Shown here one piece after another: positions 1 to 57,519 of a DNA stretch of 57,519 nucleotides. This stretch comes from Minisyncoccia bacterium. Lineage in GTDB: Bacteria; Patescibacteriota; Minisyncoccia; Phycocordibacterales; Phycocordibacteraceae. The notes beneath the pieces are model-generated. The model was not told where the DNA came from and searched no databases. It was given only the letters and a program-made list of their open reading frames with translations. Location: NCBI GenBank assembly GCA_049305795.1, contig JBAQPM010000005.1, positions 1 through 57,519 of the forward strand, read 5' to 3'. Every line of letters starts with the position of its first letter. Position 1 is the stretch's first letter. A program made the translations under genes and the position numbers.

Positions 1-12
1 CATATAGACAGT

Positions 13-47
13 AAAAAGCACTGCGCCCCTAGGGCGCAGTGCTTTTT
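13..47. terminator. Bidirectional intrinsic terminator downstream of the dsbA-like gene
   Basis: Perfect 10-bp stem gcactgcgcc (18-27) / ggcgcagtgc (33-42), flanked by an A5 run (13-17) and a T5 run (43-47). Confidence 0.75.
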
Positions 48-61
48 ATACCTTTCTCTTC

Positions 62-784
62 TTACTTACCTCCCGCGTTTACTTCCGCCGCAACGGCGTT
101 GTAGAAATCATTCGGATAAAGGTTCGAAAGAAGTTTGGTGCCAACAATAGCTGCTGGTGTACCGTTTATTCCCATCGAAGCCCCCTCGTCACGATCTGCC
201 TTTATAAGCACTAGGTACGCATCGCGTTTTTGATTCATGAGTGCTGTGACTTTATCAACGTCAACTCCAGGAACGGCCTTGGTGAGGGTTTGAATGGAGG
301 GCAAATCACCAAATCCCTGGTCACCCTCGTCGTCTTGCGCCGTGAACATAGCCTGGTGCCAAGTGTAAAATTGCTCAGGATAGAGTTCCCACATAGCGCG
401 ACCAAAGAGTGCGGCTGTAGTGGAATCTTCTCCGAGAAACTGGAAGTCTTTAAAGACGATCTTGAGCTTTCCAGTCTTTACGAAGTTTTCATAAAGCTGT
501 GTCGTCACCGCCTGGTCAAACTGTTTGCAGAAAGGACACTGGTAATCAAAATAGAAGGCCATCGTGACTGGCGCATTTGCGTCTCCGACAAATGGCTCTC
601 CCTCTACCTTCACCTTGCTAATATCGGCAGTGCCGCCAGTTGTGTCTGGATTTGCGGCGCTCGGATTCTTGATTGCTCCTTGGCCAAAAGCAAAGGCAAG
701 AGCAATAATAACTGCACCGAGAACGATTGCGATTGGCGTGAGATATCGTTCAAAAAGACCGCCCGAATTTCCATTGGTATCCAT
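62..784 (-). CDS. DsbA-family thiol:disulfide oxidoreductase, membrane-anchored
   Basis: N-terminal TM helix (LTPIAIVLGAVIIALAFAFG) and thioredoxin-fold CxxC motif (FYFDYQCPFCKQF). The tracked ORF runs to 799 (TTG); I place the start at the ATG at 784. Confidence 0.8.
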   Translation of the reverse strand: MDTNGNSGGLFERYLTPIAIVLGAVIIALAFAFGQGAIKNPSAANPDTTGGTADISKVKVEGEPFVGDANAPVTMAFYFDYQCPFCKQFDQAVTTQLYENFVKTGKLKIVFKDFQFLGEDSTTAALFGRAMWELYPEQFYTWHQAMFTAQDDEGDQGFGDLPSIQTLTKAVPGVDVDKVTALMNQKRDAYLVLIKADRDEGASMGINGTPAAIVGTKLLSNLYPNDFYNAVAAEVNAGGK

Positions 785-824
785 ATACGTGACTAACAAT
801 TAGCAATGCTTTTAAGCATACCAC

Positions 825-858
825 ATGCAAAAATCCGGCAAGAGCCGGATTTTTGCAT
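825..858 (-). terminator. Intrinsic terminator after the DEAD-box helicase gene
   Basis: Perfect inverted repeat atgcaaaaatccggc (825-839) / gccggatttttgcat (844-858). On the minus strand the GC core is followed by a T run. Confidence 0.75.
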
Positions 859-875
859 TCCACGCTGAAGAGATG

Positions 876-2189
876 TTACCCAATAAACGTAAGGGCTTTC
901 CCTGCAGCACCTCCGCGACCAGTGCGACCGATACGGTGTACGTAATCGTCATAGGTGTTTGGAAGATCAAAGTTGATCACATGCGACACGCCTGAAATAT
1001 CAAGTCCGCGCGCAGCAACGTCAGTCGCTACAAGCACCTGCATGTGATCCTGCTTGAAGAGCGTGAGCGCTTTCAAACGACGGCTGTGCGTTTTGTTGCC
1101 GTGAATAGCTTCGGCACGAATGCCGCGACGAAGAAGGTCGTTTGCAAGTCGCTCGACGCCGTGTTTCGTGCGTCCGAAAACAAGCACTTTTGAAAAATCA
1201 GGGCCGGCAAGCATTTTGACAAGAAGTTCGAATTTCGATTCTCCGGAGCCAACGCGTACCACATCCTGGTCAATCGTTGCCGCAGTGTCGCGTGTCTTCA
1301 CCGACACACGAACCGGGTCTTTAAGAAATTCACCGATCAATTTCTCGATTTCGCGCGAGAGTGTCGCCGAGAAAAAGAGCGTGTGAAGCTGCTTAGGCAT
1401 TTTCGCGAGAATAAAGCGCATGTCAGCAATGAATCCCATGTCGAGCATGCGATCAGCCTCGTCGAGCACGACGGTGTCAAATTGAGAAACGTCGAGCACT
1501 CGGCGCTCCATAAGGTCTTTAAGACGTCCTGGAGTTCCAATAACAAAGGCTGGTTTGCGACGAAGCATAGCTACCTGGGCTTGGATACCGGCACCACCCA
1601 CACAAAGCGCCGCTTCGATGGAAAGGGCGCGGGCAAAACCTCGGAACTCGTCTTTGATTTGCACGGCGAGTTCACGCGTAGGAACCATAATAAGCACGCG
1701 CGTTTCCGGATTGGTGAATGCACGACTTACAAGCGGAATAAGAAAGGCTCCCGTTTTTCCGGTGCCCGTGTTTGCAAGTCCTACAATGTCTTTACCTGCC
1801 AGCACATGAGGAATGGCCTGGTCTTGAATAGGTGTTGGTGTGACATATCCCTTTTCCGAAAGGTTTTTCTGAATACGCTCGTTAAGAGGAAAATCAAGAA
1901 ACTGGTGCGTTGGTACAAAGACCTCCACATCAGCAACCGGAGTTCCTTTGTTTATAAAGCGAGAGATATCGATGCGCTCGCCCGCAGGTCCGCGAGAGCG
2001 GCCACCTCCGCCACGATTGCCAAAACCACCAGACGATGGACGACGGTTGCCAAAAGAAGGACGACTACCTCCAAATGAAGGGCGGCCGCCTGAAGAAGGT
2101 CGTGCGCGACCCCCCGTTGAACGATGCGAAGAAGCACTGTCGCCGGAAGAAGCATTGTCCTTCCACGGCGTACGATAATACGTTGCCAT
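876..2189 (-). CDS. DEAD-box ATP-dependent RNA helicase with an N-terminal RGG/SGG-rich tail
   Basis: Motifs seen: Q-motif region TPIQDQAIP, motif I ANTGTGKT, DEAD (VLDEADRM), SAT (FSATL) and motif VI HRIGRTGRGG. The first ~75 aa are Gly/Arg/Ser low complexity. Confidence 0.92.
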   Translation of the reverse strand: MATYYRTPWKDNASSGDSASSHRSTGGRARPSSGGRPSFGGSRPSFGNRRPSSGGFGNRGGGGRSRGPAGERIDISRFINKGTPVADVEVFVPTHQFLDFPLNERIQKNLSEKGYVTPTPIQDQAIPHVLAGKDIVGLANTGTGKTGAFLIPLVSRAFTNPETRVLIMVPTRELAVQIKDEFRGFARALSIEAALCVGGAGIQAQVAMLRRKPAFVIGTPGRLKDLMERRVLDVSQFDTVVLDEADRMLDMGFIADMRFILAKMPKQLHTLFFSATLSREIEKLIGEFLKDPVRVSVKTRDTAATIDQDVVRVGSGESKFELLVKMLAGPDFSKVLVFGRTKHGVERLANDLLRRGIRAEAIHGNKTHSRRLKALTLFKQDHMQVLVATDVAARGLDISGVSHVINFDLPNTYDDYVHRIGRTGRGGAAGKALTFIG

Positions 2190-2332
2190 AATGAATTCTG
2201 TAAAAAGAGTCCGCGAGTGCGGAGCTCATGAATAAGCACAACGCGTCTTGAGAGTTTTCATCCCAAAGTAGAAAGGGACGGTCTCGAGTAATCTCTCAAG
2301 ACAACAAAATCTATAGCCGAGTTGTTCCTTTT

Positions 2333-2361
2333 AGTATAGTACGACTCGATTTATTTGTCAA
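2333..2361 (-). promoter_or_regulatory. Sigma70-type promoter for the helicase gene (TTGACA-17-TATACT), giving a ~140-nt leader
   Basis: Minus strand reads TTGACA (2361-2356), a 17-nt spacer, then TATACT (2338-2333). The leader contains a 10-bp perfect inverted repeat, gtcttgagag (2245-2254) / ctctcaagac (2293-2302). Confidence 0.6.
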
Positions 2362-2400
2362 TTAGCGCTGTGGAATAGCACTCATTGATCAGATACGGGC

Positions 2401-4188
2401 TTAACGCTTCGCTTTTGCGCGTTCGTTTTCGTTCAAAAACTGCTTGCGCATGCGAACGCTCTGGGGAGTAATTTCCAGATATTCGTCTTCTGCCATGATT
2501 TCAAGACCGCGCTCAATCGTAAGTGTAAATGGAGGGACAAGGGTGATGGCCTCGTCAGTTCCAGAGGAACGGACGTTGGACTGGTTCTTTCCTTTAGTTG
2601 GATTCACCATCATTTCCTCACCCTTTGAGGTGTTGCCTATCACCATGCCCTCATAGACTTCAGTTGCAGGAGTGATGTAAAGCACACCACGATCCTGAAG
2701 TGTCCAAAGTGAATAGCCAAGTGCTTTCCCGCTTGCCATGGAAATCATCGAGCCCACCTGACGCTTTTTGATTTCACCTGCGTATGGTTCAAATGCTACA
2801 AAGCGCGAAGAAAGAATACCCTCGCCTTTCGTATCAATAACAAACTGGTTGCGATAGCCAAGGAGTCCGCGTGTTGGGCCTTTAAGGGTAAGGCGCACAC
2901 TCTGGTCGTGCTGAGTGAGATTTTGAAGCACGAATGCACGCTGGCCGAGCCGCTCGATGATTGCTCCTTGATATTCGGAAGGGGTGTCGATAATGGCTTC
3001 CTCAAAAGGCTCCATTTTTACGCCATTCTCTTCACGGATGATGACCTGCGGCTGGGAAACTTGCATCTCGTATCCAGCGCGACGCATGTTTTCAAGCAAA
3101 ATAGCGATGTGAAGCTCGCCACGTCCTGAAACCTTGAATGATTCCGGCGAAATGAAATCAATTTTGAGACCCACGTTCACTTCAAGTTCGCGTTCAAGGT
3201 ATTCGCGAAGCTGGCGAGAAGTTACATACTTCCCTTCCTTTCCTGCAAAAGGAGAATTATTGACGAGGAAGTTAAGGGTGATCGTTGGCTCATCAATGGC
3301 AATGGCTGGAAGTGGCTCAGCGTCCTGCGAGGTTGCAATAGTTTCTCCGATGAAAATGTCCGGGAGTCCTGCAAGCATAACGATGTCACCTGCCTGGGCT
3401 TCTGCCACCTCTTTCTTTTCGATGCCTTCAAAGGTGAAAAGTTTAGTGACTTTTCCAGAGCGGGTCTCGCCGTCCGGCTTTTTCACAAACACATTCTCGC
3501 CTGGGTGCACGACACCTTCGTAAATGCGACCGATAGCAAGACGACCGAGGAAGTTGTCGTAGCCAAGGTTAAAGGGCTGGAGACGAAGAGACTTTGCGGC
3601 GAGCTCGGGAGACGAGGCAGGAGCGACTTTTTCAAGAACCATATCAAGGAGTGGGGTGAGATCTTTGCGTTCGTCTTCAAGCTTGCGCATCGCAACACCC
3701 TCGCGACCGATGGCATAAATAACCGGAAAATCTGCCTGAGCATCGTTTGCGCCAAGCTCAAGGAAAAGTTCAAGCACTTGCTCTTCGGCACGAGCTGGGT
3801 CGGCAGCAGGCTTGTCTATTTTGTTTAGCACCACAATAGGCTTCAGCCCAAGTTCCAAAGACTTTTTAAGTACGAAACGGGTCTGCGGCATAGGGCCTTC
3901 CTGCGCATCAACCACCAAAAGCACCGAGTCAATAGAGCGGAGCACGCGCTCGACCTCACTTCCGAAGTCTGCGTGTCCTGGGGTGTCGACGATGTTTATT
4001 TTCGTACCTTTATAGGTGATAGAGGTGTTTTTGGCGTAAATAGTGATACCACGCTCCTGCTCAAGCGTGTTGGAATCCATCGAAGCACCTTCGGCAGATA
4101 TGACGCCTGTCTGGCGCATGAGGGCGTCAGTAAGAGTCGTCTTTCCGTGGTCGACGTGCGCGATGATGGCTATGTTCCTAATTTCCAT
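2401..4188 (-). CDS. typA: Translational GTPase TypA/BipA
   Basis: G1 [10 protein letters not shown]3 DTPGHADF, G4 NKID. The 595-aa length and the EF-G-like domain order are typical of BipA. Confidence 0.93.
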
Positions 4189-4260
4189 AAAAAATTGGCC
4201 CGTGGGCCGTTACAGTCACAATACCTTCCACTACGTGATGCGTCAATGTTTTTCTGTACT

Positions 4261-4294
4261 AAAAGAAAGACGCCGTCGCTTACGCGACGGCGTC
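4261..4294 (-). terminator. Intrinsic terminator overlapping the stop codon of the 4280-4774 gene
   Basis: 11-bp perfect stem gacgccgtcgc (4269-4279) / gcgacggcgtc (4284-4294). It is followed on the minus strand by TTTCTTTT. Confidence 0.7.
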
Positions 4295-4774
4295 ATCTTT
4301 CAGGAGGCCCGCAAACCACTTCTTGGCGTGGTAGACCCCATTCACGTGTTCAACACGTGCATAAGGCCCCTCCGACCAACAACCGAAGGCCGCAAAGCAG
4401 CGGTTGCCAGCTTGGTCTCTCCAATGAGTCACATTGGGATACTGATCGGCGAACGAAGGGTCGAACTTGTTCGCCGCGGCGAGTGAGTACGGATCGGCGG
4501 GCAGAAGTGCCCGTGATTCATATTCCCTCTCAAGGGCCCGGTCGTTAACCACGTATCCGATCTTGAAGAAAACAATTTCGACGTACTCGCCGATACCTCG
4601 CGGCATTGCCGCGAGCACGGAATCGTCGACGTAAAGCTGGCGACCAGTTGCCTCGAGCGCTGTTCTCGGCGGCCGCGTGCGATCCACGCGTACTAGAAGA
4701 GTGAGCTGGTCTCCTTTCGGAGTATTCCATCCTTCTTTTGCAATCCTTGCGAACAAACTCACGACTCGTGTCAT
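4280..4774 (-). CDS. Hypothetical protein (164 aa), visibly GC-richer than its neighbours
   Basis: Open frame. The ATG at 4774 is preceded by GGGAGG 7 nt upstream, whereas the tracked ORF start at 4807 lacks an SD. I recognise no motif. Confidence 0.6.
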   Translation of the reverse strand: MTRVVSLFARIAKEGWNTPKGDQLTLLVRVDRTRPPRTALEATGRQLYVDDSVLAAMPRGIGEYVEIVFFKIGYVVNDRALEREYESRALLPADPYSLAAANKFDPSFADQYPNVTHWRDQAGNRCFAAFGCWSEGPYARVEHVNGVYHAKKWFAGLLKDDAVA

Positions 4775-4947
4775 GGGTTTTCCTCCCTTGTTTATTTTTT
4801 TATTCACGGAAACGCAAAGACCTACAAACTGGATTAAACAATACGGTACATTCGTATATTGTCAATGTCTTAATTTTTGAAAGTTGTTGTAATTATGTTA
4901 TAATTGGGCGGGAAATTGTTCCTGACTGCAACCACGGAGGTACTTCA

Positions 4948-6198
4948 ATGTGGGACCCTTATGCACTTTTTCAGGAAGAGATTCTTCCAAATGGGCTGCG
5001 GATCTGCGCCGCACAGTGGGAAGGTCGCTCATGGCAGCACGTGTACATACTTGTGCATAGTGGTGCGGTCCACGACCTAGATGGCCTTGAAGGAGCTGCT
5101 CATTTCATGGAGCATTTGGTCTCTGAAAATGGCAATCTACCGTTGCCAGAAATCGAAGATTTCTTTAGACCGTATGGACGTCCTGGGCTGGGCGCGACAG
5201 GCTGGGATAGCTCCTACTATAATTTTTCGGTGCCGGCAAATCAGCAAATCTTTTCCGAGGGGCTTAATATCTTCGGAAATATGCTCGTGACTGCGAAGCT
5301 CGAGAAATGTGTCGAACGAGAGCGGCAGGTCATCGTCGGCGAGTTTCGGCAAAGGTATGTGGCGGACTATGAATACGATCTCGCTGCCCGAAAACAAAGA
5401 GCGCTTTTTCATGGTCATCCCATAGGGCGCGCCACAACGCCGCTTGGGAGCTTGGAGTCGATTGCGCGCATTGCACAATCAGATCTTCAAAGTTTCTACG
5501 ACTGCCACTACACACCGAAGAATATGACTATTATCACTTGCGGTGGTCTGTCCCTTCGACAAGTGGCGCATCTGATTCAAGAGAGTCCATTCGGACTCCT
5601 CAAGAACGGAATGGCACGCCAAACTTTCACTCCTGCGACAACACACCATGTACCGAGTGAAACTCGACATGTCGTGGACCTGAAAGAATACCGTTCGGCA
5701 GACACTAGGGTAGGCGCATACTTGTCAGAAAGCGTCCTGCCAGGCATCGTGAAAAAATCTGCTGTGCAGCTTTTCAGCACCCTGCTCAGTGAAGTACTCT
5801 TCGAGGAAATCCGCCTCAAGCGCGCTTGGACGTACAGCGTGTACTCGGAGTGGCATCCTGTCTGTGGTCTGTATTCCTTTATCATCAGTGCGGAAGGTCT
5901 TGTGCCTGAAGCAATGACCTCCATCGAGGAGGTGGTGGAAAACAGTATCCTTCGGGTCACTGAGGATGATGCCACCTTCAAGAAGTACCGAGGTGCGGTA
6001 CGCGCGCAGGTGCAAATGCTCGATATCCCGGGGCACGAAGTCTCCTACAACACAATGATGGAACTTGCGGCGTTCGGAAAGATCCCGAATATCGAACGCG
6101 CATTACTGGGAATCGAAACTGTAACTCTCGACAACATGAAGGAGATCGCTTGTATGCTTGCTCCCCGGTTGAGGTACACTCAACTCTCGCTTCCCTGA
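4948..6198 (+). CDS. M16-family (insulinase/pitrilysin-like) zinc peptidase
   Basis: Inverted zinc motif HxxEH (AAHFMEHLV) near the N-terminus. The ATG at 4948 is preceded by GGAGG at 4936-4940. The upstream 70 codons of the tracked ORF look like intergenic read-through. Confidence 0.82.
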   Translation: MWDPYALFQEEILPNGLRICAAQWEGRSWQHVYILVHSGAVHDLDGLEGAAHFMEHLVSENGNLPLPEIEDFFRPYGRPGLGATGWDSSYYNFSVPANQQIFSEGLNIFGNMLVTAKLEKCVERERQVIVGEFRQRYVADYEYDLAARKQRALFHGHPIGRATTPLGSLESIARIAQSDLQSFYDCHYTPKNMTIITCGGLSLRQVAHLIQESPFGLLKNGMARQTFTPATTHHVPSETRHVVDLKEYRSADTRVGAYLSESVLPGIVKKSAVQLFSTLLSEVLFEEIRLKRAWTYSVYSEWHPVCGLYSFIISAEGLVPEAMTSIEEVVENSILRVTEDDATFKKYRGAVRAQVQMLDIPGHEVSYNTMMELAAFGKIPNIERALLGIETVTLDNMKEIACMLAPRLRYTQLSLP

Positions 6199-6210
6199 TT
6201 CGATAATTAC

Positions 6211-6244
6211 CGTGACCGGCCCACAGCCGGTCACGCTCTTTTTA
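6211..6244 (+). terminator. Intrinsic terminator after the M16 peptidase gene, between convergent genes
   Basis: Stem cgtgaccggc (6211-6220) / gccggtcacg (6226-6235), followed by ctcttttta. Confidence 0.7.
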
Positions 6245-7234
6245 TTTCAAATACCTATTCACATTCGCTACGTGGCCGCTGTAGTTTTGAGAACAATGAA
6301 TCATTCCTTTGTAGTCATGCAAATAGAAAAGGCACTTTGTCGTTTCCGGATCAAGCACCGCTGCGATAGCAGCAAGGCTCGGCTGCGCAATGGGGTGGGG
6401 CGGGATGCCCACATGCTGATACGTATTAAAAGGTGAATCGAGGTATTTATCTTCCGACTTCACTACGCCCCACCACCCATCTTCTTCATTACCTTTTACA
6501 TACTGAAGGGTGGCATCAATCTGCAGTTTCATTCCCCTGTTGAGGCGATTCCACATAATGCCTGCAATGAGTTTCATGTCAGGACCTGCCGCCTCCCGCT
6601 CAATCAAGGAGGCGATGGTCAAAACCGTCGTCCATTTTATGTTTTGCCTTGCAGCTTCTTCTGCATACGGAGAAAACATTTGTGCAAAGCGATTTCGGAG
6701 GCGATTTGCAACTTGAAACGGAGTTTCGTCTGAAGGTATGAGATAGGTGTCGGGGTAATACACTCCTTCGACATAGCTTGGCGAGGGCGCAGTGTCGATG
6801 GTAAGCCACTGCTGTTTTTGCTCTGGCGTCCACGAAAGAGTCTTGGCAAGCACTGTTGCTATTTGTTCTTTACGCCAGCCTGGTCGAATGGTGACCCACG
6901 AGAGATAGGGTTTTTCGGTAAGAGCATGCGCTACGCTCCACAGATCCATGGAAGGAGAAAGTTCGTATCCGCCCGGGCGAATGCTTTTTCCGCCAGATTC
7001 CCGCAGGTATGCAAATCGAAACACCCAAGAATTTTTTACGAGACCCGTTGAGTCAAGTCGCTCCGCAACTTCACCAAGCGAATCTTCGGGAGAAACGACA
7101 AACTCTCGTTTTTCTCCGGAAGGTTCCGCTGGTCCAAAAAGATACGCATAAAAAAGTGCGCCGCAGGTAAAGAGCAACGCTGCTGCAATACCTGTTATGA
7201 CAAGTGCTTTGAACGAAGGCCGAAAGAAATTCAT
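6242..7234 (-). CDS. mltG: Endolytic murein transglycosylase MltG (YceG family)
   Basis: N-terminal TM anchor and YceG signature block TIASLIEREAAGPDMKLIAGIMWNRLNRGMKLQIDATLQY. Confidence 0.88.
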   Translation of the reverse strand: MNFFRPSFKALVITGIAAALLFTCGALFYAYLFGPAEPSGEKREFVVSPEDSLGEVAERLDSTGLVKNSWVFRFAYLRESGGKSIRPGGYELSPSMDLWSVAHALTEKPYLSWVTIRPGWRKEQIATVLAKTLSWTPEQKQQWLTIDTAPSPSYVEGVYYPDTYLIPSDETPFQVANRLRNRFAQMFSPYAEEAARQNIKWTTVLTIASLIEREAAGPDMKLIAGIMWNRLNRGMKLQIDATLQYVKGNEEDGWWGVVKSEDKYLDSPFNTYQHVGIPPHPIAQPSLAAIAAVLDPETTKCLFYLHDYKGMIHCSQNYSGHVANVNRYLK

Positions 7235-7273
7235 TTAGAACATTCTACCGTACTCGGCGACGATACGTTTATT

Positions 7274-8392
7274 TTAGAAAGGAGGAAGGAGATGAGGAGA
7301 GATGTCACGGTCGCGGAATCTTCCCTCCCTTGAATATCCGTCGTCCCAAGAATGTTCTTCGCGATCTTCTTCATCTTTAGATTCATCAGGCTGTGGCAGG
7401 TTGAGTGCGCGTACGCCGGACAACACGGCATTAAAATCCCGAATGGCTTTTTCCGTTTCTCCAATAGAAAGCTCTGCATCCCCTTTCACGGCAAGATTTT
7501 CAAGTGCAGCAATGCGATTTCTTGTTTCTACATTTTTAGATCGTGCAGTCTGGGCAGCAGAACTCGTAGCCTCTGCAAGGGCAGCGTGCGCGCGTGCCGA
7601 AAGTCTTTCGGCACGTGAAGCGTCAAAAGTAGAATCGGATACATCTTCTGCCGTAGCGGAAAACAGCATTGGGGCCGACTTGGCAGATGTTTTAAGCATG
7701 GCAGTGTCCATGGACACTGCTGCAGTTGCGGCAATGTCGTCTTCTTCATGAGCTGCTTCTGTTTCCTCCTCGTCACTTACCACCTGCACTACGAGGTCTC
7801 CAGAAGCACGAAGGGCAACGGTATTGTTGCTTCGTTTTCCAGCGGAAAGTATGGCCGCACCTTTTGAAGCAACCGCAGAGGAGAAGTCCGTGGAAAAATC
7901 GGTCTTGCGGTCGGAATCTTTGTCGTCATCATCGCTGCGCGTGAAAGAGTTCACTGCCTTTGCATGTTCGGTGAAAGCAACAGCGAGTTTGCTACTTGTG
8001 GTCGAATCGAGTTTTCCTTTTTCGGCAAGTTTTTCTGCTTCGGTGAGGCGCTCCTCGGCAACTCCCGCATGCCATTTTGCTTTTGCTTCTTCTCCGAATG
8101 CGAGCGCGCCTTCAAGAGGTTCGGTAACCTTTGTCTTGAGCGGATAGAGCACATCACCTGGAAGTGACCCTTGTGCAGCATAGGTGGTGCCGCCTGTAAC
8201 AACGAACACAAAAAGAAGGGCAAACGTTACGGCGCGCGGAAAATGAAATACATAGGGACTACGAACGCCAGGAGTAAACACTGGGCGCTCCTCCATAACG
8301 GAAGTCAAACGGGCAAGCATGCGCGAACGCTCCGCGTCGGTAAGGCGGGTATCTTTTGCATGCGTATGAAACTGGGTATGAAAATCGTTCAT
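7274..8392 (-). CDS. Membrane-anchored DUF5667-type protein, putative anti-sigma partner of the upstream ECF sigma
   Basis: 4-nt ATGA overlap with the sigma gene. It has a short cytoplasmic N-terminus, one TM helix (AVTFALLFVFVVTGGTTYA), an LPGDVLYPLK motif and a long Ala/Glu/Asp-rich helical tail. Confidence 0.65.
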   Translation of the reverse strand: MNDFHTQFHTHAKDTRLTDAERSRMLARLTSVMEERPVFTPGVRSPYVFHFPRAVTFALLFVFVVTGGTTYAAQGSLPGDVLYPLKTKVTEPLEGALAFGEEAKAKWHAGVAEERLTEAEKLAEKGKLDSTTSSKLAVAFTEHAKAVNSFTRSDDDDKDSDRKTDFSTDFSSAVASKGAAILSAGKRSNNTVALRASGDLVVQVVSDEEETEAAHEEDDIAATAAVSMDTAMLKTSAKSAPMLFSATAEDVSDSTFDASRAERLSARAHAALAEATSSAAQTARSKNVETRNRIAALENLAVKGDAELSIGETEKAIRDFNAVLSGVRALNLPQPDESKDEEDREEHSWDDGYSREGRFRDRDISPHLLPPF

Positions 8393-8934
8393 GGTTTTTC
8401 TTCGATGAGTGTTCGCAGCGCTTTGAGTGCCCGATGAATACGCACTGACACGAGGTTTTCCGAAGCGTCAACTCGAGGCGCTATTTCCGACAATGAAAGT
8501 CCGTCAACAAAACGCAAGAGAATGACTTCAGCGTACGCATCGGGCAATTCAGAAATTCTCGCAAATGCAGCCTTAGCGTCGAGCCGCTCCGTAGCTGCTT
8601 CGAATGTGTTTGATTCATCAGATGGCAGCAGCGCATCTATGTCGCCCTCTTCCCCATCACTCTTTTCAAGCAAGGCTTCGACAGAATATGTTTTCTTTTT
8701 GCGGTATTCGTCGATGATGAGGTTACGTAGCGTTCGGTAAAGAAATGCACGCGGGTTCTGTATTTCCTCGCCTTTGCGCAAATATTCCCATGCGCGAAGG
8801 TACGCTTCCTGCACAAGCTCAACGGCTTTCTCGCGGTCAGAAAGCCTGAAATACGCGTGGCGAAAGAGTTCGTCTGAATATGTTTCAAACGCGTCGGTAA
8901 GAACTGTTTCCTTTTCTTTTCCTGAAGACGACAT
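8389..8934 (-). CDS. ECF-type RNA polymerase sigma-70 family factor
   Basis: Region 2 (FRHAYFRLSDREKAVELVQEAYLRAW) and region 4 HTH (LPDAYAEVILLRFVDGLSLSEIAPRVDASENLVSVRIHRALKALR). Confidence 0.88.
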   Translation of the reverse strand: MSSSGKEKETVLTDAFETYSDELFRHAYFRLSDREKAVELVQEAYLRAWEYLRKGEEIQNPRAFLYRTLRNLIIDEYRKKKTYSVEALLEKSDGEEGDIDALLPSDESNTFEAATERLDAKAAFARISELPDAYAEVILLRFVDGLSLSEIAPRVDASENLVSVRIHRALKALRTLIEEKP

Positions 8935-8995
8935 AGGGACTGGTTTCTTTCACTCATTCTAGCAAACGCGTGGGATCACCGCCGTATACTTCGGA

Positions 8996-9139
8996 TTATT
9001 GAAAGAAATTCACCACGTGCCAATAGGTATATTCATACGCTCTTGGAATGTCGAAGCTGAAAAAGGCGAGATAGATACCAACGACAATGAGAAAAATCAA
9101 CAAGAATTTCGAACCGCCCTTATCTCCTTTGTATTGCAT
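8996..9139 (-). CDS. Possible small membrane protein (47 aa), not in the ORF track
   Basis: My own translation: MQYKGDKGGSKFLLIFLIVVGIYLAFFSFDIPRAYEYTYWHVVNFFQ*, with one clear TM helix. TATACT lies 6 nt upstream of the ATG, the same leaderless pattern seen elsewhere in the window. Confidence 0.35.
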   Translation of the reverse strand: MQYKGDKGGSKFLLIFLIVVGIYLAFFSFDIPRAYEYTYWHVVNFFQ

Positions 9140-9156
9140 GGAGTAAGTATACCCCC

Positions 9157-9801
9157 TTACACAGGAATAGGTTTAAGAGCGATCACGAGTGTTGACGCAA
9201 TTTGGTCAATAAGCCCGTCCACGGAAAACGTCTCTCGCTCGTGTTCACAGGTAGTTTTTTGCGGCTCATCATAGTTTGCACATTGCACAAAACGCAGACT
9301 AAACGTGAATATGGCGACCGTATCATCTTTGGCAAGGGCATACGCATACTGGACATAGGTGCTCCCCGCCGCACCCTCACTCTCTGTCGTCAGACAATAC
9401 ACATGTCCATTGATAATTTTTTGTTCAGTTTTCCCCGCTCGTGCGGTCGGAGTGCCAGCTTCGGTGCACGTAAAAGAACCTTTTTCAATTGAAACCTTTG
9501 GCGGCCAGTCAACCTCGTGGAGATAGGTAGTTCCCAACTCCTTTGGATATTTGAAACTGATCTTTTGAGTTTCGTCGGTAAACAACTCCCACGCGGGAAT
9601 CTCACTTTTTGGACACTCAGCAAACTCACAATTGGGGCCAGTTCTTCCTACAGCAGACCCATCCGGACACATTTTTGCCTCCTCGGTGCACGCCACCATT
9701 TGCGGAGTGTATTGATGCGTAGTGAGATACCGATAGACTCCTATGCCTGCCACAACAAGGAGCAAGATACCGACGACGATTTTTTGATAGCTGGTGTTCA
9801 T
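9157..9801 (-). CDS. Membrane-anchored extracytoplasmic protein with a Cys motif
   Basis: N-terminal TM helix (IVVGILLLVVAGIGVY) and motif CTEEAKMCPDGSAVGRTGPNCEFAECP. 4-nt overlap with the upstream gene. Confidence 0.6.
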   Translation of the reverse strand: MNTSYQKIVVGILLLVVAGIGVYRYLTTHQYTPQMVACTEEAKMCPDGSAVGRTGPNCEFAECPKSEIPAWELFTDETQKISFKYPKELGTTYLHEVDWPPKVSIEKGSFTCTEAGTPTARAGKTEQKIINGHVYCLTTESEGAAGSTYVQYAYALAKDDTVAIFTFSLRFVQCANYDEPQKTTCEHERETFSVDGLIDQIASTLVIALKPIPV

Positions 9802-10955
9802 TGATATTGAATGTAACTTGGCTGCGGTATGAGGCTCAATATTTCCGCCGGAGTCAACAGCCGCGTTGAAGGCGCTTTGAGATCATTCTTGTAAAAGAGT
9901 TTAAACCCAGTGAACTGAATTGGCTCTGAATACACCACTTGTTTATAGGTATTAATCTTTTTTGCACCGAATCCCCATCCATCCATGTCAACGACAATCT
10001 GCACTTCAGGCAGTGGTCGCATTTGCTTGTAGCCTGTGAGCATTTCTTCCGTAAAACGATGAAGGACGATGATTTTGGGCGGGAGATTATTTTCTTTCAC
10101 CAGAGTGGCAAGATATTGCGCTGCGTAATTTATATCAGTTGCGTCCATGGTGCCAATGACTCTCCCAGGCTTCACGCCCGTTTTCATAGAAAATTCTGGG
10201 TCAAGACCCAGGTGCACTTGTGGCATTGCCAAATACTTTTTCAAAAGTGGAATCTCTGTTTGTACGTCGCTTAGACCAACTTGAATATCAAGAAAAACTA
10301 TTCCGTCGATTTGTTTTGCAAGTTCGATAGCGTGATCAATCTGACTGTCCGGCATACGGAGGCGATATTTTCCATCGTTTCCCGCGCTTGCCTGCGCGGT
10401 CACCGCGATGTAGTGAATGGCAGGAACAACGGGAGTGGTGGGATCCGCTGCTTCCCACACTGCCTTTTCTGCTTTTAGTTTGGAAAGCATTTCTTCAGTC
10501 GAATACTCACCCAAAACACCCATGCCTTTTGAATAAAAGTTTCCGTAATAAGAAACGATACGTTTAAATGGAAGAATGGCACCCACATTTGGATACACGG
10601 TTTTTGCGGGCCAGAGTTTACCGGGAACAGACACCGTCGTAGTCGCAGTGAAAACAGGAGTTATAGCTGGCGTCGTTGAAGAGGTTGAAGTTGCCTGAAC
10701 AAATTGAGCGAGCTGCAGCATCTTTTTGTTGTAAGCCGCTTTGTCGAGCGTCGGGGGTGTAGGTTTCGCAATTTCGCGTGCTGCTGCTTCTACAAAAGCC
10801 TCCGATCGATCATAGGTCACGGAAAAAAGACCTGATGCGCCAAAGGCGCAGAGTGCGGCAAAAATAGCGAGACCTAGAAGCGTACCCGTGACTAGCGACC
10901 GCTTTGTATCAGCTGAAATAGAAACTTTTGATTTGCGCTTGGGATGAGGTGACAT
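9798..10955 (-). CDS. Membrane-anchored extracytoplasmic protein, function unknown (possibly TIM-barrel hydrolase-like)
   Basis: Long ORF with an N-terminal TM helix (LVTGTLLGLAIFAALCAFGA). I have only a weak recollection of a glycoside-hydrolase-like family (HLGLDPEF, DMDGWG). Confidence 0.55.
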   Translation of the reverse strand: MSPHPKRKSKVSISADTKRSLVTGTLLGLAIFAALCAFGASGLFSVTYDRSEAFVEAAAREIAKPTPPTLDKAAYNKKMLQLAQFVQATSTSSTTPAITPVFTATTTVSVPGKLWPAKTVYPNVGAILPFKRIVSYYGNFYSKGMGVLGEYSTEEMLSKLKAEKAVWEAADPTTPVVPAIHYIAVTAQASAGNDGKYRLRMPDSQIDHAIELAKQIDGIVFLDIQVGLSDVQTEIPLLKKYLAMPQVHLGLDPEFSMKTGVKPGRVIGTMDATDINYAAQYLATLVKENNLPPKIIVLHRFTEEMLTGYKQMRPLPEVQIVVDMDGWGFGAKKINTYKQVVYSEPIQFTGFKLFYKNDLKAPSTRLLTPAEILSLIPQPSYIQYQ

Positions 10956-11038
10956 ACATTTCCACGTGCTTCTCGATACCTAAATTTACCACGTTCTCTA
11001 GCGAGAATGTACGCAATAGATATGAGCCGAGCATATCG

Positions 11039-11087
11039 AAAAAACAGACTAAGACCGGCCAAGCGGCCTTGGAGCGGTCTGTTTTTT
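11039..11087. terminator. Bidirectional terminator-like hairpin downstream of the Kazal-like gene
   Basis: An A6 run, then cagac (11045-11049) ... gtctg (11077-11081) with an inner ccaag/cttgg stem, then a T6 run. Confidence 0.6.
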
Positions 11088-11121
11088 CGATATGTCGGCG
11101 AATATCTCGAGATTGTCTATC

Positions 11122-11688
11122 TTACCAAAACCAACTCCAAATGCGGGACCAAAGATGACGAAAGAAACCGGGTCGTTCAGGATTTCCTGCGGGTGTAGAA
11201 CTTGCTACTGGTGGAACGTTGGCCTGTTCTCCCGCTCCTTTCGTAGTAGTTCCATACGCGGTGCAATACCCAGGTTCGGGGTTTGAAAGACAGGCGCGTT
11301 TGGTGCACATCGCGTTACCGTTTGCAGCGCGGCTGCAGTTATTGCATCCATCAAACCATGCTGTACAGGACTGCGGCGGAACGAATGCGGGCGGGGAGGG
11401 AGGAGCGGCGGGCAATACTGGTCCCGTTTCTTTTTCAGTACATTCACCTTTATGAAGGAAGGTAGCATCTTCAGCACCCAGCATGCACTGATTACCGTAG
11501 GTTTGATACACCGGATGACACGGAGCTTTTATACACTGCACCTGCTTTGCGCCACAGACCGGGTCATACTGCATGGTGCACATAGTGGGACCTCCTGCCG
11601 ATCCAGAGGTACTCTGTGCAAATGTAAAGGCGGGTAAGAATAATGAAACGCCTGCGAGAGCGAAGGAAAGAAATAATGTTTTGTTCAT
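11122..11688 (-). CDS. Secreted Cys-rich protein with a Kazal-like domain plus a second disulfide domain
   Basis: Signal peptide MNKTLFLSFALAGVSLFLPAFTFA. Kazal-like pattern CTMQYDPVCG...TYGNQCML...HKGEC, a Pro-rich linker, then CTAWFDGCNNCSRAANGNAMCTKRAC. Confidence 0.65.
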   Translation of the reverse strand: MNKTLFLSFALAGVSLFLPAFTFAQSTSGSAGGPTMCTMQYDPVCGAKQVQCIKAPCHPVYQTYGNQCMLGAEDATFLHKGECTEKETGPVLPAAPPSPPAFVPPQSCTAWFDGCNNCSRAANGNAMCTKRACLSNPEPGYCTAYGTTTKGAGEQANVPPVASSTPAGNPERPGFFRHLWSRIWSWFW

Positions 11689-11744
11689 GTCATTAGTATA
11701 GACGGTTCCTGGCGAGAAATTCTTACACCAGCAAATACATTTAC

Positions 11745-13244
11745 TTAACGAGAATGGGCGTATTTCTCGAGGTCGAGCGTCGTATCAATCCGAATCTGCG
11801 CCACAAATTCTGGAACATGACTCACTAAAATCATCGCACCCTCGTACGCATCAAGCGCTTTCGCTATTTCTGGCAGGTGCCGGAAATTTATGTGGTTAGT
11901 AGGTTCGTCGAGGATAAGAAGGCCTGGACGAAGAAGGACGAGGCGGGCAAAAGCCACCAAACCTTTCTGTCCCTCGGAAAGCACGCCGATTTTTTTATCA
12001 ATAACCTGAGCCGTAATCAAAAAACCAGCAGCGACAGCGCGCAAGTGTTCCTCGTCTGGTTTTTCCATAACACCTGCAAGCGACTGTCGCACCGTGTGTT
12101 CAAAATTAAGGGTTGAAAAATCTTGGCGGTAATACCCCACACGCACACCGTCAGCAATTTTTGCCCCTTCAGCTTTTCCACTTGCAAGTGCTTCAAGCAG
12201 CGTGCTTTTACCAATGCCGTTTGGACCAACCAATTGCAAATGCTGTTTTTTCTTGAGCGCAATGTTTGCCGTGTGCGCGACTGGCACATGCTTTTTGGGG
12301 TGAATAGTGTTGAAAGAGGTAATCGTCAAAAGTTCGCCTTGAATATCCGTCTGTGCCGGAATAGTGAAGGGACGAATGGTTTTGTCTTCTTTTCGCACAT
12401 CCACTTTTTCTTCTTCCATCTCTTCAATCTCGGTACGCATTTTCTTTGCAACCAAACGCATTTTGCCTCCTTTTTGCGCGAAAAAGTTTGCCTTGTCTTT
12501 GTTGTCCTGAATCTTTTTGGCAAGCTGGGCGTTTTTACGATTTTCCTTTTCAATACGAGCCGAAATCTCTTTCAAAAGGTCAAAATAGTTTCCAACATAC
12601 TGCTCGACTTTTCGAGTGTGCACATCAAGATACAGCACGCCCTGTGTAAACGAATTCAAGAAGTCAGCATCGTGCGAAATGACAAGACACGTCTTTTGAT
12701 ATTCCTGAAGAAATTTCGTAAGGTGCGCAATACCTTCTTTGTCGAGGTTGTTGGTCGGCTCGTCCAAAAGAAGAAGGTCGGGGTCTTGTATAAGAGCCGA
12801 AGCAAGCAAAAGCCGCGCTTGCTGTCCGCCTGAAAAAGATTTCACTATGCGCTCAAAGGGTGCATGCAAGTGCACGATTTCAAGCACGGCCGCTATTTTG
12901 GGATCAAGGTCATACACTTTTTCGGGGAAACGCTTCTCGAAAAATTCACGCACCGAAAGGGCGAGGTCAGGTGGCGCAATAACCTGGTCTGCCATCGCAA
13001 TGCTTTGGCGCGGCGCAAGCACGATCTTCCCCGCTTCAGGAACGAGTGCACCCGTAATGAGTTTGAAAAGAGTGGATTTGCCCGCACCATTCTGGCCCAT
13101 CACTACTGCCTTGGTGCCACGACGAAGCGAAAAACTCACCTCCTCAAGAATAGGGTGATTGTGTCCAAATTCGAATGATACGTCTTCAAAACGAACCACC
13201 GCCTCTTTGGAGGGACCCGTATTCTCTTTCGGCTTTTTTTCCAT
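11745..13244 (-). CDS. ABC-F family ATPase (two ABC domains, no TM domain)
   Basis: Two Walker A motifs (GQNGAGKST, GPNGIGKST), two signature motifs (FSGGQQ, LSEGQK) and a charged inter-domain linker. Confidence 0.88.
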   Translation of the reverse strand: MEKKPKENTGPSKEAVVRFEDVSFEFGHNHPILEEVSFSLRRGTKAVVMGQNGAGKSTLFKLITGALVPEAGKIVLAPRQSIAMADQVIAPPDLALSVREFFEKRFPEKVYDLDPKIAAVLEIVHLHAPFERIVKSFSGGQQARLLLASALIQDPDLLLLDEPTNNLDKEGIAHLTKFLQEYQKTCLVISHDADFLNSFTQGVLYLDVHTRKVEQYVGNYFDLLKEISARIEKENRKNAQLAKKIQDNKDKANFFAQKGGKMRLVAKKMRTEIEEMEEEKVDVRKEDKTIRPFTIPAQTDIQGELLTITSFNTIHPKKHVPVAHTANIALKKKQHLQLVGPNGIGKSTLLEALASGKAEGAKIADGVRVGYYRQDFSTLNFEHTVRQSLAGVMEKPDEEHLRAVAAGFLITAQVIDKKIGVLSEGQKGLVAFARLVLLRPGLLILDEPTNHINFRHLPEIAKALDAYEGAMILVSHVPEFVAQIRIDTTLDLEKYAHSR

Positions 13245-13293
13245 TAGTTATTCCTACCCTACCTACGCAAGGAGCGCAATGAAGGGTCTCAGT

Positions 13294-13836
13294 TTATTTC
13301 TCAACCTCTACTAATTCTTGTCCTGAAACTTTTGCATACGTTGAAACAGCTACGCTTGGTGCGGCAGTCATAGGGTCGGTTTCCTTTCGGTCTGCGAAAT
13401 TCACAATTACTTCCCCGCCTTGTATCTCGGTCGTTTGTGGAGCTATGCGGTCACCTAAATAAAGTGCGCTCGTACCTTGATATCCCGCATCCGTTTTGAA
13501 CGCTGCTACGACATAAAAGAACGTGCCGCTTCCCCCACCGCTTTGTGTAAGAAGAAAAGCAATGTCTTCTTTTCCGTCTCCATTCAAATCACCTTTGGCT
13601 TCGTTCCCAAAATACGTTGTTGTGGTTTTTGAAGCAGACCCAGTAGCACTTTCCGTTTCCGCCATTCCATTTTTAAGTACGACCGTCTGACCGTCTATCA
13701 CATACGAAATGTTTTTATAACCTTCCGAGGTGGCAGCATTCTTTCCGGTATCAAAAGACAAAAAACCATACTTCCAAAGTGCTGCGCCGCCCACAACAAC
13801 AATTCCAAAAAGGAGAGCGAGTATTATTCTTTTCAT
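13294..13836 (-). CDS. Membrane-anchored protein with an FG-GAP/VCBS-like calcium loop; paralog of the N-terminal half of 31244-32176
   Basis: TM helix (IILALLFGIVVVGGAAL) and loop GDLNGDGKEDIAFLLTQSGGGSGTFFYVVAA. It is collinear with TDLNGDGREDIVFLLTQETGGSGIFYYVVAA in the 310-aa protein. Confidence 0.65.
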   Translation of the reverse strand: MKRIILALLFGIVVVGGAALWKYGFLSFDTGKNAATSEGYKNISYVIDGQTVVLKNGMAETESATGSASKTTTTYFGNEAKGDLNGDGKEDIAFLLTQSGGGSGTFFYVVAAFKTDAGYQGTSALYLGDRIAPQTTEIQGGEVIVNFADRKETDPMTAAPSVAVSTYAKVSGQELVEVEK

Positions 13837-13966
13837 ATCTCTATTGAAACACAGCCACTCTGATAGGCCCAGTGGATTACGGACGACAATTGACTAGGAA
13901 TTTAAATATGTTATAAACATTATGCAAGCTTCATCGGGAAGCTGTTGTTTAACGGAGGGGCCGCAC

Positions 13967-14125
13967 ATGAAGTGGAGTGAGTGGCTTGATTTGCTCAAAT
14001 TGGCAGGGGAGTTCGTCCTGGGCTCTATTGGACTTCTGGTCCTGGGGCTCATCGGCTTTCTTGCATACGACGGAGGCATGTCGCTTTACGACAAGCTCCC
14101 CCACCTCCAGCTTGTAGCGAACTAG
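13967..14125 (+). CDS. Possible small membrane protein (52 aa)
   Basis: GGAGG lies ~8 nt upstream of the ATG at 13967. There is one TM helix (FVLGSIGLLVLGLIGFLAY). Confidence 0.4.
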   Translation: MKWSEWLDLLKLAGEFVLGSIGLLVLGLIGFLAYDGGMSLYDKLPHLQLVAN

Positions 14126-14248
14126 CCCTCTTCCCCTCGGCACATGCCGAGGCGGAACTTTTATACACAGGTACCCCGTACACCATTTGACAAAAACTTG
14201 ATTTCGGAATATAATTAATTACAGGTTTAGCAACAGGAGGAGAGAGGC

Positions 14249-14566
14249 ATGCCCTTGTTCCTTTCAGAGGCTACTGTCCGGAAACTCGCAAACGCCACGC
14301 GCGACCTGGTTCGGAGTATGAACCTTCGATATCCCGCGGCTGCACTCAAAGCGATCGAGACTGGCTGTCGTTGGCTTCTACCCGAGGATGTGGAGAAAGC
14401 ACAAAAGAAAGTGCTCTCCCATCTTGGGCAGCGCGGAGCAGCGCGCAAAAAATCCCTCCAGAAAAACCAGAAAAAGGCCGCAAAAGCACTCGAGTTGAAG
14501 GTCTTGCCTTCAGCTCAAGAAAAGGCAGCCCCTGCGGCCGCGCCCGTGCAGCTCAAGCTGCTTTGA
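14249..14566 (+). CDS. Hypothetical basic protein (105 aa)
   Basis: Strong SD (aggaggagagaggc) directly before the ATG. The C-terminal half is Lys/Ala-rich, and a terminator follows. Confidence 0.55.
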   Translation: MPLFLSEATVRKLANATRDLVRSMNLRYPAAALKAIETGCRWLLPEDVEKAQKKVLSHLGQRGAARKKSLQKNQKKAAKALELKVLPSAQEKAAPAAAPVQLKLL

Positions 14567-14593
14567 CCTAAAGGACGGGAACATAAAGAACAA

Positions 14594-14624
14594 AGACAGA
14601 CCTCCGAGGCCTGTCTTTTCTTTT
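14594..14624 (+). terminator. Intrinsic terminator after the 105-aa gene
   Basis: Imperfect hairpin agacagacc...ggcctgtct followed by TTTCTTTT. Confidence 0.6.
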
Positions 14625-14643
14625 AATAACTTTTAAATACCCG

Positions 14644-14679
14644 ACAAAAGACAAGGGCCGCCAGTTTCCTGGCGGCCCT
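14644..14679 (-). terminator. Intrinsic terminator after the GcrA-like gene
   Basis: 11-bp stem agggccgccag (14654-14664) / ctggcggccct (14669-14679). It is followed on the minus strand by TGTCTTTTGT. Confidence 0.7.
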
Positions 14680-14683
14680 TTGA

Positions 14684-15223
14684 CTAAAAATTCGGTGTTC
14701 GACGAAATTGGTCGGGACACCTCTCTTCAATGGCACCCTTCTTTTTCTTGTATCTTCCAGGTGCGCTGTTAGCCTCGTACGCAATTCGCTGATGCTCCTC
14801 ACAGTAATTTTTCCCAACTTCTTTTGTGAGACCGCAAAAGCGGAAACCATATTCCGAAGGATGTCCGATAGGCCACCCGCACTGGTGCCTCGCGAGAGCA
14901 AGCACGCTTCGCGTGGTGTCAGCAAGACAGGAAACGTACCTTCGCGGCACCTCCTCGCCACTCTTATGCTTTCCGATCTTTCCCTGATTTTTCCGACGAC
15001 GACGCAAGAGATACATATGCTCCACCTGTTCCTCGTCGAAGAATTTCAAAAGATCTTTCTTCGTCTGGACACGGGCCATAACCTTATAGATGGCATCACG
15101 CGAAATCTTCGCGCCTACTGCCACACTAATTCGGTCTGCCATATCCGCAGTTTTCAGATCTTCGAGAAGCACTTTACCGAGCGCTCTCAAATAAAGTTCG
15201 GTTTCCCAGAGAAGATCCTTCAT
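14684..15223 (-). CDS. Protein with a GcrA-type C-terminal domain
   Basis: The C-terminus CGWPIGHPSEYGFRFCGLTKEVGKNYCEEHQRIAY matches the GcrA signature (CKWPIGDP..GFTFCG...PYCxEHxxxAY). The start is set at the ATG at 15223, preceded by GGGGAGG. The N-terminal half is unlike Caulobacter GcrA. Confidence 0.7.
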   Translation of the reverse strand: MKDLLWETELYLRALGKVLLEDLKTADMADRISVAVGAKISRDAIYKVMARVQTKKDLLKFFDEEQVEHMYLLRRRRKNQGKIGKHKSGEEVPRRYVSCLADTTRSVLALARHQCGWPIGHPSEYGFRFCGLTKEVGKNYCEEHQRIAYEANSAPGRYKKKKGAIEERCPDQFRRTPNF

Positions 15224-15317
15224 TTTTTCCTCCCCACTTGAGATGTACAAAACTAGGGCGGAGTATATAGGCACGCACCCCCCATGTCTATAAAATAGCG
15301 GTGTATACTAAACCCCA

Positions 15318-16373
15318 ATGTCCGGAACAAGAGTACAAGTCTATTTCCTCTTTGCGTGTCTTGCCGTTGCTGCCACGTTCACGTTTTTTGTCTTTCGTCC
15401 GTTTCTCGTAACCCTTGCACTTGCCGCGATATTTTCGGTAGTGCTGCACCCACTTTATGCTCGGATCTTAAGAAGCCTCGGGACCAAGCGAGCGCTCGCA
15501 GCGCTTATCACGCTCCTTATTGCATGCATAGGCATCATCACACCCCTAGCGTTTATCGGAACCCGCGTCGTTGCAGAATCGCAGTATCTCTATTCTTCTC
15601 TTATTGAAAATGGAAATGGCGCGGATTTGAAGACAATAACCACCTACATCGGACAATCGATCGAGCCAATCATTCCCGGAGCAAGCGCCTATGGTGACAT
15701 ACTTTCAAACAGCATTACCACATACGCAAAACAAGGACTGGAGTGGTTTATTCAACACCTGGGCACCGCATTTTCGAGCGTCGCCGGACTACTTCTTCGC
15801 CTCTTCATTTTTCTCATGGCGCTCTATTACTTCTTAAAAGAGGGCTCGAATATCCGCAAGGCAGTGGTGAGCTGGAGTTTCCTTGAAGACACGGATGACA
15901 ATATCGTCCTTGACCGTCTTTCACGCACCATAAATTCAGTAGTAAAAGGTACGCTTACTATTGCCCTTATCCAGGGCATACTTACCACTATCGGCTTTAC
16001 CCTTTTTGGTATTCCAAATGCGGTGATCTGGGGAGTGGGCGCAAGTATTGGTGCACTTATTCCGGGTATCGGCACATCTCTCATCATTATCCCGGGAATC
16101 ATATTCCTTTTTGCGACCGGAAACACCTATGGAGCACTGGGTCTTTTGGCATGGGGTGTTGTGGTGGTAGGACTTATCGATAATTTCCTTAGTCCAAAAT
16201 TGATAGGACGCGGTGCACAAATGAATCCGCTTATCACCCTTCTTTCCGTCCTCGGCGGCATCGCGTTTTTTGGTGCTGCTGGTATTTTCCTTGGCCCGAT
16301 TACGCTGAGTCTCCTTGTTGCTCTCCTTTCCATTTATTCCACCTCTACTCGGGCAGGATCCAAAGCTATCTAG
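15318..16373 (+). CDS. AI-2E family transporter (PerM/UPF0118-type permease)
   Basis: Polytopic membrane protein of 351 aa with the typical layout and motifs (LALIQGILTTIGFTLFGIP, LIDNFLSPKLIG). Confidence 0.8.
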   Translation: MSGTRVQVYFLFACLAVAATFTFFVFRPFLVTLALAAIFSVVLHPLYARILRSLGTKRALAALITLLIACIGIITPLAFIGTRVVAESQYLYSSLIENGNGADLKTITTYIGQSIEPIIPGASAYGDILSNSITTYAKQGLEWFIQHLGTAFSSVAGLLLRLFIFLMALYYFLKEGSNIRKAVVSWSFLEDTDDNIVLDRLSRTINSVVKGTLTIALIQGILTTIGFTLFGIPNAVIWGVGASIGALIPGIGTSLIIIPGIIFLFATGNTYGALGLLAWGVVVVGLIDNFLSPKLIGRGAQMNPLITLLSVLGGIAFFGAAGIFLGPITLSLLVALLSIYSTSTRAGSKAI

Positions 16374-17202
16374 AGATTTCCCAAGCAAGAAGGGCATCTT
16401 TGCGCGCAATTCCCCATCGATACCCGCCGAGTCCACCCTCTGACGTAAGCACGCGGTGACACGGAATAAGAAAAGCAATAGGATTTTTTCCACACGCCGT
16501 GCCGACGGCACGAACTGCCTTAGGAGATCCAATACGCCGTGCAATATCCGCATAGCTCGCCACTTTCCCTGGAGGTATTGCAAGAAGTGCTTCCCATACC
16601 TTCATTTGAAAATTCGTACCGTGAACTACGAGTGGCATTTTCTTTTTACTCCCGAAATGAGTAAATATTTTCTCTTGAAATGGTTTCGTGGCCACGTTAT
16701 CCAAAACAAGTTTGGCATTCGGCCATGCTTTTTTAAGAATCTGTAGTGCCTCTCGTTCGCTCGCGTTTTCAAGAAATGAAAGCGCGCAAACACCACGCGG
16801 CGTAACGCCAAGAAGACACCAGCCAAAAGGCGAAGCGTGAATACCGTAGCGTATTTCTATTTCTCCGCTTTTAAATTCACCAGGAGAAACGGCATCATGC
16901 GTTACTAAAAGGTCGTGCAGACGACTTGGCCCTGAAAGTCCGCTTTTATATGAGGCGTCAAGAACATTCTTTGAGTTTGCGAGGAGTTCTTTTGCATGTT
17001 CCTTAGTGAGGTATGAAAGAAAACGTTTTGGGGGAACGCCGACCCATTCGGTAAACGCATGGTTAAAGCGCGAGACGCTCATGCCTAAAGCCTTGGCAAC
17101 GGTAGCGGTATCAGGATGCTCCTTCGCATGGACGCGCAAATAATGGATCGCGTCTCGCATCGTTTCATACAGGTCGCCCTTGCTGCGCTTTTTTGACTTC
17201 AT
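16366..17202 (-). CDS. AraC-HTH fused to methylated-DNA-[protein]-cysteine S-methyltransferase (Ada/Ogt-like)
   Basis: N-terminal AraC-type HTH (VAKALGMSVSRFNHAFTEWVGVPPKRFL) and C-terminal MGMT domain with the active site IPCHRV. Its 3' end overlaps the convergent AI-2E gene by 8 nt. Confidence 0.85.
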   Translation of the reverse strand: MKSKKRSKGDLYETMRDAIHYLRVHAKEHPDTATVAKALGMSVSRFNHAFTEWVGVPPKRFLSYLTKEHAKELLANSKNVLDASYKSGLSGPSRLHDLLVTHDAVSPGEFKSGEIEIRYGIHASPFGWCLLGVTPRGVCALSFLENASEREALQILKKAWPNAKLVLDNVATKPFQEKIFTHFGSKKKMPLVVHGTNFQMKVWEALLAIPPGKVASYADIARRIGSPKAVRAVGTACGKNPIAFLIPCHRVLTSEGGLGGYRWGIARKDALLAWEISR

Positions 17203-17282
17203 GGGCTCACTCTACTCTAAAACCCGCTTCTTACACCACCCGCCTTTTGCTACTAATCTGGAAGATCATAAAAGAGATTTTT

Positions 17283-19820
17283 TTAATAATCGTAAAAATG
17301 ATCTATGGTGATACTTCGAGCTGAAAGTTCTCTATATAGAGGAACAATATTTTTTACATCAATCAAGACAGTAATTCGATCATCGTATTGTGGAACACCC
17401 TTTAAAACAGAACTGATTTCTCGGTCTCTTACTAGTTCGGTAGCACGAGACGGAATTACTGCACCAGGGATGTCACGGTAGGTAAGGGCTATTTGTTGGT
17501 TGCCAGAAATATCAACGACTACAAACTTGTTATTTGTTTCCTCTTTTTTTATTTCTTCAAGCAAAACTCGTGTAAAGGGTTGATAGTGTGGCGCGCTGAT
17601 TAGTTCGTATGTTTCTCCGTCATCCCTTGTTACAACCGCATGTACCACGTCATCTTGAACACCAAACTTTGAATGGGTAGCGTACCCGATGATGGAGGAA
17701 TATATTGCCTTGATACCAAATTCGAGCGAGAGGATTACCTTTCTTTCAGCACGTCTAATATTTGAACCAAACGAATAGTCTTGATCATTTGAAATAGTCC
17801 ATACCCCTATAAAACTCTGGAAATAGGGGAAGTCGTACCAGGGGTGGTCATAGATGAAATCTGCATATTGTTTACCAACACGAGCGGCGTAGAAATCTTC
17901 GGGGACCGGCCTATCACCCGCAATCCATTCAGAAGCTCTGCCGATGCTGTTTTCATATATTCCTTTAATAAAGTTTTCCGCGCTAAAACTCCATCCAATA
18001 ACGTCAAGAACGGTTTGATAGTCCCTTGTGTCACTTGTGCTTGAAGCGGTAAATGTGAGCACATGCGCATATTGTTTCCAATACTCCTTATTCGCCGAAA
18101 AATAAGGAAAATGAGACGAGAGCGAATCGCGAAGTACTGCAGCGTACTCATCTGCGGCGTACACGATGTACCACTCTGGAATAGAAAGGTACGTATTGTC
18201 GACTTTTCTATAATAGTCCGCGGTAGTGCTCGCAACGACGAGTTCCTTTTGTTTTTCGGTATAGAAAGCAAGCTTGTCTTCACTATAATACTGACCCCAT
18301 AGATTATTGGTGAACTTATCTGTCGGATCGTACTTCTTTTTTATCTCGAAGTAGGTAGTAGCCTTAGGATACGCACGGTGGAATTGCTGATCGGTCGCAA
18401 GCGGCTGATACGGGAGATAATAGGTACCACCAACGGAAAGAACCTCATCTATCATTGTCCGTGTCCACAACGCTACGCTTTTTTTTGAAGCTTCGTCAGT
18501 TCCCTGTTTGTAATAGACGACGAAGGCAAAACTTTCCCTAGGAGCCCAAGCAAGGATTACTCCCGGATCCTGCTTGGCGTGTCGAATTGAAACGTTAAGA
18601 ACGTTAACATCGTAATCAGTAAAAACTCTCTTCATGCTAGGAACCCATTCGTCGAACCGTTCAACAGGAACAAAGTACTCCTGAAGTACATAAGTTGTAG
18701 TGGTACGGCTTTCAGGTTCCAGTTCCGCTATATCGTAGCTCGCTTCATAGTTTCGCGTGTGCACCGGATTTTCACCACGATAAATAAACGGATCAAAAAC
18801 ATGTTCTCGTATCCACCTCCCATTGGGCCATTCGCTCATTACCTTCCACGCCACCCTCTCAAGCCAATAATCTTTGCTTTTTGGAATAAGCCTATCTTTC
18901 GTCGTGGGTTCTTTATCGGTCGCACTCCAGCTCACCGCAGAAATATTTTCAAAATCTGGAGGATACATGTCACCATTATGAAAAATGACATCCGGATTTG
19001 AACGAACGTTCTTTATGAAAAAATCTGCGTACGTGTCGGTAGGAATCTTCACGCGAGAACGCTCTACGTTTATGTTTTCCGCAAGTTCAAGCGTAACATC
19101 GCTAATGACACCGATTCCACCAAGACCACCAATAGCACTATAGAAAATATCACTATGCTCCGTGGGAGAAGTGTTGACGATACTGCCGTCAGCAAGAACA
19201 ATTCGAAAATCTTTAACACTCATAACAATGGGACCTAACCCGACATATCGTCCATGCACATTCACGGATAAAGAACCTCCAACCGTAAAGTTGGAATAGG
19301 TTTGCATTATTTTCACCGAGAGATTGTATGGATCAATGTATTTTTGGATTTCATACCAACGAATACCTGCTTGAACCGTAATCTCCTTCGTCGTGGTCGA
19401 AAAATCAATAATCTTGTTGTACTCACGCATGTCAATCTGTACCGCCCGATCACTCGCGGTTTGTCCGCCCATGCTATTACGTCCTCCACCAATAGAAATA
19501 TGATTATTCTTTTTTACTGCTTCGACAATATCTTCAATACGGTGAGGCGTAACGATATTGATGACTTGTATGGGATAGAGCTCTGTCACATCGGTGACAA
19601 TTTTTTGTTCGGTATTTTTATGTTCCCTATCAAGCTTTCTGGGAATTGGATCGCTATACGTGCTCGTCACAACCCAGACAACAATAAGAAGCCCGAGAAG
19701 AATTACAAGCCCAAAAACGCTGAATAAGCGCCTAGGAGTAAGAAACGTTCGGAGATTTCGCAGAAACTTCATGAGTAGATTCGGCAAGGATAATATGCTT
19801 AACCGAAACATATAGGGCAA
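17283..19820 (-). CDS. Membrane-anchored FAD-binding (PCMH/FAD_binding_4) oxidoreductase with a ~330-aa uncharacterised C-terminal extension
   Basis: TM helix (LFSVFGLVILLGLLIVVWVV) and an FAD-binding block (ISIGGGRNSMGGQTA, GGLGGIGVI). An oxidase-like C-terminal segment (YYLPYQPLATDQQF...YDPTDKFTNNLW) is followed by ~330 aa with no motif I recognise. The start is ambiguous (19820, 19811 or 19772). Confidence 0.75.
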   Translation of the reverse strand: MPYMFRLSILSLPNLLMKFLRNLRTFLTPRRLFSVFGLVILLGLLIVVWVVTSTYSDPIPRKLDREHKNTEQKIVTDVTELYPIQVINIVTPHRIEDIVEAVKKNNHISIGGGRNSMGGQTASDRAVQIDMREYNKIIDFSTTTKEITVQAGIRWYEIQKYIDPYNLSVKIMQTYSNFTVGGSLSVNVHGRYVGLGPIVMSVKDFRIVLADGSIVNTSPTEHSDIFYSAIGGLGGIGVISDVTLELAENINVERSRVKIPTDTYADFFIKNVRSNPDVIFHNGDMYPPDFENISAVSWSATDKEPTTKDRLIPKSKDYWLERVAWKVMSEWPNGRWIREHVFDPFIYRGENPVHTRNYEASYDIAELEPESRTTTTYVLQEYFVPVERFDEWVPSMKRVFTDYDVNVLNVSIRHAKQDPGVILAWAPRESFAFVVYYKQGTDEASKKSVALWTRTMIDEVLSVGGTYYLPYQPLATDQQFHRAYPKATTYFEIKKKYDPTDKFTNNLWGQYYSEDKLAFYTEKQKELVVASTTADYYRKVDNTYLSIPEWYIVYAADEYAAVLRDSLSSHFPYFSANKEYWKQYAHVLTFTASSTSDTRDYQTVLDVIGWSFSAENFIKGIYENSIGRASEWIAGDRPVPEDFYAARVGKQYADFIYDHPWYDFPYFQSFIGVWTISNDQDYSFGSNIRRAERKVILSLEFGIKAIYSSIIGYATHSKFGVQDDVVHAVVTRDDGETYELISAPHYQPFTRVLLEEIKKEETNNKFVVVDISGNQQIALTYRDIPGAVIPSRATELVRDREISSVLKGVPQYDDRITVLIDVKNIVPLYRELSARSITIDHFYDY

Positions 19821-20202
19821 ATGCCACTAATATCGTGATACCAATATGTGGGCCATTGAGTAAAAAATTATCAACGATTCCCTGTCCGGTGAAAAATCCA
19901 TAGACAATGAAAAAGAGAGCATCGAGAACATAGTAGCCTCCGATTACCATGAGGTACTTCACAGTCCATCGATACCCTGCAAGAAGGGCGAGGACACCAA
20001 AAAGACCTGACAGTCCGTGGGTAATATCGTCAACGAGGGAGATTTTAAAAACACCAAACATAAGCCACTCGTAAGGAGTTTCCGTTGTAACAAGAACTCC
20101 AGGAAGTCGTTCTATCAAAACAATACCGACGAAAAGTAATGTGAGGAACAGCGCAACGTATTTGACCACCTTTCGTGAATTGATATATTTTTCCACAGGC
20201 AT
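19732..20202 (-). CDS. Small polytopic membrane protein (DUF4383-like, tentative)
   Basis: Four predicted TM helices. Its 3' end overlaps the downstream oxidoreductase ORF by at least 41 nt. Confidence 0.55.
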   Translation of the reverse strand: MPVEKYINSRKVVKYVALFLTLLFVGIVLIERLPGVLVTTETPYEWLMFGVFKISLVDDITHGLSGLFGVLALLAGYRWTVKYLMVIGGYYVLDALFFIVYGFFTGQGIVDNFLLNGPHIGITILVAFALYVSVKHIILAESTHEVSAKSPNVSYS

Positions 20203-20214
20203 ATTGCGAGTATA

Positions 20215-21198
20215 TCATTCGTCTAGTGCTTTCCGTAGAGCAACATCAAATTGTTCATAATCCTCTATCATCGGAATATGACCGACCTCCTTCAGCGTAT
20301 ATAGCTTCGAGTCTGGTACCGAAGAAAGAAGAATCTGGGTAAGAGCAATCGGCGTTAAGACGTCTTCCTCTCCCCAAATAATTCGCACTGGTATATCGAG
20401 TGACGTATAATTTTTACTTTCATTACTTACGTAATTCTGCGGATCGTTTACATAATCCTTAACCCAGGAAGACAGTTTCTGGGTAGTTCCCTTTACACTA
20501 AGTGGATTTGTATAAATACGTACCATCTCTGAATCAATATATTGAGTAACGTACACAAAGCTTTTTAGACGATTAGCCACGACCAAATCAATGTGTATTC
20601 CCAATCCCGCTGCAATGTTTCTTAGAGAATCAAACTGAATTAATCCCTTTCCCGTAGATATTTTCTTTTCGTCTATGTTAAGCACTCCATCTATGACAAT
20701 GAATTTACTGATTACGTTTTTATCATCTTGCAAAACAGCCTCGGCAGCAGGACCAGCTCCGTATGAATGAGCTACGAGTATCACATGCTCGAGACTTTTT
20801 TCCTCTTCCTTTTTAAATTCTATAAATTTTTCTATCCTTTTTGCTTGCGTATTTCTGAAAAAGTTTCCATCTTCTTTGACCGTACTGTAGCCAAATGGCG
20901 GTAAATCAATAGCTATATAGTTATATTCAACATCTTTACTCAGTACCTCAAGTGTCCTTTGCCACGTGCCGTGCCAAGCTAATAAACCGCCAATGAATAT
21001 GATGGTGGTTGATGCATTATTATCTATTTCGCTATAGGCAATATTTTCACCATCAATTTTCTCAAATCGAGTCCCCAGAGGAGCATCTTTCATAGGATCA
21101 AGAGACTCTGCTATGCGGGTGTTATAGAGATACCATCCGACAATTAAAATAATGAACAGGAGCAGGACACCTAAGACTATTTTCAATATTCTTTTCAT
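20215..21198 (-). CDS. Membrane-anchored alpha/beta-fold hydrolase
   Basis: N-terminal TM helix, nucleophile elbow VAHSYGAG, and a C-terminal His region (VGHIPMIE). Confidence 0.8.
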   Translation of the reverse strand: MKRILKIVLGVLLLFIILIVGWYLYNTRIAESLDPMKDAPLGTRFEKIDGENIAYSEIDNNASTTIIFIGGLLAWHGTWQRTLEVLSKDVEYNYIAIDLPPFGYSTVKEDGNFFRNTQAKRIEKFIEFKKEEEKSLEHVILVAHSYGAGPAAEAVLQDDKNVISKFIVIDGVLNIDEKKISTGKGLIQFDSLRNIAAGLGIHIDLVVANRLKSFVYVTQYIDSEMVRIYTNPLSVKGTTQKLSSWVKDYVNDPQNYVSNESKNYTSLDIPVRIIWGEEDVLTPIALTQILLSSVPDSKLYTLKEVGHIPMIEDYEQFDVALRKALDE

Positions 21199-21336
21199 GC
21201 TGAAAGTGTAGCAGAGTCTTAGTATCTTTTTTTATACTATTTCGCTTCTTGCTACTGGCAATTCAAAAGCTTTGTATTTGACATTAGAAATACTTTCAGG
21301 CCTAATGAATTCAGGCAAGAAGAGGAGTTCTTAGAA

Positions 21337-22146
21337 ATGTTACCGATAGACCTTGTCTTGGTCCGTCACGGACAATCCGAAGGAAATGCCGCAAAACGAC
21401 TTTCGGAGGCAGGTGACCACAGCGCTTTCACCGACGCGTTTCGAGGACGGCACACAGCAAGTTACCGCCTTACCGAAAAAGGACGGGAGCAGGCAGCGAA
21501 AACGGGTGCATTCGTTCTGTCCGAATTTCTCAAGAACGGCGTCGGATTCGACCGTTACATCGTCTCGGAATACATCCGCGCTATGGAGACAGCCGCACTT
21601 CTCGATTTACCTAATGCGCTCTGGTTCACCGATTCTTATCTAACCGAACGTGATTGGGGTGACCTTGACGGTTGCCCGGAAAACGAACGGGAAGAAAAAT
21701 TCGGTGCTGCATTGCGACGACAAGAAACCGAGCCATTTTTCTGGAGACCACCAAACGGCGAATCGTTCCTCCAACTCTCCCAACGAGTTGATCGAGTGCT
21801 GGACACTCTTCACCGCGAGTGCAGTGAGAAACGCGTACTTATCGTCTGTCACGGTGAAGTGATGCGAGCGTTTCGGGTGCGGCTCGAACGGATGTCCCAG
21901 GAACGCTTTAAGGAAGCGGTCTTTTCTAACAAAAGTGAAGACCGAATCCATAACCTGGAGATTCTGCACTACTCCAGGAAAAATCCAGAAAGCGGCATGG
22001 ATGCAGAGTATATGGGTTGGCTCCGAAGAATCCGTCCCACTGACGATCCAATCTGGGACAGTGGCTGGCAGAAAATTATTCGGCCGCGGTATTCGAATGA
22101 AGCCTTACTTGAGGTCGTTTCGCGTGTTCCTCCTATGGTCGCGTGA
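21337..22146 (+). CDS. Histidine phosphatase superfamily (phosphoglycerate-mutase-like) protein
   Basis: RHG motif (LVRHGQSEGN) and a second catalytic His (VCHGEVMR). SD GAGGAG lies upstream. Confidence 0.82.
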   Translation: MLPIDLVLVRHGQSEGNAAKRLSEAGDHSAFTDAFRGRHTASYRLTEKGREQAAKTGAFVLSEFLKNGVGFDRYIVSEYIRAMETAALLDLPNALWFTDSYLTERDWGDLDGCPENEREEKFGAALRRQETEPFFWRPPNGESFLQLSQRVDRVLDTLHRECSEKRVLIVCHGEVMRAFRVRLERMSQERFKEAVFSNKSEDRIHNLEILHYSRKNPESGMDAEYMGWLRRIRPTDDPIWDSGWQKIIRPRYSNEALLEVVSRVPPMVA

Positions 22147-22163
22147 AGAACCTCACAAACAGT

Positions 22164-22195
22164 ACCCCGGCACCACAGTGCCGGGGTCTTCTTTA
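22164..22195. terminator. Terminator hairpin between convergent genes
   Basis: 10-bp perfect stem accccggcac (22164-22173) / gtgccggggt (22178-22187), followed by cttctttat. Confidence 0.7.
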
Positions 22196-22202
22196 TGGAA
22201 CA

Positions 22203-24896
22203 CTACACAAAAGCAACTTTTCGAGCCGCGAGGCTTCTTCGATAGAAGAATTTACGTATTTCTTCGACAAAAACAATCGACGCTGCCACGGGAATAATGA
22301 GCAGCCATTCGGAAAGAGTAAGCGGCACAGTGTGGAGTATTTTTTGAAGGAGCGGATTATAGACTGCCAATATCTGGAAAAGCACGACGAGGGTTGTTGC
22401 TCCGATCAAGAATTTATTGGAAAAGAAATTCATCTGGAATATCGATTTGCTTTCCGATCGACAATTCCAAGCATTGAACCATTGGAAAACGGCGAGCGTA
22501 GTAAGAGAAATGGTCCATGCTTTTTCAAGATCATTTTCTACATATCCCTGGAACAGAAAGAGCGTTCCTACCATCATGGGAAGAGCCATACAGGCCATGC
22601 GCCACAGCATGAGCGTATCGACAAGATACTTTTTTGGATGCTCGAACTTTCCTGAAAGAAGTCCCTCCTCTTTTGGCTCCATGGCAAGGGACACATCAAG
22701 GAAACCGTCCGTAACAAAATTAAGCCAGATGATTTGTGCAGCAAGAATCGGCAAGGGGTATCCGAGCAAAAGTGCGGCAGTGATCACGGACACTTCACCC
22801 AGGCTGGTTGAGAAAAGGTAAAGAATGACTTTCTTTATCGTTTTGTAGATACTGCGGCCCTCTTCGACCGCCGAAACAATGCTGCCGAAATTATCGTCGA
22901 GCAATATGATGTCTGCCGCCTCTTTTGCCACTTCGGTACCAATCTTTCCCATCGCAACGCCAAGATCCGCCGCCACGAGTGGCGGCGCATCATTCACCCC
23001 GTCGCCAGTCATTGCAACAATTTCTCCGCGTTTTTTATACGCGTAAATAATGCGCAATTTGTGCTCGGGCGTTACGCGCGCAAAAACAGAAACCTTCGCA
23101 AGTTTTTGCGCGAGTTCGGCATCTGACATGTCATCCATCTGCGCGCCCGTGAGCACCCCGTCACCTTCTTTCCAAATACCCGCCTCTTTTGCAATAGCTG
23201 TGGCAGTGAGCTGGTGATCGCCCGTAATCATCACCACCTTGATGCCGGCAGCAGTTGCCCTTTCCATTGCTTCTGCCACTTCTGGGCGCAAAACATCCTG
23301 CATGCCCGAGAATCCAACAAAAGTCAGGCCCTGCACCTGTTCGGGCGCAAGAGATGTTGCCACGTGCGGGCGCATTGCCCCCGCCACAACGCGCAGCCCA
23401 CGTTCAGACATGCGCGCGAGAACTGCTTCAAGTTCTTCGATGTCTTTTTTCGTAAGGGGATGATTTTTCCCATCGCGCCGTATTTCAGTGCAAAGAGTGA
23501 GCACTACCTCCGGCGCACCTTCAACGACTAGAAGATTCTTGCCTGCTACTGCGTGTACGGTCGCATGATATTTGAGACGGTAGTCAAAAGGAATTTCAGA
23601 CACGAAAGGCGACTCGCGGACTAAATCATCTTTACTAAAACCAATCTTCTCTCCAAATACGCGTAGTGCCGCTTCAGTTGGGTCGCCCGCCACGCGCCAG
23701 CGGTTTTCATTTTCCGAAAAAGAGATTCGAGCGTTGGCGCAAAATGCCGCCATTTTAGCGGCCAAAAGAAGCTCAGGATGATTAGCGGCATCGACGACAG
23801 CACCGTTCAATTCCACAGCTCCTTTTGGTTCGTACCCAATGCCGCTGATAGCAAAGGTCTTTCCTTCGGTAAACACTTCACGAATCACAAGCTCGTTTTT
23901 TGTGATGGTACCTGTTTTATCAACTGCAATAACGCGCGCTTGCCCCAAAGCCTCCACAGCCTGTAATTTTTTCACAAGGGCATTGCGCTTTGACATACGC
24001 CACACACCGGTAGCAAGCACAAGCGTGATAACTATGGGAAGGCCTTCAGGAATGATTGAAACCGAAAGCGAAACAACCGTGATGAAAATAGTCGTTAAAT
24101 CCTCGCCACGCAAAAGACCGAGCACAAAAAGAGCAGCACTTATGATTCCCACGACGACAATGATGGCGCGAGAAAGGTACCGAATATTTGTTTTAAGCGG
24201 TATCTCCGAATCAATCGTTGATATTTCTTTCGCTATGTTGCCGATAGCGGTGTTTGAACCAATCGCCACCACGACTGCCTTGCCATTACCTGCAACAACA
24301 TTGGTGCCCTTGAAAAGCATGTTGCGCTGGTCGGGAGCAGAAATATTCTCCACATCTATAGACTCGATTATTTTATTGACTGGCTCGGATTCGCCCGTAA
24401 GAGAGGCCTCGTCTATTCGAAGGCCACTTGAAGCAATGACGCGTGCATCAGCCGGAACTTTCTCCCCCTCCTGCAAAATGAGAATGTCGCCACGCACCAC
24501 ATTTTGGTCAGGAATAACCATCTCTTTCCCATCCCTTATAACGGTCGCCGTTGTTTCTACGTATTTTTTGAGCGCACGCAAAGTGTTCTGTGCTCTGCCT
24601 TCCTGGAAGGCACCCACAATTGCGTTGAACAGAAGCACGGCAAGAATGATCGCTGCGTCAACAAACTCACCTATGAAAAATATAATGGCACTTGCTGCAA
24701 GGAGCGTATAGATAAGCGGACTTTGAAACTGCCGAAGGAAAATAAGCAATATCCCGTCGGCTTTTGCTTCTGGCAAAACATTGGGGCCATCTTCTTCTAA
24801 TCGCGAAGCAGCTTCGGTGACACCTAATCCACCCTCACTGGTACGGAGAGTTTCAAAAATAGCCGGTATTTTCTTGGTATGCCAGAAGATAGTCAC
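22203..24896 (-). CDS. P2-type cation-transporting P-type ATPase (Ca2+/SERCA-PMCA-like)
   Basis: TGES, PEGLP (IPEGLPIV), phosphorylation site DKTGTITKN and hinge TGDGVNDAP; 897 aa with ~10 TM helices. Confidence 0.92.
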   Translation of the reverse strand: MTIFWHTKKIPAIFETLRTSEGGLGVTEAASRLEEDGPNVLPEAKADGILLIFLRQFQSPLIYTLLAASAIIFFIGEFVDAAIILAVLLFNAIVGAFQEGRAQNTLRALKKYVETTATVIRDGKEMVIPDQNVVRGDILILQEGEKVPADARVIASSGLRIDEASLTGESEPVNKIIESIDVENISAPDQRNMLFKGTNVVAGNGKAVVVAIGSNTAIGNIAKEISTIDSEIPLKTNIRYLSRAIIVVVGIISAALFVLGLLRGEDLTTIFITVVSLSVSIIPEGLPIVITLVLATGVWRMSKRNALVKKLQAVEALGQARVIAVDKTGTITKNELVIREVFTEGKTFAISGIGYEPKGAVELNGAVVDAANHPELLLAAKMAAFCANARISFSENENRWRVAGDPTEAALRVFGEKIGFSKDDLVRESPFVSEIPFDYRLKYHATVHAVAGKNLLVVEGAPEVVLTLCTEIRRDGKNHPLTKKDIEELEAVLARMSERGLRVVAGAMRPHVATSLAPEQVQGLTFVGFSGMQDVLRPEVAEAMERATAAGIKVVMITGDHQLTATAIAKEAGIWKEGDGVLTGAQMDDMSDAELAQKLAKVSVFARVTPEHKLRIIYAYKKRGEIVAMTGDGVNDAPPLVAADLGVAMGKIGTEVAKEAADIILLDDNFGSIVSAVEEGRSIYKTIKKVILYLFSTSLGEVSVITAALLLGYPLPILAAQIIWLNFVTDGFLDVSLAMEPKEEGLLSGKFEHPKKYLVDTLMLWRMACMALPMMVGTLFLFQGYVENDLEKAWTISLTTLAVFQWFNAWNCRSESKSIFQMNFFSNKFLIGATTLVVLFQILAVYNPLLQKILHTVPLTLSEWLLIIPVAASIVFVEEIRKFFYRRSLAARKVAFV

Positions 24897-24921
24897 AGTA
24901 TTGCCATTCTAATACAGAAGT

Positions 24922-25374
24922 TCATCTCACTTCTTTTAATGCGCGTTTAGCGTAATGCACAATGTCTTTACGTATACCTTCCAAAGTTTCGATTTCATTC
25001 TCGGCGCACCATCTCCATTCATCTAATTCTTTTTCAGGAATAACTTGATCGGTATTCGCTTTTGCAAAATAAATCATGCTTATATGCTCATGTGTATCTG
25101 AAATATTGTGACGGTTGAGCGAAATGGGAGCGATCAGTTCCACAAATCCTTTTTCTTCGTGCGTAAAACCACGAGTATCAAATAAGGTGACATCTAAACC
25201 AACCTCTTCTTTCACCTCTCGAAGTGCCGCTTCGTTTGGATCTTCATCAAGTTCAATGTGACCGCCCACTGAAAGCCAGATACCATATTTATCGTGTTTT
25301 CGTAGCAATACTTTATCGTTGTAGACCACAAAAACTTCAACGGCAAAATCTATCTTTTCGTGGATGTGGGGCAT
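24922..25374 (-). CDS. NUDIX hydrolase
   Basis: Nudix box GGHIELDEDPNEAALREVKEEVGL. Confidence 0.88.
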   Translation of the reverse strand: MPHIHEKIDFAVEVFVVYNDKVLLRKHDKYGIWLSVGGHIELDEDPNEAALREVKEEVGLDVTLFDTRGFTHEEKGFVELIAPISLNRHNISDTHEHISMIYFAKANTDQVIPEKELDEWRWCAENEIETLEGIRKDIVHYAKRALKEVR

Positions 25375-25432
25375 GGGTTAATTTTACTACATGACCCAGG
25401 CGTCAAATGCCGTATAATCACCTGAAACACCC

Positions 25433-25900
25433 ATGACCGAAATTACATTCCCCTATCGCCGCCAAGAAACGGACTTTTACTGCGCCCCAGCTTCGGTGCA
25501 GATGATTCTTGCTCGTGAGGGAGTGGAAATCCCACAGGCTACTCTGGCCCAGATGCTCGGCACCAATGAAACAGTTGGAACAACTATTAACGCTATCGAA
25601 TCCCTGCTTGTGTCACGCGGATTCAAGGTAATGCGAAAAAACAACGCCACGATACCGGATATTGAAGAGGCGCTTACAAATAATGCAGCAGTCATGGTTG
25701 GCTATGTCGAACCCACAGAAAACGTTCCTCATTACGCACTTATTTCCTCCGTCGATATGACTGATATTTTTCTTACCGACCCATGGCACGGTCCAGACTA
25801 TCGTATTCCTCGAAACACCTTTTTGGAACTATGGAAAGACGACGAAGCCAATGCCTATGGCAATCGCATGATGCTTGCCGTGTTTTCTTCGAAAAAATAG
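25433..25900 (+). CDS. Stand-alone peptidase C39-like (papain-fold) domain protein
   Basis: Cys in DFYCAPASVQMIL and His in VPHYALIS. It has no ABC-transporter fusion and no signal peptide. Confidence 0.65.
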   Translation: MTEITFPYRRQETDFYCAPASVQMILAREGVEIPQATLAQMLGTNETVGTTINAIESLLVSRGFKVMRKNNATIPDIEEALTNNAAVMVGYVEPTENVPHYALISSVDMTDIFLTDPWHGPDYRIPRNTFLELWKDDEANAYGNRMMLAVFSSKK

Positions 25901-25901
25901 T

Positions 25902-26396
25902 CTACGCAGCCAAAATAGTTTTCAGTTCAAAGAGTATCGTATTGAAATCTTTTTCCGATACGTCGATACGCACGTCGGCATATCTTTCATAAAGGGGTTG
26001 TCGCTCGACATAGAGCTCTTCAAAACTGCGATTACGTAACCCCACAATACCGCGCGCACTTGGGTCAGTCCGTTCTTTGATCCATTCAGACGGCGCCGAA
26101 AGATAAATTATTTTGGATATACTTTTTAGCATGTCCATTGCTTTGGGAGAATAAATAACGCTCCCGCCGGGAGCGAAAATGGTTCTATTTATATTTGTAA
26201 GATTCAACACTTCCCTTTCTTCCTCGAGGATAAATTTCGTATCTCCAAATTCGTCCAGTATCTCTTGAAGCGATTTTCCAAATCGTTTTTCCATTCGAAC
26301 ATCAATATCTATACATTCATACCCAAGCGCACTTGCAAGCTGCTTGCCGATGAAACTTTTACCAACTCCTGACATGCCAATAAGAGAAATATTCAT
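25902..26396 (-). CDS. aroK: Shikimate kinase-like P-loop kinase
   Basis: LIGMSGVGKSFIGKQLA P-loop, IDID, and a lid/ESB-like layout typical of AroK (164 aa). TATACT lies 6 nt upstream of the ATG. Confidence 0.75.
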   Translation of the reverse strand: MNISLIGMSGVGKSFIGKQLASALGYECIDIDVRMEKRFGKSLQEILDEFGDTKFILEEEREVLNLTNINRTIFAPGGSVIYSPKAMDMLKSISKIIYLSAPSEWIKERTDPSARGIVGLRNRSFEELYVERQPLYERYADVRIDVSEKDFNTILFELKTILAA

Positions 26397-26451
26397 TGAC
26401 TAAGTATATCGTGGCGACTTAGCGTAACTTTTGGCATAATGCAAAAGACGT

Positions 26452-27867
26452 ATGACAGGCACTGATAAAAGCCGCTGGCTCGCACTCATAGTGCTGTGTC
26501 TTGGTGACCTCATGATCGTCCTTGATACGACAATTGTGAATGTCGCGCTGCCTTCCATTAGAGCCGACCTTGGTTTTACGGAAGCATCTCTTGCGTGGGT
26601 CGTAAATGCATACCTTCTCACGTTTGGAGGCTTTCTTCTTCTTGGCGGCAGACTTGGCGACATTTTCGGGCATCGTCGCATATTCCTTGTTGGCATTGTT
26701 CTTTTCACCATGGCATCTATTGGCTGCGGCCTCGCGCACACGAAAGAGCTTCTTATTCTTGCACGCGCCATTCAAGGCATTGGGGGTGCCATCGTTTCAG
26801 CGGTTGCTCTTTCTTTGATGATGACGCTCTTTACGGAAGCAAAAGAACGCGCGAAGGCGATGGGTGTTTTTGGTTTTGTTGCTGCGGGCGGCGGCTCAAT
26901 TGGTGTCCTTCTTGGCGGGCTGCTCACCAGCACGCTTGATTGGCATTCGATTTTTCTCGTAAACATACCTATCGGAATCCTTGTCTACATCCTGTCGCTC
27001 AAGCTCATTCCGAAAGATCAGGAGGCTGCACGCACGCAGGGACTTGATATTGCCGGCGCACTGACCATAACCACTTCGCTCATGCTGATGGTGTATGCAA
27101 TCGTACATGGAAATGAAGCTGGATGGACATCTCTAGAAACACTTGGCTTCCTTGGTATTGCGTTTGGTCTTCTTGCTTTATTTATTGGTATTGAAATGCG
27201 AGTTCGCTCTCCCCTTATGCCGCTTCATTTGTTCCGACTTCGAAATGTCGTAACCGCAAACATCGTCGGCGTTCTCTGGGCAGCTGCTATGTTCGCATGG
27301 TTTTTCCTTTCAGCGCTCTATCTTCAATTGGTATTGGGATACACACCGTTTCAAGTGGGTCTTGCCTTTCTTCCAGCAAACATCATCATGGGTATTTTTT
27401 CATTCAGCCTCTCGGCGAAAATAGTGAATCGTTTTGGTATCAAGCGCCCGCTTGCATTCGGCCTTTCGCTTGCAGGACTCGGACTCCTCTTATTTGCCTT
27501 CGCTCCGGTGGATGGAAGCTTTCTCCTGAATGTTCTTCCCAGCATGATTCTGCTTGGCATCGGAGCCGGTATCGCATTCAACCCCATGCTGCTCGCTGCC
27601 ATGAGTGACGTTACCCCCGAAGAATCAGGACTTGCTTCTGGCGTCGTGAATACGTCGTTTATGATGGGTGGAGCACTTGGCCTTGCGATACTTGCAAGTC
27701 TTGCAGCTTTTCACACCAGCATCCTCACCGCTTCTGGCACAGAACATCTTTCAGCATTAAACAGCGGTTATCACTTGGCATTTTTCGTCGGAGCCTTGTT
27801 TGCGTTCTCTGCTGTGCTCATAGGAACCCTTTTCCTTCGCGTATCAAATGAATCATCAACACACTAG
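26452..27867 (+). CDS. MFS transporter, DHA2 (EmrB/QacA, 14-TMS) family
   Basis: ~14 TM helices, MFS motif A (GGRLGDIFGHRR) and N-terminus LCLGDLMIVLDTTIVNVALPSI, typical of DHA2. Confidence 0.88.
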   Translation: MTGTDKSRWLALIVLCLGDLMIVLDTTIVNVALPSIRADLGFTEASLAWVVNAYLLTFGGFLLLGGRLGDIFGHRRIFLVGIVLFTMASIGCGLAHTKELLILARAIQGIGGAIVSAVALSLMMTLFTEAKERAKAMGVFGFVAAGGGSIGVLLGGLLTSTLDWHSIFLVNIPIGILVYILSLKLIPKDQEAARTQGLDIAGALTITTSLMLMVYAIVHGNEAGWTSLETLGFLGIAFGLLALFIGIEMRVRSPLMPLHLFRLRNVVTANIVGVLWAAAMFAWFFLSALYLQLVLGYTPFQVGLAFLPANIIMGIFSFSLSAKIVNRFGIKRPLAFGLSLAGLGLLLFAFAPVDGSFLLNVLPSMILLGIGAGIAFNPMLLAAMSDVTPEESGLASGVVNTSFMMGGALGLAILASLAAFHTSILTASGTEHLSALNSGYHLAFFVGALFAFSAVLIGTLFLRVSNESSTH

Positions 27868-27889
27868 ACGCTGTTGCTATAGTAGCTAA

Positions 27890-28366
27890 ATGGATCCAAT
27901 TTTTCTCTTTCTATTTACAAAAGTTGCGAGTCTGGAAACTTTTTTCATTTTAAGCGCGTTTCTTTTGCTCTGGCTATACCTGCAAAAAAGGACGCGAAGC
28001 GCAGTCCTTTTCTTTGGCACCTGTACAGCCCTTATGACATCCGTCACTTTTTTGAAAAATCTTATAGAGATGCCTCGACCCCTTGGCCCTCTGATAGCAG
28101 TAACTGGATATGGGTTTCCGAGCGGTCACGCAGCAGGGGTTATGTTCTTGGGTCTTCTATTCTCCTTTTTGCAAAAGGAAAACGCTAGGCACATCCGCTA
28201 CTCTGTCTACATTTTTTCATTCCTGGTTGTAGCGGCAGTTGGAATAAGCCGAGTATATTTACATGTTCATACGCCCCTTCAAATACTAGCCGGCTATGCT
28301 CTTGGCATCCTGTGGGCAAGTATGTGGTTTTTGTTAGAGCAAAGAAACAAATTGCACATACTCTAA
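27890..28366 (+). CDS. PAP2-family membrane phosphatase
   Basis: Motifs PSGHAAG and SRVYLHVHTPLQ. TATAGT lies 6 nt upstream of the ATG. Confidence 0.85.
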   Translation: MDPIFLFLFTKVASLETFFILSAFLLLWLYLQKRTRSAVLFFGTCTALMTSVTFLKNLIEMPRPLGPLIAVTGYGFPSGHAAGVMFLGLLFSFLQKENARHIRYSVYIFSFLVVAAVGISRVYLHVHTPLQILAGYALGILWASMWFLLEQRNKLHIL

Positions 28367-28407
28367 TCCGCAATATATCCTTCAATAGACTTAGAATTGA
28401 CGCTATT

Positions 28408-28842
28408 TTACTCAAAAGGCGAGTAGCCTTGTTTTAAAAGGTTTTGAAATGAAAGAAACAGAGGCTCAGGTAATTCAGACCACGAAAACCATTTCCATTC
28501 TTGCCATTTTTCAGGTTCCATAATTTCGACCTCGCCGCCATCATAGTCGGCGCTTACAAACAACGTGACATAGTGCTTTTCTCCCGAGAAGAAATCCTCA
28601 GTAAACGTTACAAATGCCGCATTCTTAACAGACAGACCCGTTTCTTCCTTTGTTTCTCGGAGCGCACACTGAACAACTGTTTCTCCAAACTCTAAGTGGC
28701 CGCCAGGAAAACTCCACGTTCCCTGTCCGTGACTACTCTTTCGTTGTCCGACCAATACCTTGCCATCCTTTTTGACGATTACACCTACACCAACTTTTGG
28801 CCCATCTTTTTGCATACATGCACCCGAATCTTTATTGACCAT
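28408..28842 (-). CDS. NUDIX hydrolase
   Basis: Nudix box GGHLEFGETVVQCALRETKEETGL. An alternative start lies at 28815; the start at 28842 would overlap the upstream gene by 11 nt. Confidence 0.88.
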   Translation of the reverse strand: MVNKDSGACMQKDGPKVGVGVIVKKDGKVLVGQRKSSHGQGTWSFPGGHLEFGETVVQCALRETKEETGLSVKNAAFVTFTEDFFSGEKHYVTLFVSADYDGGEVEIMEPEKWQEWKWFSWSELPEPLFLSFQNLLKQGYSPFE

Positions 28843-29716
28843 AAAAACTTATCAGCGCCTTGATGCCAGCCAAGTTTTTCTCCCACTCGATCGTCTCATG
28901 TGTTTTAAGCTCTACGGTTATTGCAGGAATATTGATGGACGCGAGCCATCCTTCAGCGTCGCCGGTTATTGGATACGCGTCAAAAGACGCGATTGCTGGA
29001 TATCCGGCAGCACGCGCATATGCACTCATGACACTGAGCGTACCGGGAAGAATGCCTTTGTTACATTCTGATGCATACACGGCATTTGCCTGGCTGTGCC
29101 AGAAAACAACAGCATCCGGTGTATGTTTCAAAACAAAACTTCGAATTGCCTTTGTTTCTGGTTCAGAAAAAACGGCCGTGCCCGCACTCACAGGACGCCC
29201 CTGCCAGGTACTCGTAGCCTGCCAATTACAGTCAAAGTTGCGGTTGAGGTCGACATTGTTTGCATTGAAACGCCCTGCCGCGGCAGTGGCTGCATCAGGA
29301 GACACATTTGCCGTGGTAAAACGTCCCTCAGTACCCACCACTTTATACACACCGTCGGGGTTTGCAGATGGAATAACCGTCACAGCGAGACCTACGGGTA
29401 CTACAGTCGGGTTCGCCTTGAGATAATCCATGAACGCATAGGCCAGAAGGATACTGTTCCATTCGTACCCTCCATGCATGCCGCCCACAAAAAGGAGATG
29501 CTTGGCTCCGCTTCCGTAGGTGTATGCCGTTATTGAGCGTCCCTCAACGGAGGTACCAATCACTTCTGTTTTTGGATCCGGTTTCTGGACTTCAATCGGT
29601 TCTGCTGCTGGCGGTTCTGGCGTTTTGCCCAGATTCACGAATGCAATTGCACCGACGACAAGCGCCGCAAGAACCAGAATTCCTACAACAACTTGCTTCG
29701 TGAAGAAACGTTGCAT
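28832..29716 (-). CDS. Secreted M14-family zinc carboxypeptidase-like protein (copy 2)
   Basis: TM/signal anchor, GGMHGGYEWNS and NANNVDLNRNFDCNW. Its ATG overlaps the TAA of the upstream paralog (TAATG). Confidence 0.8.
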   Translation of the reverse strand: MQRFFTKQVVVGILVLAALVVGAIAFVNLGKTPEPPAAEPIEVQKPDPKTEVIGTSVEGRSITAYTYGSGAKHLLFVGGMHGGYEWNSILLAYAFMDYLKANPTVVPVGLAVTVIPSANPDGVYKVVGTEGRFTTANVSPDAATAAAGRFNANNVDLNRNFDCNWQATSTWQGRPVSAGTAVFSEPETKAIRSFVLKHTPDAVVFWHSQANAVYASECNKGILPGTLSVMSAYARAAGYPAIASFDAYPITGDAEGWLASINIPAITVELKTHETIEWEKNLAGIKALISFYGQ

Positions 29717-30627
29717 TACTCGGCGTAGTATTTGAGGAGCGCTTCGATACCTGCCCAGTTTTTAGTCCACTCAACAGACTCGTGCGTAGTAAGGAGAACG
29801 CTAATCGCGGGAATTTGCTGCTTTGCGAGCCAGTTCACCATGTCACCGGTTATTTCATAGAAATCAAAACTTTCATGAGCCGGATAACCCGAAGCCTTTG
29901 CATATTCCTTGGTAATTGCGAGTGTCTCAGACGAAACACCCGTGTGACAATTTGAAGCAAATACTCCCCCAGCAGCGCTATACCAAACAACCACCGCGCT
30001 TGGCTTGTGCGCTTCTATGTAACTCTTGAATGCTTTGCTCTCAGGCTCGGAGAATGCTTCGGTTCCGCCGCTCACGCTTTTGTTCTGCCATGTTCCTGTG
30101 GATTTCCAATCACAATCAAAGTTGCGGTTGAGGTCGACATTGTTTGCATTAAAGCGGCCAGGCACTGTTTTCTCTTGTGGAGAAGGAACATCTGCCGCTG
30201 CAAAACGGTCGGCAGTACCAACAACTTTATTCAAACCGTCTGGATTCAAAACCGGAATGACCGTTACCTTTATATTCTTCGGAATAGCATCAGGATGTCC
30301 CGCGAGATAGTCCATCAGCTGATACGCAACAAGAACGGTGTTCCATTCATACCCACCGTGTATGCCACCCACGAAAAGGAGTTCCGTGGTGCCCTCACCA
30401 TAATGAAAAGCAGTAATGTCGCGCTTTTCAACAGAAGTGCCGATAATGGTTTTGGTTTTGTCCTCCGGCACTTCTGATGTTGGCTGTTCACCTCCCGTTT
30501 GAGGGGTGCCAGTCGCTACATTCTCACCTGGGGTTACACTCCCGGCATCGGGAAGATTCTGCATAAGGAAATAAAGACCCCCGCCAATAAGAACAACGAC
30601 GACAAGCGCAATAAGGAATTTTGTCAT
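29716..30627 (-). CDS. Secreted M14-family zinc carboxypeptidase-like protein (copy 1)
   Basis: Same architecture as copy 2: GGIHGGYEWNT and NANNVDLNRNFDCDW. It shares a 35-nt identical DNA run with the paralog. Confidence 0.8.
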   Translation of the reverse strand: MTKFLIALVVVVLIGGGLYFLMQNLPDAGSVTPGENVATGTPQTGGEQPTSEVPEDKTKTIIGTSVEKRDITAFHYGEGTTELLFVGGIHGGYEWNTVLVAYQLMDYLAGHPDAIPKNIKVTVIPVLNPDGLNKVVGTADRFAAADVPSPQEKTVPGRFNANNVDLNRNFDCDWKSTGTWQNKSVSGGTEAFSEPESKAFKSYIEAHKPSAVVVWYSAAGGVFASNCHTGVSSETLAITKEYAKASGYPAHESFDFYEITGDMVNWLAKQQIPAISVLLTTHESVEWTKNWAGIEALLKYYAE

Positions 30628-30689
30628 AGCCTAATAGTACCGCGAATCCAAAATCTGCAAAGCGGCATAAAAATTCAAGAGACGAGGTG

Positions 30690-30935
30690 TTATCCTCGCC
30701 TCTCCATGACCTCTTCCTCGCTAATTTCCCGATAGATTGTGCAACGCTCCTCATCGAGCCTGCAACATTCGCATTCGAAGTCCCACCCCCACTCGAAATA
30801 TCCTCCATCAGGGTGCCGCATCACATGCATGCCAGGATGACCAATCGGAAGGATGCATTCAAGACTGGTCATATCCTCTTCGTACATGAATGGCAGAGGA
30901 TACGGATGAATGATTCCGCAGATTTGTTCGCTCAT
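30690..30935 (-). CDS. Hypothetical small Cys/acidic protein (81 aa)
   Basis: SD GAGGAG lies ~9 nt upstream of the ATG. It has a Cys cluster (WDFECECCRLDEERC); I recognise no family. Confidence 0.5.
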   Translation of the reverse strand: MSEQICGIIHPYPLPFMYEEDMTSLECILPIGHPGMHVMRHPDGGYFEWGWDFECECCRLDEERCTIYREISEEEVMERRG

Positions 30936-31243
30936 GACCCTATCTCCTCAAAAGGACCCTATTCAAGATACTACGGAAATTCTTTGAGAAGTAAATGAAG
31001 GCAGCCCCGAAGGGCTGCAGTTGTAATGGCGATCAAAGAGACATGTCCAACATGCTGATCCAGACTGTACTTCTTCAAAATTTCCCCGGTTTACCCTGCG
31101 CATAACGTTTATTCTTCGTGGGTATAAGTCACGGCTTCGCGCAGCTTTGTCATTCAAGATCGGGTACTCTCGCCGCCAAACTTATAAAAGCAAAACCAGC
31201 AGGAAATGTAAACGTATTACCAATTCACGTTGTCAGGCAAAGG

Positions 31244-32176
31244 TTATCTAAACACCACCGACCCACTATCAAACTTGAGGTCGAAGACAAGTTCTCCGCG
31301 AGAGGTAAAGTGATACCCCTGCGTGTTCTGTAGCAACGATGCAAAATCAGACTCTTGGGAGCCTTCGCAATACATTTGAGTGCTCATCATCTGGGAAAAA
31401 GAAACGGTGTTTGAGTTGGCGACATAATTCCCTCCAATGCCATCACAATCCGTTTTGGCGGAAAACCTCCCATCAGCACTAAAGGTGAGTGTAAACACTC
31501 CTGCGTTTTTGGGCCGCGCTTCCCGCCCATCGTTATAAAGAGCTGAAACCCACACCCAGGTTTTCATACCAAGCGTCATCCGCGAAGGATCCGCTTCGCC
31601 TTCGAAATTCTGTGCGACTTCTCCAAATTGCATCGCATTTAAGTCAAGCAGAAGTGAAATGCTTTTGCCGACCGAAGGTGAAATCGAAAAAGGTTCCCCA
31701 GGAGCACGATCTGCATAAGTAACGACGACGATTTTTCCGGTTCCTTTTTCAATTGTTTGAGGAGCAATGCGATCACCTAGAAGCAACGCTTCAGATCCAA
31801 CATACCCCCGGTCGGTGTTGAGGGCTGCCACAACGTAATAAAAGATTCCACTTCCACCTGTTTCCTGCGTAAGCAAAAAGACAATGTCCTCCCGTCCATC
31901 ACCGTTTAAGTCAGTCTTCAATTCATTTCCAAAATATCGAGTAATTATTTTGGAAGCAGAGCCAGGAGCCGCCGCTGTCTCGGCAACACCGTCGGTAAGT
32001 CGAATTCGCTCGCCCTGAATAATAAACTCCGCATCTTTATACTCACTCGCAGCATACGCTTGCTTTTCTTCGTAAATATACTTATTGAGCGCGTAAAAGG
32101 CGGCAACAAGGCCAAGCACCACAAGGATAATAAGAAAAACAATCGTCCTGCCCACAAAAAATTGCCGCAAGTTCAT
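31244..32176 (-). CDS. Membrane-anchored protein: FG-GAP/VCBS-like N-domain plus C-terminal META (HslJ-like) domain
   Basis: TM helix (IVFLIILVVLGLVAAFYAL) and loop TDLNGDGREDIVFLL. C-terminal META-like segment (FSADGRFSAKTDCDGIGGNYVANSNTVSFSQMMSTQMYCEG). Confidence 0.7.
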   Translation of the reverse strand: MNLRQFFVGRTIVFLIILVVLGLVAAFYALNKYIYEEKQAYAASEYKDAEFIIQGERIRLTDGVAETAAAPGSASKIITRYFGNELKTDLNGDGREDIVFLLTQETGGSGIFYYVVAALNTDRGYVGSEALLLGDRIAPQTIEKGTGKIVVVTYADRAPGEPFSISPSVGKSISLLLDLNAMQFGEVAQNFEGEADPSRMTLGMKTWVWVSALYNDGREARPKNAGVFTLTFSADGRFSAKTDCDGIGGNYVANSNTVSFSQMMSTQMYCEGSQESDFASLLQNTQGYHFTSRGELVFDLKFDSGSVVFR

Positions 32177-32228
32177 GTCAAAACTATAGCATTTTCATGT
32201 TTCCGGGACACCAAGTGTATAATTACTA

Positions 32229-32257
32229 TTGCAAATATTTTGCGATAAATATATACT
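32229..32257 (+). promoter_or_regulatory. Promoter TTGCAA-17-TATACT with an overlapping imperfect palindrome (candidate Fur/Zur box)
   Basis: TTGCAA (32229-32234), a 17-nt spacer, then TATACT (32252-32257). Palindrome TTGCAAA-TAT-TTTGCGA (32229-32245). The ATG at 32265 lies only 7 nt after the -10 element. Confidence 0.6.
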
Positions 32258-32264
32258 ACCCGCT

Positions 32265-32681
32265 ATGGCACCTATTGACTTCTCCCACCTGCTCCGCAAA
32301 GGCGGAATGCGCGCGACCGAAGGTCGCGTTCAACTCCTCAAGGTTCTGGCTGAAGAAAAGAAACCAGTGACTATAGAGGAGCTAAAGAAAAAGCTTTCCG
32401 GCCACCTTGATATGGTCAATGTGTACCGCGCACTTGAAGCGCTCAAAAAGGCGGGTATCGTCGAGCGTATGGATTTTCAACATGGCCATGCCCACTACGA
32501 GCTTGTGGCCGGACGTCCTCATCACCATCATGCAATCTGTCGTTCCTGCGGAACGATCGAAGATATCGAAATCCCTCATTCCGCAAAGCCAGAAAAGGAG
32601 GCCGAACGCCGCGCGAAAAAATTCTCTATCATCGATTCCTACAGCCTCGAGTTCTTTGGTCTTTGTACTAGCTGCACGTAA
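32265..32681 (+). CDS. Fur-family metalloregulator (likely Zur, given the adjacent ZIP transporter)
   Basis: wHTH N-domain (RVQLLKVLAEEKKPVTIEEL) and metal sites HHHHAICRSCG ... CTSC. Confidence 0.85.
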   Translation: MAPIDFSHLLRKGGMRATEGRVQLLKVLAEEKKPVTIEELKKKLSGHLDMVNVYRALEALKKAGIVERMDFQHGHAHYELVAGRPHHHHAICRSCGTIEDIEIPHSAKPEKEAERRAKKFSIIDSYSLEFFGLCTSCT

Positions 32682-32690
32682 CAACACAAT

Positions 32691-33437
32691 ATGATTATCT
32701 TATTTACCCTCGCAAGCGTTTTCACTATCAGCCTTATCTCCTTTGTGGGCGTTACTACCCTCGTTCTGAAAAAAGATTTCCTTAACAAAAGCGTCTTTGT
32801 GCTCGTGAGTCTCGCCGTTGGCGCCCTTCTTGGAGATGTTTTCGTTCACATCATTCCAGAAACCTATGAAGAGTTGGGCAATCCGCTCGCAATCTCGCTT
32901 ACCTTCATTGCAGGTATCTTAATCTTTTTCATTTTGGAAAAAATATTGCACTGGCACCACCATACTTCAGAACATGCAGAACAGCACCCGCACCCCATTG
33001 GCAACATGGTCCTCGTTGGCGATGGCGTTCATAATTTCATCGACGGTCTCATTGTCGCCGCAAGCTACATGGTCTCAATAGAAGTAGGCATCGCGACCAC
33101 CATCGCCGTCATTCTCCACGAAATTCCGCAAGAAATCGGAAACTTCGGTGTGCTTATTCATGCGGGGTATAGCAAAGGAAAGGCGCTCTGGTACAACTTT
33201 CTTTCTGCACTTGCGGCAGTCGCTGGTGCTGTCATTGCCCTTATGCTTGGCGGCGTGACCGAACAGTTCGCACTTTGGCTTCTTCCTCTTACCGCAGGAG
33301 GCTTCATTTACATTGCTCTTTCAGACCTTATCCCCGAGCTTCACAAAGATCGGCGCCTTAGTCAGGGAGTAATTCAAGTCATCGCCATTCTCGTTGGCGT
33401 GTTGTCGATGACAGTCTTGCTTGCTCTTGAAGGGTAA
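32691..33437 (+). CDS. ZIP-family zinc/metal transporter (ZupT-like)
   Basis: Polytopic, with a His-rich loop (HWHHHTSEHAEQHPHP) and the ZIP signature HEIPQEIGNFGVL. Confidence 0.88.
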   Translation: MIILFTLASVFTISLISFVGVTTLVLKKDFLNKSVFVLVSLAVGALLGDVFVHIIPETYEELGNPLAISLTFIAGILIFFILEKILHWHHHTSEHAEQHPHPIGNMVLVGDGVHNFIDGLIVAASYMVSIEVGIATTIAVILHEIPQEIGNFGVLIHAGYSKGKALWYNFLSALAAVAGAVIALMLGGVTEQFALWLLPLTAGGFIYIALSDLIPELHKDRRLSQGVIQVIAILVGVLSMTVLLALEG

Positions 33438-33447
33438 TTATTCCGCT

Positions 33448-34176
33448 TTAATCAATTTCGATATGTAAAGGCGCGTGATCAGATACTTCCTCTGGCAAAA
33501 CTTTAAAATCAATCACGGTAACTTCAGGAGAAACCAGCGCATAGTCAGCAAATTTACCCTCTTTTTCATAGAAACTGGTGCGTGTAGAGGTAATACCATA
33601 TTCCTTCACGAGATTTCTCATACCTTCTTCGGCGATGGCGAGACTTTCGGTGTCTGGATTCAAATTAAAATCGCCGACCACAATTTTCTGTTCATTCTTT
33701 CCATGCACAAAATTTTGTATTCGCTTGGACTGTTCAAGACGATCTGGAGTATCCGTTTTCCCCATTCCGTTCCAAAGACCATGCACGTTTGCTAGAAGCG
33801 TTGGTTTACCGTTTATGCTGAAACGAATGTATTGGAGATTCCTGCTATGTTTTCCTCTCTCCTCGGGAAACTCATTCTCAAATATCAACAAATCTCCTTC
33901 TTCATCAAGAGAAATTTCTTTTCGCACAAAAATTGCAAGTCCATAATAATCAGCAACCGAAGGTCTGAAATAGCCAACGTGAGTATCCAACACTGCCTGA
34001 ATGTCGGTAAAAAGAGTAAGTGCGTCGTTTCTAAAACGGGATCTATTCTCTTTTCCCTCTGCTTCGTGATAAATCTCTTGGAGACAGAAAATATCAATTT
34101 CTTTATTATTTTCAAAGAAATCTAGGAGCGGTTTGTGTAGCAGCCCACCCCACGTATTGAGCGAAACTATTTTCAT
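33448..34176 (-). CDS. Endonuclease/exonuclease/phosphatase (EEP) family protein
   Basis: N-terminus IVSLNTWGG...DIFCLQEI and C-terminus SDHAPL, typical of the EEP fold. Confidence 0.78.
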   Translation of the reverse strand: MKIVSLNTWGGLLHKPLLDFFENNKEIDIFCLQEIYHEAEGKENRSRFRNDALTLFTDIQAVLDTHVGYFRPSVADYYGLAIFVRKEISLDEEGDLLIFENEFPEERGKHSRNLQYIRFSINGKPTLLANVHGLWNGMGKTDTPDRLEQSKRIQNFVHGKNEQKIVVGDFNLNPDTESLAIAEEGMRNLVKEYGITSTRTSFYEKEGKFADYALVSPEVTVIDFKVLPEEVSDHAPLHIEID

Positions 34177-34194
34177 AAAGAAAAGTCAGATCTT

Positions 34195-34848
34195 TTAGTT
34201 AAACTCTAAATATTTACCGCCGCCGACTATCCTAACCTTTCCATCAATCACTTCGAGCGCTGACTGATCATCAAGAAAATAGATCTTTTTTGATACTTCA
34301 TTTGCAACCTTATTTGCGTTCTCTTCCATTCTTTCTGGGAAGAAAGGTGAATTTAGATGAGGAAGAAAATAAAAATCGACCAAACCCAAGCCGTCCATAT
34401 TTTTTTCTTCCAAGTCCTCACCATAAATTACCTGAGACAAGCGCAAAGCGAGATCAGGACCAGTTACCATACTCCCCGCACTCAAACCAACATACACTCT
34501 AGTTTTAAGTAACTCGGGTAGAATTTTTACGAGACCAGATTTATTTATCCATCTCATTAGATGATACGTATTGCCTCCTTCAAAGAACAGGACGTCAGCA
34601 TTTTCCAGTTGTGGTTTCCAAATGCTTTCCGGAACTGCGGAAATATCAGCTATCGCGATGGATTTAAAACCTTGTTTTTTAATATTTGCAAGATCATCGA
34701 TAAGCCAACCCTTATCATCTGTCTCAATGTTTGAAGCCGTGGGAATAAAGCAGAGGGAGGTATCTTCTGGCCTCTTCCCCACCATTTCAAAGAGAGTATC
34801 TGCAATGGCCTGATTTGATAATCCTCCCGAGGTGAGAAGTAATTTCAT
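34195..34848 (-). CDS. Peptidase S51 (dipeptidase E-like) family protein
   Basis: LLLTSGG, FFEGGNTYHL and nucleophile context VGLSAGSMV. Confidence 0.78.
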   Translation of the reverse strand: MKLLLTSGGLSNQAIADTLFEMVGKRPEDTSLCFIPTASNIETDDKGWLIDDLANIKKQGFKSIAIADISAVPESIWKPQLENADVLFFEGGNTYHLMRWINKSGLVKILPELLKTRVYVGLSAGSMVTGPDLALRLSQVIYGEDLEEKNMDGLGLVDFYFLPHLNSPFFPERMEENANKVANEVSKKIYFLDDQSALEVIDGKVRIVGGGKYLEFN

Positions 34849-34927
34849 ACTCGGAATAATAGCAAATCTAGCTCGCTTGTGGTGAGACCAGAATCTTTAC
34901 ACAATAGAGGGAATGTAATATCCCCTA

Positions 34928-35425
34928 TCAAGATAGATGTGCGGCAATCTTTTTAACTGCCTGGTCAAAATTCACTCCTACGTTCACAAATTCAAGGGGT
35001 AGTTTAGCCTCTGCAAATATCTCCTTCACGAGCTCGTCTCGCTCTATCCTATCGGCTCTGTGGTGAGAACTACCGTTTACCTCAACTGCGACTATCGGTT
35101 TAAAATAGCGGTCGCAAATTAGGAAATCTATGTGTTTCGGAAGTATCTTATTCCGTCGTCGATAAAATCCTTTTCCGTCCACAGCATCTATTATGTCGGC
35201 AATACGCATATTCGGAAATATGTGATACTCGCTCGACAATTGTTTTCGTAGTTCATAGAAGAAAGCGCTTTCGCTTTTGTTCATGATACTTTCTCGCTTT
35301 CGAAACGAAGGAGCAGAATTGACGGTTCCTGCCAGAACAGAAGTACCGAGCATTTGCACAACCCACGTTATTCCAAGTATTACGAGCACAAATATGGCCA
35401 GCCAGAAGACAGACATCATAATCAA
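34928..35425 (-). CDS. DUF2726-type (restriction-endonuclease-fold) membrane-anchored protein
   Basis: N-terminal TM helix, then ESAFFYELRKQL...HIDFLICD...PIVAVEVNGSSHH...RIERDELVKEIF, matching my recollection of DUF2726. Confidence 0.6.
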   Translation of the reverse strand: MIMMSVFWLAIFVLVILGITWVVQMLGTSVLAGTVNSAPSFRKRESIMNKSESAFFYELRKQLSSEYHIFPNMRIADIIDAVDGKGFYRRRNKILPKHIDFLICDRYFKPIVAVEVNGSSHHRADRIERDELVKEIFAEAKLPLEFVNVGVNFDQAVKKIAAHLS

Positions 35426-35579
35426 TGTTAACTATAGTAGGTAATTATACTCCTATCATTAATTTTTATTTACCTACCTGCGGTCGCTCGGCGATATGTT
35501 GCAAGATAGGATTCGTTCTCATCTTCCAATTTCGAGATACATATCCTTTCTGGATGTTGGTTCTAGACTCAAACAGGGG

Positions 35580-36554
35580 TCAATAGAAAGTAGTAAGAGT
35601 CTTGTGATGCGGCTTCGAGAAGGTCGTCGCTTTCGCTTTTACCCAAAGAATCCAATCGAGCTCATTGGTGCTTATTTCCCTTCCCAATCTCTCAATCTCA
35701 TTTCGTATCTGCTCGATGGCTGCGATAGAGCTTGCGCGCAATTCAACTTCCTTCTGGGAACCTGCCGGTATGAGGATCTCATTGACTACATCCGCGTCAA
35801 GTTCAGAGCTGTACCTTAGAACGCCGAATGATTCGAGGATTTGTGGGAGTTTATAGTCTGCGAATACGGTCAGATTCCCGAGGTTCGTGATAGTTAGTTC
35901 AGAAAGCCCGGCAAATGAGAGGTCGGAAACAAATATCTGTGCTCGCTTTAGTAAGAAGATTTGATGCCCATTCCAATCTACGGAATCATCGAAACTTGGG
36001 AAATGTTCTAGGAGGAGCGAGACAATTCTGTCTGCGTCCATTCCTGCTTCCTTAAGGATATTCAGCGCTTGGCCGTCAAAATGCTCTCTAAGGATTCTGA
36101 AGTTCTCTCGAATAATCTCTAGTCGCTCTTCCATGAGAAGTAGTTCGTTACGACCTGCAGCAAATATCGACCCAAAGTCTTCTTCGGGAATCTGGCTAAG
36201 ATATTCAGCATCGAAGAGTCTTGGATCTTTGAGGAAGGCGTCTTTTATAGCTTTCGAATACGCATAGTATCCGCCTACCCATTCTCCATTAATCGAATAT
36301 TCCCACCGGGTCTTCCCTTTCGGTGCCCAGAAGCAGAAGTTAATACTATCAAGAAAGAGATAGTATTGGACTGTCTCTTCAGGAGTGCCGAGTAGCTGTA
36401 GGTCATTATCCCAGGACGGTACAGGCGATTCCATAAACTCCTTTGCTATCCCCGTGATCCTTTCGTTGTCGATAGTAACAAAAGTCGGGTGCGCGAGGAT
36501 AGGGGTGAGAGAATTTAGGATCTTTTCCCGTGTGGTCATAGCACTATGGTACAC
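35580..36554 (-). CDS. Queuosine-salvage family protein (DUF2419/QNG1-like), tentative
   Basis: 324 aa with a LFLDSINFCFW block and overall resemblance to the DUF2419 family as I recall it; not verified. Confidence 0.5.
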   Translation of the reverse strand: MYHSAMTTREKILNSLTPILAHPTFVTIDNERITGIAKEFMESPVPSWDNDLQLLGTPEETVQYYLFLDSINFCFWAPKGKTRWEYSINGEWVGGYYAYSKAIKDAFLKDPRLFDAEYLSQIPEEDFGSIFAAGRNELLLMEERLEIIRENFRILREHFDGQALNILKEAGMDADRIVSLLLEHFPSFDDSVDWNGHQIFLLKRAQIFVSDLSFAGLSELTITNLGNLTVFADYKLPQILESFGVLRYSSELDADVVNEILIPAGSQKEVELRASSIAAIEQIRNEIERLGREISTNELDWILWVKAKATTFSKPHHKTLTTFY

Positions 36555-36744
36555 GAATTTGAGTTCGATTTCCTAGACGGGTACGGGTTTAGAAATATCG
36601 AACCAATTTTTCAGATGGCTTATTTATTGACCTGTTTAGGTCCTTCGATACTTTTCTAGACTGCTGACTGACACGGTCACGAGCTTGTGTAACGAGACAC
36701 CACAACACATTTAACGATCCCTTCTACTCCTTGTATGAGGTGTC

Positions 36745-37800
36745 TCAGTCTCCAGTGATTTCGCCCGATGGGTTACGTATCTCTCCTATCAAATTAACGA
36801 AGTTGCCATGGTATCCCTCCTCCTCAAGCCTTGCTATGAAAGCCAACCAATTTTCTTCTAGTTCAGGAAAGTTATTCTTTGAAAGCGTATACAGTTCAAG
36901 AAATATATCCTCAATTTCTCCAGCCTGAAGAATTTGATTATATCCGTGGGAATCATTATTAAACGATTCATCTAATATTTTAATGACATCATCCTTATTC
37001 AAAATCGAAACAAGAGGCTTAATGAGAAGTTGAGCATTTTCCTCGGAGGTTCTGAAACCTTTGGATTCAAGAAAATATGAAATGGCTCTATCTTTTACAT
37101 TTTTAGTCGTCTCTGGAGAAAACTCCTGTTGAGAGATTAGGCTCGCAACATAGATATATTTTAGTTTTTCAATCTTTACTCCACTTGATGAGAAAATGGC
37201 GTTAATTTTCTGCATATCCTGGTCAGAAATATGCCATTCTCCCTTCTTTTCAAGAAGTTCAAAAATCTTTGTAACGAACCCGTTATGCTCAGTCTGAATG
37301 GCTACACATATCTGTATAAGCTCCCTTAATACCTGCTCTAAATCCTCCGTCTCTGTGCCAAGCGAATTAACATGTGCCTTTTCATTTCTCTTCTGCAAAA
37401 CACCCTGAGCTTTCTTAAAATACTGCTGATCGACGTTTTTATAAATATCTTTCAATTTTCCGACTATCGCGTCTTCTCCTTGTTTACATTCGGTTTGGAG
37501 TTTACCTAAAGCACATAGGTGTCCATCAAGATAGTCATTTGGCTTGTTAGAGGTAAGAGCATCAAGGAAAATCTTGTCGGATTTATATGGAGTTCCGTCT
37601 TCCTTCTCTATTTCTCTTAATTGCCAGAGTTTCTCGTATATAAAAAGCATGAAGATATTCCATGCATAGATCATTGCAGCATCGTAAAGACCGTGTTTTG
37701 CAGCAAGATACAATTTTTGCTCATATCCATACGTTTTACCATTACAAACATATGAGCAAAGCGTACCAATTTTCTGTTCTATATCTTCACTACTGCTCAT
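36745..37800 (-). CDS. Hypothetical all-helical protein (351 aa) translationally coupled to hsdMS
   Basis: 4-nt overlap (37797-37800) with the upstream hsdMS ORF. I recognise no motif. Confidence 0.6.
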   Translation of the reverse strand: MSSSEDIEQKIGTLCSYVCNGKTYGYEQKLYLAAKHGLYDAAMIYAWNIFMLFIYEKLWQLREIEKEDGTPYKSDKIFLDALTSNKPNDYLDGHLCALGKLQTECKQGEDAIVGKLKDIYKNVDQQYFKKAQGVLQKRNEKAHVNSLGTETEDLEQVLRELIQICVAIQTEHNGFVTKIFELLEKKGEWHISDQDMQKINAIFSSSGVKIEKLKYIYVASLISQQEFSPETTKNVKDRAISYFLESKGFRTSEENAQLLIKPLVSILNKDDVIKILDESFNNDSHGYNQILQAGEIEDIFLELYTLSKNNFPELEENWLAFIARLEEEGYHGNFVNLIGEIRNPSGEITGD

Positions 37801-40244
37801 AAGGTTACTAAAACTCTTTCAATTCGTTTCTCCATTATCTCAATCAACTTATTGTTTGATTCAATGATCTCATCTTGAGATTCCATCTCAGCTACAAGTT
37901 CTTTTTGTGTTATAAGATCCGGAACAGCGATCTCTGTAGCCTCAATTAACTTATTGTAAAGTCTTTCAATTGTTCCGCCTTTGGTAGTCACCCACTCAAT
38001 AGCTTGAAAGGTGTAGTAAAGATATTTATTCAAAACTAGTTTTTCATCATTATCGATCCAGACAATGTTCGAATCTTGAAAATATGCCGGTTGCCCGTCG
38101 TAAATTACGACTCTGCCAATGGTTCCAGAAGTTGACAATAGTATGTCGCCCTTTTTAGGGAACGAGTACTTTCTGCGATAATCATCATAAAGGTCTTGAC
38201 CTATAAATGCATCTGCATCTTTACCGAAAGTGCCAATTTTATAAAATGGAACATCGCCCGCTGTAGATGTTTCTTCTTTAAAAATTCTTTTGCACATAGA
38301 TATCTTCCCAATTTCTCCAAGTTTGATACGACTGACTCCCTCTAGTCCCCTAAGTAAGTAGCCGAAATATCGTCTCTCTCTCTCTAGATTTTCGATGACC
38401 TGTTTTGCGCCTTCAATTGCTTTTTGCTTTACTTCAAGTTGCTTGACAATTTCCTTTTGAACCTCAAGTGGAGGAAGTGGAATCTCTATTTTAGAAATAT
38501 CCTTTGGGTAAACATGTGGCTGTCCTCCACCTGTTTGAAGTTTATAAATTTCCTCTTGAATATTACGAAGGAAGTAATAAATATACTCAATCAACACGTC
38601 GTGACTATCACCTGCCTGGATAGTTGTGCAGTCTGAGGCAAAAATTGGAACCTTAAAAAAGTTTACGAAACCAGCATAAGCCCCTGACGCACTGATCGTG
38701 ATTGTTTTTCCTTCTCTGTTTGACTGATTATGGTAATAAGCTGGCTGTTGTCCTCCAGCAATAACAGGAACCACTCCTTCAACTGTGATCTTTTTTGTAA
38801 TAGGAGATCCTTTTTTAATTTCACAAATATCACCCAGACGAACAATTGGATATTTTTCATTTCGTATTTCCGAAGCTTTGTATCTATCAGCAGAAAGATT
38901 GTAGTCATCATTTTCTGCAATCTTCTCTTTCGGAACAATAAATCCTTTGTTTGAATTAAAAATAAAAGACTCTACAACCTCACGACTCTGATCTGCTCTT
39001 ACATACTCACGAAAACTTTTAAGAATAACAGCCGCATCTACCAAGTCATCTTTATCACTCTTTCGGCGCTGTGCACCAAGGTCATACCCATCGTGCAAGA
39101 CTTTTACAAAGAGCAGATCTTTTGTTTTCTTTGCTACTTCATTATCAAAGAAAAGAATACTGGTTTTCACTCCAGAGTATGGATTGAAGACTCCTGCGGG
39201 AAGCGATGCAACAGCAAACAATCCATCATTTACCAGATTCTTGCGAAGCTCTTTATAAGCTTTCCCCGACTGGAAGATAACACCCTCTGGAACAATGATA
39301 CCTGCCCGTCCTTTTGGCTTGAGGTGGTTCATTATGTAGTCTACGAACAGCACCTCGGCTCGGTTGGCTTGAATACTAAACTTATTGTGAGGCTTTACAC
39401 CACCTTTCGGAGACATAAAGGGTGGGTTCGCCAAAATGACATCAAATTTATCATTCCAGCGCTCCTCGCTTGAAAGCGTATTGTAGTTATAAATCTTTGG
39501 CGTGGTGAACTTATGCAAGTACATATTCACTTGCGACATACGTACCATAGTTGGGTCAATGTCGTATCCCTGAAAGTTATTCACTAATTTCTTACGCTCG
39601 TCTGAAGTGAGCTGTTTAACTTTTCCAGTTTCCGGATCAACTCCTTCGTTTTGTCTTTTTATGTAATTGTATGCACTGATCAAGAACCCGGCTGTACCAC
39701 AGGCAGGGTCTAAAATGGTGTCGTCTTTGCTTGGAGCAGTTACATCAACAATAAAGTCGATGATGTGGCGAGGGGTACGGAACTGCCCCGCATCACCCTG
39801 AGAGGACATTATTGAAAGAAGGTACTCGTACGCATTTCCAAGTTCCTCAGAATGAGAATAATCAAAGTATAAAATTTCTTTAAGAAAAAGACCAAGAACT
39901 TCTGGGTCACGATATGGCAAAAATGCCTGTCTAAATATATCTCTAAAAAGCTGTGGTAACTGCTTCGCTTCCGAAAACTTCATCAAAGCCTCTGTATAAA
40001 TATTTGTGCGTTCCTGATTTCCGAGTCGATCGCTCATCAACTTGGTCCATGCGTATTTTTCTAAATCTCCAGTGAAAAATGATGGTTCCCCGCCGGCTTT
40101 GATAGCCTGTTGATCCATGTCATCCATAAACTTATAGATGAGCGCGTTCGTGATCTGCTCAACTTGAGACATGGGGTTCGGCACAACCCCGACAAGAACT
40201 TGTCGTGCCGCATCAATATGTTTCTTTGTGTCTTGAGTAAGCAT
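37797..40244 (-). CDS. hsdM: Type I R-M fused methyltransferase-specificity subunit (HsdM-HsdS fusion)
   Basis: N-terminal ~460 aa carry motif I DPACGTAGFL and motif IV LANPPF (N6-adenine MTase). The C-terminal ~355 aa carry two TRD-like halves (IVRLGDICEIKKGSPI..., RIKLGEIGKISMCKRIF...) separated and followed by helical conserved regions. The 815-codon frame is uninterrupted. Confidence 0.85.
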   Translation of the reverse strand: MLTQDTKKHIDAARQVLVGVVPNPMSQVEQITNALIYKFMDDMDQQAIKAGGEPSFFTGDLEKYAWTKLMSDRLGNQERTNIYTEALMKFSEAKQLPQLFRDIFRQAFLPYRDPEVLGLFLKEILYFDYSHSEELGNAYEYLLSIMSSQGDAGQFRTPRHIIDFIVDVTAPSKDDTILDPACGTAGFLISAYNYIKRQNEGVDPETGKVKQLTSDERKKLVNNFQGYDIDPTMVRMSQVNMYLHKFTTPKIYNYNTLSSEERWNDKFDVILANPPFMSPKGGVKPHNKFSIQANRAEVLFVDYIMNHLKPKGRAGIIVPEGVIFQSGKAYKELRKNLVNDGLFAVASLPAGVFNPYSGVKTSILFFDNEVAKKTKDLLFVKVLHDGYDLGAQRRKSDKDDLVDAAVILKSFREYVRADQSREVVESFIFNSNKGFIVPKEKIAENDDYNLSADRYKASEIRNEKYPIVRLGDICEIKKGSPITKKITVEGVVPVIAGGQQPAYYHNQSNREGKTITISASGAYAGFVNFFKVPIFASDCTTIQAGDSHDVLIEYIYYFLRNIQEEIYKLQTGGGQPHVYPKDISKIEIPLPPLEVQKEIVKQLEVKQKAIEGAKQVIENLERERRYFGYLLRGLEGVSRIKLGEIGKISMCKRIFKEETSTAGDVPFYKIGTFGKDADAFIGQDLYDDYRRKYSFPKKGDILLSTSGTIGRVVIYDGQPAYFQDSNIVWIDNDEKLVLNKYLYYTFQAIEWVTTKGGTIERLYNKLIEATEIAVPDLITQKELVAEMESQDEIIESNNKLIEIMEKRIERVLVTL

Positions 40245-40246
40245 AA

Positions 40247-42805
40247 TTAGTTCATAAATGTATTTAGTGATACGTAGTCTTTAATGTATCGAGGAATGAT
40301 ATCCTTAAATCCATTACATGCGTTCCATTCCTCAAACGATAGGGCTGGCGACTGGAAAAGTTCAGCATATGCCTTTCTGTCGATAATATCTCTCACCTCA
40401 GCATCTGCGATATACGACTTGAAGAAGTGCTTCGCCTGATAATAATGCTCAGGATCTACAGGATTAAGTTCGACAAATTTTTCCCATTCTGCATCAAGAA
40501 GTTCATTCTTGGTTTCAAATGTATCCTTTTCTCCAAAGGCGACCTGCAGGAACTCTCGAATACTGATTCTTCGATCGACATTGAATATCTTTCGAATCTT
40601 CTGAAGATTTAAGAAGTGTGCAGGCTTATCGAATATGTTCTTTTTGATATACTCTTCCGCTTCAATTATATCGCCGTTCTTCCAAAGGTTAGAGAGAACA
40701 GCATTACCAAGAACATCCTCCTCCACAGCCCTACGAAAGCCTTCACGGTCAATACGCATTCCATCTGCCCCAACCTCCGTATGAGATACCGAGACAATCC
40801 TATCGTCTGATTGCAGGTCGATTGGACCCTTAAATATTTTCTCTCCGTTCTCATCAACGAACTCGCTCTGTTCTGATTCGACAGATCCTTCCGTTGCAGG
40901 AATCTTCTTAATGACCGGTAGTTTTACCTTGTCGTCATATTTGAATTCCTTTTCAAAATATTCACAGGCCGCAAAGAAGTCGAAAAACTTAAATGTTTTC
41001 TTTTCTTCGCGATAGTTTTCATTCTTTTCGGTATCAGTGTAATCGAACACATGCTTTCGAGTACCACGCCCCTTTATCTGAACGAAATCTGATGGACTAA
41101 ACACAGGACGCATGAGCGCGATGTTTAGGAGGTCCTGACAGTCATATCCTGTCGTCATCATGCCGACCGTAACAGCAATACGAGTTTTACTTGAATCGTA
41201 ACCAGGAGGCAGTGGAACTTGACCACCTAGACGATTATTAGAGAAGTTTATGGTCATCTGCTGTGCATCAGAAACCTGTGAGGTCACTTGCATAGCAAAG
41301 TCTGATTCTTTGTATAGTTCTGGCCACTTCTGAAAAGCAAGCTTATTTAGAATGTTTGTGATTCGGGCAGCATGCTTCTGTGATACACAAAATACGATAC
41401 CCTTTCCGAACAGAGGTACACCCACTTCTTCAGCTACAGGATCAAAGAGACCGTTCTCAATAAATGCCTTCGCCATCGCGATATTAGTTTCCTCATTGAA
41501 AAACTTCCTTTCGTAGTGTTTCTCACTGAAGACTTGATCTACAGTTTCTCCGTCTTCGGTAGTTGTATGCACCGCAAATCCATCATCTGAGAGAAGCTTG
41601 GTAGTAATTTCGGTACGGGCATCGACAATAATTGGGTTGATGAGAAATCCGTCTTGAACACCCTTCAAGAGGTCATATCGATATGTTGGAGAACCTGACT
41701 CGCAACCAAAAGTCTTGTAGGTATCCAGAAGTTGACGACGTTCAAACTCTCTTTGAGTATCTGAATCTTCTCCGTCAAAACCACGTAGATAGTCTTTAGG
41801 CGTGGCCGTAAGTCCTAGCTTGTAGCCAACGAAATACTCAAAAACTGCACGAGAGTTACCTCCGATGGAACGGTGCGCTTCGTCTGAAATAACAAATTCA
41901 AAGTCCGTTGGAGAGAATTCCTTTTTGTAACGATCTCCAGCCATAAAGGTTTGGATCGTCGAAACCACTACTTGTGCGCGTTGCCATGAATCACGTGCAT
42001 CCTTGTAAATAACGCAGGTGTAGTCTTTACCGAGATACTGTCTAAATGCTTTGTATGACTGATCTTCAAGCTCGATACGATCCACAAGGAAAAGCACTCG
42101 GCGTGCGTTACCAGATTTTAGAAACAGTTTAATCACCGCCGCAGAGGCGAGAGTCTTACCCGTACCAGTAGCCATCTCAAAAAGGAAGCGGCCGTTACCT
42201 TCAAGTGCGGCCTGTTGAAGTGCCTTAATTGCTTCCACCTGATACGGTCGCATCTGTTTTAAATTGTTTGCTCTCAAGAACTCTAAACGTAGTGCATCGT
42301 CTTTAAATGATGGATCATTATCAAACCCAGGCATCTGAGAAGAGATGATGTAGTTCTCATCTACCTCAGTTGAAGCCAGCTCTTCTGCATTTGGAGTGTA
42401 GCTTTCAAACTGAGTGATTGATTCTTGTGTAGGAAAACGTGCAATCGTATCCGGATTGCCGTGCTTAGTATCCCAAAAATAGTGAAGGTTTCCGTTAGAA
42501 AGGATTACGAATCGAGCACCCACATTACGTGCGTAGTTGCGAGCCTGTTCTTTTGCAGAAAGTGGCTCAATCGCTTCTTTCTTTGCCTCAAGCACAAGGA
42601 GCGGGCGGCGCCCATCCTTATCCAAAAGAAGATAGTCGATGTAACCCTTTGCGATATTCTCAAAATCCTCCCCAGCCTCAGCCAAATTCACACCTGGCTC
42701 AAGAGAAATATTTGCTTTTCCTGCTTCAGAGTCCTCAAAACGCCACCCCGCCTGTTCAAGAAGTTTGTTTATCTTTATTCGTGCTTGTGCTTCTTTGTTA
42801 TTCAT
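40247..42805 (-). CDS. hsdR: Type I restriction enzyme R subunit (HsdR)
   Basis: N-terminal PD-(D/E)xK-like region (IDYLLLDKDGRRPLLVLEAKKE), helicase motif I MATGTGKT, motif II DEAH (VISDEAHRS) and motif VI QIKGRGTR. It sits 2 nt upstream of hsdMS. Confidence 0.88.
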   Translation of the reverse strand: MNNKEAQARIKINKLLEQAGWRFEDSEAGKANISLEPGVNLAEAGEDFENIAKGYIDYLLLDKDGRRPLLVLEAKKEAIEPLSAKEQARNYARNVGARFVILSNGNLHYFWDTKHGNPDTIARFPTQESITQFESYTPNAEELASTEVDENYIISSQMPGFDNDPSFKDDALRLEFLRANNLKQMRPYQVEAIKALQQAALEGNGRFLFEMATGTGKTLASAAVIKLFLKSGNARRVLFLVDRIELEDQSYKAFRQYLGKDYTCVIYKDARDSWQRAQVVVSTIQTFMAGDRYKKEFSPTDFEFVISDEAHRSIGGNSRAVFEYFVGYKLGLTATPKDYLRGFDGEDSDTQREFERRQLLDTYKTFGCESGSPTYRYDLLKGVQDGFLINPIIVDARTEITTKLLSDDGFAVHTTTEDGETVDQVFSEKHYERKFFNEETNIAMAKAFIENGLFDPVAEEVGVPLFGKGIVFCVSQKHAARITNILNKLAFQKWPELYKESDFAMQVTSQVSDAQQMTINFSNNRLGGQVPLPPGYDSSKTRIAVTVGMMTTGYDCQDLLNIALMRPVFSPSDFVQIKGRGTRKHVFDYTDTEKNENYREEKKTFKFFDFFAACEYFEKEFKYDDKVKLPVIKKIPATEGSVESEQSEFVDENGEKIFKGPIDLQSDDRIVSVSHTEVGADGMRIDREGFRRAVEEDVLGNAVLSNLWKNGDIIEAEEYIKKNIFDKPAHFLNLQKIRKIFNVDRRISIREFLQVAFGEKDTFETKNELLDAEWEKFVELNPVDPEHYYQAKHFFKSYIADAEVRDIIDRKAYAELFQSPALSFEEWNACNGFKDIIPRYIKDYVSLNTFMN

Positions 42806-42808
42806 AAA

Positions 42809-43015
42809 TTATTTCAGGAGTTCATCAGCTGATACTCCTAGGGCTTTGGCGAGATTGGTAATCGTAGAAAGTGTGGGATTAGTCTTCCCATTCTCTATAT
42901 TACTCACAAAAGAACGATCGACGCCGAGCGTCTTTGCGATACTTACCTGCGTAATATCTTTCTTCGTTCTGATCTTCTTGAGATTCTGACCCAATCTCTT
43001 CGCATCATCTTTCAT
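42809..43015 (-). CDS. XRE-family HTH regulator (controller-like) heading the R-M operon
   Basis: 68 aa with a classic Cro/C1 HTH (ITQVSIAKTLGVDRSFVSNIENGKTNP). There is a 3-nt gap to hsdR. Confidence 0.85.
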   Translation of the reverse strand: MKDDAKRLGQNLKKIRTKKDITQVSIAKTLGVDRSFVSNIENGKTNPTLSTITNLAKALGVSADELLK

Positions 43016-43021
43016 AAATAG

Positions 43022-43054
43022 AGTATAGCAAATCCTGTTGTACTTTACTACAAC
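43022..43054 (-). promoter_or_regulatory. Leaderless-type -10 element plus palindromic operator candidate upstream of the XRE gene
   Basis: On the minus strand, TATACT (43027-43022) lies 6 nt before the ATG (43015). The inverted repeat GTTGTA-N6-TACAAC spans 43037-43054. Confidence 0.5.
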
Positions 43055-43208
43055 AAAAATACCTCTCAGATTGAAAGGTGTTTTATCTTGAAACTAGCTA
43101 TCTTTGAGCTAGCATGTGTTGGCTGCCAGGTTTGGACACGTTCAGAACAATTGACTGGCGAGGGCTAGTCTCAGAACTAGAATCTTTAGAATTAGTTCTC
43201 GCGAGGGA

Positions 43209-43742
43209 CTACTTTAGCACTACGCAATTATTAATCACTGGATAGTAATAGCCATTGAGGTTGGAGTCGCTAAATTCTCCCACAAAATACAGTGTCTGAC
43301 CCTGTTTTAGAAGCATAAGAGTATCTTTCGCGTTCTGATCGTTCTCCTTTAACGAACAAGCAATCTGGTAAGGTTTAAACCAACTTCTTATCCAACTTGT
43401 ACCAAAATCAATCACAAGGTAGTAGTTATTCTCTCCAAAGAAATTTGTATATCTTCCCTGGCCACTTACAAGCTTCCCTTGATATGTTTTTAAGAAGTTT
43501 GCTCTTTCATAAGCTGTCTTAAAATCGCTTGCCCTCGACAGAACATCCGCTAATGGAACTGTGCTCGTAGCATTAACTGCTTCGGCGAAGACATCCTGCG
43601 GAATTGGTGGATTGTAGACAAGATAGATAGTCCAGAACGCTGCTATTGTGGCTATAGCAGTCAGGAGTAATCCTGCAATCTGAGCCCAGATTGGGAGATT
43701 CCCCAATTCCTTTGCGATACCCCCTGATTTCTCTGCGGTCAT
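43209..43742 (-). CDS. Membrane-anchored protein D of the protease operon (177 aa)
   Basis: Single N-terminal TM helix (LPIWAQIAGLLLTAIATIAAFWTIYLVY) and a ~125-aa extracytoplasmic domain. I recognise no motif. Confidence 0.6.
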   Translation of the reverse strand: MTAEKSGGIAKELGNLPIWAQIAGLLLTAIATIAAFWTIYLVYNPPIPQDVFAEAVNATSTVPLADVLSRASDFKTAYERANFLKTYQGKLVSGQGRYTNFFGENNYYLVIDFGTSWIRSWFKPYQIACSLKENDQNAKDTLMLLKQGQTLYFVGEFSDSNLNGYYYPVINNCVVLK

Positions 43743-43780
43743 AATGGTAATTATGACACGAACCAGTTTTACCTGCCCGC

Positions 43781-44293
43781 TTAGTTTGTGGCCGGTCTAC
43801 TGAATAAATTTGCTAGCGACCAGCCGAGATGATGTCTTCCAAGATCACTCATTGGGACGATTCTGTCTGAAATACGGGCTGCTATTACCGCGCGAGGTAC
43901 ATATATTATAGTTTGCAGATCGGCGATAGATTCTGGCAAGCCATTAAATGCGGGTAGATAAAAGAAATAATAATTCTTTCTATCTCTGATACTTTTCACA
44001 CTATCTGTGTTGAGAGTATTATCTTCAATAAATTGTGCCAGCTCATGTACTGGGCAGATCATGACATTATTTCTTCGCTGAATATCGCATGTTTGCGATA
44101 GAAGAATGACTCTCTGTGTTTTAGAACCAATTACATGTAAGTCGGAAGTGGCCGCCTCCTGCTCTAAAGAAAAAGAGCCGTCTTCCTCTTTTTTAACTGA
44201 CTGAGGCTTGTCTAGAATATAAAACGGGAAATTCTCAAGTATGTCGCCTTGATACAGTGTGTTTGGGTCTACCGTGGCTGAATCAGCATACAT
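43781..44293 (-). CDS. Hypothetical soluble protein C of the protease operon (170 aa)
   Basis: Open frame 38 nt upstream of D and co-directional with it. I recognise no family (LLSQTCDIQRRNN, YYFFYLPAF). Confidence 0.6.
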   Translation of the reverse strand: MYADSATVDPNTLYQGDILENFPFYILDKPQSVKKEEDGSFSLEQEAATSDLHVIGSKTQRVILLSQTCDIQRRNNVMICPVHELAQFIEDNTLNTDSVKSIRDRKNYYFFYLPAFNGLPESIADLQTIIYVPRAVIAARISDRIVPMSDLGRHHLGWSLANLFSRPATN

Positions 44294-44312
44294 AGGGACA
44301 TAGGAACAAAGA

Positions 44313-44558
44313 CTAGTTCAAGCTAGTTTTGAATACCTTTTTATAGAATTTCTCTTCCTCATCCTGAGAAAGTTCGTCTTCTTTTCCTGAAGTTGAGGGC
44401 TGATTAACCTTCAATGGCTGAATGAGCCGTCCATTCTCGATATGCAATACAGTACCCTTTAATAAGAATTCGTTATTACCAGAGGTACTCTGGTTATTCT
44501 TAGATCCAATAAATGTGCTGCCGGTTTGGGAGTATTGCATGTTTAAGTAATTATCCAC
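44313..44558 (-). CDS. Small protein B of the protease operon (81 aa; alternative start 44540)
   Basis: S/N/Q-rich N-terminal half and an acidic tail (DELSQDEEEKF). It overlaps the protease gene by 16 nt, or abuts it if the start is at 44540. Confidence 0.45.
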   Translation of the reverse strand: MDNYLNMQYSQTGSTFIGSKNNQSTSGNNEFLLKGTVLHIENGRLIQPLKVNQPSTSGKEDELSQDEEEKFYKKVFKTSLN

Positions 44559-45577
44559 TTATCTCCTGCGAGATTTAGATTTACCTGCACATTTCCAGAG
44601 GGATCTGGAATCTTTGCCAAAATGTATTTTGACTCAAAAGTATATTTTGAATCGAGACTGTGTATCACAGCACGTCTTACATTTACTTCTTTTCTATCTT
44701 CTGCACCCAATACTTCCTGCGGATTAAAGTCCGTCTCTAGGTCTAGGTAGTCTATGTACTTATCAAGAAGATTTTCAATAATCTTCTCATTCTTTGAATC
44801 AGGGCAGTCTACTACTCCATCGAAACCAATATCCTTTGCTTCATTCCTACTTATAAGGTGCTTGTGGGAGAAAAGCTTCTGTGTCAGATGTTCAATAATC
44901 TCACGAGACTGTCTTTCTGGAAGAGCTTTGGCATGCGTATGGAGAAGATTTTTTGCGAGCCTTCTGACCAGCGAATGGGTACGGTTTGTTGAGCCTAGAA
45001 CTGTAGGGGCGATTTCCTTCGTAAGCTCTTTCATTATGTCTGCCAACGCAGTTTGCTCACTAATTCCAACCTTTTCCTTTATGAAATCTACATAACCGAT
45101 TACATCTTCAATCTCTATATGCTTGAGTTGGTTATTGCCGTCCTGAATATTCGCAGCAGGATCAATTGGGCTTAGGTGAGCATAGCGTGTAAGCACAATT
45201 TGATCCGCACCCAGGGCGATCATTGTTCCTGCGCTGAGTGCCTTAGACAAAACGACTACTTCAAATTCATCACAGTGCTCACGGATGAGATTTACCAAAG
45301 GCCAAGGAGTCTCTAGGTGTCCTCCATTTGTATAAAGTGCCAAAGTAATCTTACTTGTATGATCGATCTTTCTTAAGATCTTCTTAAAGTAAGGGAGTAT
45401 GTCGGATGCAACTTGTGTCGAAAGAAGTTGCTCGGGTTTTCTATCACCCGTTATGTACACAATGACTTTACTATTGCGGGCTTGTTCAAGGTCGGAAATA
45501 ACCTTATCCAAAGGATCATTTACAGTAGTAGCAACCTTTTTTACAGCCTTTTTTGCAACTTTTTTGGGCATAGGCAA
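44543..45577 (-). CDS. Clp-fold serine protease of the SDH (serine dehydrogenase proteinase) / SppA-like class
   Basis: Lys-rich N-tail, then VIVYITGD, LALYTNGGHLETPW and VVVLSKALSAGTMIALGADQIVLTRYAHLSPIDP (nucleophile Ser in SAG). A ~170-aa helical C-terminal region follows. Confidence 0.7.
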   Translation of the reverse strand: MPMPKKVAKKAVKKVATTVNDPLDKVISDLEQARNSKVIVYITGDRKPEQLLSTQVASDILPYFKKILRKIDHTSKITLALYTNGGHLETPWPLVNLIREHCDEFEVVVLSKALSAGTMIALGADQIVLTRYAHLSPIDPAANIQDGNNQLKHIEIEDVIGYVDFIKEKVGISEQTALADIMKELTKEIAPTVLGSTNRTHSLVRRLAKNLLHTHAKALPERQSREIIEHLTQKLFSHKHLISRNEAKDIGFDGVVDCPDSKNEKIIENLLDKYIDYLDLETDFNPQEVLGAEDRKEVNVRRAVIHSLDSKYTFESKYILAKIPDPSGNVQVNLNLAGDKWIIT

Positions 45578-45631
45578 ATTGTACCTAATCTACATGATTC
45601 TTGCCATCCTGGTATGCAAACAAATATTTCC

Positions 45632-45985
45632 TTAGTCCACGTGTACGTAGAGCCGCTTTTGCCTGATCTTTGCGGCTTCAGCGAGGGCTACTGAAATCTC
45701 TGGCAAATGCAGACGGATCATTTCATTAGGAATATGCATTGTGTCGTAGCCGTTCTTGTGTGAGTAGTAGCCTCGTTCAAGATCAGCCAAAATCTGTTTT
45801 GGACTCGTGAGGTGTTGGATCCCGTCTACTTCTATGTTTATTTTTGCCTTAGGTAGAGCAAGGTCTATGGTTTTAAAGCCGTCGTGCAGTTCCTTATAGA
45901 CTGTAATGCCGTGGCTCTCTAGCGCACCTTTCAGTGCAATAGCTTCTCTTGTTGGGACAGGATTCTTGCTGACGAGATTTAACAT
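45632..45985 (-). CDS. DUF559-type (Vsr/restriction-endonuclease-fold) protein
   Basis: FKTIDLALPKAKINIEVDGIQH...DLERGYYSHKNGYDTMHIP fits the DUF559 pattern (D...ExDG...H...D..R). Confidence 0.6.
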   Translation of the reverse strand: MLNLVSKNPVPTREAIALKGALESHGITVYKELHDGFKTIDLALPKAKINIEVDGIQHLTSPKQILADLERGYYSHKNGYDTMHIPNEMIRLHLPEISVALAEAAKIRQKRLYVHVD

Positions 45986-45994
45986 ATTTCTATT

Positions 45995-46369
45995 CTACTT
46001 GGCACTATTTCGATACTTGATCATTTCTGCGGAATTGATCACGCCGATAGTTGCTGCAAGTTCGTGATAAACACACGCGTCCATAATGCGATTGTAATTA
46101 TCTTCGCCTACGCTAGAGATAGTACCTATTCGTTCGCCACATTCATCGAGTGCTTGTCCGCGCAGCGCCATATGAAGATCCTCGCAGGATTTCTGCATAT
46201 CTGCTCTTGTGTCCCCATGATTCCCCATATATCGGAGTTGCTCTTCGGAATAGCCCGAACAAGAAATGAGGTTCACTTGTTCTGTACGGTAATCAATAGA
46301 ATCTCCCCAATAGAAACCAGCAAACGCAGCTACTGGTATGAGAAGAACCAGCGCAGGAAGAAATTTCAT
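45995..46369 (-). CDS. Secreted hypothetical protein (124 aa)
   Basis: Signal-like N-terminus MKFLPALVLLIPVAAFA and several Cys residues. Confidence 0.55.
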   Translation of the reverse strand: MKFLPALVLLIPVAAFAGFYWGDSIDYRTEQVNLISCSGYSEEQLRYMGNHGDTRADMQKSCEDLHMALRGQALDECGERIGTISSVGEDNYNRIMDACVYHELAATIGVINSAEMIKYRNSAK

Positions 46370-46387
46370 ATGCCAATTATAGCTTGC

Positions 46388-47056
46388 CTATTTGAACCAG
46401 CTAAAGGGATTCAGACGGCTAACGAAGACCGAGAAGCGAGACCACAGTGAGACGGGAGCAATCTCTTTCTGATTGTTTGGCACCGTATCCACTGATGTAG
46501 AAGCCGAGAAGCCTGAACCATTGGAACTATCTTTTGAAATACTCTCGACTGGAATTGTTGGCTTTGCCTTTATTTCTATAGGTATTGAAGTTGTAGTTGG
46601 TTGAGAGTTTTTCGTTGGCTCTAATATTGCAGAGGCCTGTGCGGGTACCGTTTGAACAGGGTCTTTCTTTTCATTCTGCTTGATCTGTTCCGCAACAGCG
46701 TCTTGTATCTTTTTATTAAGTTGTTCGTCAGCGAGACGCTCGGCTTCCTTTTTTTCTGCGTCAATCTTCGCTTGCTCAGCAGAGATTTTCTCATCATATG
46801 CTGTTAGCAATTCTTTCGGGCAAGGAAACATCGACACCCCATAACCGCTTGGATTCTGTGCAGAGCACCCGTACTCAGAATACATATCCTCACCCTTTGA
46901 GAAAAATACGCACTGGCCATTTACTTTTAAACCAGACGTATTGCCGACACTACATTCAGTTGCTGCATTTACGATAAAGGGTAATCCGAGCGCAAATACT
47001 ACAGCGAGAACTACGAGACTTTTAAGCCTAATAGGCTTGTTTGGTAGGAATTTCAT
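46388..47056 (-). CDS. Secreted hypothetical protein with a coiled-coil and S/T/P-rich tail (222 aa)
   Basis: Signal-like N-terminus (LVVLAVVFALGLPFIVNA), a Cys-containing domain and a charged helix (EQAKIDAEKKEAERLADEQ). Confidence 0.55.
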   Translation of the reverse strand: MKFLPNKPIRLKSLVVLAVVFALGLPFIVNAATECSVGNTSGLKVNGQCVFFSKGEDMYSEYGCSAQNPSGYGVSMFPCPKELLTAYDEKISAEQAKIDAEKKEAERLADEQLNKKIQDAVAEQIKQNEKKDPVQTVPAQASAILEPTKNSQPTTTSIPIEIKAKPTIPVESISKDSSNGSGFSASTSVDTVPNNQKEIAPVSLWSRFSVFVSRLNPFSWFK

Positions 47057-47067
47057 ATATTTAGTAT

Positions 47068-47736
47068 TTATGATAACTCATCAAAATTCACTTTCCGGTT
47101 AGTATGTGAAAGCCCACCCTTCCCGACCCTCGCCCTACGGGAAGACTCGGAATTCCCGACAGTTTCCGACAGTTCCATAGTTGGCTTCAAATCAGGTTCT
47201 CCGTGTAGAAATTTCTGCAAATCCTCGTACCAAGATTCGCCCCATAACGCCCTATCGCAATCACGCAGTGAATAGTCCGGGTAGATGCCCTTCACAAGCG
47301 ATACATATTTCCAATACAGTCTCTTCTTCTCCTTGCGATTGAGGACCGTAATCAGTTTTCGTATCTGCTCTTTCTCGTCAGGTATGCGCTTATTTAATTG
47401 TTCTCGCACCCGATAGTCATAAACAGTAAAGATATCTGGGTAAAGAATCGTTAGAATCGCCGATGCCATTGCGATATCAATTCCGTCCTTGTCGAGCAAA
47501 AGATCAAGTTTCGCGTCAGGGTCTTTCTCGTTCGCAATAGCAATGGTAAGTTCTTTTACCGCTTCGTCAGGCAAACCAGCTCTGATTCTCTTTGCGGGTC
47601 GTCTTGATTTCCAAAATACGATCTCAAAAAACTGCTCTGCTGTAAGGTAGTGATTTTGCACGAAAGCAGACCGCACCTCTCTTTCAAGAAAATGGTCATC
47701 AACCCAGTAGTAGTGTCGGTAATCTTTAATAGGCAT
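47068..47736 (-). CDS. Hypothetical protein (222 aa from the ATG at 47736)
   Basis: Open frame; the tracked start at 47751 is GTG. The segment IDIAMASAILTILYPDIFTVYDYR weakly recalls helix-hairpin-helix-type proteins. The 3' end contains TTCCGACAG repeats. Confidence 0.55.
   Translation of the reverse strand: MPIKDYRHYYWVDDHFLEREVRSAFVQNHYLTAEQFFEIVFWKSRRPAKRIRAGLPDEAVKELTIAIANEKDPDAKLDLLLDKDGIDIAMASAILTILYPDIFTVYDYRVREQLNKRIPDEKEQIRKLITVLNRKEKKRLYWKYVSLVKGIYPDYSLRDCDRALWGESWYEDLQKFLHGEPDLKPTMELSETVGNSESSRRARVGKGGLSHTNRKVNFDELS
47153..47176. repeat. 10-bp tandem TTCC(C)GACAG repeats inside the 3' end of the 47068-47736 gene
   Basis: ttcccgacag tttccgacag ttcc matches 20 of 24 positions of ttcccaacag ttcccaacac ttcc at 47995-48018, in the same orientation. 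Confidence 0.7.
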
Positions 47737-47738
47737 GC

Positions 47739-47757
47739 AAAAACCCACCACGTGGGT
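47739..47757 (-). terminator. Terminator-like hairpin ending 2-3 nt before the ATG at 47736
   Basis: Minus strand reads ACCCAC-GTG-GTGGGT followed by TTTTT, then GC, then ATG. There is no T run in the plus orientation. Confidence 0.5.
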
Positions 47758-47773
47758 AGGAGCTTTCGCCCCT

Positions 47774-47881
47774 CATACGGGTTTCCCCGTATGGCCGGTA
47801 AAGACGACCCCACATGATGGGTTTTCGCGTCTTTACCGGACTTTTGGCCATACCTAGCCGGAGCTAGGGTTAGGCCATGCG
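47774..47881. other. GC-rich structured non-coding element with mutually exclusive helices
   Basis: - H1: catacggg (47774-47781) / cccgtatg (47786-47793).
- H2: gtatggcc (47789-47796) plus ggtaaagacg (47797-47806), pairing with cgtctttacc (47828-47837) and ggccatac (47846-47853).
- H3: cctagc (47853-47858) / gctagg (47863-47868).
- An alternative partner, ggccatgc (47874-47881), exists for 47789-47796.
- The H1 3' arm and the H2 5' arm share nucleotides. Confidence 0.55.
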
Positions 47882-47974
47882 CACTCCTCTATGGTATTCG
47901 GCATTGTTCCCCCTGTAAATACCCGTATTTCCCAGCAAAAGCAGGGCGTTCTTAGTTCCGATAGAAACCGATAA

Positions 47975-48022
47975 TTCCCTATTGTTCCCAAGCATTCCCA
48001 ACAGTTCCCAACACTTCCGAGG
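47975..48022. repeat. Five helically phased (10-bp period) TTCC(C) direct repeats in the divergent intergenic region
   Basis: TTCC starts at 47975, 47985, 47995, 48005 and 48015, with looser copies at 47907, 47929 and 47956. Units: ttccctattg / ttcccaagca / ttcccaacag / ttcccaacac / ttccgagg. Confidence 0.75.
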
Positions 48023-48118
48023 GCGAGATGTATAGCCGGGTTCAAACCGTCAAAATTCGTTTCTAAGGCGGCGTTGGCTTCGGATTGGCAGCATGGCACA
48101 GAGTGATACGATATTTGT

Positions 48119-48841
48119 GTGAATACTGCAGAAAAAATTAGAGCGGTTGCGAACGTATTCTTGGAAATAGAACGACGAGAGCAAAAGTGGGGGTTTCTGA
48201 CTTTCAAAGAAATCCAGCAAGAAACCGGAATTCCTAAGGAAGAATCGCTACCTATTTGCGAACTTTTTAAGAAAGAAGGCTTGATCTCTTACGAGTTTCA
48301 GCCCTTTGGTGATGGCGATAAGAAGTTCAGTATTTTCGATAGAGATAGAGATTCGATGGATGAGACAGGTGCGATACGCTTTTTTACTTTGCCGGAGGAG
48401 CACCCTTTTTCGAATGGAAGCACGAGAAAGGATGTAATACGAACAGATTTGCTTCAAAAGTTAGCTGAATCACAAGAAAAGTTGGAGAGGCTCGCACACC
48501 AACTCACACCAAATGTTTCGTATAACCCGACATCTCATCATCTAATCTGTGGTGATAAGACCACTGTAGTTAGATCCAGTAACCAGCGTGTTATTTGCGC
48601 GGAAATTTTCAGCAAACCTGCCGGGACTATATTTTTAGAAAATGATATCGCACTTCTGCTTGATCCTGTCTCGCCACAAGTAAATCCAGCACGCGGATAT
48701 CGAGGAGATTATCATCAGGTTTATAACCTCATTAACCAGATTAATATAAAGATCGAGGGACTGACTGGCGTTCCGCACCATATTACTTTCGAATCAGGAA
48801 GAATTTTTAGGGACCAAGTCTCTACTGCGGGGCGTACTTAA
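48119..48841 (+). CDS. Putative DNA-binding protein (N-terminal wHTH; possible OmpR-like winged helix at the C-terminus)
   Basis: GTG start. N-terminus GFLTFKEIQQETGIPKEESLPICELFKKEGLISY looks like a wHTH. The C-terminal segment (VRSSNQRVICAEIFSKPAGTIFLENDIALLL...YHQVYNLINQINIKIE) loosely resembles a trans_reg_C domain. Confidence 0.5.
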   Translation: MNTAEKIRAVANVFLEIERREQKWGFLTFKEIQQETGIPKEESLPICELFKKEGLISYEFQPFGDGDKKFSIFDRDRDSMDETGAIRFFTLPEEHPFSNGSTRKDVIRTDLLQKLAESQEKLERLAHQLTPNVSYNPTSHHLICGDKTTVVRSSNQRVICAEIFSKPAGTIFLENDIALLLDPVSPQVNPARGYRGDYHQVYNLINQINIKIEGLTGVPHHITFESGRIFRDQVSTAGRT

Positions 48842-48915
48842 AACTTTTAGTAATTGAGTTTCCTTTAAATTGGCGCGAGCGGACTTTTTTACTGTCCGCG
48901 TAATAAACGCGTATC

Positions 48916-49191
48916 ATGCAACATGACGAAAATGACATTTGCTCTTGGGAAACTCAGAACATAGGGCTCGCAGCTGCCCTCGTAGCAAGGGGGTACGAAC
49001 TTGTAGCTGTTGATTCTAGGGGTTTTAGATTCTGGGAAAGCGAAGAAGGTTTTCTCGAAGCGGTGGCTTCCTACCAAAGCGGAATCTGCTTCACTAAATC
49101 ACCGGAGTTATATCGAGTCATTCGCTTATTGGATCATCTCGCTGAATCAACTGGGATGATTCTTACCTCCATCCATGACTACGGAGGATAG
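48916..49191 (+). CDS. Small hypothetical protein (91 aa) of the island's integration/regulation module
   Basis: Open frame co-directional with the recombinase. It vaguely resembles small phage/mobile-element proteins (WETQNIGLAAALVARGYELVAVD); unverified. Confidence 0.45.
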   Translation: MQHDENDICSWETQNIGLAAALVARGYELVAVDSRGFRFWESEEGFLEAVASYQSGICFTKSPELYRVIRLLDHLAESTGMILTSIHDYGG

Positions 49192-49957
49192 CTTCCGTAA
49201 GTTGGAGCAATTTGTACCGTTCCCCAGAAGCGTGCTGACCGCACGCAAAGACGGCACCCTCACTCCAAATGAGTACGAGCTATATGTCTTTATTAGACAT
49301 AGCGCAAACCCGTATGGAATTAGTGCGGTTTCTCTTGAAGGACTTCAGGCTGATTTTCGCCATAAGAAAGGCTGGAGTAAAAATCGAATCAATAAGGTTC
49401 TAATTGCCCTGAAAAAGAAGAGGTTCCTCCACTATGCCAAGCGATCAGGTCGCCATGGTTCGTTCGACATAAAGCTTCCGCAATTCAGCACACCAGACGG
49501 ACATATTACGAGATTGTCTGAAGCGAGTGTGCCACCACTTACCAGAAGCAATGCCATTACTCAGGCAGAGGTGCGTCCGAGGTTGCATAGGGAGAGTCCA
49601 AAGTTGGAAGAAGAAAAAGATAACGAAATCAAGCCTGTTTCTGAGGTCATTGCAAACCGTGTCCAAGGTTCCTATACCGATACCGAGAATATACCTAAAG
49701 ATAATCGATTCCCTAAGCAGTCGCCCGGATCGTTCAAGCCCAAGAACTACGAGGAAGAAGTGTGCCGAGAAATAGCCTTGGCAGTTGGAGAGGAATCAAT
49801 GGCGTTTCTTTTAGGAAAGAAGCATAAACACGGCTTCATTCCGATTGAGCAAGCATGGGGTATCTACAAACACGACATTAGGAACAAGCGCGAAATACGC
49901 GATCCTCGAAAGTACTTCAACACCCTTCTCTCCAACCTCATTAAAGAGGCTCAATAG
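49175..49957 (+). CDS. Hypothetical wHTH protein (260 aa), possibly replication- or regulation-related
   Basis: N-terminal wHTH-like segment (LTPNEYELYVFIRHSANPYGISAVSLEGLQADF...INKVLIALKKKRFLHY). 17-nt overlap with the upstream ORF. Confidence 0.5.
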   Translation: MTTEDSFRKLEQFVPFPRSVLTARKDGTLTPNEYELYVFIRHSANPYGISAVSLEGLQADFRHKKGWSKNRINKVLIALKKKRFLHYAKRSGRHGSFDIKLPQFSTPDGHITRLSEASVPPLTRSNAITQAEVRPRLHRESPKLEEEKDNEIKPVSEVIANRVQGSYTDTENIPKDNRFPKQSPGSFKPKNYEEEVCREIALAVGEESMAFLLGKKHKHGFIPIEQAWGIYKHDIRNKREIRDPRKYFNTLLSNLIKEAQ

Positions 49958-50144
49958 CGTATGGATTTGTCTGGAGGGGTCGGAAAAGGTCGGCAATACG
50001 AGGACGAAGAAAGACTTGTCTCGTTCTTTCGACTCCTCCTTGAAGTGGATCGTCGAGTGAATCCCGATTTCTATACACGCTCCCCTGTTGCGGGTTCTGA
50101 CTCGAAACAAGAGGGTAAGAAAGAGGCCCCAGCCGTATAAGTAT

Positions 50145-51641
50145 ATGCAACCAATTACTCGCGCAACTAGGGCAATTCTTCTCGCTCGCGTTTCTGACGT
50201 GAGGCAAGATACCGAGGACGCGCAGTTGAGTAATATTAAGCATTTTGCCGAACGTTTTAATTTCGAAACGATTGAGGAATACAGAATCAAAGAGTCCTCA
50301 ACAAAGGGAGATCGGCGAAAGTTCCAAGAGATAATATCTGAGATTAAAGCGTCCAAAGTACCAGTTGCTCTTATCGTAGACACGGTGGATCGGCTCCAAC
50401 GAACCTTTCGTGAGTTCGTTCTATTCGATGACCTCTTAAAGCAAGGAAAGGTTGAGTTGTATTTCTATCGAGAGAATCTGGTCCTCAAGAGCGACGCAAA
50501 CTCCTCCGATATGATGCGTTGGCAAATGGGCGTGATGTTCGCCAACAACTACGTCCTCCAGCTTGGCGATAACGTGAAGCGTAAGTTCAAGCAAATGCGT
50601 GAGGAAGGAAAAAGGACAGGACCCGCTGAGGACGGCTATATTCCCGTCTACGAGGTTGATAGAGCCGGAAAGCGACACCGCATTGACATCGTTCCCGATC
50701 CAGAGAAAGCTCCTTTAATCGCTGAAGCATTTCGGCTCTTTGCGAGTGGTATGTACTCAATAAAAACGCTCACTGTTGAAATGCAGAAGCGAGGACTTAC
50801 TGGCAGAACGGGCAATCTGATCTGTACGAGCAAGTTGCATTTCATACTCTCAAACCCGTTCTACTATGGTCTTATGCGCTCGAAGGGCGAAACCATGCCC
50901 CATATATACGAGCCGATTATTAGCGAGGAACTATTTATGCAGGTGCAGAAAATACTCAAAGGGAGACGCAAGAACCCGACAAAGTTTGTCTCGAATGATT
51001 ACGTCTTCCGAGGACTCATACACTGCGCCAACTGCGGATGTCTATATAGTCCTGAGCGTAAACGCGGGCATTTGATCTACTACTCCTGCACGAACGCCAA
51101 GCACAACTGCAAGCGCGATTATATGCGAGAAGAAAAGCTTTTGGAGCCTATCCTCGAAACCCTCTCCAAGCTTGAACTGTCTAAGGAGAAAGTAGCGGAA
51201 CTCGTGAACGCGCTCCGTAAATCCACGGAGTCAAAAGGTCTCTACCAAAAGGAAGAACGCACACGCCTCACTAAGATCATTAACAATGAGCAGATTGTTA
51301 TAGACGGAGCCGCTGTTAAGTTCGCTCGAAGTGAAATTGAGAAGGAGGTGTATGACCGCTTGATAAGCGCGAGTCGAGAGAAGCAACGCCACGCAGAAGC
51401 AGAAATAGCCAAGCACTCAGACTTGGATGAGGACTATTTCATAAACGCCGAACGCGTCATCAATATCGCGAGCAGAGCGCGAGAAATCTTTGAAAGTTCT
51501 GAAGTTGATGAAAAACGAGCCTTTTTGACTTTCTTACTTCAGAACCCAACTGCTGACGGAGAAAAGCTAGAGTTTACGCTGAGATCTCCCTTTCAGGAGC
51601 TGCTTTCTATAACTGATCATCCAAACGAGCTGCGGGACTAG
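50145..51641 (+). CDS. Large serine recombinase (integrase)
   Basis: Resolvase catalytic domain (AILLARVSDVRQ, DTVDRLQR), recombinase domain (FILSNPFYYGLM), zinc ribbon (CANCGCLYSP...YYSCTNAKHNC) and a coiled-coil tail. The ATG is at 50145. The stop TAG (51639-51641) lies inside tRNA-Gln. Confidence 0.88.
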   Translation: MQPITRATRAILLARVSDVRQDTEDAQLSNIKHFAERFNFETIEEYRIKESSTKGDRRKFQEIISEIKASKVPVALIVDTVDRLQRTFREFVLFDDLLKQGKVELYFYRENLVLKSDANSSDMMRWQMGVMFANNYVLQLGDNVKRKFKQMREEGKRTGPAEDGYIPVYEVDRAGKRHRIDIVPDPEKAPLIAEAFRLFASGMYSIKTLTVEMQKRGLTGRTGNLICTSKLHFILSNPFYYGLMRSKGETMPHIYEPIISEELFMQVQKILKGRRKNPTKFVSNDYVFRGLIHCANCGCLYSPERKRGHLIYYSCTNAKHNCKRDYMREEKLLEPILETLSKLELSKEKVAELVNALRKSTESKGLYQKEERTRLTKIINNEQIVIDGAAVKFARSEIEKEVYDRLISASREKQRHAEAEIAKHSDLDEDYFINAERVINIASRAREIFESSEVDEKRAFLTFLLQNPTADGEKLEFTLRSPFQELLSITDHPNELRD

Positions 51642-51701
51642 GACTCGAACCTAGATAACGACCTCCAGAGGGTCGCGTCCTACCATTAGACGATCCCGCA
51701 A
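51631..51701 (-). tRNA. tRNA-Gln (anticodon CUG)
   Basis: Hand-folded 71-nt cloverleaf. Acceptor TGCGGGA/TCCCGCA has U1:A72, typical of tRNA-Gln. D stem GTCT/GGAC, anticodon stem CGACC/GGTCG, loop CTCTGGA, T arm CTAGG-TTCGAGT-CCTAG, discriminator G. No encoded CCA. Confidence 0.88.
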
Positions 51702-51754
51702 GGTCACAGCCGCGAAGCGGCTGTGATAAAAAGAACGATACGGGAAAATGGGCA

Positions 51755-51795
51755 AAGAAACAAGGCACTGACCTTTCGGTCAGTGCCTTGTTTTC
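51755..51795 (-). terminator. Intrinsic (bidirectional-looking) terminator after the 51809-52666 gene
   Basis: 15-bp perfect stem aacaaggcactgacc (51759-51773) / ggtcagtgccttgtt (51778-51792), flanked by A-rich and T-rich runs. Confidence 0.8.
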
Positions 51796-51808
51796 GAGGA
51801 CCGAAATA

Positions 51809-52666
51809 TTATGGAGAAACGGTCGTTGTAGTTGTTGCGGAAGCCTTTACTTCCTTGCTCTTAATAGCAGAAACGATAGTTTTTGCATCTTTGCGAGCGG
51901 CAACGATGTCCTGCTGTGCTGCCTGAATCTTTCCCTTTGCAGCCTTAAGTGCGGCAAGGTTTGCTTCAAAAACTGCCTGGTCGCCATTGTCAGGCTTGAG
52001 GTTTGCCGTAGTGTCTATGGCTGCCTGCGCCTCTATTTTTGCGTCAGCGATTTTTGCTTTATAGTCGGCGAGGGCTGCGGTGACGCTTGCGTCAACGGAA
52101 CCAGCTGCGTCAATCCTGTCTTCAAGGGTTTCGCCGAAATCTTCCATTTCAGCTACCAATGCTTTCACCCGCTCTGCTGCTGCGGTAACGGCAGCCTGCG
52201 GCATGACGAGGGCGTAAATGCGGTAGGAACCTTTAATGGACTTTATGTCTTCACGAAGCGTCGTCGTTGACGATTCTGCTTCTATTTTTGCTTTGAGCGC
52301 AGTGAGTGATGCGATTTGTGCGTTGATAGTAGCAAGAATGGACGTCTTGTTTTCTCCTGAAAGACGCTTCATCTCATCCAAGTGTTTGGAAAATGTACCG
52401 AGACGGTCAATACGGCGGTCGATTTCGTCGCCCGCGTGTTCTTTTGCTTTTTCAATGAGATCGTCAGAGAAATTTGCCTTTATGTCTGCCCGCACTTGTG
52501 CGCGTGCTTCGGTGCTCGTGCTTTTGCTTCGTGTTTCGAGGCGGAAGGTATTGCTTGTCTTTACAGAAGCGGAATCATCATCTAACCCATCGTCGTTTGC
52601 AAGGGCAAAGCCTGGCATGATGAATATGCTAAGCGCCATGAGGCCTGAAAGTATGTAGTTCTTCAT
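51809..52666 (-). CDS. Secreted Ala-rich alpha-helical protein (285 aa)
   Basis: Signal peptide MKNYILSGLMALSIFIMPGFALA, followed by long helical/coiled-coil-like sequence. Confidence 0.65.
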   Translation of the reverse strand: MKNYILSGLMALSIFIMPGFALANDDGLDDDSASVKTSNTFRLETRSKSTSTEARAQVRADIKANFSDDLIEKAKEHAGDEIDRRIDRLGTFSKHLDEMKRLSGENKTSILATINAQIASLTALKAKIEAESSTTTLREDIKSIKGSYRIYALVMPQAAVTAAAERVKALVAEMEDFGETLEDRIDAAGSVDASVTAALADYKAKIADAKIEAQAAIDTTANLKPDNGDQAVFEANLAALKAAKGKIQAAQQDIVAARKDAKTIVSAIKSKEVKASATTTTTVSP

Positions 52667-52687
52667 AGGGTATTGAGAAAGGTAACG

Positions 52688-52945
52688 TTAGATTGTCGAC
52701 TGTTCCACCGGCTGATCACTGAAACTTTGATCAATGGTTGCGTTGTCGGAACTAAAGGAATTGATATGTGCATCAATCGCGCCAAGGTTCTGGTCAAGGG
52801 CTTCGTCTGAGCTTCCAGACACAAAGCCGCTATCGGTTTTTTGATCTTTCATAAAAGAAACATCGGAACCTTTCCAAAACCAACACACAGCGCCAATGAG
52901 CACGAGAATAATTGCAGCGCTAACAAGTAAGGAAGTACGTGACAT
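52688..52945 (-). CDS. Small membrane-anchored protein (85 aa)
   Basis: N-terminal TM helix (LLVSAAIILVLIGAVCWFW) and an acidic/Ser-rich tail. Confidence 0.5.
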   Translation of the reverse strand: MSRTSLLVSAAIILVLIGAVCWFWKGSDVSFMKDQKTDSGFVSGSSDEALDQNLGAIDAHINSFSSDNATIDQSFSDQPVEQSTI

Positions 52946-53060
52946 GCGGGTGTATACGACTATTAAAGGTAATGGGTAAAGTATAGTCCTTTCCTGCTAC
53001 GTCACGGTGCAAGATGTGTATATCCCACACCGTGATTCTGTATGAAGACGTATTTCGGCC

Positions 53061-54713
53061 CTATACCTTACGCGTTTTTAGATCTTTCACGGCCTTCAAA
53101 AATTCAGTGAAAAGGGGATGCGGAGAAAGCGGGCGCGCCTGAAGTTCTGGGTGAAATTGCGTACCGAGAAAGAATGGGTGCGAATCACGCGGGAGTTCGG
53201 CAATTTCCATCAAAACGCCATCGGGACTTTTTCCTGAAAATACGAGACCGGCATTTTCGATCTGTGAAATGTATTCGGGGTTTATTTCGTAGCGGTGGCG
53301 ATGGCGTTCTTCAATAACCTCAGTGTCATATGCTTCGCGCGCGATGGTTCCCTCTTTCAAATGCGCCGGATATGACCCGAGACGCATGGAGCCACCATAT
53401 TTTGCTTCTTTGATGAGTTCTTTCTGGTCAGGCATCACATCTACTACCGGCTGCGAAGTGTTGGGATTGATTTCAACGGTGTGTGCGTCTGTGAGACCTA
53501 CGACATGACGCGCGTATTCAATGACAGCAAGCTGCATACCGTAGCAAAGGCCGAAATATGGAATCTTATGTTCGCGCGCAAATTGAATGGCTTTGATTTT
53601 TCCTTCGATACCCGTTTCGCCAAACCCGCCTGGCACAATGATGCCGTCGTAAGCGGAAAGTTTCTCAACATCAGTTCCCTTTTCAAAATCTTTTGCATTG
53701 ATCCACTCAATAACGGGCTTTATCCCAAGCGCTGCTCCGGAAAATTTAATGGCCTCAATGACTGAAAGGTAGGCGTCCGAAAGAATGTAGTCGCCCGTAT
53801 CAAAATATTTCCCGACAATGCCAATGGTGATTTTCGGGTCTGTTACATGCGTGTTGGCGATAAAGGTGCTCCATTCTTTGAAATTTCCCGGTGCTTTTGG
53901 TTCGAGGCGAAGGGCGTGAAGCAGTGCGTCCCCAAGATTATCTTTTTCAAAATTAATGGGCACGTCGTAAATGCTTTCAACGTCCGGCGCAGAAACAATG
54001 CGGTCAGCGCGAACGGAAATAGCAATGGCAAGCTTTTCTTTTCGTTTGTCATCAAGCGGGTATTTCGCGCGGGCAATGAGGAAGTCGGGCTGCACGCCGT
54101 AGCTATTTAATTGCCGCACGGCATTTTGCGTTGGTTTGGTTTTCATTTCGCCAATGGTTCCTGGTATCGGCAAATACGAAACCATCACAAAGAGCACGTC
54201 GTCTGGATGTTGCATTTTAAGCACGCGCGCTGCCTCGATGAAAAGCGCGTTTTGAAAATCACCGACGGTTCCACCCACCTCAATCACCGAAACATTACTG
54301 CCGTTGTGGTCTGCAGCCGCTTCGATGCGGCGCATGATTTCATCGCGCACGTGCGGAATAGCTTCCACACATTTTCCGCCGTACCCAAGAGCCCGTTCCC
54401 GATCAATGACTGAGCGATACACCATGCCGCCCGTCATATAGTCTTCCGGTCCAAGGTCGCGCCCAAGGAAACGCTCGTAATTGCCCATGTCCTGGTCGGT
54501 TTCAAGACCGGAACGAAGCACGAACACTTCTCCGTGTTCGGTTGGATTCATCGTGCCTGCGTCCACATTTAAATATGGATCAATCTTTACGAGATTCACT
54601 TCGAATCCTCGCTCTTTCAAAATGAGACCCATTGAGGAAGTAGCAACACCCTTGCCCACGCCGGACATTACGCCTCCGAGGACGAATATGTATTTGTGGC
54701 CTTCCTTTGCCAT
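53061..54713 (-). CDS. pyrG: CTP synthase
   Basis: N-terminal synthetase motif GGVMSGVGKG and a GATase domain with GLCYGMQ and HRHRYE. Confidence 0.95.
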   Translation of the reverse strand: MAKEGHKYIFVLGGVMSGVGKGVATSSMGLILKERGFEVNLVKIDPYLNVDAGTMNPTEHGEVFVLRSGLETDQDMGNYERFLGRDLGPEDYMTGGMVYRSVIDRERALGYGGKCVEAIPHVRDEIMRRIEAAADHNGSNVSVIEVGGTVGDFQNALFIEAARVLKMQHPDDVLFVMVSYLPIPGTIGEMKTKPTQNAVRQLNSYGVQPDFLIARAKYPLDDKRKEKLAIAISVRADRIVSAPDVESIYDVPINFEKDNLGDALLHALRLEPKAPGNFKEWSTFIANTHVTDPKITIGIVGKYFDTGDYILSDAYLSVIEAIKFSGAALGIKPVIEWINAKDFEKGTDVEKLSAYDGIIVPGGFGETGIEGKIKAIQFAREHKIPYFGLCYGMQLAVIEYARHVVGLTDAHTVEINPNTSQPVVDVMPDQKELIKEAKYGGSMRLGSYPAHLKEGTIAREAYDTEVIEERHRHRYEINPEYISQIENAGLVFSGKSPDGVLMEIAELPRDSHPFFLGTQFHPELQARPLSPHPLFTEFLKAVKDLKTRKV

Positions 54714-54714
54714 A

Positions 54715-55644
54715 CTAAACCCGCAGATAACGCCTTACGGCTAAGAAACTTGCAATGCTACCAAGCACTATGCCCGAGCCGACGAGGATGCCAAAAATGA
54801 AGGCAAAATGGGTGGTGTAGTAGGTAAAGACATTAAACCCACCGAGCCACGACTCAAGTGCGCCTCCCACATACCAGGCTGCTGGGAAGAAGAGGAGAAG
54901 GGCGAGGAGGGATGCCAGCACGCCTGCAATGATACCGGCAACGATGAAGGGCCCGCGTATGTAGGCATTTGAAGCCCCCACAAGACGCATGACGCCTATT
55001 TCGTCGCGCGAGGAGTAGATAGCAAGGCGTATGGTTGCAAAAGTGATGACAGTGGAAGCAATGGCAAAGAGAATAACGATGATGAAGCCTGCCTGTTCGG
55101 TGGTTCGAATGGCTGCCGTAAGGCGATCAATGACTGTTTTGTTTTGGTAGTAGTTAATCCGATCAATGATAGAGACACCGCCTGGAGTAAGCGCTGGATC
55201 ATTTGAAAGAAAGTCTGCAATGGCACCGTATTGAGAAGGATCTTTTGCTTTTATGGAAATAGAAGCGTCAAGCGGATTTTCACCAAGCTCGTCGAGCGCT
55301 TGAAGCGTGAGTTGATCGTTTGCATGGCGATTACGGAATATTTCGAGCGCTTCTTCACGAGAGGTGTAGCTCACACGTTCGACTTCCGGAAGCTGTTTTA
55401 TTTTTTCTTCGAGCGCATGAATTTGTTCTTCGCTTGCCGTAGTAACGAAATACACATTCACATCCACCTTGTCGCGAATGGATTCAAGCGTGCCGCCCAA
55501 AATAGCAGACATAAAAATGAGCGAGCCGATGATGCCAAGCGTCACCGTCATGATGAGAACGGTTGCGACACTGACAGAGCCACCTCGAGCGAAGTGTTTT
55601 GAACCCGCTGCTGCTATTCGCCTAAAAGTTAACCACCAGTTCAT
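54715..55644 (-). CDS. ftsX: Cell-division ABC transporter permease-like protein FtsX
   Basis: One N-terminal TM helix, a periplasmic domain, then three C-terminal TM helices. 4-nt overlap with ftsE. Confidence 0.88.
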   Translation of the reverse strand: MNWWLTFRRIAAAGSKHFARGGSVSVATVLIMTVTLGIIGSLIFMSAILGGTLESIRDKVDVNVYFVTTASEEQIHALEEKIKQLPEVERVSYTSREEALEIFRNRHANDQLTLQALDELGENPLDASISIKAKDPSQYGAIADFLSNDPALTPGGVSIIDRINYYQNKTVIDRLTAAIRTTEQAGFIIVILFAIASTVITFATIRLAIYSSRDEIGVMRLVGASNAYIRGPFIVAGIIAGVLASLLALLLFFPAAWYVGGALESWLGGFNVFTYYTTHFAFIFGILVGSGIVLGSIASFLAVRRYLRV

Positions 55645-56321
55645 AAGACATATTGACCCCCCACATCATCGCGGACGATGCGACCCTTGTCCATGGTGAT
55701 AACGCGTTTGCCAATTGCATCAACGACACCTCGGTTATGCGTGGTGATGATGACGGTCGTGCCAATCTCGTTAATCCGTTTCAAAATCTCTACCACTTCA
55801 TAAGTGTTGATGGGATCAAGGTTTCCCGTTGGCTCGTCGGCCACGATGATGTCGGGCTGGTTGATGATGGCGCGACCAATAGCAACGCGTTGCTGTTCCC
55901 CACCCGACATTTGTCGGGGGAAATGGTCTGCTTTATCCATGAGATCAACGAGTTCAAGGATGTGGGGCACATCAGAAGCAATTTCGTCGTCTGGTCTTCC
56001 TGCAGCTTCCATGGCAAAAGCAATATTTTCATACGCCGTCTTGTTTGGAATGAGTTTGAAGTCCTGAAACACAGTTCCTATCTTGCGACGATAGTGGTGA
56101 AGAGCGCTTGAAGGCAGCGAATGCACATCAACAGACTCATAAAAAACCGAACCATCGCTCGGACGCTCTTCGGCAAGGAGAAGTTTAAGGAGTGTTGTCT
56201 TGCCCGCACCTGAGTGTCCAACAATGGACACGAATTCTTTCGGATTAACCGACAGTGTCACGTCTTCCACTGCGGGAGGATTCGCGCCGTATTGTTTCGT
56301 GACCTTGTCGAAATAAATCAT
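55641..56321 (-). CDS. ftsE: Cell-division ABC ATPase FtsE
   Basis: Walker A GHSGAGKTT, signature MSGGEQQR and Walker B IIVADEPTG. Confidence 0.92.
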   Translation of the reverse strand: MIYFDKVTKQYGANPPAVEDVTLSVNPKEFVSIVGHSGAGKTTLLKLLLAEERPSDGSVFYESVDVHSLPSSALHHYRRKIGTVFQDFKLIPNKTAYENIAFAMEAAGRPDDEIASDVPHILELVDLMDKADHFPRQMSGGEQQRVAIGRAIINQPDIIVADEPTGNLDPINTYEVVEILKRINEIGTTVIITTHNRGVVDAIGKRVITMDKGRIVRDDVGGQYVL

Positions 56322-56331
56322 CTTCAGTTGT

Positions 56332-57207
56332 CTATTCTAACCCATGTCCGCTCGCGGCGTCTATGAATTCGTCTAGGTCTCCCTGCAAAACTCGCTCGGG
56401 ATTACCTTCTTCATGCGAAGTTCGATGGTCTTTTACCATTTTATAAGGATGCAGCACATAGGAACGTATCTGACTTCCCCATTCATTTGCCGTGGTTTTT
56501 GCTATGGAACGTCCATCTTTTTCAGCCTTGCGCTGTTCTTCCTCCTTGGCAAAGATTTTCGCCTTAATAAGTTCCATCGCTTTCTCGCGGTTAGCCTGCT
56601 GACTTCGCTCGCTTGAAACATGCACGGAAAGATTCGTGGGTTTGTGGAGAATACGCACCGCTGTTTCTCTTTTGTTTACGTTTTGTCCGCCGGCACCTCC
56701 CGCCTTTGCAAATTGAATTTCAAGATCGTCCGGTTTTATCTCGACCTTGTCGGCTGCGGAAAGTTTAGGGAGGACTTCAACAAGGGCAAAAGAAGTTTGC
56801 CGTTTTCCTTGCGAATTAAAAGGTGAAATACGAACCAGACGGTGCACACCGGCTTCATGTTTGAGACGACCGTATGCCCCCTTGCCAGAAATTTCAATGA
56901 GGACGCTTCGGAAACCGCCTTGGCTGTTTTCATTCTCATCAAGTCGGCGCACACCCCAACCCTTTTTTACTCCGTATCCCTGATACATAGAAAGAAGCAT
57001 TGCCGCAAAATCTTCGGCGTCGTCTCCGCCTGCACCCGCAAGAATGGCAAGTGTTGCTCCGCCTCCATCATGTCCCTCGCCACTTCCGCCTTCTTTGAGT
57101 GATTGATATTCGCGCACAATTTCTTGTGCTCGGTCTTTGTCCGTCCAAAAGTCAGGCGACGCCATGAGCGCTTCGATTTCAAGCACTCTCTTCTCTGCGT
57201 CGGCCAT
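56332..57207 (-). CDS. prfB: Peptide chain release factor 2 (short form, no frameshift site seen)
   Basis: SPF tripeptide ([16 protein letters not shown]) and GGQ ([11 protein letters not shown]). The start is set at the ATG at 57207 ([12 protein letters not shown]), with TATAAT 7 nt upstream. The tracked ORF extends to 57270. Confidence 0.88.
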
Positions 57208-57283
57208 TGGGAGGATTATAACAAACAGCGCGTGCTGCTTTGAAACTTGAAAGCAGCGCCTTCGGTCCACCTGTTTATTTAAC

Positions 57284-57312
57284 TTGAACCGAGGGCGAGA
57301 CTTGAACTCGCG
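57284..57312 (-). repeat. Duplicated 3' fragment of tRNA-Thr (T arm plus 3' acceptor strand); pseudo-tRNA or att-like remnant
   Basis: 29 nt matching 57354-57382 with one mismatch, offset exactly 70 nt. No matching 5' acceptor strand or D arm lies upstream. Confidence 0.75.
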
Positions 57313-57356
57313 CGCCGCTCAAAGCGGCACCCTTGGCCCACTGCTTACTACATTTG

Positions 57357-57429
57357 AGCCGAGGGCGAGACTTGAACTCGCGACCCATTGCTTACGATGC
57401 AATTGCTCTACCAACTGAGCTACCTCGGC
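57357..57429 (-). tRNA. tRNA-Thr (anticodon CGU)
   Basis: Hand-folded 73-nt cloverleaf: acceptor GCCGAGG/CCTCGGC, D arm GCTC-AGTTGGTA-GAGC, anticodon stem ATTGC/GCAAT, loop ATCGTAA, T arm GCGAG-TTCAAGT-CTCGC. Confidence 0.9.
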
Positions 57430-57483
57430 GCACAACAAAACACCTTGCCTTTATACCGTTTTGAATGTCGAGACGCAATGTAA

Positions 57484-57519
57484 ATAAAAAGCGGCGGCGC
57501 GGATGGGAATCCGCGCCGT
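57484..57519 (-). terminator. Intrinsic terminator of a gene beyond the right edge (truncated by the window end)
   Basis: Stem ggcgcggat (57496-57504) / atccgcgcc (57509-57517). It is followed on the minus strand by GCCGC TTTTT A TTT. Confidence 0.5.

Follow-up and report, generated by a model that had tools for sequence, protein, structure and literature searches.

In the 57,519 nt stretch of DNA that we analyzed (the window), three adjacent genes on the minus strand, which we refer to as A, B, and C, form a conserved unit that looks like an undescribed toxin–antitoxin module carrying its own protease. Gene A (44543..45571; 342 aa) encodes a serine protease of the SDH type with a ClpP fold, identified by its match to PF01972 and its predicted fold. 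Gene B (44313..44540; 75 aa, counted from ATG 44540) encodes a small, disordered acidic protein that is a candidate antitoxin or protease substrate, and gene C (43781..44293; 170 aa) encodes a candidate toxin, based upon a predicted structure of the MazF/PemK/Kid fold. The preliminary description of this DNA had treated the locus as a four-gene operon, completed by a single-pass membrane protein encoded by gene D (43209..43742, also on the minus strand). That unit does not hold, as D is not conserved with A, B, and C in any related locus. The exclusion of D, together with the toxin fold of C, leads us to prefer a three-gene toxin–antitoxin-like cassette with a built-in protease over a sensor/effector operon of a new class.

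The locus and its borders

The open reading frames of A, B, C, and D were all recovered as co-directional minus-strand genes between positions 43209 and 45577, with coordinates and lengths exactly those originally reported. The longest frame of A starts at TTG 45577 (344 aa), which is a less likely start than ATG 45571; the latter gives a product of 342 aa, as in database protein P0001. The longest frame of B starts at GTG 44558. A 16 nt overlap between A and B had been described, and it is indeed present in the longest frames, but it is probably an artifact of them, since the starts of homologues favor ATG 44540. This codon (MQYSQTG...) lies 2 nt past the TAA of A, and the homologues of B begin M-x-Y-F-S-Q-T-G in the alignment.

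The surrounding DNA was thought to be an AT-rich, tRNA-linked island, and this proved to be so. The G+C content is 0.37–0.44 over about 34–47 kb, versus 0.47–0.52 in the rest of the window, and a tRNA-Gln(CTG) gene (51629..51700, minus strand; located with ARAGORN) marks the proximal border of a variable interval. A large serine recombinase (50088..51641, plus strand; Pfam Resolvase, Recombinase, and Zn_ribbon_recom) is encoded at the end nearer to the tRNA of the inserted interval bearing A, B, and C; both the tRNA and the recombinase are given here for context only. Downstream of the operon, Pfam searches found the XRE, hsdR, and hsdMS genes of the Type I restriction-modification system that had been described, with hsdM and hsdS as a fusion. 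The upstream gene labeled "DUF559" does have a match to that family, but it is below threshold (18.6 bits against a Pfam cut-off of 20.6).

At its distal end, this variable interval is bounded by gene D. Its product has a single hydrophobic segment near the N-terminus, at about residues 16–43, in agreement with the one transmembrane helix assigned to it earlier. Searches with D returned nothing above noise in Pfam, NCBIfam, and PADLOC, and no PHROG match. Only three homologues of D were found, and none of them (0/3) adjoins A, B, and C. The tRNA-Gln gene is kept beside D on two contigs (L093 and L096), where D lies downstream of it with different cargo between, and a D-like gene after C is absent from every triad locus. 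As a conserved gene of the host, D flanks the insertion interval and is not a component of the module. With D outside the module, and with its homologues found without A, B, and C, the suggestion that the protease activates this membrane protein fails. As to the co-occurrence of all four genes in other genomes, homologues of A, B, and C are kept in order, but D is not next to them.

A terminator-like hairpin lies after D (43079–43061), and D may therefore be co-transcribed with A, B, and C in this genome. In our scan of the window, the count of promoter-like sites was that expected from shuffled sequence and the count of terminator-like sites was about twice the shuffled expectation, and we consequently kept both kinds of site out of the evidence.

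The products of genes A, B, and C

Gene A encodes an SDH/ClpP-fold serine protease, as the preliminary description had recognized. Residues 24–261 match the Pfam family PF01972 (SDH_protease) with 50.3 bits (cut-off 31.3; E 2.3e-13), and the AlphaFold model (pLDDT 82) has the ClpP/SppA/NfeD fold, its best Foldseek matches being 1510-N, SppA, and ClpP (probability 1.0). The closest solved structures are the 1510-N entries 6m4b and 3viv; the PDB entries of 1510-N describe a protease specific for a stomatin homologue. The LSAGT motif of A aligns with AASAGT of 1510-N, so that the serine of SAG, which had been singled out as the nucleophile and sits in a G-x-S-x-G-like turn, corresponds to the catalytic Ser97 that is mutated in the S97A entry 6m4b. 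Across the alignment of the A family, S113 (Ser115 when numbered in the 344-aa frame), D137, R197, and H236 are invariant (the serine in 27 homologues), and K167 and K232 are nearly so. The second catalytic residue of such enzymes is a lysine, forming a dyad, in SppA and 1510-N; an Asp/His triad has been described for the SDH family. Judging by the conserved Ser, Asp, and His residues and by the alignment with Ser97, A looks catalytically competent.

The A protein has a Lys-rich disordered N-terminus, a protease core with a helical insert listed after it, and, at the C-terminus, a β domain of three strands; no transmembrane segment was found in it. The Lys-rich tail mentioned in the preliminary description is thus present, but it is N-terminal, with six lysines in the first 16 residues. 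With the NCBIfam equivalog NF047768 ("SDH family Clp fold serine proteinase"), A scored 64.9 bits, far under the cut-off of 250, and we therefore regard it as belonging to a divergent subfamily and not to the curated equivalog. A also matches phrog_11747 at 1e-37, a PHROG annotated as "unknown function". There were weak matches to models of the prohead type (NF045542, 36.3 bits where the cut-off is 120; phrog_1684, 2e-9) and to NfeD1b_N (Pfam, 27.6 bits against a cut-off of 40). Because of these thresholds and the gene context, we rejected identities of A as a prohead protease or as the protease of an NfeD–stomatin pair.

The C protein is soluble and gives no Pfam match, which agrees with the original remark that no motif could be placed in it; 32 diverse members of its family are equally without a match in Pfam. 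NCBIfam and PADLOC returned nothing above noise for C, and it matches phrog_4575 (8.5e-14), which is of unknown function. When the AlphaFold model of C (pLDDT 90.4) was compared with the PDB by Foldseek, the top 50 matches were all toxins of the MazF/Kid/PemK type (target TM-score 0.58–0.72; probability 1.0), and in BFVD, the top nine matches were PemK-like or unnamed, with zero from other families. A sequence-profile search of the PDB with the C family was empty even at E 10, and when the family was compared by hhalign with six PemK/MazF sequences, of which five may be approximate, E was 0.063. As the latter comparison was not significant, we assign the toxin fold of C, a β-barrel of the MazF/Kid/CcdB type, from its predicted structure only.

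The C family numbers 1240 representatives (about 1240 clusters at 50% identity) and has no Pfam model. Its motifs are QGD, SQxCDxQR, FYLP, and RP, and its invariant residues are Q15, G16, D17, S66, Q67, C69, D70, Q72, R73, F111, Y112, L113, and P114, together with E121, R153, R166, and P167. In E. coli MazF, the catalytic residues for RNA cleavage are R29 and T52. This Arg/Thr pair was not found in C, as the positions land on non-conserved residues of C in the hhalign register. Without these residues, and with an invariant set of its own, C may have an activity other than RNA cleavage, or may be non-toxic. From its modeled fold, C is the likely effector of the module.

The first 52 residues of B are of low complexity, with S, N, Q, T, and G making up 56% of them, and an acidic patch near the C-terminus is followed by FYKKxFxT; the S/N/Q-rich composition and the acidic tail noted at the outset are both evident. 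In the alignment, the two ends are conserved (xYFSQTG at the N-terminus, and the acidic patch and FYKKxFxT at the C-terminus), the linker between them is variable, and B diverges much faster than A or C. Searches of Pfam, NCBIfam, PHROG, and PADLOC gave zero matches to B and hence no DNA-binding domain, which most type II antitoxins do possess. No signal peptide was found in B, and export genes are absent from the annotated triad neighborhoods.

Distribution of the cassette and of related loci

The conserved unit is made up of three genes, A–B–C, and not four. A gene of the C family is located within 400 nt downstream of A, on the same strand, in all 34 of the 34 non-redundant relatives in the triad clade; the count covers A genes of this clade that are followed by 760 nt or more of sequence. 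In every triad locus, a small open reading frame separates A from C. The spacing in 37 triad loci is −29 to +21 nt between A and B and −38 to +37 nt between B and C; the B–C pair is present in 37/37, and is 2 to 37 nt apart in 36 of them. No conserved fourth gene was found after C in 35 triad loci. The earlier portrayal of a tightly packed, conserved cassette headed by A therefore holds for A–B–C. A search of genome contigs with one A sequence yielded three loci, and triad loci were also gathered by a metagenome search with an alignment. One contig, on which C has 29% identity, also encodes a CDP-archaeol-synthase-like gene, and a protease gene and an 84-aa gene are located upstream of its C.

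Other toxins come after the protease in more distant members of its family. At two loci (L049 and L054), the protease precedes a 77-aa open reading frame and a PIN gene; at two more (L052 and L081), it precedes an open reading frame of 88–95 aa and a ParE-like toxin; and at L067, PemK comes directly after the protease, without a convincing small open reading frame between them. We count this swapping of toxins in favor of a toxin–antitoxin-like module, as we do the layout of the triad itself, in which a toxin-fold gene with a small gene directly upstream is the canonical arrangement of a toxin–antitoxin pair. Many other sister-clade proteases have non-toxin neighbors (transmembrane proteins, DUF6941, or an SPFH-like protein), and the gene next to one of them (L058) resembles, by eye, a transmembrane plus SPFH protein. 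Pairs of a small open reading frame and C without the protease occur in accessory positions of phages, and on one plasmid; a C relative that bears a Zn-ribbon gave zero plasmid matches by tblastn. Homology between B and the small open reading frames of the PIN and ParE cassettes was undetectable by HMM. Run against all small open reading frames of the sister-clade and viral loci, the B HMM matched only L050, a C-bearing locus, and an N-terminal "YF.QT" motif considered as a shared feature of the small partners was dropped.

The A–B–C trio travels on mobile and defense islands of ultra-small bacteria. Triads are patchy in distribution and island-borne, with large serine recombinases nearby in the window and at five other loci (L009, L014, L017, L100, and L102), and they adjoin restriction-modification, GmrSD, Panacea, and SLFN-helicase genes. 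In descriptive terms, the recurrence of restriction-modification genes and serine recombinases beside the cassette is in keeping with the defense-island setting proposed for the window. The triad clade is missing from 2.9 million IMG/VR viral contigs, and there are no capsid, portal, or terminase genes in the annotated triad neighborhoods, both of which support the earlier opinion that a prohead-protease role is unlikely. Zero matches to A, B, C, and D were obtained in PADLOC-DB v2.0.0 at E ≤ 0.1, consistent with the view that no named defense system has this composition; the PADLOC models of RmrA match only the neighboring XRE gene, via its HTH, and not A. Similarly, we found no published description of an A–B–C module for an SDH, ClpP-like, or S49 protease in connection with defense or toxin–antitoxin systems. 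By its name, the DefenseFinder model "FS_HP_SDH_sah" may be a lead, although "SDH" may have another meaning there.

Proposed mechanism and relation to known systems

With a confidence slightly above even, we propose that A–B–C is a self-contained, horizontally mobile, tripartite toxin–antitoxin-like module, with C as the toxin, B as the antitoxin, and A as a protease directed at an operon partner. C, a divergent protein with the MazF/PemK fold, would be a growth-inhibiting effector, which B would neutralize, probably via its conserved acidic/aromatic C-terminal segment. A would be a cytoplasmic protease acting on a partner from its own operon, most likely B, and by cutting B it would make the antitoxin short-lived without host Lon or Clp. 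As long as the operon is expressed, B would be replenished and C blocked. Once expression stops, either because the element is lost or because a phage shuts off host expression, A would remove B, and the freed C would stabilize the island and/or abort the infection. The action of the protease on the small acidic protein is our leading idea, although the direction of proteolysis may be A on B or A on C, and may amount to processing instead of degradation. A precedent for a protease that acts on its operon neighbor is provided by the NfeD-type protease 1510-N (PH1510), which has the ClpP fold and reportedly cleaves, specifically, the stomatin PH1511 encoded by the neighboring gene, in what we take to be the same operon. 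We suggest, more tentatively, that the protease gene may serve as a portable chassis for addiction or abortive-infection modules, to be coupled with any toxin, whether of the C family or a PIN, ParE, or PemK toxin, in ultra-small, genome-reduced prokaryotes, that is, in Patescibacteria and possibly in archaea.

The co-occurrence of A, B, and C would fit equally well with a reverse polarity of the type VI or Rosmer-like kind, in which A is itself what neutralizes the toxin C, by continuously degrading or clipping it, B is an adaptor or regulator, and a trigger that blocks A or B causes C to accumulate. The PemK gene of L067, which follows its protease without a convincing small open reading frame, is in line with such a scheme, as is the precedent of RosmerTA, where an antitoxin with a protease domain is combined with swappable toxins (PMC10440598). 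We nevertheless consider it unlikely, given that the triad clade never lacks B, which occupies the classical position of an antitoxin and has a conserved acidic C-terminal segment, and that C, as a stable, folded β-barrel (pLDDT 90), is a less obvious substrate than the disordered B for a protease without an ATPase partner. It is also quite improbable that the genes have a non-toxic processing role, whereby A would mature or turn over B (for example, as a signaling or regulatory peptide) and C would be a MazF-fold adaptor or binding protein. C does lack the MazF catalytic residues and sequence similarity to PemK, and the conserved termini and variable linker of B are precursor-like, but the high-ranking structural neighbors of C are all toxins, genuine PIN, ParE, and PemK toxins accompany related proteases, the distribution is patchy and island-borne, and B has no signal peptide and no export genes nearby.

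The four-gene defense operon, in which the protease would activate D or the small acidic protein upon infection, now appears very improbable. The open reading frames are co-directional and close, a hairpin follows D, and the neighborhood is rich in defense genes; against this, the three homologues of D all occur away from A–B–C, related genomes have D past the tRNA-Gln with unrelated cargo, and 35 loci have no conserved fourth gene. Hardly credible, finally, is a remnant or accessory of phage morphogenesis (a ClpP-like prohead protease whose partner would be scaffold-like), or a housekeeping NfeD protease paired with a stomatin, to which the weak scores of A with head-maturation models (NCBIfam, 36 bits; phrog_1684, 2e-9) and with NfeD1b_N (27.6 bits) might point, as might the L058 protease that precedes a transmembrane plus SPFH-looking protein (by eye). 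These scores of A are under the curated cut-offs, however, and annotated triad neighborhoods have zero capsid, portal, or terminase genes, the clade is not in IMG/VR, no Band_7 gene adjoins any triad, and A has no transmembrane segment.

If the toxin–antitoxin-like module that we favor is real, its own ATP-independent ClpP-fold protease would make it a compact system in which to reconstitute and mutate the antitoxin-degradation step. In classical toxin–antitoxin systems, the instability of the antitoxin is due to host Lon, ClpXP, and ClpAP, and how and when this operates has long been disputed. A role would also be found for a large family of unannotated MazF-fold proteins (about 1240 clusters at 50% identity) and for a divergent branch of SDH/S49-like proteases that PHROG lists as "unknown function", and a candidate defense or addiction system would be added for Patescibacteria, a group about whose immune repertoire little is known. 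Were the chassis idea to be true as well, there would be a new class of toxin–antitoxin system with the degradation machinery inside the module and turnover independent of host Lon/Clp, and two uncharacterized protein families, one of B and a large one of C, would be defined.

A–B–C resembles the type II systems MazEF and PemIK (Kis-Kid) in having the gene for a small protein that looks labile immediately upstream of, and at coupling distances from, that for a MazF-fold protein, in its patchy, island-borne distribution, and in the faster evolution of the antitoxin-like gene compared to the toxin-like gene. It differs from them in its always-present third gene, a dedicated protease; in C, which has no PF02452 sequence match and no catalytic Arg/Thr; in B, which is without an AbrB or RHH DNA-binding domain; and in the antitoxin protease, which we propose to be encoded in cis and not to be host Lon or ClpAP. 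In tripartite toxin–antitoxin–chaperone (TAC) systems, a chaperone protects the antitoxin, and in the type VI system SocAB, the antitoxin serves to deliver the toxin to ClpXP. A third factor that governs protein stability would likewise decide whether toxin is free in A–B–C, but that factor, A, is a protease encoded by the operon; a SecB-like chaperone is absent, and reliance on a host AAA+ protease is not implied.

As noted above, 1510-N is the closest solved structure to A, with the nucleophile serine aligned. It is membrane-anchored and has an SPFH membrane-scaffold partner, whereas A is a soluble protein partnered by a disordered peptide and by a protein with a toxin fold; A–B–C is further set apart from NfeD protease/stomatin operons by the sub-threshold NfeD1b_N score of A and by the lack of a Band_7 neighbor in the triads. 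Phage prohead proteases share with A the ClpP fold and a weak profile similarity, but A scores far under their cut-offs, has no structural genes nearby, and belongs to a clade that is not on viral contigs. RosmerTA consists of the toxin RmrT and the antitoxin RmrA, an HTH-ImmA/IrrE metalloprotease, and Rosmer systems are anti-phage (PMC10440598). A–B–C is similar to RosmerTA and the COG2856-Xre-toxin group in having a protease-domain partner, interchangeable unrelated toxins, and a location in defense islands and mobile elements. In contrast to RmrA, however, A is a ClpP-fold serine protease and not a zinc metalloprotease, with no HTH and no RmrA match (PADLOC), and the A–B–C cassette comprises three genes, including one for a separate small protein.

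Extent of the conserved unit

The four minus-strand ORFs that the preliminary description grouped into one defence operon are present exactly as it listed them: A, encoding the serine protease (44543-45577), B (44313-44558), C (43781-44293), and D (43209-43742). A and B are longest-ORF calls. A most likely starts at the ATG at 45571, which gives a 342-aa protein identical to database protein P0001, and B most likely starts at the ATG at 44540, 2 nt past the stop codon of A, so that the 16-nt overlap ascribed to the pair would be an artefact of the longest-ORF rule. All homologues of B carry M-x-Y-F-S-Q-T-G at the N-terminus.

Relatives of A were gathered from genome contigs (loci L001-L003), exact-protein look-ups (L004-L010 and L098-L102), and metagenomes scanned with an alignment built from 27 homologues of A (L013-L092). 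When every ORF in these loci was searched by HMM, 44 non-redundant A proteins (about 42% identity or more) made up a close clade, and the 34 whose downstream sequence extends for 760 nt or more were used to examine what follows A. A C-family gene lies on the same strand within 400 nt downstream in 34/34. Every triad (A-B-C) locus also has a small ORF between A and C. Its spacing from A ranges from -29 to +21 nt; that from C is 2 to 37 nt, except at one locus, where the two ORFs as called share 38 nt. Even the most divergent C recovered (29% identity, locus L098) retains an SDH protease and an 84-aa gene upstream, on a contig that additionally encodes a CDP-archaeol-synthase-like gene. No fourth gene is conserved downstream of C in the close-clade loci, where C has no gene after it, a convergent one, or one of unrelated type; the conserved unit is A-B-C, three genes and not four.

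Only three homologues of D were detectable, and none (0/3) is near a triad. In a tblastx comparison, the flanks of the island in the window line up collinearly with contig L093, which has the same order of pyrG end, tRNA-Gln, D, and Peptidase_S51, with an SLFN_AlbA_2 gene, unrelated to the window's cargo, between the tRNA and D. The order in contig L096 is tRNA-Gln, His_Phos_1, NADAR, and D. As tRNA-Gln and D are kept while the cargo differs, D is a conserved host gene at the border of a variable interval downstream of tRNA-Gln, and the tRNA-Gln-to-D interval (window 43209-51700; L093 1-4611; L096 1-1551) is a variable hotspot. The variable interval of the window, at about 43.78-51.64 kb, holds a large serine recombinase (50088-51641) and, at its far end, A-B-C.

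Much of the setting described earlier stood up. The tRNA-Gln was confirmed, as was a dip in G+C (0.37-0.44 at about 34-47 kb, vs 0.47-0.52 elsewhere in the window). For the upstream gene called DUF559, the match to that family falls below the Pfam threshold. The downstream type I restriction-modification operon (XRE, HsdR, HsdM-HsdS fusion) is also there, and belongs to another variable interval, bounded by D and the S51 peptidase (34195-43015), which contains an XRE controller-like gene, HsdR, an 815-aa HsdM-HsdS fusion with two specificity domains, and genes for queuosine salvage and for a DUF2726 protein. A 351-aa gene in this block, overlapping hsdMS by 4 nt, had no Pfam match.

Sequence features of A, B, and C and predicted folds of A and C

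The assignment of A to the SDH protease class was borne out by Pfam (PF01972 SDH_protease, 50.3 bits vs a gathering threshold of 31.3). A further match of A, at 1e-37, is to phrog_11747, whose function is unknown; against the NCBIfam SDH equivalog A scores 64.9 bits, far under the cut-off of 250. In the model of A (pLDDT 82), a ClpP-like core is accompanied by a helical insert and, at the C-terminus, a beta domain of three strands; the protein lacks hydrophobic segments. Among solved structures, the NfeD protease 1510-N, SppA, and ClpP are nearest. In a profile-to-PDB alignment, LSAGT of A falls on AASAGT of 1510-N, whose serine has been mutated in PDB entry 6m4b (S97A). Ser113, Asp137, Arg197, and His236 of A are invariant across 27 homologues.

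B is of low complexity and gave no match in a domain search. Its conserved ends are an N-terminal xYFSQTG and a C-terminal acidic run followed by FYKKxFxT.

C was modeled confidently (pLDDT 90.4). Its best 50 matches in the PDB are all toxins of the MazF/Kid/PemK group, with a target TM-score of up to 0.72, and PemK-like proteins also rank first in an independent viral structure library. Neither C nor 32 diverse relatives had a Pfam match, a profile search of the family against PDB sequences found none, and hhalign against PemK/MazF was not significant. C has the predicted fold of a PemK-group toxin, and is not a PemK member at the sequence level. The catalytic Arg/Thr positions of MazF are not conserved in C; the family, with 1240 representatives (E <= 1e-3, 50%-clustered library), has its own invariant set of QGD, SQxCDxQR, FYLP, and RP.

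Exchange of toxin partners and a proposed mechanism

Besides C's fold and the gene layout, in which a small gene lies upstream of the toxin-fold gene, the decisive comparative evidence for a toxin-antitoxin-like nature is that partners are swapped. Proteases of this family at greater distance (35-41% identity) occur without C. At coupling distance after the protease, several of them have instead a 77-aa ORF and a PIN-domain protein (L049 1557-2227; L054 4975-5645), an 88-95-aa ORF and a ParE-like toxin (L052 1712-2248; L081 2843-3405), or, directly, a PemK/MazF toxin (L067 1261-1665), which suggests a wider family of protease-headed toxin cassettes. The link is recurrent, not universal, since other proteases of this sister clade have non-toxin neighbours, including TM proteins, DUF6941, and one protein that, judged by eye alone, resembles SPFH/stomatin. 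Further recurrent partners in the sister clade are a conserved set in which proteins of about 204 and about 96 aa are joined by a PIN-like one (L057, L068, L083, L086; e.g., L068 4367-5776), a membrane protein of about 212 aa with a single pass (L064/L066/L070/L075), and DUF6941 (L084/L092).

Outside these lineages, there are C-family genes that lack the protease and occupy accessory positions, including small-ORF and C pairs. Examples lie between cI and int of Pseudomonas phage VW-6S (L011 3833-4429), beside the portal gene of the P2-like Pseudomonas phage Dobby (L104 1892-2786), a site at which P2 carries old, and on a small Phocaeicola plasmid (L103 3639-4600); in Dobby and the plasmid, a small ORF is directly upstream.

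Large serine recombinases are found within a few kb of the triad in the window and in L009, L014, L017, L100, and L102. Among 128 neighbouring ORFs at 15 loci, restriction-modification genes are the commonest class, with N6_N4 methylase (4) and ResIII (4) as the top families in these descriptive counts, and DpnII, R.HinP1I, C5 methylase, and D12 methylase besides. Neighbours also include GmrSD and Panacea (L004), MazG-like, SLFN-type helicase/nSTAND3, and HNH (L101), and NgoPII restriction-modification (L102). As the preliminary description had it, A-D lie away from phage head genes: no capsid, portal, or terminase gene was present in the annotated triad neighbourhoods examined, and the triad clade was absent from 2.9 million viral contigs.

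We somewhat favour the view that A-B-C is a tripartite toxin-antitoxin-like module. C would be the effector, a candidate toxin; B, a candidate antitoxin, would be its labile neutraliser; and A would be a dedicated ATP-independent protease whose target is an operon partner, B being the most likely one. C would then be freed when expression ceases, whether because the element is lost or because a phage imposes shut-off. The nearest structural relative of A, 1510-N, cleaves the stomatin whose gene lies next to its own, so a protease of this fold acting specifically on its neighbour has a precedent. In the main rival the polarity is reversed: A would dispose of C, with B serving as adaptor; we consider it unlikely. 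A non-toxic processing role, with which the partner swapping sits poorly, is slightly less likely again. The earlier model centred on the membrane protein D, which does lie next on the same strand, is contradicted by the status of D as a host gene and is highly improbable.

As previously supposed, no known defence system accounts for these genes: PADLOC gave no model match for any of A-D, and we found no description of an A-B-C module in the literature. The closest concepts are MazEF/PemIK, which has fold and gene layout in common with the triad; TAC and SocAB, in which a third factor likewise controls stability; the NfeD-stomatin pair; and RosmerTA and COG2856-Xre-toxin modules, in which interchangeable toxins are combined with a protease partner (PMC10440598). 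By the defining sequence and domain tests, the triad falls outside all of these, and is therefore an analogue, not a member. It is noteworthy because it would place the antitoxin-degrading step inside the module itself.

Other features of the window

No Shine-Dalgarno sequence is recognisable before A (45571-45610) or at the starts of B, C, or D. A transcript with little or no leader would agree with the -10-like TACAAT that ends 6 nt before the ATG of A; promoter-like sites in the A-D region are no more numerous than in shuffled sequence. Two adjacent island genes (45995-46369 and 46388-47056), without family assignment, encode proteins that both begin with MKFLP and a hydrophobic, signal-peptide-like stretch. 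Beside them, a 227-aa gene (47068-47751) matches phrog_24538 (unknown function, E 2.7e-8); outside A-D, no further island gene matched a phage family.

The RF2-like (prfB) frame at 56332-57207 appears to begin at the ATG at 57207, just past a TATAAT. No short frame is evident upstream, and the usual programmed +1 frameshift leader therefore seems to be absent. That an RF2-like gene is present agrees with UGA acting as a stop codon here.
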